Shown here: positions 1-20,000 of the stretch, one piece after another
Position numbering within the stretch: the first letter of the stretch is position 1
How the letters are laid out: every line of letters begins with the position of its first letter
From: an uncultured virus (IMG/VR IMGVR_UViG_3300030010_000003)
Taxonomy: Duplodnaviria > Heunggongvirae > Uroviricota > Caudoviricetes
IMG/VR virus record: IMGVR_UViG_3300030010_000003
Strand: one strand, 5' to 3'
Length of the DNA: 20,000 nt
The notes under the pieces: model-generated
The model's input: only the letters and a program-made list of their open reading frames with translations
The model's database searches: none
Told to the model about the DNA's origin: nothing
Position numbers and translations under genes: made by a program

Positions 1-358
1 TCACCGGGGTCTCGATGACGTCGTTGCCCAGCGTCGTGCGGACCACGAACTCGACCACTGCGGTCTTGCCCTTCACGGCCTGCACGATGTGGAAGCTCAG
101 GGTGTCGTCGAAGATCATCCGCAGGCCCCGGGTGACCAGCTCCTCGATGCTGGACTGGGCGGCAAGCTGCCGCTCCTCCCCCAGCGAGTTCAGCAGCACC
201 GTCACGCGGTCCAGCTCCTCCACCAGTGCGGACAGGTCTGACACCTCGGTGGTCAGCTCCTTGCCCCGCAACAGCACCGCCCGGACCCCACCCTGCGCCA
301 CATCGATCTGCCGACGGCGCTGGCGGGCCCTGACGACCAGCGAATCCAATGTGTCCAT
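1..358 (-). CDS. Split Rad50/SbcC (SMC-like) ATPase, C-terminal-half protein; 3' end runs off the window
   Basis: Not in the ORF track; translated by hand from ATG 358: MDTLDSLVVRARQRRRQIDVAQGGVRAVLLRGKELTTEVSDLSALVEELDRVTVLLNSLGEERQLAAQSSIEELVTRGLRMIFDDTLSFHIVQAVKGKTAVVEFVVRTTLGNDVIETPV. Coiled coil followed by IEELVTxGLxxIF and beta strands, as found just before the ABC signature/Walker B in SbcC C-terminal heads; those motifs would lie beyond the window edge. Confidence 0.7.
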   Translation of the reverse strand, partial: MDTLDSLVVRARQRRRQIDVAQGGVRAVLLRGKELTTEVSDLSALVEELDRVTVLLNSLGEERQLAAQSSIEELVTRGLRMIFDDTLSFHIVQAVKGKTAVVEFVVRTTLGNDVIETPV

Positions 359-359
359 G

Positions 360-375
360 ACTACTGGTACGCCTC
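360..375 (-). promoter_or_regulatory. GCGTAYCA motif, copy 1 (GAGGCGTACCAGTAGT-C-ATG)
   Basis: Ends 1 nt before ATG 358; 13 bp identical to 874-886; no Shine-Dalgarno evident. Confidence 0.65.
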
Positions 376-872
376 AGAACGTCGCCAGACCAACCGGGGT
401 GCCCAATGAGTGCATCAATCTCTTTTTCGGAAACGTCTTGGGGGGCGTCGGCGACCACACGCTTGCGCAACCGGGTCGCGTGCTGACGGCTGATGCCGAG
501 CTTCGCCGCCACCTGCGCCGCGCTCATGTAGGCCAGATCCTTGACCATGCCCAACAGCGGCGAGACCCGCTTGGACCGGCAGCCCCCACGGTGGGCCTTC
601 TCGAAGCACTCGTGCTCGGGGTCGTAGTGCTCCAGCGCGTACTCCGCCGCCGAGACAGCCATGTCCGCTGTGAGCAGGTAGGACCGTTCGGTAGCGCCTA
701 ACGGTCGGTGGAGCTTCACACTGACCGTGAAGACCCAGTCGCTGAGCATGTCGACATCCGGGAACGGAGTGCTCGTGCGGCGGAAGGTGTGGAGGTACCG
801 GTTGGCGTTGCCCTTCATCCACCCGAGGACGTCAGAAGAGTCGCCACACTCGGGGTAGGGGAACAGCTTCAC
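374..872 (-). CDS. Rep-like protein (PriCT-like helices plus C-terminal HTH), apparently frameshifted near its 3' end
   Basis: GTG 872: VKLFPYPECGDSSDVLGWMKGNANRYLHTF...DWVFTVSVKLHRPL...MAVSAAEYALEHYDPEHECFEKAHRGGCRSKRVSP...MSAAQVAAKLGISRQHATRLRKR (clear HTH). This frame has no stop inside the window; a TGA at 376-374 lies in the +1 frame, 15 nt before the next ATG. Confidence 0.6.
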
Positions 873-873
873 A

Positions 874-886
874 ACTACTGGTACGC
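874..886 (-). promoter_or_regulatory. GCGTAYCA motif, copy 2 (GCGTACCAGTAGT-T-GTG)
   Basis: Ends 1 nt before GTG 872; identical to 360-372. Confidence 0.65.
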
Positions 887-987
887 GGATCGGACCCGAA
901 AACGCAGCGAGCCCTCGATCAGAGACCAAGGACTCGATGAGCCTTACTCCCCCTACGGGGGTAGTTAGTTAAAGGTTACATAGTGGT

Positions 988-1266
988 TTACGACTTCGAG
1001 CGCAGAAAATCTTCGACGCTGAAGTCCAACGCGGGGGTGTAGTCCCGGTGCCAGTGGATCTCTCCCAAGGGCACCTCATCGGACAGTTCGACGGTCATGG
1101 TCTCCAGCGACTCGACGACCTTGAGCCCACGCCTGCCCTCGAAGATCATCGCCATGCACATCTCCTCCAGCAGACCGTCCCGCTTGGCCAGCATGTCGTG
1201 CACAGCCTTCGAGATGCTGGCCTCCAGCGCTTCTCCCTCCGGCGTCCCTGACCACATGTACTTCAC
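988..1266 (-). CDS. Hypothetical protein (VKYMWSGTPEG...)
   Basis: GTG 1266 overlaps the upstream stop (GTGA); typical codon usage. Confidence 0.75.
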   Translation of the reverse strand: MKYMWSGTPEGEALEASISKAVHDMLAKRDGLLEEMCMAMIFEGRRGLKVVESLETMTVELSDEVPLGEIHWHRDYTPALDFSVEDFLRSKS

Positions 1267-1433
1267 AGCCGGGACACCGTCGTGTAGGCGGGGAGGGCGC
1301 AGTGCTGGCAGGTCGCAGGGACGGTGGTCCTGACCGTGAATGCGGTCCCGAAGTCCACCATCATGGACAGCACCGCCACCAGAGTGTGGTCCTTGCACAC
1401 GGAGGTCTTCGAGAGCCTCTCTGCCGACCTCAC
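1263..1433 (-). CDS. Small hypothetical protein with CxxH/CxxC motifs
   Basis: GTGA overlaps at both ends; VRSAERLSKTSVCKDH...CQHCALPAY. Confidence 0.6.
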   Translation of the reverse strand: MRSAERLSKTSVCKDHTLVAVLSMMVDFGTAFTVRTTVPATCQHCALPAYTTVSRL

Positions 1434-1690
1434 AGCCCCTCCAGAAGGGCGACGTGCCCATAGCCATCCTCCAACTGCTGAACGACCCGCACAGAGGCAG
1501 GATCGAGACCGCGCTTCGTAGCTTCCACCCTGCCCACCATCAGCGCTGCCGTGGTGATGTTCTGGGTCAGCGAGCGCTGGCCATCCACGCGCAGGGTGCG
1601 CTGGGTCTGGGTGCCCGTCATGCGGGCGAAGATCCGCAGCTGAGGCACGGTTCCCCGAACCTCGCTGCGAACCGTCATGGTTGCCACCAT
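1430..1690 (-). CDS. Hypothetical protein
   Basis: TGATG overlap at 1690; alternative ATG at 1678. Confidence 0.7.
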   Translation of the reverse strand: MVATMTVRSEVRGTVPQLRIFARMTGTQTQRTLRVDGQRSLTQNITTAALMVGRVEATKRGLDPASVRVVQQLEDGYGHVALLEGL

Positions 1691-2091
1691 CAGACCTGCA
1701 CGCGCTTCGGCGAGACGGCGGGCTCGGCGTTCTCCCGGTCGATGGACAGGGTCTGCACGACCTTGGTACGGAAGACGTCCAGCTCATCGGCGGGGATGGC
1801 CTTGGTGTCGAGGGAGTGGATGAAGTACTGCGGGAACTGCTCCTCGACGTACTTCTCGGCCAGTGCCTCCATGTCGAGCCTGCGCTGCTCGTTGAGCTTG
1901 ACGATGATCGCGCCGTACTTGTCGCTGGGGTAGACCAGCGTCTTCTTTCCGGAAAGACCGGCGTCGAGGTGAGCCTTCTTGATCTTGGCGTTGAGGATCT
2001 TGTGCTCTTCGGCGAGCGCGGCGATGCCAGCGTCGAGCTGGGCGTAGCGGTCGAGGTCGGCCTGCGTGAGACCGTCGGGCAGTGCAGCCAT
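1690..2091 (-). CDS. Hypothetical protein with N-terminal coiled coil
   Basis: GAAGGA RBS upstream of ATG 2091; first gene after promoter P1. Confidence 0.85.
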   Translation of the reverse strand: MAALPDGLTQADLDRYAQLDAGIAALAEEHKILNAKIKKAHLDAGLSGKKTLVYPSDKYGAIIVKLNEQRRLDMEALAEKYVEEQFPQYFIHSLDTKAIPADELDVFRTKVVQTLSIDRENAEPAVSPKRVQV

Positions 2092-2124
2092 TGTGATTCC
2101 TTCTGTGTTGTTGACCTGTCCCTA

Positions 2125-2153
2125 ACTATAGTCACTTGGGCTCTGCATGTCAA
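2125..2153 (-). promoter_or_regulatory. SigA-type promoter P1 (TTGACA-17-TATAGT) followed by TAGGGACAGGTCAAC
   Basis: -35 at 2153-2148 and -10 at 2130-2125, near consensus. Confidence 0.85.
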
Positions 2154-2187
2154 CTGTTTCTGGAATCAACCTACCGGTGGGCAAGCG

Positions 2188-2220
2188 AAAGCCCGGAGGG
2201 CCACTAACACCTCCGGGCTT
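2188..2220 (-). terminator. Intrinsic terminator after the sliding clamp gene
   Basis: 11-bp inverted repeat AAGCCCGGAGG (2189-2199)/CCTCCGGGCTT (2210-2220) with a short T tail. Confidence 0.75.
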
Positions 2221-2249
2221 CCTGTCGGCGCAACGCGACTGCGCGCAGC

Positions 2250-3476
2250 CTATGACCAGTGGTCCGTCGTCTGCTGGATGATGCCCATCACCCCTGCGTC
2301 CGTGTCGTCGATCAGCAGCGGCGTGCGGTTGGCCTTGGTGTCCCCGCCCATCCTCAGCATCAGCGTGTCGGCGATGCACACCTCCAGCAGATCGGTGAGG
2401 TAGTGATGGTTGTAGAAGACCTCCTTCGGCTTGCCCTTCCACTGGCACTCCACGACCTCCTGCGCCGTGTTGCCTGCCCGGTCCCTACTCTTGACCTCCA
2501 GAGCCCAGTCCGTGGCGCTACGGGCCCCCCTGACGATGCTGAGGGACACCACGGCGATGTCAGGGTCGGCGTTGATCCGCACCCGCTTGATCGCCTCGTA
2601 CAGCTCGTTGCGATCCACCAGCAGCCCGAGGGTGTTGGTGATCTGCGGCCCGAGCAGCAGGGACTGCACGTCAGGGAACGGCAGGAGCATCCTCTGGGCC
2701 ACGATGGAGTCGGCCCCCACCCGGAACACCAGATGGCGCTCGTCGAAGCCCATGAGCAACTCGTCGGCCCCGTCGAGGGCCTTGATCAGCTCGTCGACCG
2801 TCCGCACCGGGATGGTGGTGTCCATGGCCGGGTCGAGCCCCGCCACGGTGGCCTTGTGCAGCCGTCCCCCGTCGCAGGCGACGATGGCGGAGTCCTTGAC
2901 CTTGACCTGCATCAGGGACACCCGGGCGTCTGAGGTGGAGGCAGCCTTGCGGGCAGCCATCAGGGCGCACAGGAAGGGAACCACCGGCACAGGAGCCAGC
3001 TTGATTCCAGAAACCTCGTCGAGCCCCAGCAGGTTCATTTCCCCCACAGGTACCTGCACGGTCCAGCGGGCGCGGCCCGAGCGCACCAGAGCGGTGGAGC
3101 CCACCACAGTGATGTCGACCCGGGTGGTCGGAGCCAGCTTCAGGATGTCCAGCATCCGCTTGGGCGGCAGCAGGACAGCGCCGGGCACCTTGACGTCGAC
3201 ACCGTCCTCCACCACGGAGACCGTCTGCTCCCCGTCGGTGGCCGTGATCCGGAGATGCGCGGCCACCTCGGAGGTGGTGGGAACAGCCTCGAACAGCGCG
3301 AAGGCCGTGCCCGGCACGATCTCCCGGACGGGTGTGACCCCGTTGGCCCGGGAGAACAGCGCCTTCAGCTTGGCGACGTCGGCCTTGATCGACAGCGACG
3401 CCGACGACGGCAGGATCTCGGGGACAAGGTCGTCCTCCAGCTCGCTGAGTTCGAGCAGGCTCATCTGGTCAGACAT
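2250..3476 (-). CDS. dnaN: DNA polymerase III beta sliding clamp
   Basis: 408 aa with beta-clamp motifs: LRITATDGE, PGAVLLP, IVACDGGRLH, PFPDVQSLL, VDRNELYEAIKRV, FYNHHYLTDLL. Confidence 0.9.
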   Translation of the reverse strand: MSDQMSLLELSELEDDLVPEILPSSASLSIKADVAKLKALFSRANGVTPVREIVPGTAFALFEAVPTTSEVAAHLRITATDGEQTVSVVEDGVDVKVPGAVLLPPKRMLDILKLAPTTRVDITVVGSTALVRSGRARWTVQVPVGEMNLLGLDEVSGIKLAPVPVVPFLCALMAARKAASTSDARVSLMQVKVKDSAIVACDGGRLHKATVAGLDPAMDTTIPVRTVDELIKALDGADELLMGFDERHLVFRVGADSIVAQRMLLPFPDVQSLLLGPQITNTLGLLVDRNELYEAIKRVRINADPDIAVVSLSIVRGARSATDWALEVKSRDRAGNTAQEVVECQWKGKPKEVFYNHHYLTDLLEVCIADTLMLRMGGDTKANRTPLLIDDTDAGVMGIIQQTTDHWS

Positions 3477-3672
3477 AGAGCTTCACCAGCAGGGCGTTGA
3501 TCAGGTCGTGGGTGGCGTCGATGTAGTCGTAGAGGGTCTCGTTGCCCCCCTTGTTGAGCTTCTCGACCTTCTTCAGGAGCTTGGCCAGCTCCTTCTTGGT
3601 GGGTACTCCCTGACCGCTGCCGCTGCGCTCGTACGAGGCGTCTTCGACTGCCTGTTTCAGAACCTTGTTCAT
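3469..3672 (-). CDS. Hypothetical protein
   Basis: 67 aa, overlapping both neighbours. Confidence 0.75.
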   Translation of the reverse strand: MNKVLKQAVEDASYERSGSGQGVPTKKELAKLLKKVEKLNKGGNETLYDYIDATHDLINALLVKLYV

Positions 3673-4109
3673 GAGGCCTCCCAGCCCGGGACGATGGTGG
3701 TGGGGATGCCGTGACTCTGCCAGAGCTTGATCACGGCGGGGTTGTCGTCAAACGCACGGATCGGGGTGTAGCCCAGATCGAGGATGCGCTTCAGGATGTC
3801 GGCCTTCACGAAGAAGTCCGGACGCTGGTCATCATCGTTGCGCATCCACAGGCCGTCGCTCGGCACATCGTGCATGGCCAGCCACCACGCGGTGTGATTC
3901 CGGAAACGATGCACCCGGGCGGTCACCACGAGGATGGCCACCCCGGAGGCGTGCAGAGCCTGCGCGCGCTTCACCACCCACTGGTTGGCGGGCACGTTCA
4001 CGCTGGCGCGGTGGAAGGCGTCGAAGTTCCTGACGGGTCCGTTCACGAAGTGCCGGATGCTCCGCACGTCAGCGAGCGTGCCGTCCATGTCGAAGATTGC
4101 AGCTCGCAT
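3669..4109 (-). CDS. HAD-family phosphatase (polynucleotide kinase 3'-phosphatase domain-like)
   Basis: ATG 4109 after AAGGAGG; motifs IFDMDGTLAD, VVTAR, LWMRxxxDxRPDxxVK, AFDDNP. No kinase P-loop domain. Confidence 0.88.
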   Translation of the reverse strand: MRAAIFDMDGTLADVRSIRHFVNGPVRNFDAFHRASVNVPANQWVVKRAQALHASGVAILVVTARVHRFRNHTAWWLAMHDVPSDGLWMRNDDDQRPDFFVKADILKRILDLGYTPIRAFDDNPAVIKLWQSHGIPTTIVPGWEAS

Positions 4110-4122
4110 CGGGAGCCTCCTT

Positions 4123-4401
4123 TCAGGAATCGCGGGTGACGTCGAGGATGGCATCCAGAGCCTCAAGGTAGGTCTCACACACCTTGGACCCCATCAGGCC
4201 GGAGAGCATCCGGTCGGACTGGTAGTTGGCGATGTACTCGACGTTGCTGCGGGCCATCACGACCACGAGGTGGGTCGGGTGGTTGTAGTTCGGGTTGTCG
4301 TAGCTGACCACCCGGTGGGCGGTGCTGTAGAGGTACCGCTCGACGGTGGCGGCTGGAGCATTGGTGACGACCAGCCAGCGGACGTTCGGATCCCCGCTCA
4401 C
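4123..4401 (-). CDS. Hypothetical protein (VSGDPNVRWLVVTN...)
   Basis: GTGA overlap with the upstream stop at 4398-4400. Confidence 0.75.
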   Translation of the reverse strand: MSGDPNVRWLVVTNAPAATVERYLYSTAHRVVSYDNPNYNHPTHLVVVMARSNVEYIANYQSDRMLSGLMGSKVCETYLEALDAILDVTRDS

Positions 4402-5033
4402 TTCGCGTCCGTCCGCATCCAGATGGCCACGACGGCACCCCGGTTGGCCGAGTTGTTGCTCGGCTTGTAGTTCCCGGTCTTGCGCATCAGGCCCCTGCGA
4501 GAGGCGGAGGAGAACAGCGCACCGACGGCGTTGTTGCGGTTCGGCGTGTCGGTGTCCGGGTGGGGCAGGTCGACAGCCCTCACCAGCTCGTTGGCGGAGA
4601 AGAGCGTGCCTGCCGGGAGCTTGACGATCCACGCGTTGGCGCGCTCGGCCCATGCCGCTGCTCCGGTGAGTGCCTTGGTCTGGCCCTCCTCCTTCAGCAT
4701 GAGGCCCTTGGCCAGACCCTTGAGGCCTCGGTCGGTGTTGCTCAGCAGCTTCTCCGGCATGGTGTCCATCGGCACTGCCGTGACGACGATGTCGGCTTCC
4801 TCCGCGAGGAACTGAGCCACCCTGACCTCGACCCCGGTGTAGGGAGCGTCCACGAGCTTGGGGGTCGTGCCCTTGATCATCACCAGTTCGCCGGGCTGCA
4901 TCCCGCTCAGCGGGAGAGCGTCCTGCACGGGCTCGGTGATGGGTGCCGGGGGCTGGCCGGGGAGACGCCGGGTGACCGCGATGGGATTGGCCATCAGGCC
5001 CCTGCGCAGCTTGTCGTACTTGCCCTTGCTCAT
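4398..5033 (-). CDS. Hypothetical protein, probable C-terminal winged-helix domain
   Basis: FSANELVRAVDLP...NAVGALFSSASRRGLMRKTG...VAIW pattern; first gene after promoter P2. Confidence 0.7.
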   Translation of the reverse strand: MSKGKYDKLRRGLMANPIAVTRRLPGQPPAPITEPVQDALPLSGMQPGELVMIKGTTPKLVDAPYTGVEVRVAQFLAEEADIVVTAVPMDTMPEKLLSNTDRGLKGLAKGLMLKEEGQTKALTGAAAWAERANAWIVKLPAGTLFSANELVRAVDLPHPDTDTPNRNNAVGALFSSASRRGLMRKTGNYKPSNNSANRGAVVAIWMRTDAK

Positions 5034-5072
5034 GCTGACCGCCTTGTTTCGTGAATCTGGGTTGACGTCTCT

Positions 5073-5101
5073 AGTATAAGACTGTCCTTACCTAGAGTCA
5101 A
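5073..5101 (-). promoter_or_regulatory. SigA-type promoter P2 (TTGACT-17-TATACT) followed by AGAGACGTCAAC
   Basis: -35 at 5101-5096, -10 at 5078-5073; boxes TAAGGACA (5090-5083) and TAGAGACG (5073-5066). Confidence 0.8.
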
Positions 5102-5309
5102 GCTCGATGTCAGAGAGATCGTCAGGGACCTTCGAGATGTGGGCGAGCTGGAGATGCTCAACAGCCTTCTCCCACGCAGAGAACCCCATGACGCACACCG
5201 TGCAGATCACCAGCGGTGAAGGCTCAGGAGCGGTGTTGGAAAGGGCAGCGTAGATCACCAGCCCTCCCACCAGCAGGACAGCACCGACGGTGACGAGAGC
5301 TGTGATCAC
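5088..5309 (-). CDS. Small membrane protein with C2H2 zinc-finger-like motif
   Basis: Hydrophobic N-terminus ITALVTVGAVLLVGGLVIYAAL, then CTVCVMGFSAWEKAVEHLQLAH. Confidence 0.75.
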   Translation of the reverse strand: MITALVTVGAVLLVGGLVIYAALSNTAPEPSPLVICTVCVMGFSAWEKAVEHLQLAHISKVPDDLSDIELDSR

Positions 5310-5554
5310 GCCCCGGCCTCTACCAGTGAGGCCTCGATCTCGGCGACGGCGGAGTCCAGTTCGGCCCGCAGCTCGGTGAGCTTGGACTTGGCTTCCTCGT
5401 TGGTCTCGACGCCGAACTCGTCCTTCAGCACCTTGCGCGCATCCGCGAGCCGGGACTTGGCGTTCTCCAGCTCGACGGCGGAGCGTGCCTTCTTGTTCTG
5501 CACCTGCGCGATGGCCCCACGGACCTCACGGATCTGATCTTCAATAGCGGCCAT
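5306..5554 (-). CDS. Small coiled-coil protein (possible middle segment of split Rad50/SbcC)
   Basis: 82 aa helix-turn(LKDEFGVET)-helix with heptad pattern; AGGAGG RBS. Confidence 0.8.
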   Translation of the reverse strand: MAAIEDQIREVRGAIAQVQNKKARSAVELENAKSRLADARKVLKDEFGVETNEEAKSKLTELRAELDSAVAEIEASLVEAGA

Positions 5555-5574
5555 GGTTGGCCTCCTCTCCCCTC

Positions 5575-5587
5575 ACTGATACGCCTC
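5575..5587 (-). promoter_or_regulatory. GCGTAYCA motif, copy 3 (GAGGCGTATCAGT)
   Basis: Directly after the HNH stop codon and upstream of the RBS of 5306-5554. Confidence 0.6.
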
Positions 5588-6151
5588 TCAGGCGCTGAGG
5601 CTCAGAACGAACTGGTTGTAGTACCTGTCACCCTCCAGCTTGAAATCAGCTAAGGGATGTCTGGACACGAACTCTCTGGCTGCTGCACAGGACCTACAGG
5701 CTCGGCGACCGTTCTCCCACTGCCGTAAGCAGAGATTGGGTTCCTGCAAGGGATGGCCCCGAGGGCAGTGTGTTCGATTCCGCTTGGTATCAGTTCCATG
5801 GGCAATCTGGTCCAGTCGGTTCTCCGAGTGAGTTCCCCACTGAAGATTGGACACCCGGTTGTTGTCTCGGTCCCCGTCTAGGTGCCTGCACTCCAGCCCC
5901 TCAGGACGAGGTCCATGGAAGGCCTTGGCCACCAAGGAGTGAACCGCAGGAAGTGACGTCTTGCTCCTGTAGGACACCGCCACCAACCAGTAACCTCTGG
6001 GGCCCATGAAGGGAACAAGAATCCTTCCCGGATAACTTCGCTTCCCTCCAGTGGAGTAGGTGACAACGCGAGCCAGAGCCCGAACTCTGCCGAGATCGGA
6101 CACCTCGTAGTAGCCCCCATACCCCAAGATGGGAAGCCATGTCTCAGTCAC
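5588..6151 (-). CDS. NUMOD4-HNH homing endonuclease
   Basis: ETWLPILGYGGYYEVSDLGRVR (NUMOD4), VHSLVAKAF, CRHLDGDRDNNRVSNLQWGTHSEN (HNH), THCPRGH..CRSC tail; visibly lower GC than flanks. Confidence 0.93.
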   Translation of the reverse strand: MTETWLPILGYGGYYEVSDLGRVRALARVVTYSTGGKRSYPGRILVPFMGPRGYWLVAVSYRSKTSLPAVHSLVAKAFHGPRPEGLECRHLDGDRDNNRVSNLQWGTHSENRLDQIAHGTDTKRNRTHCPRGHPLQEPNLCLRQWENGRRACRSCAAAREFVSRHPLADFKLEGDRYYNQFVLSLSA

Positions 6152-7005
6152 ATTGAGATCCTCTTCTTGCCCTGCTTATCAATGATGGGCTCGAACTTGG
6201 TACACGCATGACGTGTAGGACAAAAACCGCAGGGACCAGTTCCCTCGACCGGGGTCTTGATGTCCAGCAGGATGTCGTTGGCCATGCCGAGGATCCTCTG
6301 GAGGAGCTGGTTTCTGGAATCGACGGTCGGCTTGTAGGCCTTGACCCGCTCCTTGCACAGCGGCTGGAAGAGCCCGGTCATGGCCGTGGCCTGCCCGAAC
6401 ATCAGCTCAACGGCGAGATCGTAGAAACCGAGCTGGCCGACGGTCTTGCGCCAGTAGGACTCGTCCTTGGTGTGCTTGACGTCCCAGACGATCCAGCGGC
6501 CCTTGTCGTCGCGCACGAGGATGTCCATGTAGCCGTTGAGGATGATCTGCTCGGGCTCCCCAGTGCGCGGGTGGTTGATCAGGATCTCCGCCTCGAAGTG
6601 CTTGTCGGCCTCGAAGTCGAACGGCACGACGTACTTCAGCAGGATCGGCTCGATGGCCTTCACCGCCTCGGTGCAGTCGGCCACCACCAGCTTGCGGTCC
6701 CCGGGGTTGCGCCAGCGGACGACGCCCTCACCCTTGGAGACCAGCTCTTCCTTCTCGGACTCGATGGTGGCGTCGACCATGGACGGCATCTCACCGATGT
6801 GATCGAGCGGGTCGTTGTTCAGCCAGTCACGAACGACCCGGTCGGTCACCGATCCGGGAAGGAAGTTGCGCTTGTTGTCCAGTGTGCCGAGCTTGTGGGT
6901 GCGCGCCAGATGGCTGCGCTGTTTGCACTCCTCGTGAACCCGTAGCCCAGACCAGCTGAGCCGAACGGTCACGCGGCCACACTCCTTGCACGTCTGGTTG
7001 GCCAC
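6148..7005 (-). CDS. Cas4/RecB-like PD-(D/E)XK exonuclease
   Basis: LSWSGLRVHEECKQR, GYMDILV, VWDVKHTK, QLGFY and C-terminal CGFCPTRHAC (1+3 Cys Fe-S pattern). Confidence 0.88.
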   Translation of the reverse strand: MANQTCKECGRVTVRLSWSGLRVHEECKQRSHLARTHKLGTLDNKRNFLPGSVTDRVVRDWLNNDPLDHIGEMPSMVDATIESEKEELVSKGEGVVRWRNPGDRKLVVADCTEAVKAIEPILLKYVVPFDFEADKHFEAEILINHPRTGEPEQIILNGYMDILVRDDKGRWIVWDVKHTKDESYWRKTVGQLGFYDLAVELMFGQATAMTGLFQPLCKERVKAYKPTVDSRNQLLQRILGMANDILLDIKTPVEGTGPCGFCPTRHACTKFEPIIDKQGKKRISM

Positions 7006-7012
7006 GCCAACA

Positions 7013-7249
7013 TCATGCCGTCTGGGAGACCGCTTCCTCAGCAGGCTCCGTGCTCACGGTGGCCTTGTGGTTGGCGAACGCCTTCTCGGCAGCCTCCACG
7101 GTGAAGAGGTGTGCTCCTGTGCGTCCCGGCAGGGTCTGGGCGGGCTTGATCTTCTCGGCGTCGACCCAGCGCTGCACAGTCTTGCGCGCGACGCCGTACT
7201 TGGTGACGATCTCCGAGATGGTGATCAGCGGCTGATCTTCGGTGCTCAT
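7013..7249 (-). CDS. Excisionase/MerR-like helix-turn-helix DNA-binding protein
   Basis: LITISEIVTKYGVARKTVQRWVDAEKIKPA...GAHLF; GAAGGA RBS; own promoter P3. Confidence 0.85.
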   Translation of the reverse strand: MSTEDQPLITISEIVTKYGVARKTVQRWVDAEKIKPAQTLPGRTGAHLFTVEAAEKAFANHKATVSTEPAEEAVSQTA

Positions 7250-7306
7250 GATTCCTTCGTTTCTCGATATGTCTGGCTGGCGGTGGTTGTCTAATCCTTG
7301 GGACTA

Positions 7307-7335
7307 ATGGTAGTCCATAACTAGGGACAGGTCAA
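7307..7335 (-). promoter_or_regulatory. SigA-type promoter P3 (TTGACC-17-TACCAT) containing an inverted TAGGGACAGGTCAA element
   Basis: -35 at 7335-7330, -10 at 7312-7307; plus-strand 7322-7335 reads TAGGGACAGGTCAA. Confidence 0.75.
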
Positions 7336-7853
7336 TCCTTGAGGGCCTTCGCGCGCCTCTTCTTCGTGCCGAACTTCAGGAACGCTCCCAGTACCAGAAC
7401 GATCCCCCCGGCCATCAAGGCGTAAGGCACCCACTCAGGGGGGCCTGTGTGCGCGAGCTTGCCATCGGCGGTGCAGTCCCCGGCGTAGACGAACTTCCAC
7501 TCCTTCACGATGGAGAAGTCCTCCCCGAGCTTCAGCAGGCCGTCCTTGACCACCGACTCGACGGCGGTGTCCGGGGCCCGGTAGTGGTCCTGCTGGTACC
7601 AGCTGCCACACTTCGTGGGCGTGAGCTGACCGGCACCCACGAGGGGTTGTGGCCACGTCACATGGTCGCTGTTCTTGGGGACGGTGACGCCCTTCTTGAG
7701 GTGGACCTCCCACGTGTACCAGCCGTCGGCGACCACCATCTGGGTCGGCTGCGGGGTGGGCTCGGCCATGGCCACCGATGCCGGTGCAAGCAGCAGCATC
7801 AGGGTCAGGACGGCAGCCGCAAAGAGCCTCGGCTTATTCCTTGGGGGCTTCAT
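7332..7853 (-). CDS. Secreted protein with LAXTG cell-wall sorting signal
   Basis: ATG 7853 after GAAGGAG; signal peptide MKPPRNKPRLFAAAVLTLMLLLAPASVAMA-E; C-terminal LAHTG, hydrophobic helix and KKRRAK tail. Confidence 0.85.
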   Translation of the reverse strand: MKPPRNKPRLFAAAVLTLMLLLAPASVAMAEPTPQPTQMVVADGWYTWEVHLKKGVTVPKNSDHVTWPQPLVGAGQLTPTKCGSWYQQDHYRAPDTAVESVVKDGLLKLGEDFSIVKEWKFVYAGDCTADGKLAHTGPPEWVPYALMAGGIVLVLGAFLKFGTKKRRAKALKD

Positions 7854-8199
7854 GGATCTCTCCTTCAACACGGTCGGACTGGTACAGCCACGGAGGGACC
7901 GGTGCAGAGAGCGGGTGGGTGATCGGGGCCTGCATCTCCATCCGGAGCTTCAGCTCGTTCACCTTCCGCAGCTGCATCAGGTTGTCGACGATGAACTCCT
8001 CGCGCTGCTCGTGACGCTCCAGCACGGATCGCATCTCCCGGGTCTCGGTCTTGACCCCGTCCCAGTCGCTGTAGAAGGCCCTGACCTTCGGGACCCACTG
8101 GATGATGAACTTGATGGTCATCACCAAGAAGCCGATCAGCCAGAGCAGGATGAACACCTGCCCGAAGGTGATGTCGGAGAACCAGTCCGGGGTCATCAC
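7834..8199 (-). CDS. Membrane protein (one TM helix plus coiled coil)
   Basis: FGQVFILLWLIGFLVMTIKFII; GTG 8199/ATG 8196 overlap the upstream stop. Confidence 0.75.
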   Translation of the reverse strand: MMTPDWFSDITFGQVFILLWLIGFLVMTIKFIIQWVPKVRAFYSDWDGVKTETREMRSVLERHEQREEFIVDNLMQLRKVNELKLRMEMQAPITHPLSAPVPPWLYQSDRVEGEIHEAPKE

Positions 8200-8423
8200 T
8201 GCTCCTTCCAACGCTCAAGGTTCGACGGCAGCTCACTCCGGTACGCACCACGCTTGGAGCGCAGGCTAACGGCAATGATCCCCTGATGGATGACGGTCCA
8301 TGCGACCTTGCCACCGGGCACGAGCCGGACCTTGTCGCCGAACTCGAACTTCTGCGCGCCCCGCTCATCCCGGTCGGCGATGGCCTTCGCCATGCCCTCG
8401 GCGAACTTCTCAGCCCAACTCAC
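8196..8423 (-). CDS. Hypothetical protein (SH3/KOW-like FEFGDKVRL motif)
   Basis: GTGA overlap at 8420-8423. Confidence 0.7.
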   Translation of the reverse strand: MSWAEKFAEGMAKAIADRDERGAQKFEFGDKVRLVPGGKVAWTVIHQGIIAVSLRSKRGAYRSELPSNLERWKEQ

Positions 8424-8959
8424 GGCTGGAACCCCTCCCGCTTGGGATTCGGGCGGTAGGCGAGTTCCATGGCTTCCTCCCACGTCTTCGGGTCGTCGAA
8501 CTCCTCCCACGGCTCCGGCAGCGGGCGGCGCTTCAGGATCGGCAGGGTCGCTGAGTCCTCACCGATGAGCAGCTGGTACTCGTACTTGATCTCCGGCAAC
8601 AGGGTGAACTCCCACTTCCGCATCGGGAAGAGCACGAGCACCGGCCTGCGGTGCAGGCTGTAGGCCACCTCCCACGCCGTGAAGTGGCGCATGGCGGTGT
8701 ACTCGTTGCCGTCGTCCCGGTCGTGGACGGTGTAGCCGTCGCTGAGGGTCTTCTTGCCGACGATCACGCCGTCGGTGGGAGCCGCACTGAACTCGTTCTC
8801 GACCCAGTAGGCAGGGTAGGTGTAGTAGCCACCGATCCGGGGCTTGATCAGCTTCAGGGACTCGGGGTGCATCCGGTTGATGCCGACGCTGTCCTTGTGC
8901 CGGGCCAGCAGCTTGGTGAAGGTGACCTTGGTCCCCAGCTGGAACGGGAGGTCCGTCAT
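8420..8959 (-). CDS. Hypothetical protein
   Basis: 179 aa, ATGA overlap, typical codon usage. Confidence 0.8.
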   Translation of the reverse strand: MTDLPFQLGTKVTFTKLLARHKDSVGINRMHPESLKLIKPRIGGYYTYPAYWVENEFSAAPTDGVIVGKKTLSDGYTVHDRDDGNEYTAMRHFTAWEVAYSLHRRPVLVLFPMRKWEFTLLPEIKYEYQLLIGEDSATLPILKRRPLPEPWEEFDDPKTWEEAMELAYRPNPKREGFQP

Positions 8960-9306
8960 GCGACTCCCTTGCTCGCGTCGAACTCGGCCAGCAGATTCTG
9001 GAAACGACAGCTGGCCATGACCTCGTGCATGTCGTGCCCCTTCAGCCGGTAACCCTCCGCGTAGGCGTAGCTGGTGGCCAGCTGGTGCAGGGAGCCCGAG
9101 AGCTTGTCCACGACGTAGAGCTGGTCACGGTCGGTGCCACAGGCCGTGCAGGTGCGACGACGGGTCAGGCGAAGGGTGCCATGGACGACCATGTACTCCC
9201 CGGGCGTCTCGAAGGTGCGGGTCTTCCCCCACTGGTGACCGAAGTCACGGCAGTCCACGAAGTTGTAGCTCGTGGTGTCGAAGGTTTCCCTCAGGTCTGT
9301 TTCCAT
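8956..9306 (-). CDS. Hypothetical zinc-ribbon protein
   Basis: CRDFGHQW...RTCTACGTDR; GGAGGA RBS. Confidence 0.8.
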   Translation of the reverse strand: METDLRETFDTTSYNFVDCRDFGHQWGKTRTFETPGEYMVVHGTLRLTRRRTCTACGTDRDQLYVVDKLSGSLHQLATSYAYAEGYRLKGHDMHEVMASCRFQNLLAEFDASKGVA

Positions 9307-9318
9307 TTCGTCCTCCTC

Positions 9319-9690
9319 CTAGTTGTTCTCTGGCAGGTGCTGCCAGTACCGACGGGATCCGTGCATGGTGGGGGTCATGGTGCCGTCAACAGAACCGCAC
9401 TTCGCGCAGTGGTGCTCGAACGATAGGTCGGGGTTGGCAGAGTGGCGCTTCCAGCCGCAGGCATCGCAGGTCCAGACCGCGCAGAAGCCGCAAGGGCGAC
9501 GCTGGGCCTTGAACTTCAGGACGTGCAGGACGGCGTAGGACATTGCCGGTTCGGCGGAGCGGTACATCCACTTGTTGCGCCAGCCACAGGAGCACCCGCC
9601 CCGGAAGTACTCACGTCCGTCGAAGACAACAGGAGCGGCGAGCGGACTGTGCTCGAAGGGCTCCTTGCCCGGGATCCACTTGGTGGTCAT
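9319..9690 (-). CDS. Cys-rich zinc-binding hypothetical protein
   Basis: ATG 9690 (ATGA overlap); CSCGW, CGFC, CDAC, CAKC motifs. Confidence 0.75.
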   Translation of the reverse strand: MTTKWIPGKEPFEHSPLAAPVVFDGREYFRGGCSCGWRNKWMYRSAEPAMSYAVLHVLKFKAQRRPCGFCAVWTCDACGWKRHSANPDLSFEHHCAKCGSVDGTMTPTMHGSRRYWQHLPENN

Positions 9691-9944
9691 CGTGGGTCCA
9701 CCCCCCTGCACGCGCAGTCGTTGTCGGAGGCCATGTTGTAGCAGACCCCCGTGCCGTGGGACGCGTGGCGGCACTGTGGGCAGGTGCCCGGCTTGGACAC
9801 CGGCTGGGTGACCTCCCGGCTAAGGACGGGCTTGCCATCGATCAGGATGGCCTTGGTGGTGAAGGTCACAGCGATGCCGATCTTGAGGTCGGGGTCGTTG
9901 TAGCGGATCAGCTCCAGAGCCTTGATCATCTCGGTGACGGTCAT
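9687..9944 (-). CDS. Cys-rich hypothetical protein
   Basis: MTVTEMIKALE...CPQCRHASH...CAC. Confidence 0.75.
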   Translation of the reverse strand: MTVTEMIKALELIRYNDPDLKIGIAVTFTTKAILIDGKPVLSREVTQPVSKPGTCPQCRHASHGTGVCYNMASDNDCACRGVDPR

Positions 9945-10303
9945 GCTCCCGGCCTCATCTGCTCGCCCTCGACGACCCAGCCACGCTTGACCAGCTCGTC
10001 GTGAATCCGGACGGCCACCTTCAGCAGAGCACGACCATCGGCGCGATCCTCAGGGTCATCCATCGAGACGAAGTTCGAGCCGACCGTGGCGCAGTACCAG
10101 CGGATCTCCTCCGCGCCTCCGAGGGTGGCCGTGGTGACGTAGGTGTAGCCCCTGCCGACCCGGTGCTGGATGGCGTTGTGGAGGGCCTCGTGGGCGTCCT
10201 TCTCCCACTGGTGCTGGAGGTGCTCAGGCTGCTGGTAGAGGCCAGAGCCGGTGAAGGTGAACATGGCCTTGCCACTGATCAGGAACGTGACCTTGTCCGA
10301 CAT
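9941..10303 (-). CDS. Hypothetical protein (MSDKVTFLISGK...)
   Basis: TGATG overlap at 10303 with GGAGG RBS. Confidence 0.75.
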   Translation of the reverse strand: MSDKVTFLISGKAMFTFTGSGLYQQPEHLQHQWEKDAHEALHNAIQHRVGRGYTYVTTATLGGAEEIRWYCATVGSNFVSMDDPEDRADGRALLKVAVRIHDELVKRGWVVEGEQMRPGA

Positions 10304-10851
10304 CAGACGGCCTCCGCCTGCTTGGCGAGCCACTCGATGATGGCAGCGTGGGTGTGGAGGTCGTGAGGTACCTGATTCTTCAGGTCCTCCAGAGTGGTGC
10401 GCTGGACTCCACGCAGGGCCTCGTCAATGGTCTCCTGCATCCGCTGGCTCATGCCGACCACCCGGCGCGCGTTGCGATCCAGCAGGTCGAGCAGCTCCTG
10501 AGTGTCCTCGACGGTCAGGTAGATCACGGTCGGCTGAGGCATGTCCTTGACGGCGGCGATCTTGTTGCGGACGGCAGCCAGCACGGTCTCGGCCTTGGCG
10601 TCCTCGTTCGTCACGAGGCTCACGCCCAGCTCAGCGACCCGCTCGGGGGTGAGGTTGGACATCCGGACGTACAGCGCACCGGGGACCACAAGGTCGGTCG
10701 ACCCGGGCTCGATGATCGAGCAGCTGATCTGCACCCACGGCTCGTCGGCGTAGCCGATCAGCAGGGGCGGGGGCCATTCGCCCTCGACGCTGAGATTGGC
10801 GACAACGTTGCGCCCTTCCTCGTCCTCAGCGAGACGGATGAATGCCTTCAT
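10303..10851 (-). CDS. Hypothetical protein
   Basis: AAGGAG RBS; first gene after promoter P4. Confidence 0.85.
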   Translation of the reverse strand: MKAFIRLAEDEEGRNVVANLSVEGEWPPPLLIGYADEPWVQISCSIIEPGSTDLVVPGALYVRMSNLTPERVAELGVSLVTNEDAKAETVLAAVRNKIAAVKDMPQPTVIYLTVEDTQELLDLLDRNARRVVGMSQRMQETIDEALRGVQRTTLEDLKNQVPHDLHTHAAIIEWLAKQAEAV

Positions 10852-10880
10852 GATTCTCCTTGCTTGGTTGACCTGTCTCT

Positions 10881-10910
10881 ATCTTAGTACCTGACCCTAC
10901 CTACGGTCAA
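10881..10910 (-). promoter_or_regulatory. SigA-type promoter P4 (TTGACC-18-TAAGAT) followed by AGAGACAGGTCAAC
   Basis: -35 at 10910-10905, -10 at 10886-10881; boxes TAGGGTCA (10899-10892) and TAGAGACA (10881-10874). Confidence 0.8.
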
Positions 10911-11128
10911 GCCCTACCCTCCTGCTGCTGGGCCTTGAGCTGCTTCGCCGCCTGCCGCTCCCGCCACGCAGGCACCCACTCAGGGAGGTGCTTGGGGCAC
11001 CACGAGGTGCCGTCCTTCTGGAGGAACCAGCCCTGATCGTGGGCCTTGACAGATCCCCACATGTGAGGCCGGTACGTCTCCTCGCAGCCTTCAGCCGCGC
11101 AGGACTTGAGGGGAATCTCGTGGACCAT
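10907..11128 (-). CDS. Small zinc-binding hypothetical protein
   Basis: MVHEIPLKSCAAEGC...QGWF...WCPKH; TGATG overlap. Confidence 0.75.
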   Translation of the reverse strand: MVHEIPLKSCAAEGCEETYRPHMWGSVKAHDQGWFLQKDGTSWCPKHLPEWVPAWRERQAAKQLKAQQQEGRA

Positions 11129-11478
11129 CAGCGCAGGTCCTTCCTGCCGTCGCATTCCGCACAGTGGCAGCGCTTGATGATGAGTTCTTCGCCAGATGCG
11201 GGACCGACGATTCCTACGAAGCCGATCAAGACTCCGAAGAGCGCGCCCAGCAAGGGGGCCGGGTTGTTGAGAATGACCCCGACGACAAAGCTCCCGACGA
11301 TCAGCAGAACCCCGGGGGTGATGAATCCCACCCGCCACACACGCCGGTAGTGCAGGAAGATCTGGGTCCGGACGTGACGGATCTTGTCGGCCAGCGTCGT
11401 CAGCTTGGCCTCGGCAGCGTCGAGACGCTCCTTCATGATCTTGGACTCGGGGAGGTGCTCCCACTTCTGGCCGGTCAT
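11128..11478 (-). CDS. Membrane protein (two TM helices, Cys-rich tail)
   Basis: VGFITPGVLLIVGSFVVGVIL, LLGALFGVLIGFVGIV, CHCAEC. Confidence 0.8.
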   Translation of the reverse strand: MTGQKWEHLPESKIMKERLDAAEAKLTTLADKIRHVRTQIFLHYRRVWRVGFITPGVLLIVGSFVVGVILNNPAPLLGALFGVLIGFVGIVGPASGEELIIKRCHCAECDGRKDLR

Positions 11479-11660
11479 CAGGCCTGCGTCCCGTACTTGA
11501 CCGCGAGCATCAGTTCGAGGTCGCTCTGGATGGCGGTGATCGCCTTGCGCAGCTCGTGATTCATGAAACGAGGGTTTCCCTCCGAGCTGGTGGCGTACAG
11601 CGAGATGTGCATCCCGTCCCCGGTCTCCACAGTGATGGTGACCGACTTGAGGATGGCCAT
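11478..11660 (-). CDS. Hypothetical protein
   Basis: TGATG overlaps at both ends. Confidence 0.7.
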   Translation of the reverse strand: MAILKSVTITVETGDGMHISLYATSSEGNPRFMNHELRKAITAIQSDLELMLAVKYGTQA

Positions 11661-11863
11661 CAGAGGTTGCCTTCGTCGGTCTCGTTGACCATGTCGGGGA
11701 GCGGGTGCTTCTCGCAGGACCAGAGCTTCAGGCGGCGTGCGCCTGCCGTGCTGAAGTACATGACGCTCTGCGGCTGGAAGACGGCCTTCTCACCGCACTC
11801 CTTGCAGGGCAGGACCTTGAAGTCGTGGTCCGGGGTCCCCTCGGGGACGAGCTTGTAAGCCAT
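11660..11863 (-). CDS. Small zinc-binding hypothetical protein
   Basis: CKECG...SCEKH; AAGGAG RBS; first gene after promoter P5. Confidence 0.75.
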   Translation of the reverse strand: MAYKLVPEGTPDHDFKVLPCKECGEKAVFQPQSVMYFSTAGARRLKLWSCEKHPLPDMVNETDEGNL

Positions 11864-11896
11864 TGCAATACTCCTTGTTCGTTGACCGATGTCTTT

Positions 11897-11926
11897 ACCT
11901 TAGGTCACCTGAATGACCCATGTCAA
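11897..11926 (-). promoter_or_regulatory. SigA-type promoter P5 (TTGACA-18-TAAGGT), divergent from P6
   Basis: -35 at 11926-11921, -10 at 11902-11897; followed by AAAGACATCGGTCAAC. Confidence 0.8.
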
Positions 11927-11950
11927 GGACATCTTTTCTGGAAACGAGGA

Positions 11951-11985
11951 TTGACCAAGCTAGGGACAGGTGGTAAGCTAGGTAC
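11951..11985 (+). promoter_or_regulatory. SigA-type promoter P6 (TTGACC-17-TAAGCT), leaderless
   Basis: ATG 11986 follows the -10 after a 6-nt gap; AAGCTAGG(G/T)ACA repeated at 18-bp spacing. Confidence 0.85.
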
Positions 11986-12273
11986 ATGAGCAACCGCGTA
12001 GAGATCACAGCAGTCCTCGACCTCCCCACCCCCGTCAAGGTCCCCATCTCGGTGGGTGGTCGGATGAGGGAAGAGACCGTCGTCTCCGTCGAGTGGACCG
12101 CCACCGCGTACGTCGTCGAGAACGAGGTCCGGGTTCGCATCCGTGGCCTTGGCCGGGGACACTACAGCGTCTGGATCAGCTTCCCCGAGGAGACCGCCCC
12201 CAAGTGGGCCCCGAAGCCGCCGCAGGCCATCAAGGGCATCGCGAGCACCATGCTGAAGGGGATGCTGGCGTGA
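11986..12273 (+). CDS. Hypothetical protein
   Basis: Leaderless start at P6; strong G/C third-position bias. Confidence 0.85.
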   Translation: MSNRVEITAVLDLPTPVKVPISVGGRMREETVVSVEWTATAYVVENEVRVRIRGLGRGHYSVWISFPEETAPKWAPKPPQAIKGIASTMLKGMLA

Positions 12274-12518
12274 GCAACCTGCCTCCGGGCGTTTATGGAA
12301 ACGAGGATGCCTTCGGCCCTCAGGCTGAGTACGACGTCGAGGCCGACCTCACCTACGTGTGCGACTCCTGCCAGAAGCCTTCGCCGAAGACCATCACCCG
12401 GATCGTCTGGTCCTCGGGTGCCGAAGACCTCTGGGACTGCGAGTGTGGCCACCAGAACAGCCGCGTGGTTGAAGAGGAGTCATCCTTCGACGACCCGGAC
12501 TACGGGAGGGACGAATGA
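12270..12518 (+). CDS. Acidic zinc-ribbon hypothetical protein
   Basis: GTGA overlap; VSNLPPGVYG...CDSC...WDCECGHQN. Confidence 0.8.
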   Translation: MSNLPPGVYGNEDAFGPQAEYDVEADLTYVCDSCQKPSPKTITRIVWSSGAEDLWDCECGHQNSRVVEEESSFDDPDYGRDE

Positions 12519-12946
12519 TCGACTTCGTACACGACGACGGCGGCAGGGCTGAGGCGGGGTTCAAGGGCACCGCCAACGACTGTGGGGTGCGAGCCTTGGC
12601 CATCGCCACCGGCAGGCCGTACAAGGAGGTCTACGACCTCGTCAACGAGTACTGCGCCAAGGAGAAGCCCTCCAAGACCCGGCGCGGGATCTCCAGCTCG
12701 CGCACCGGCCTGCACACCGTGACCATGCGCAAGATCTGCGAGGACCTCGGAGCGATCTGGGTGCCGACCATGGCCATCGGCTCAGGCACCACGATCCACG
12801 TGAACGCCGAGGAGCTGCCGGTGGGAGGCCGCTACATCCTGCGGGTGAGCAAGCACTACGTCGCCTACGTGGACGGCATCCTGAAGGACAACCACAACCC
12901 GGCACGCGATGGCACCCGGGCGGTCTACGGCTACTGGTCCTTCTGA
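12515..12946 (+). CDS. Conserved-looking phage protein with putative Cys-His-Asp triad
   Basis: DDGGRxxAGFKG, NDCGVRALAIATG, KHYVAYVDG, DNHNP, VYGYW. Confidence 0.8.
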   Translation: MIDFVHDDGGRAEAGFKGTANDCGVRALAIATGRPYKEVYDLVNEYCAKEKPSKTRRGISSSRTGLHTVTMRKICEDLGAIWVPTMAIGSGTTIHVNAEELPVGGRYILRVSKHYVAYVDGILKDNHNPARDGTRAVYGYWSF

Positions 12947-12958
12947 GCCGGAACAGTC

Positions 12959-13000
12959 GAAGGCCCGAACCGGTTGAGCTTCACGGTTCGGGCCTTCTTT
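12959..13000 (+). terminator. Intrinsic terminator of the plus-strand operon
   Basis: 14-bp stem GAAGGCCCGAACCG/CGGTTCGGGCCTTC followed by TTT. Confidence 0.85.
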
Positions 13001-13135
13001 GTGGTCAACTACCCGGTCGCTCCCCCCCAGTTGTCCCCGAGTATGAGGGCCAGTCGTTGGATTGGGCCAGTCGTTGGATTGGGCCAGTCGACTGGCTGCC
13101 CTGTTGACCATGTGTCGACCGCTAGGTCTTCACGT
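12960..13135 (-). ncRNA. Candidate structured non-coding RNA
   Basis: Downstream of promoter P7, no credible ORF or RBS, TGGTCAAC/GTTGACCA closing stem, internal tandem repeats, ends at a strong hairpin. Inference only. Confidence 0.4.
13047..13096. repeat. 17-bp tandem repeat (GGGCCAGTCGTTGGATT x2 plus 10-bp partial) ending in palindrome GCCAGTCGACTGGC
   Basis: Units 13047-13063, 13064-13080, 13081-13090; palindrome 13083-13096. Confidence 0.95.
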
Positions 13136-13141
13136 AGGGAC

Positions 13142-13171
13142 AACGTATCGCTACTTACAGGGGCTAGTCAA
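13142..13171 (-). promoter_or_regulatory. SigA-type promoter P7 (TTGACT-18-TACGTT) with inverted TAGGGACA box
   Basis: -35 at 13171-13166, -10 at 13147-13142; plus-strand TAGGGACA at 13135-13142. Confidence 0.6.
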
Positions 13172-13180
13172 GGACATAGG

Positions 13181-13224
13181 AAAAGCCCGGAAGGTTCTGC
13201 CCCCTCACTCAGAACCTTCCGGGC
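13181..13224 (-). terminator. Intrinsic terminator of the minus-strand operon
   Basis: 15-bp stem GCCCGGAAGGTTCTG/CAGAACCTTCCGGGC followed by TTTT on the minus strand. Confidence 0.88.
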
Positions 13225-13241
13225 CATCCCACCCAGTGGGA

Positions 13242-13424
13242 TCAGGAAACCTGCACTCGCTGATCCCAGCGGACCTTGCCTCCCGTGACCGGCACGTCGA
13301 AGAAGTGCTCACGGTCCTCCACGTGCATGATCTGCTCGCTGGCTGGCATCACGAACTTCTCGCCGTCCTTGGGACCACCCCACCACTGGACCTGCTTCAT
13401 CGGCCTCGGAGCTGCCACGGTCAT
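13242..13424 (-). CDS. Hypothetical protein (GGPxDG motif)
   Basis: MTVAAPRPMKQVQWWGGPKDG; ATGA overlap. Confidence 0.7.
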   Translation of the reverse strand: MTVAAPRPMKQVQWWGGPKDGEKFVMPASEQIMHVEDREHFFDVPVTGGKVRWDQRVQVS

Positions 13425-13780
13425 GCCGCCTTCAGCTCGATCCACGCCTGAGGGGTACGGATCGGCAGCCCGAGCATCCCGGCCACCTGTACCTCCAGCC
13501 GTGCGCCCGGGGAGAGCCACCACTCCTCCTGTGCGGCCACTCCCGTGCAACGCAGCAGCCGAGTGAGGCCCATGCGGATGTAGTCGGCGTAGGAGGTGGT
13601 GCCGTCCCCTTCGTCGTCTGCCGGGTTCTCCACGCCGTACCCCACAGCCCTCAGATCAGCCGCTGTGGCGTTGAACAGAGGCAGGTTGTGTTCCGGTACC
13701 CCGGACATCCTGCCCGCCACGTAGAGGATCTCCTCGGGCTCGGAGGTGGGGTAGTAGACGTTGGTGTCGATGAACTTCAC
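13421..13780 (-). CDS. DUF4406 / nucleoside 2-deoxyribosyltransferase-like protein
   Basis: GTG 13780; LYVAGRMSG, NLPLFN, VENPA, YIRMGLTRLLRC, WWLSPGARLE. Confidence 0.8.
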   Translation of the reverse strand: MKFIDTNVYYPTSEPEEILYVAGRMSGVPEHNLPLFNATAADLRAVGYGVENPADDEGDGTTSYADYIRMGLTRLLRCTGVAAQEEWWLSPGARLEVQVAGMLGLPIRTPQAWIELKAA

Positions 13781-14313
13781 AGGGTCTCCTTCGGGTACTT
13801 CTGCTCGTGTGCTGCCATGACCTGTGATCCCAGCACCTCGGACCACTGGGTGCCCAGCGTCTCGCTGGAAGAGCCCCTGTAGGACAGCTGGACCCACGCT
13901 GCGCCGTCGTGCACGAACGGGGTCGGGTACATCATCACCAGACCGGAGTTGGTCTCGGCTCCCATGACCATGCCCGGCAGACCGGGCACCCGGGCGTTCT
14001 CGAAGGTGATCGAGGCCATCTCCTTGTTGAGGGGGTTCTTGGCGAAGGGAGCCCAGCCGTTCTTGAGCGCCTTCCACTGGCCGCTGGTGGGCTTGGCCCC
14101 GGTGACTCCCACGATCCGGTAGGAGCCGAAGGAGCCCCGCATCAAGGTGTGCACCTCACCACCCACCGTGCGCGGGATGCCATGCTTCTGACCCCACTCG
14201 TGCGCGAGCTTGCCCCATGCGTTGCGGCCCTCCTCGTTAGCGAGGCAGACGGCCACCGTCTCCGGGTCGTCGGTGCGCAGGTACTGCGGGATGTTCACCT
14301 TGTCGGTGCTCAC
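13777..14313 (-). CDS. Hypothetical protein
   Basis: 178 aa, GTGA overlaps, GGAG RBS. Confidence 0.8.
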   Translation of the reverse strand: MSTDKVNIPQYLRTDDPETVAVCLANEEGRNAWGKLAHEWGQKHGIPRTVGGEVHTLMRGSFGSYRIVGVTGAKPTSGQWKALKNGWAPFAKNPLNKEMASITFENARVPGLPGMVMGAETNSGLVMMYPTPFVHDGAAWVQLSYRGSSSETLGTQWSEVLGSQVMAAHEQKYPKETL

Positions 14314-14519
14314 TTCGTCTCCTCGTACTGGGCTTCGTTGATCCGTGCGTCGATGGTGGAGGTGCCGATCCCCAACTCCACAGCCCCTGATCCGTTCTTG
14401 AGCTTGATCCGGACGCAGTGAGCACCGTTGGAGGTGTCGTCGTAGTAGCTGCTGATTTCAGAAACAGCGATGCGACTGCCGTTGACCATGATGAACCCCT
14501 TCGGGATTGGTGGGGCCAT
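14310..14519 (-). CDS. Hypothetical protein
   Basis: 69 aa, TGATG overlap. Confidence 0.7.
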   Translation of the reverse strand: MAPPIPKGFIMVNGSRIAVSEISSYYDDTSNGAHCVRIKLKNGSGAVELGIGTSTIDARINEAQYEETK

Positions 14520-15073
14520 CAGGCGAGCTTCCCGCCGTGGCGGTACGGGCGGGTGTCGTTGTAGGCCATCTTCTCCTCGACCACGGCCCAGAAGTCCTTG
14601 CAGCCGAGCTTGGCAGACAGCTCATGGCACATGATCATGATGATCAACAGGTTGGTCGTGGTCAGCATCGGCTTGGACCTGCCGTGGTCGGCTGCCCGGT
14701 TGATCCGCTTGTCGATGAGCCTGAAGGCACGCCCGATGTTCTCCGGAGGCAGCTGCATCACCTTCCAGCACTGCCCGACCTCGACGTTCAGGTCTACGCC
14801 ACCGGAGACGGTCAGGATGGTGTCGAGCGCGCGGATCACGACGTCGGCAAGCTCGGTGGCGATGCCCTCCGGCTTGGGCGGGGTGCTCTGCTCCCGGCTG
14901 TAGTAGACCAGCGGCTTCTGCTCGCGGTACTCCTCGAAGGCCTCGGCCAGCTCGGTGGTCATGAGGAAGCACATCTCGTCGAAGTCGCGCTCGGACTCCC
15001 ACCAGCCGTGGTCGACGGCGGTCTGGTGGACACGGGCAGCAAGTGCGTTGAAGTCGGGAGTAGTTACGGTCAT
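14519..15073 (-). CDS. MazG-like nucleotide pyrophosphohydrolase
   Basis: HGWW, TELAEAFEEYR, KPEGIATELADVVIRALD, EEKMAYNDTRPYRHGGK. Confidence 0.88.
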   Translation of the reverse strand: MTVTTPDFNALAARVHQTAVDHGWWESERDFDEMCFLMTTELAEAFEEYREQKPLVYYSREQSTPPKPEGIATELADVVIRALDTILTVSGGVDLNVEVGQCWKVMQLPPENIGRAFRLIDKRINRAADHGRSKPMLTTTNLLIIMIMCHELSAKLGCKDFWAVVEEKMAYNDTRPYRHGGKLA

Positions 15074-15075
15074 GG

Positions 15076-16251
15076 TCAGTCGCCCTTCACGTTCAGAATC
15101 TGGCGGAGCTTGTGCTTGATCGTGACGAGGTCGGCGGCGTCGGCCATGATGATGTCGATGTCCTTGTAGGCAGCCGGGATCTCGTCGATGAACGCGTCGG
15201 TGTGGCGGTACTCGATCCCCAGCATGGACTCCTCCAGCTCAGCCATCGTGAACTTCTTGCGCGCAGCGGAGCGGCTGTAGTTGCGGCCAGCGCCGTGCGG
15301 TGAGGAGTTCAGCGAGAGCCGGTTGCCCTTGCCCTCGACCACGTAGGAGGCCGTGCCCATCGAGCCCGGGATCAGGCCCATGTCACCCTCCTGAGCCCGG
15401 ATCGCACCCTTGCGGGAGACCCAGACCTCCTTGCCGAAGTGGCGCTCCTTGGCGGTGAAGTTGTGGTGGCAGTTGACCTCCTCCTGAATGATCAAGGTCT
15501 CGCACATGTGGACCTGCATCTCCCGGATCACGCGGGCCATCATCTCCTCGCGGTTCTGGACGGCGAAGTCCTGCGCCCACATCAGCTCCCGCATGTAGGC
15601 CCAGAACTCCTCGGTGCCCTCCACGAGGTAGGCGAGGTCCGGATCCGGCAGGGAGATCCAGTACTGCTTCATCAGGTCGGCAGCCACCTTGATGTGGTGC
15701 TGGGCGATCTTGTTGCCAACGCCCCGGGAGCCGGAGTGCAGGAACAGCCAGACCGCGCCGGTCTCGTCAACCGTGACCTCGATGAAGTGGTTACCCGAGC
15801 CCAGCGAGCCGAGCTGGAGCTTCCAGTTGGAGGCGTACCGGGCCGGGTCGAACCCGAGGTTCCCCGCCTGCATGGCCAGCTTGGTGATCCGGTCCTGCGT
15901 GTCGGGCCGGACGAAGGTGTTGTACTTGCCTGCGCTCGTTGGGACAACCTCTTCGATGGCCTCCCGCAGGTTGCTCAGGGCTCCGGCCTTGCGGACCTGC
16001 TCCTCGGTCCACTGGGTCTTGACCGCGATCATGCCGCAGCCGATGTCCACGCCGACGGCAGCCGGGATGATGGCGTTCAGGGTGGGGATGACGGAGCCGA
16101 CGGTGGCTCCCTTCCCGAGGTGGGCGTCGGGCATCAGGGCGAGGTGCGGGAAAATGAACTCCAGTGAGGAAGACGTGAGAGCCTGCTCGCGAGTGTTCGT
16201 TTCAAGAATCGACGCCCAGCTGATGAGCTTCTTTCCCAAGTGTTCAGGCAT
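15076..16251 (-). CDS. rtcB: RtcB RNA ligase
   Basis: MPDAHLGKGATVG, VGVDIGCG, LGSLGSGNHFIE, LHSGSRG, CHHN, RKGA, IPGSMG, SSPHGAGR, DEIPAAYK. Confidence 0.97.
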   Translation of the reverse strand: MPEHLGKKLISWASILETNTREQALTSSSLEFIFPHLALMPDAHLGKGATVGSVIPTLNAIIPAAVGVDIGCGMIAVKTQWTEEQVRKAGALSNLREAIEEVVPTSAGKYNTFVRPDTQDRITKLAMQAGNLGFDPARYASNWKLQLGSLGSGNHFIEVTVDETGAVWLFLHSGSRGVGNKIAQHHIKVAADLMKQYWISLPDPDLAYLVEGTEEFWAYMRELMWAQDFAVQNREEMMARVIREMQVHMCETLIIQEEVNCHHNFTAKERHFGKEVWVSRKGAIRAQEGDMGLIPGSMGTASYVVEGKGNRLSLNSSPHGAGRNYSRSAARKKFTMAELEESMLGIEYRHTDAFIDEIPAAYKDIDIIMADAADLVTIKHKLRQILNVKGD

Positions 16252-16672
16252 TGATCTTGAACTCCTTCGTCCGGCGCTTGCCGGTAATGATTTTGCTGAT
16301 GGTGGGTTGGGTCACGCTGTACTTCTCTGCCAACAGCCGCTGAGTGAGCGGACCATCGGCGTATTCCTGTCGGATCGCTCTCACCAGAGACTTGCTCAAC
16401 TTGACGTTGTGGTGAGCTTCTCCAAACGGCATCCTGTTCCTGTCCGCCGCGTCCTGAACATTGTTGGCCTGCGTGCCCAGCAGGAGGTGACTGAGCCGGA
16501 CACACGGTGGGTTGTCGCACCGATGGCGCACAACCTTCCCAGCAGGGATCGGCCCGTATGCCTGTTCGTACGCCACACGATGCGCTAAGAACTTCCGGCG
16601 AGTGACCACTCCGTACCCAGCCGCGTTTCTGGACCCTGTCCACTCCTCACAGGGTCCTAGCTCTTTGGTCAT
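16244..16672 (-). CDS. HNH homing endonuclease with C-terminal HTH
   Basis: CEEWTG, GYG, AHRVAY, VRHRCDNPPCVRLSHLLLGTQANN, TQRLLAEKYSVTQPTISKI. Confidence 0.93.
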   Translation of the reverse strand: MTKELGPCEEWTGSRNAAGYGVVTRRKFLAHRVAYEQAYGPIPAGKVVRHRCDNPPCVRLSHLLLGTQANNVQDAADRNRMPFGEAHHNVKLSKSLVRAIRQEYADGPLTQRLLAEKYSVTQPTISKIITGKRRTKEFKINA

Positions 16673-16699
16673 TGGTTCTCCTCTTAGGTGTCTCTCTCT

Positions 16700-16710
16700 T
16701 GATACGCCTC
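16700..16710 (-). promoter_or_regulatory. GCGTAYCA motif, copy 4 (GAGGCGTATCA)
   Basis: Overlaps the stop of the 35-aa ORF, upstream of the HNH RBS (AGAGGAG). Confidence 0.6.
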
Positions 16711-16816
16711 AAGAGGGGTGAATCGCAGCCCAGCACTCCTTGCAGTAGCGAACGCCCCGCCAGTAGTGGAAGCACAGTCGCTCAGGGTGCTCTGTGCAAC
16801 GGATCAGGCTGGCCAT
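16709..16816 (-). CDS. 35-aa zinc-finger microprotein
   Basis: Not in the ORF track; MASLIRCTEHPERLCFHYWRGVRYCKECWAAIHPS; TGATG overlap with the upstream gene. Confidence 0.65.
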   Translation of the reverse strand: MASLIRCTEHPERLCFHYWRGVRYCKECWAAIHPS

Positions 16817-17010
16817 CAGAACAGGGTCCGGATCTCCACGATCTGGAACGGCACGCGCTGCTTGGCCGAGTTGAAGAGCCGCCACGCGTGCTTGTGGGCC
16901 AGATCCCGGCCTTCTTCGGTGTCAGGGTAGACCGAGCCCTGCACGACGATGGGCAGGCCGTCGTTGATGCGGGCCACTGCCAAGAACCGCCCCTTCGCGT
17001 CCTCGGTCAC
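16816..17010 (-). CDS. Hypothetical protein
   Basis: GTGA overlap at 17007-17010, AAGGAG RBS. Confidence 0.7.
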   Translation of the reverse strand: MTEDAKGRFLAVARINDGLPIVVQGSVYPDTEEGRDLAHKHAWRLFNSAKQRVPFQIVEIRTLF

Positions 17011-17318
17011 AGCGACTCCTTCTCCAGCGCCATCAGCAGCTCGGACGCGCAGCGGTGCCAGACCTCCGACGTCGGATCTCCCAGAGCCCGGGAGTTGCCG
17101 TTGGACTGCCAGTTCTCCACCAGCGTGTGCAGGGCGTCGTTGGGGGCTCCCACGTAAGGCTGGAGGTTGATGTCCCAGAGGTCCTTGGTCAGGGAGTCCC
17201 GCAGCTCGCATGGCGGGATCTTCTCGGCCCACTCCATGAAGTCGCGACGTTCCCGGAAACGAACCCTGAACATGTACTCCTGCGGGTCCTTCAAGTTTTC
17301 GATCTCGGTGTTGCTCAT
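17007..17318 (-). CDS. Hypothetical protein (MSNTEIENLKD...)
   Basis: TGATG overlap at 17318. Confidence 0.75.
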   Translation of the reverse strand: MSNTEIENLKDPQEYMFRVRFRERRDFMEWAEKIPPCELRDSLTKDLWDINLQPYVGAPNDALHTLVENWQSNGNSRALGDPTSEVWHRCASELLMALEKESL

Positions 17319-17467
17319 CAGAATCCCTCTCCGGGAAGTAGGCCCGACCCCGGGCACTTGACGTGGCGGACTGCCAGCGCCTTGGTGGAGTGACGACGGA
17401 ACCACCCCTTCTCGGTCAGCTCGATCTGCCGACCACAGACGGGGCAGCGCCGCGTCACCGTCTTCAT
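17318..17467 (-). CDS. 49-aa zinc-finger microprotein
   Basis: Not in the ORF track; MKTVTRRCPVCGRQIELTEKGWFRRHSTKALAVRHVKCPGSGLLPGEGF; TGATG overlaps at both ends. Confidence 0.75.
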   Translation of the reverse strand: MKTVTRRCPVCGRQIELTEKGWFRRHSTKALAVRHVKCPGSGLLPGEGF

Positions 17468-17718
17468 CAGTCCTCGTCGTCTTCGTCAGGCAGCTTGCCG
17501 TCGGTGCCGGGGCTCAGCTTGAGCCCAGCCTTGTAGTTCTCGCGGGCGATCTCGACTACCATCTCGTCCCCGTCGGCAAGGAACCAGATCATGCCGTACA
17601 GCTCCTCCAGCGCCTCGTAGACGTCACCAGAGCTGCACTCCAGCATGGAGAGCGCCTGAGAGCGCACCAGCAGCTTGCCGCTGGGCTTCTCCACGATGTG
17701 GTTGTAGGAACCGGCCAT
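17467..17718 (-). CDS. Hypothetical protein
   Basis: 83 aa, TGATG overlaps. Confidence 0.8.
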   Translation of the reverse strand: MAGSYNHIVEKPSGKLLVRSQALSMLECSSGDVYEALEELYGMIWFLADGDEMVVEIARENYKAGLKLSPGTDGKLPDEDDED

Positions 17719-17891
17719 CAGTCCTCAGCGATCTCGGTCTCGATGTCTTCGAGGTCGGCGATCTTGTACGTCGGACCCGAACCGATGTCGGCGGTGATCG
17801 CGTCGTAGGCCTCACTGGTCAGGCCGGTGGGGCTGTTCTCGTCGATCTGGTCATCTTCCAGTTCGAGGTAGCCGGTGATCTTGATCCGCAT
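17718..17891 (-). CDS. Acidic hypothetical protein
   Basis: Not in the ORF track; MRIKITGYLELEDDQIDENSPTGLTSEAYDAITADIG...; GAAGGAG RBS; first gene after P8. Confidence 0.8.
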   Translation of the reverse strand: MRIKITGYLELEDDQIDENSPTGLTSEAYDAITADIGSGPTYKIADLEDIETEIAED

Positions 17892-17926
17892 GGGACTCCT
17901 TCGTGGTGTGATGGGATTGCGTCTCT

Positions 17927-17956
17927 AACTTAGGGCATGTCTCTAGTTAGTGTCAA
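17927..17956 (-). promoter_or_regulatory. SigA-type promoter P8 (TTGACA-18-TAAGTT)
   Basis: Boxes TAGAGACA (17945-17938) and TAGAGACG (17927-17920). Confidence 0.8.
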
Positions 17957-18305
17957 GCCTCGGGGCCTTGGGGTAGGTCCGGTAGGACTCCGCTGGGTAG
18001 TAGGGGTTGGGACGCTCAGGAGCCTGCCCGAAGCCGTCCAGCCGACCCTCGGTGTACCCACGACCCCAGCCCTCACGCTGGCCTGCGAGGTGCGCCGCGT
18101 CGAGCGGGGACAGGAGCACGGGTGGCTCCACTGGCTTGGTGTAGCCCAAGCACCTCTCGGAGCAGTAGGTGCCCTCGGGCTCGGCCTCGTAGCCGTAGGG
18201 CTGCTGGGAGTCGTCGGGGTCGCAGCGGTGCTTGCCCCGGTAGACGCCCTCCAGATGCAGGCCGTTCTCGATGGGGCGACGGCAGTGCTTGCAAGTCTCG
18301 ATCAC
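17943..18305 (-). CDS. Cys-rich hypothetical protein
   Basis: GTG 18305; CKHC...RCDP...CSERCLG; GWxxGYxEG...PNPY tail. Confidence 0.75.
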   Translation of the reverse strand: MIETCKHCRRPIENGLHLEGVYRGKHRCDPDDSQQPYGYEAEPEGTYCSERCLGYTKPVEPPVLLSPLDAAHLAGQREGWGRGYTEGRLDGFGQAPERPNPYYPAESYRTYPKAPRLDTN

Positions 18306-18478
18306 AGGTACCTCTTCGGCTTGTAGCGCATGACGAGCACCCAGTCCGGGTGCTCGACTCCTCCGGCCCGGTCGAGCAGCATGTGCTTGGTGCGATGCCA
18401 CCTGATCAGGTTCTTGCGGGCGGTGGCCTTCCGGGAGCGCTCCTTCAGCTCCTCTTCGGTCCACTCCTTCTTGGCCAT
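18302..18478 (-). CDS. Basic hypothetical protein
   Basis: Not in the ORF track; MAKKEWTEEELKERSRKATARKNLIRWHRTKH...; overlaps at both ends. Confidence 0.7.
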   Translation of the reverse strand: MAKKEWTEEELKERSRKATARKNLIRWHRTKHMLLDRAGGVEHPDWVLVMRYKPKRYL

Positions 18479-19152
18479 CAGAGCTTTTCTGAAACAGCGC
18501 TGAGGCCAGCGTTACCCACGGCATCCCAGAAGGTGGTCAGGGCGTAGGCGTAGTTCTCGGTGAACGTCTCACAGGGGTCCCCGAGGTAACGGTCCCGGGC
18601 AGCCAGCACGAGGTGCAGCGGATCGGACTCGATCTTCTCCCGGTCGTAGTTGCGCTCGGTGGTCTTCCACTGGCGATACTCCTCGTTCACCGTGGTGGGG
18701 GCAGGTTCGCCCTTCTGCGGCACGTAGTCCTTGTGCAGCGGACCCAGTATGCGGATGTTCTCTGCGTCCCGGAGCTGGGCGAACTGCTCGATCACCTCAG
18801 GCTTCGGGTAGACCAGTCGGACGGGCGCGCTGTAGCCGTTGGGATCACCCGGGAAGCCCAGACACAGGATGTTCTCGTAAAGGCCCTCGTTGACGGAGAT
18901 GCTGTGCCGGTGGGCTCCGTGCTTGGTATCGGAACCACAGTGGCTCCACGTGCCCGGCATTCCCTCCACAGGAGGCTCCGGGGGGCGCGGCGGGAAGACC
19001 GGGGCCGGGATGGAGGGCTTCTCGGTCAGGCACCCCAGACAGTTGACCTTGGTCCAGTCCTCGGTCTTCACCATGCCGTTGCGCAGCTGAGGCAGCCCAC
19101 AGACCGTCTTCGGCTTGCCGAAGGGTGCGAAGTGCACCGTCGCCTTGGCCAT
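18478..19152 (-). CDS. Hypothetical protein with Cys/His modules
   Basis: VHF...CG...VNCLGC; CGSDTKHGAH...CLG. Confidence 0.8.
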   Translation of the reverse strand: MAKATVHFAPFGKPKTVCGLPQLRNGMVKTEDWTKVNCLGCLTEKPSIPAPVFPPRPPEPPVEGMPGTWSHCGSDTKHGAHRHSISVNEGLYENILCLGFPGDPNGYSAPVRLVYPKPEVIEQFAQLRDAENIRILGPLHKDYVPQKGEPAPTTVNEEYRQWKTTERNYDREKIESDPLHLVLAARDRYLGDPCETFTENYAYALTTFWDAVGNAGLSAVSEKL

Positions 19153-19412
19153 CAGTCGCCCTTCGGTTCGGCCTGCGTGCGGTCACAGGTGGCGTGGCCG
19201 CTGTGGGTGTGGACCCAGCTGGCGTGCTCCTTGTAGATGTGCTCCTCGCAGTTCTTGCAGATGCCCGTCTGGGGGACCGTTCCGCAGGTGCACATCCCGT
19301 AGCCGCCACCCACCATGGGCTTGACCGCGCAGCAGGAGCCGTTGGGGTCGTGGGAGGCCAGCGGGTGGGGGCACTTCGGGCAGATCGTCTCTGCGTCGGC
19401 GAAGATGGCCAT
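19152..19412 (-). CDS. Cys/His-rich hypothetical protein
   Basis: CPKCPH...H...CC...CTC; CKNC...WVH...C...AEP. Confidence 0.75.
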   Translation of the reverse strand: MAIFADAETICPKCPHPLASHDPNGSCCAVKPMVGGGYGMCTCGTVPQTGICKNCEEHIYKEHASWVHTHSGHATCDRTQAEPKGD

Positions 19413-19561
19413 CAGCGCTCCACCTCCAGCAGCACTTCGCCCTTCTCGAAGTTGGAGACGTCGATGGGCTCTCCCTCAGCGATGTAGCCGTAGACGGCCA
19501 AGCTCACCTCGGCGTCCTGCGGCATGGCCTTCAGCTTCTCGATCAGTTCAGCAACATTCAT
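19412..19561 (-). CDS. Hypothetical protein (leaderless)
   Basis: Not in the ORF track; MNVAELIEKLKAMPQDAEVSLAVYGYIAEGEPIDVSNFEKGEVLLEVER; ATG follows the -10 of P9 after a 6-nt gap. Confidence 0.8.
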   Translation of the reverse strand: MNVAELIEKLKAMPQDAEVSLAVYGYIAEGEPIDVSNFEKGEVLLEVER

Positions 19562-19567
19562 GTCTCT

Positions 19568-19597
19568 ACCTTAGCCCATGTACCTAGCTTGCGTCAA
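19568..19597 (-). promoter_or_regulatory. SigA-type promoter P9 (TTGACG-18-TAAGGT), leaderless
   Basis: Boxes TAGGTACA (19586-19579) and TAGAGACA (19568-19561). Confidence 0.85.
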
Positions 19598-19923
19598 GAC
19601 CTCTGCTCAAGAGCGAAGGGCAGGCGCTTGGTCTGATCGGCGTGGCACCACATCGGACCATCGGCGACAGCAGCGTAGGCCACCCGATGTGGCTCATGAT
19701 CCCCACGTTGCCCGCACAGCCCCTGCGGGAGCGAATCGTGAAGGTCGCAGTACCCCCGGGGCTCAGGGTCGTCACAGGTGCACCACGTGTGCGTCGGAGC
19801 GTCCTGCTGGAGGGCGTGGATCTCCACCGCAGCCTGATGGGCCAGCGATCCCTTCCGTGCGTCCAGAGAGCCGCCCTGAAGCGACTGGATGATGCGCTCG
19901 ATCTCCTCGACCGTGGCCATCAC
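19594..19923 (-). CDS. Cys/His-rich hypothetical protein
   Basis: GTG 19923/ATG 19920; WCTC..YCDLH; CGQRGDHEPH...WCH. Confidence 0.7.
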   Translation of the reverse strand: MMATVEEIERIIQSLQGGSLDARKGSLAHQAAVEIHALQQDAPTHTWCTCDDPEPRGYCDLHDSLPQGLCGQRGDHEPHRVAYAAVADGPMWCHADQTKRLPFALEQRS

Positions 19924-20000
19924 TTGCACGCGCTCTGGCAGAAGGAGCACCACAGGTGGGTGTCGGCGGGCCACTCGACGTAGCAGGGGGCGTGGTGGGT
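19920..20000 (-). CDS. Partial Cys/His-rich hypothetical protein (5' end outside the window)
   Basis: ...THHAPCYVEWPADTHLWCSFCQSACK-stop with GTGA overlap. Confidence 0.55.
   Translation of the reverse strand, partial: THHAPCYVEWPADTHLWCSFCQSACK

What the first reader, a model, noticed from the sequence alone, without database searches (positions are those of the whole stretch)
12959..13224. Insulated island with its own promoter, 17-nt repeats and alternative pairings: candidate undescribed phage ncRNA
Seen: about 180 bp of non-coding DNA sits between two converging strong terminators. It holds a minus-strand promoter (TTGACT-18-TACGTT) with the phage TAGGGACA box and no credible ORF. The implied ~175-nt RNA has a closing stem (UGGUCAAC 13110-13103 with GUUGACCA 13009-13002). 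A single GCCAGUCG segment is complementary to three CGACUGGC copies spaced 17 nt apart (the first overlaps it as a palindrome), and C-rich repeat segments could pair with downstream G runs. Inference: a multi-register structured RNA, for example a protein sponge, an antitoxin or anti-defence decoy, or a regulator. The alternative is iteron-like DNA sites.
Basis: partly seen in the sequence, partly recalled or inferred. Interest (0 to 1): 0.8.

Follow-up and report, generated by a model that had tools for sequence, protein, structure and literature searches.

The report
Candidate small RNA gene in peat phage
A 180-base gap between two converging gene blocks of an uncultured peat phage most likely encodes a small non-coding RNA with its own promoter; one related phage keeps it, but its eye-catching repeats are not kept and nothing yet shows that it is transcribed.

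Summary

Only one relative holds the region, an IMG/VR contig (L006) about 77% identical.
- It keeps the -35 and -10 hexamers and the 18-nt spacing. The spacer itself is scrambled (5 of 18 identical).
- It keeps two blocks of the transcribed part at 75 of 82 positions, against 166 of 245 at four-fold sites.
- It breaks the 109-aa ORF after 12 codons.

Best reading: an independent transcription unit making a non-coding RNA of about 180 nt.

- The "multi-register" design is not conserved. The relative has 1.6 repeat copies and a changed partner segment.
- The core does not fold exceptionally (z -2.2 and -1.5), and folding does not tell the strands apart.
- No RNA data exist.

The helices are invariant rather than covarying, so the sequence itself is probably recognised. 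A protein-bound DNA site cluster therefore remains a serious rival. There is no Rfam match, no paralogue and no third homologue. Function is unknown; my preferred mechanism is a regulatory RNA that overlaps the 3' end of the convergent operon.

The parts
13185..13224 (-). Terminator hairpin of the upstream minus-strand genes (15-bp stem, 10-nt loop, then UUUUCC)
   Evidence: Perfect inverted repeat. In L006 all 15 pairs are kept: 4 changed on both sides and 2 changed from G-C to G-U, which pairs only on the minus-strand RNA. The loop AGUGAGGGGG is identical at 10 of 10 positions.
13166..13171 (-). -35 hexamer TTGACT
   Evidence: L006 has TTGACG (5 of 6).
13148..13165 (-). 18-nt promoter spacer; length kept, sequence not
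   Evidence: 5 of 18 identical to L006.
13142..13147 (-). -10 hexamer TACGTT (TANNNT type)
   Evidence: L006 has TACCGT.
13135..13142 (+). TAGGGACA box, inverted relative to this promoter, overlapping the last base of the -10 and the expected start site
   Evidence: One of 4 exact copies against 0.24 expected. L006 has TTGGGACA.
12955..13135 (-). Candidate non-coding RNA, about 180 nt. The start is inferred 7 nt after the -10. The end is inferred after the 3' hairpin.
   Evidence: No conserved ORF. Blocks 13098-13135 and 12998-13041 are 35 of 38 and 40 of 44 identical to L006, against 166 of 245 at four-fold sites. No expression data.
13112..13133 (-). 5' hairpin H1: GUG/CAC and GACC/GGUC around a UAGC loop
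   Evidence: Predicted in all four single-sequence folds and both alignment folds. Stem invariant. The one substitution (A to G) lies in the internal loop.
13103..13110 (-). 5' arm of the closing stem (UGGUCAAC)
   Evidence: Invariant in L006.
13047..13096 (.). Variable zone: 2.6 tandem 17-nt repeats and the 14-nt palindrome
   Evidence: The zone 13042-13097 is 28 of 56 identical to L006, which lacks 18 nt and has 1.6 copies. No copy-number variant in window-type contigs of 4 runs.
13022..13028 (-). G7 run in the RNA (C7 on +), predicted to pair with the CCC and UCCA of the first repeat copy
   Evidence: Alignment fold. Invariant in L006.
13002..13009 (-). 3' arm of the closing stem (GUUGACCA)
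   Evidence: Invariant in L006.
12959..12997 (.). 14-bp hairpin: terminator of the + operon (tail UUUGUGG) and, read on the minus strand, the 3' hairpin of the candidate RNA (no U-tail there)
   Evidence: In L006 both 14-nt arms are identical to the window's, as the printed rows show; all 5 differences among the 39 positions lie in the loop.
12515..12946 (+). Convergent gene: 143-aa protein of a widespread viral family of unknown function, last gene of the + island 11986-12946
   Evidence: phrog_3754 at E 3.6e-12. 118 relatives in viral contigs.
13242..13424 (-). Last upstream minus-strand gene (60 aa, no family)
   Evidence: ATGA overlap with the DUF4406 gene. 71% identical to the L006 homologue.

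Best explanation
The gap is an independent small transcription unit. A host-sigma-A-type promoter (-35 at 13171..13166, -10 at 13147..13142, minus strand) sits 13 nt after the terminator of the upstream genes. It makes a non-coding RNA of roughly 180 nt running from about 13135 to about 12955.

The RNA has four parts:
- a small invariant 5' hairpin;
- an 8-bp closing stem (UGGUCAAC/GUUGACCA);
- inside that stem, a variable repeat-bearing domain that pairs with a G7 run;
- a 14-bp 3' hairpin that is the complement of the terminator of the convergent + operon.

Shown: the promoter signature, the absence of a conserved ORF, and purifying selection on the transcribed blocks.

Inferred: that the RNA accumulates, where it ends, and what it does.

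The helices are invariant where a structure-only helix next door covaries. I therefore infer that the sequence itself is read by a partner. The one partner the sequence shows directly is the 3' end of the convergent operon's mRNA, fully complementary over the shared hairpin of about 45 nt. My preferred mechanism is a cis-antisense regulatory RNA acting on that operon's 3' end, affecting its stability or processing, with the conserved 5' domain as a binding platform for a protein or RNA not yet identified. The 17-nt repeat number is incidental slippage.
For: Promoter:
- TTGAC-N19-TANNNT occurs 5 times in the window against 0.04 expected.
- With spacers of 16-19 nt the pattern occurs 9 times in 78.9 kb of this genome. 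All 9 are in the window, and the other 8 lie directly upstream of genes in the right orientation.
- In L006 the hexamers (TTGACG, TACCGT) and the 18-nt spacing are kept while the spacer is 5 of 18 identical.

Selection: blocks 13098-13135 and 12998-13041 are 75 of 82 identical, against 166 of 245 four-fold sites in five flanking genes (binomial p 3.5e-7).

Non-coding: the 109-aa ORF is cut to 12 codons in L006, as I read from the L006 row of the alignment. Indels of 1 and 18 nt break the frames.

Structure:
- The 5' hairpin and closing stem are predicted in every fold.
- One pair is changed on both sides (CCC/GGG to CUC/GAG).
- The relative's changed 5' arm still finds a 5-bp partner in its changed repeat copy.
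- Substitutions in the conserved blocks fall at unpaired positions of the predicted fold.

Against: - No expression data.
- Only two sequences, so covariation is anecdotal: of 51 predicted pairs, 49 never vary, 1 changes on one side and 1 on both.
- The core without the 3' hairpin is not clearly more stable than shuffles (z -2.24 and -1.52).
- The + strand folds as well or better (alignment folds -68.35 against -66.2).
- On the minus strand the 3' hairpin has no U-tail, so termination there is uncertain.
- Other promoter cassettes of this phage are about 95-100% identical to L006 as plain DNA regulatory sequence. High non-coding conservation is therefore not specific to RNA genes here.
- The antisense overlap explains neither the conservation of the first ~135 nt nor the invariance of the shared hairpin.
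Confidence: 0.5

Rival explanations
1. A cluster of protein-binding DNA sites (operator or insulator type) rather than an RNA gene. The invariant words are bound by the same unknown phage regulator that reads the TAG(G/A)GACA and GGTCAAC words at the phage's gene promoters. The words are GGTCGAC-N4-GGTCAAC on one side, GCGACC-N5-GTTGACC in inverted orientation about 90 bp away, and two outward-facing GGGACA boxes. The promoter is then a regulated or decoy promoter at the junction of converging transcription.
For: - Helices are invariant instead of covarying (49 of 51 pairs), whereas the neighbouring terminator covaries (4 of 15 pairs changed on both sides). This points to sequence-specific recognition.
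- The same short words recur at the 8 gene promoters.
- Promoter cassettes are conserved as DNA at about 95-100% between the two phages.
- Folding does not favour either strand.
Against: - The composite site seen at promoters (GACAGGTCAA) is absent from the gap.
- The two boxes vary between the phages while the stretches between the sites are also conserved. Site-only constraint does not predict that.
- It does not explain why the -35, -10 and exact spacing are kept over a scrambled spacer.
- The 17-mers, the most iteron-like feature, are the least conserved part (28 of 56).
Confidence: 0.2
2. No discrete small RNA. The promoter launches a long minus-strand transcript that reads through the U-less hairpin and runs antisense across the + island (12946 to 11986), possibly into the next minus-strand genes. 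It silences the island by transcriptional interference. The conserved leader acts in cis, for example as an antitermination or attenuation element.
For: - The hairpin 12997..12959 is followed on the minus strand by GACUGUUCC, with no U-tract.
- The promoter faces the island's own strong promoter at 11951 (+).
- The 16-nt stretch 13079-13094 is 75% complementary to 12954-12969, which is one arm of the hairpin plus its flank. That offers an alternative pairing.
Against: - The alternative pairing is not competitive. Forcing the terminator's 5' arm open costs 19.3 kcal/mol in the window (-84.1 to -64.8) and 19.9 in L006 (-78.9 to -59.0).
- The next minus-strand gene has its own canonical promoter at 11926.
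- No data on read-through.
Confidence: 0.15
3. A transcription-primed replication origin. The dedicated promoter makes a G-rich RNA (G7 run) that stays hybridised to the C7 template as an R-loop primer, inside the DNA-metabolism gene region.
For: - A promoter followed by an invariant G7 run in the RNA.
- Neighbours include a clamp-like protein, an exonuclease, a polynucleotide kinase and RtcB.
- Transcription is insulated by the flanking hairpins.
Against: - No AT-rich unwinding element. The lowest 25-nt GC in the gap is 44%, and that window is the promoter itself.
- Cumulative GC skew shows no turning point at the gap.
- Direct repeats are not conserved in number or sequence.
- No initiator gene identified.
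Confidence: 0.05
4. Nothing functional beyond the two terminators. The similarity of the blocks to L006 is a leftover of recent recombination between two phages that share a habitat, and the promoter match is a relic.
For: - Both phage types occur in the same peat metagenome runs.
- Module exchange at conserved cassettes is visible elsewhere: the gene after the 11926 promoter differs between the two phages while the cassette is kept.
- Divergence varies between genes (four-fold identity 0.56 to 0.76).
Against: A recent exchange would give uniform identity. Instead, conserved blocks (about 0.91) alternate over tens of bases with scrambled stretches (spacer 5 of 18, repeat zone 28 of 56), and the boundaries coincide with promoter hexamers.
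Confidence: 0.1

Closest known systems
Abundant intergenic non-coding RNAs of actinobacteriophages: the cluster A mycobacteriophage right-end RNA, the D29 63-64 intergenic RNA, and Rhodococcus phage WC1 nc_1 to nc_3
   Same: Phages of high-GC Actinobacteria. Intergenic, no conserved ORF, driven by an early-type host promoter, function unknown (passages read in PMC5712189, and PMC10986025).
   Different: Those RNAs were seen by RNA-seq or northern blot; this one was not. No sequence similarity: blastn of 12400-13800 against 50,697 phage records found nothing. The cluster A RNA comes from a region of about 500 bp at a genome end, not from a gap between converging units.
3'-overlapping convergent antisense RNAs: lambda oop, P22 sar, E. 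coli GadY, Bacillus subtilis SR4/bsrG and RatA/txpA (recalled from my own knowledge, no paper read here)
   Same: A small RNA with its own promoter placed just beyond the 3' end of a convergent gene and transcribed towards it. The two transcripts share a two-way hairpin.
   Different: Here the overlap would be only the hairpin of about 45 nt, ending 13 nt short of the stop codon. The convergent gene encodes a 143-aa soluble-looking protein, not a small membrane toxin. Most of the RNA (about 135 nt) lies outside the overlap and is the conserved part.
Pseudo-ToxI of Pectobacterium phage PhiTE (RNA mimic of a type III antitoxin; PMC3475682, abstract and passages read)
   Same: A transcribed intergenic phage locus with a short tandem repeat whose copy number differs between close relatives in steps of one unit (1.5 to 4.5 or 5.5 there; 1.6 against 2.6 here), as expected from strand slippage.
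   Different: The unit is 17 nt, not 36, too short for the ToxI-type pseudoknot. No similarity to any known antitoxin was tested or found. No selection experiment. In L006 the extra copy is degenerate.
Iterons and asymmetric operator arrays such as cluster A mycobacteriophage stoperators (PMC9283540 and PMC6550527, search listing and abstract starts only; 13-mer in WC1, passage in PMC10986025)
   Same: Short asymmetric words containing the complement of a -35-like TTGAC, recurring at and after promoters of an actinophage.
   Different: The gap lacks the composite word found at the gene promoters. Its tandem 17-mers are not conserved. No repressor is identified, and the phage looks large and lytic.

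Membership tests
Any Rfam family (release 15) | Covariance-model score at or above the family's gathering score | tested here: not met
   10 matches at E up to 10 in 12500-13700. The best is 21.4 bits against a gathering score of 60, and all sit on the terminator hairpins or coding DNA; no tRNA or tmRNA in the window.
Free-standing bacterial or phage small RNA gene (generic kind) | Own promoter, conserved in relatives | tested here: met
   the pattern is enriched (5 against 0.04). Hexamers and the 18-nt spacing are kept in L006 over a scrambled spacer.
Free-standing bacterial or phage small RNA gene (generic kind) | No conserved open reading frame | tested here: met
   (read by eye from the alignment): the 109-aa ORF ends after 12 codons in L006, and indels of 1 and 18 nt break the frames; no matching long frame in L006.
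Free-standing bacterial or phage small RNA gene (generic kind) | Intrinsic terminator on the RNA's own strand | tested here: inconclusive
   14-bp GC-rich hairpin, but no U-tract on the minus strand.
Free-standing bacterial or phage small RNA gene (generic kind) | Secondary structure supported by covariation | tested here: inconclusive
   of 51 pairs, 1 changed on both sides, 1 on one side, 49 invariant. Two sequences only. Core z-scores -2.24 and -1.52.
Free-standing bacterial or phage small RNA gene (generic kind) | Detected transcript | not testable with these tools
   24 runs listed, none on record as RNA.
Type III antitoxin RNA or pseudo-ToxI mimic | Tandem repeats of about 34-45 nt, each able to form the toxin-binding fold | tested here: not met
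   the unit is 17 nt, 2.6 copies. The unit length of known systems is taken from PMC3475682 (36 nt) and otherwise recalled.
Type III antitoxin RNA or pseudo-ToxI mimic | Adjacent endoribonuclease toxin gene (for a resident system) | tested here: not met
   no toxin or defence family in 7 neighbouring proteins (PADLOC) or in 17 ORFs scanned (Pfam, PHROGs).
Type I toxin-antitoxin with 3'-overlapping antisense RNA | Convergent small hydrophobic toxin ORF overlapped by the RNA | tested here: not met
   the convergent gene encodes a 143-aa protein of a widespread viral family. The overlap would stop 13 nt before its stop codon.
Iteron-type replication origin | Three or more direct repeats conserved in sequence and number, next to an AT-rich unwinding element | tested here: not met
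   2.6 copies against 1.6, zone 28 of 56 identical; lowest 25-nt GC is 44%.
Known actinophage non-coding RNAs (cluster A right end, WC1 nc regions) | Sequence similarity to those loci | tested here: not met
   no blastn match of 12400-13800 in the phage collection at either sensitivity. I did not check that each of those phages is in the collection.

The most novel reading that the evidence does not exclude
The RNA is an expandable decoy. Its repeat-bearing domain titrates a host defence or RNA-binding factor, in the manner of the PhiTE pseudo-ToxI mimic but with a much shorter unit. The one-unit difference in copy number between two phage lineages that coexist in the same peat samples would then be a trace of an ongoing arms race. 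The invariant flanking domain would provide folding and stability.
Probability: 0.07. Interest if true: 0.75.

Novelty: new member of a known kind. Interest (0 to 1): 0.35.

Why it matters
Phage-encoded small RNAs are few and mostly known from enterobacterial phages. In actinobacteriophages several abundant non-coding RNAs have been seen, but none has a known role. This locus adds a compact, clearly delimited candidate (promoter, about 180 nt, hairpin) from an uncultured phage lineage with an estimated genome of about 125 kb. It shows an unusual pattern: invariant helices next to a covarying terminator, which argues that a partner reads the sequence. If transcribed, it would be a tractable case for asking what such RNAs do. 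As it stands it is a reasonable but unproven candidate, seen in only two genomes.

Tried and rejected
- Third homologue. None found.
  - Viral contigs: exact 17-mer gave 4 loci, all single copies in unrelated contexts. The exact 18-mer of block 1 gave only L006's contig.
  - Protein-anchored viral scans: DUF4406 (2 loci, one syntenic), the 60-aa protein, the 143-aa protein (80 loci kept of 118, and the region was found only in L083, which is L006's contig), and the 178-aa protein.
  - Metagenome scan: 56 loci. Only L011 was close, and it is 100% identical to L006.
  - Genome contigs: protein scan found none. The 18-mer gave 16 loci, about the number I estimate by chance for an 18-mer in a collection of that size, and none matches beyond 23 nt.
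- Paralogues. None in the other 58.9 kb of this genome (G001), in the rest of L006's contig, or in Microbacterium phage Magritte, the nearest isolated phage, whose clamp-like protein is 49.9% identical.
- RNA evidence. No RNA holder listed among 24 runs.
- Contigs of 4 runs. They showed only the window type and the L006 type, no third variant and no repeat-number variant.
- Target search by duplex energy over the window. Uninformative: apart from the region's own complement, energies form a continuum (mean -44, sd 8).
- Terminator/antiterminator switch. Energetically uncompetitive.
- GC skew. No signal.
- PDB sequence search of the 143-aa protein. Nothing below E 0.068.
- PADLOC. Nothing.
- Small ORFs. 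I read them by eye: the ORF from the leaderless GTG is 3 codons, and the 25-codon TTG ORF after the G-run changes frame in L006. I ran no tool on them.
- Earlier notes of this scan. Nothing on this genome or sequence.

Full report
**What the window is.** The window is 63.6% GC. It carries mostly minus-strand genes of a large phage: a clamp-like protein, polynucleotide kinase, exonuclease, two HNH endonucleases, RtcB, a pyrophosphatase and a DUF4406 protein.
- Its own assembly is not held.
- A 65.6-kb IMG/VR record, G001, is 100% identical to window 1-6701 and is rated 53% complete, so the genome is probably about 125 kb.
- Twenty-four peat metagenome DNA runs hold the stretch.
- The nearest isolated phage is Microbacterium phage Magritte. 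Its clamp-like protein is 49.9% identical and its gene order differs.

- Minus-strand genes end at 13242 with a 60-aa gene that overlaps the DUF4406 gene by ATGA.
- A perfect 15-bp hairpin follows at 13224..13185, then UUUUCC.
- A three-gene + island (11986-12946) converges on it. The island ends with a 143-aa protein of a widespread viral family.
- The island is followed by a perfect 14-bp hairpin at 12959-12997, then UUUGUGG.
- Between the hairpins lie the promoter, the TAGGGACA box, the closing-stem arms, the 2.6 tandem 17-mers and the 14-nt palindrome, exactly as described.
- The generic scan called neither the promoter nor the terminators. I attribute this to a -10 far from TATAAT and to loops longer than its limit.

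**The promoter is credible on the phage's own terms.**
- TTGAC-N19-TANNNT occurs 5 times in the window against 0.04 expected.
- With spacers of 16-19 nt there are 9 sites in 78.9 kb of this genome. All 9 are in the window. Eight stand directly upstream of genes in the right orientation, and the ninth is this one.
- It shares 11 nt around the -35 with the promoter at 11926.
- It differs from most of the others. Its -10 is TACGTT rather than TAAGNT, its spacer holds no box, and the box after the -10 is inverted. The last feature is shared with the promoter of an HTH gene at 7335.

**Relatives.** One relative holds the region: IMG/VR contig IMGVR_UViG_3300031722_000138 (L006). The same sequence appears as a metagenome contig (L011, 100% identical). 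It is syntenic and about 77% identical in DNA across window 13728-12532. All other scans found no third homologue and no paralogue (see Tried and rejected). Contigs of four runs show the window type and the L006 type side by side in the same samples. No third variant appears, and there is no repeat-number polymorphism within the window type.

**What the comparison shows.** Reading the minus strand from 13241 towards 12947:

| Segment | Identical to L006 |
|---|---|
| Upstream terminator, 5' arm | 11 of 15 |
| Upstream terminator, 3' arm | 9 of 15 |
| Upstream terminator, loop | 10 of 10 |
| -35 hexamer | 5 of 6 |
| Spacer (length 18 kept) | 5 of 18 |
| -10 hexamer (TACGTT against TACCGT, both TANNNT) | 4 of 6 |
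| Block 13098-13135 | 35 of 38 |
| Repeat zone 13042-13097 (L006 lacks 18 nt) | 28 of 56 |
| Block 12998-13041 | 40 of 44 |
| 3' hairpin 12959-12997 (both arms unchanged; all 5 differences in the loop) | 34 of 39 |

- In the upstream terminator all 15 pairs are kept, four through changes on both sides and two as G-U on the minus strand only.
- Four-fold degenerate sites of five flanking genes are 166 of 245 identical. The two blocks together (75 of 82) are significantly more conserved (binomial p 3.5e-7).
- The alternation of scrambled and conserved stretches, with boundaries at the hexamers, argues for selection and against a recent recombination patch.
In L006 it stops after 12 codons, as I read from the alignment, and the ORF list of L006 shows no matching long frame.

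**Structure.**
- Single-sequence folds of both phages give the same outline on the minus strand: 5' hairpin, closing stem, inner hairpins, 3' hairpin.
- The alignment fold adds a long-range helix between the first repeat copy and the G7 run. It contains one pair changed on both sides (CCC/GGG to CUC/GAG) and one changed on one side. The other 49 of 51 pairs never vary.
- In L006 the 5' arm GCCAGUCG has become GUCCGUCG, and the repeat copy it pairs with has changed too, leaving a 5-bp CCGUC/GACGG helix. This looks like joint change, but I cannot put a number on it.
- Against a strongly structured RNA: without the 3' hairpin the core has z -2.24 (6 of 200 shuffles as good) in the window and -1.52 (12 of 200) in L006. 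The + strand scores -4.65 and -1.81.
- The + strand alignment fold is as good as the minus one (-68.35 against -66.2 kcal/mol). Folding does not choose the strand; the promoter does.

**The multi-register idea.** The three CGACUGGC partners exist only in the window's phage. L006 has one exact copy and one degenerate copy, and its GCCAGUCG is altered. The repeat number (2.6 against 1.6) behaves like slippage in the least constrained part of the locus. I therefore do not take the registers as designed.

**What constrains the invariant parts.** The terminator next door shows that this level of divergence is enough to produce compensatory changes in a helix that needs only its shape (4 of 15 pairs). 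The 5' hairpin, the closing stem and the 14-bp 3' hairpin show none. Either a partner reads their sequence, or each segment has several alternative partners so that compensation is blocked. The sequence is indeed built from a few recurring words: GGUC/GACC, GUCGAC, CGACUGG, GGCCC/GGGCC. The same logic fits protein-bound DNA. That reading gains weight because the phage's ordinary promoter cassettes are about 95-100% identical between the two phages, spacers included. I rank it as the main rival.

**Mechanism.** The step I regard as shown is that a promoter is maintained here by selection and points into a conserved non-coding stretch. That an RNA of about 180 nt accumulates is inferred. The only pairing partner the sequence itself reveals is the 3' end of the convergent operon's mRNA, whose terminator is the complement of the RNA's 3' hairpin. 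This is the geometry of 3'-overlapping antisense RNAs (recalled examples: oop, sar, GadY, SR4). It does not explain the conserved 5' 135 nt, which I take to be a platform for an unidentified protein or RNA. A terminator/antiterminator switch is energetically implausible. An R-loop origin lacks an AT-rich element and a skew signal. No neighbouring protein matches a toxin or defence family.

**Comparison with what is known.**
- No Rfam family matches, and nothing in 50,697 phage records is similar.
- The closest known kind is the set of abundant, functionally unexplained intergenic RNAs of actinobacteriophages (PMC5712189 and PMC10986025, passages read).
- The repeat behaviour recalls pseudo-ToxI of PhiTE (PMC3475682, abstract and passages), but the 17-nt unit fails that family's defining feature.
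- I file it as a new member of a known kind, a candidate phage small RNA. It is restricted, as far as these collections show, to two phage genomes from peat.

| Reading | Probability |
|---|---|
| Non-coding RNA gene | 0.5 |
| DNA site cluster | 0.2 |
| Read-through antisense promoter | 0.15 |
| Non-functional leftover | 0.1 |
| Transcription-primed origin | 0.05 |

Interest is moderate to low (0.35). The locus is tidy and testable, but it has no expression data, only two sequences, and no pointer to a specific function.

Noticed in passing
window 2153, 5101, 7335, 10910, 11926, 17956, 19597 (minus) and 11951 (plus): promoter -35 positions: A promoter class TTGACN-N17/18-TANNNT occurs only in this 20-kb part of 78.9 kb of the genome. 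Five of the promoters carry two direct TAG(G/A)(G/T)ACA boxes 18 nt apart, one in the spacer and one fused to the -10. Four have G(G)TCAAC within 22 nt after the -10. The orthologous cassettes in L006 are nearly identical, spacers included. This looks like operator sites of an unidentified regulator, comparable in idea to stoperators.
   Followed up: partly
window 7249-7335 (minus) and 13135-13171 (minus): The promoter of the MerR/excisionase-like HTH gene (7013-7249) and the promoter of the candidate RNA share a TACnnT -10 followed by GTCCC, the box in inverted orientation. They may be co-regulated.
   Followed up: no
window 13200-13209: The loop of the upstream terminator (AGUGAGGGGG on the minus strand) is identical in L006 while its stem has four compensatory pairs. 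The loop sequence seems constrained for an unknown reason.
   Followed up: no
window 12515-12946 (+): The 143-aa protein (phrog_3754) belongs to a family found in 118 viral contigs ranging from 26% to 68% GC, and in jumbo phages of unrelated hosts (Phosso, Tunturi_5, Mx1). Cys23 and His114 are invariant between the two phages compared here. A weak atlas lead points to Peptidase_C39 (15% of one cluster). No solved relative by sequence.
   Followed up: partly
window 12270-12518 (+) against L006 3073-3260 (-): The middle gene of the + island differs between the two phages. The window has a CxxC...CxC zinc-ribbon-like protein of about 82 aa. L006 has an unrelated small protein.
   Followed up: no
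window 11660-11926 (minus) against L006 3605-4070: The gene behind the 11926 promoter is replaced by a different gene in L006, while the divergent promoter cassette (window about 11870-12050) is almost 100% identical. This suggests module exchange at conserved promoter cassettes.
   Followed up: partly
window 5588-6151 and 16244-16672 (minus): Two HNH endonuclease genes, one with an HTH tail, lie among the DNA- and RNA-repair genes (RtcB 15076-16251, polynucleotide kinase 3669-4178). No tRNA gene is in the window.
   Followed up: no
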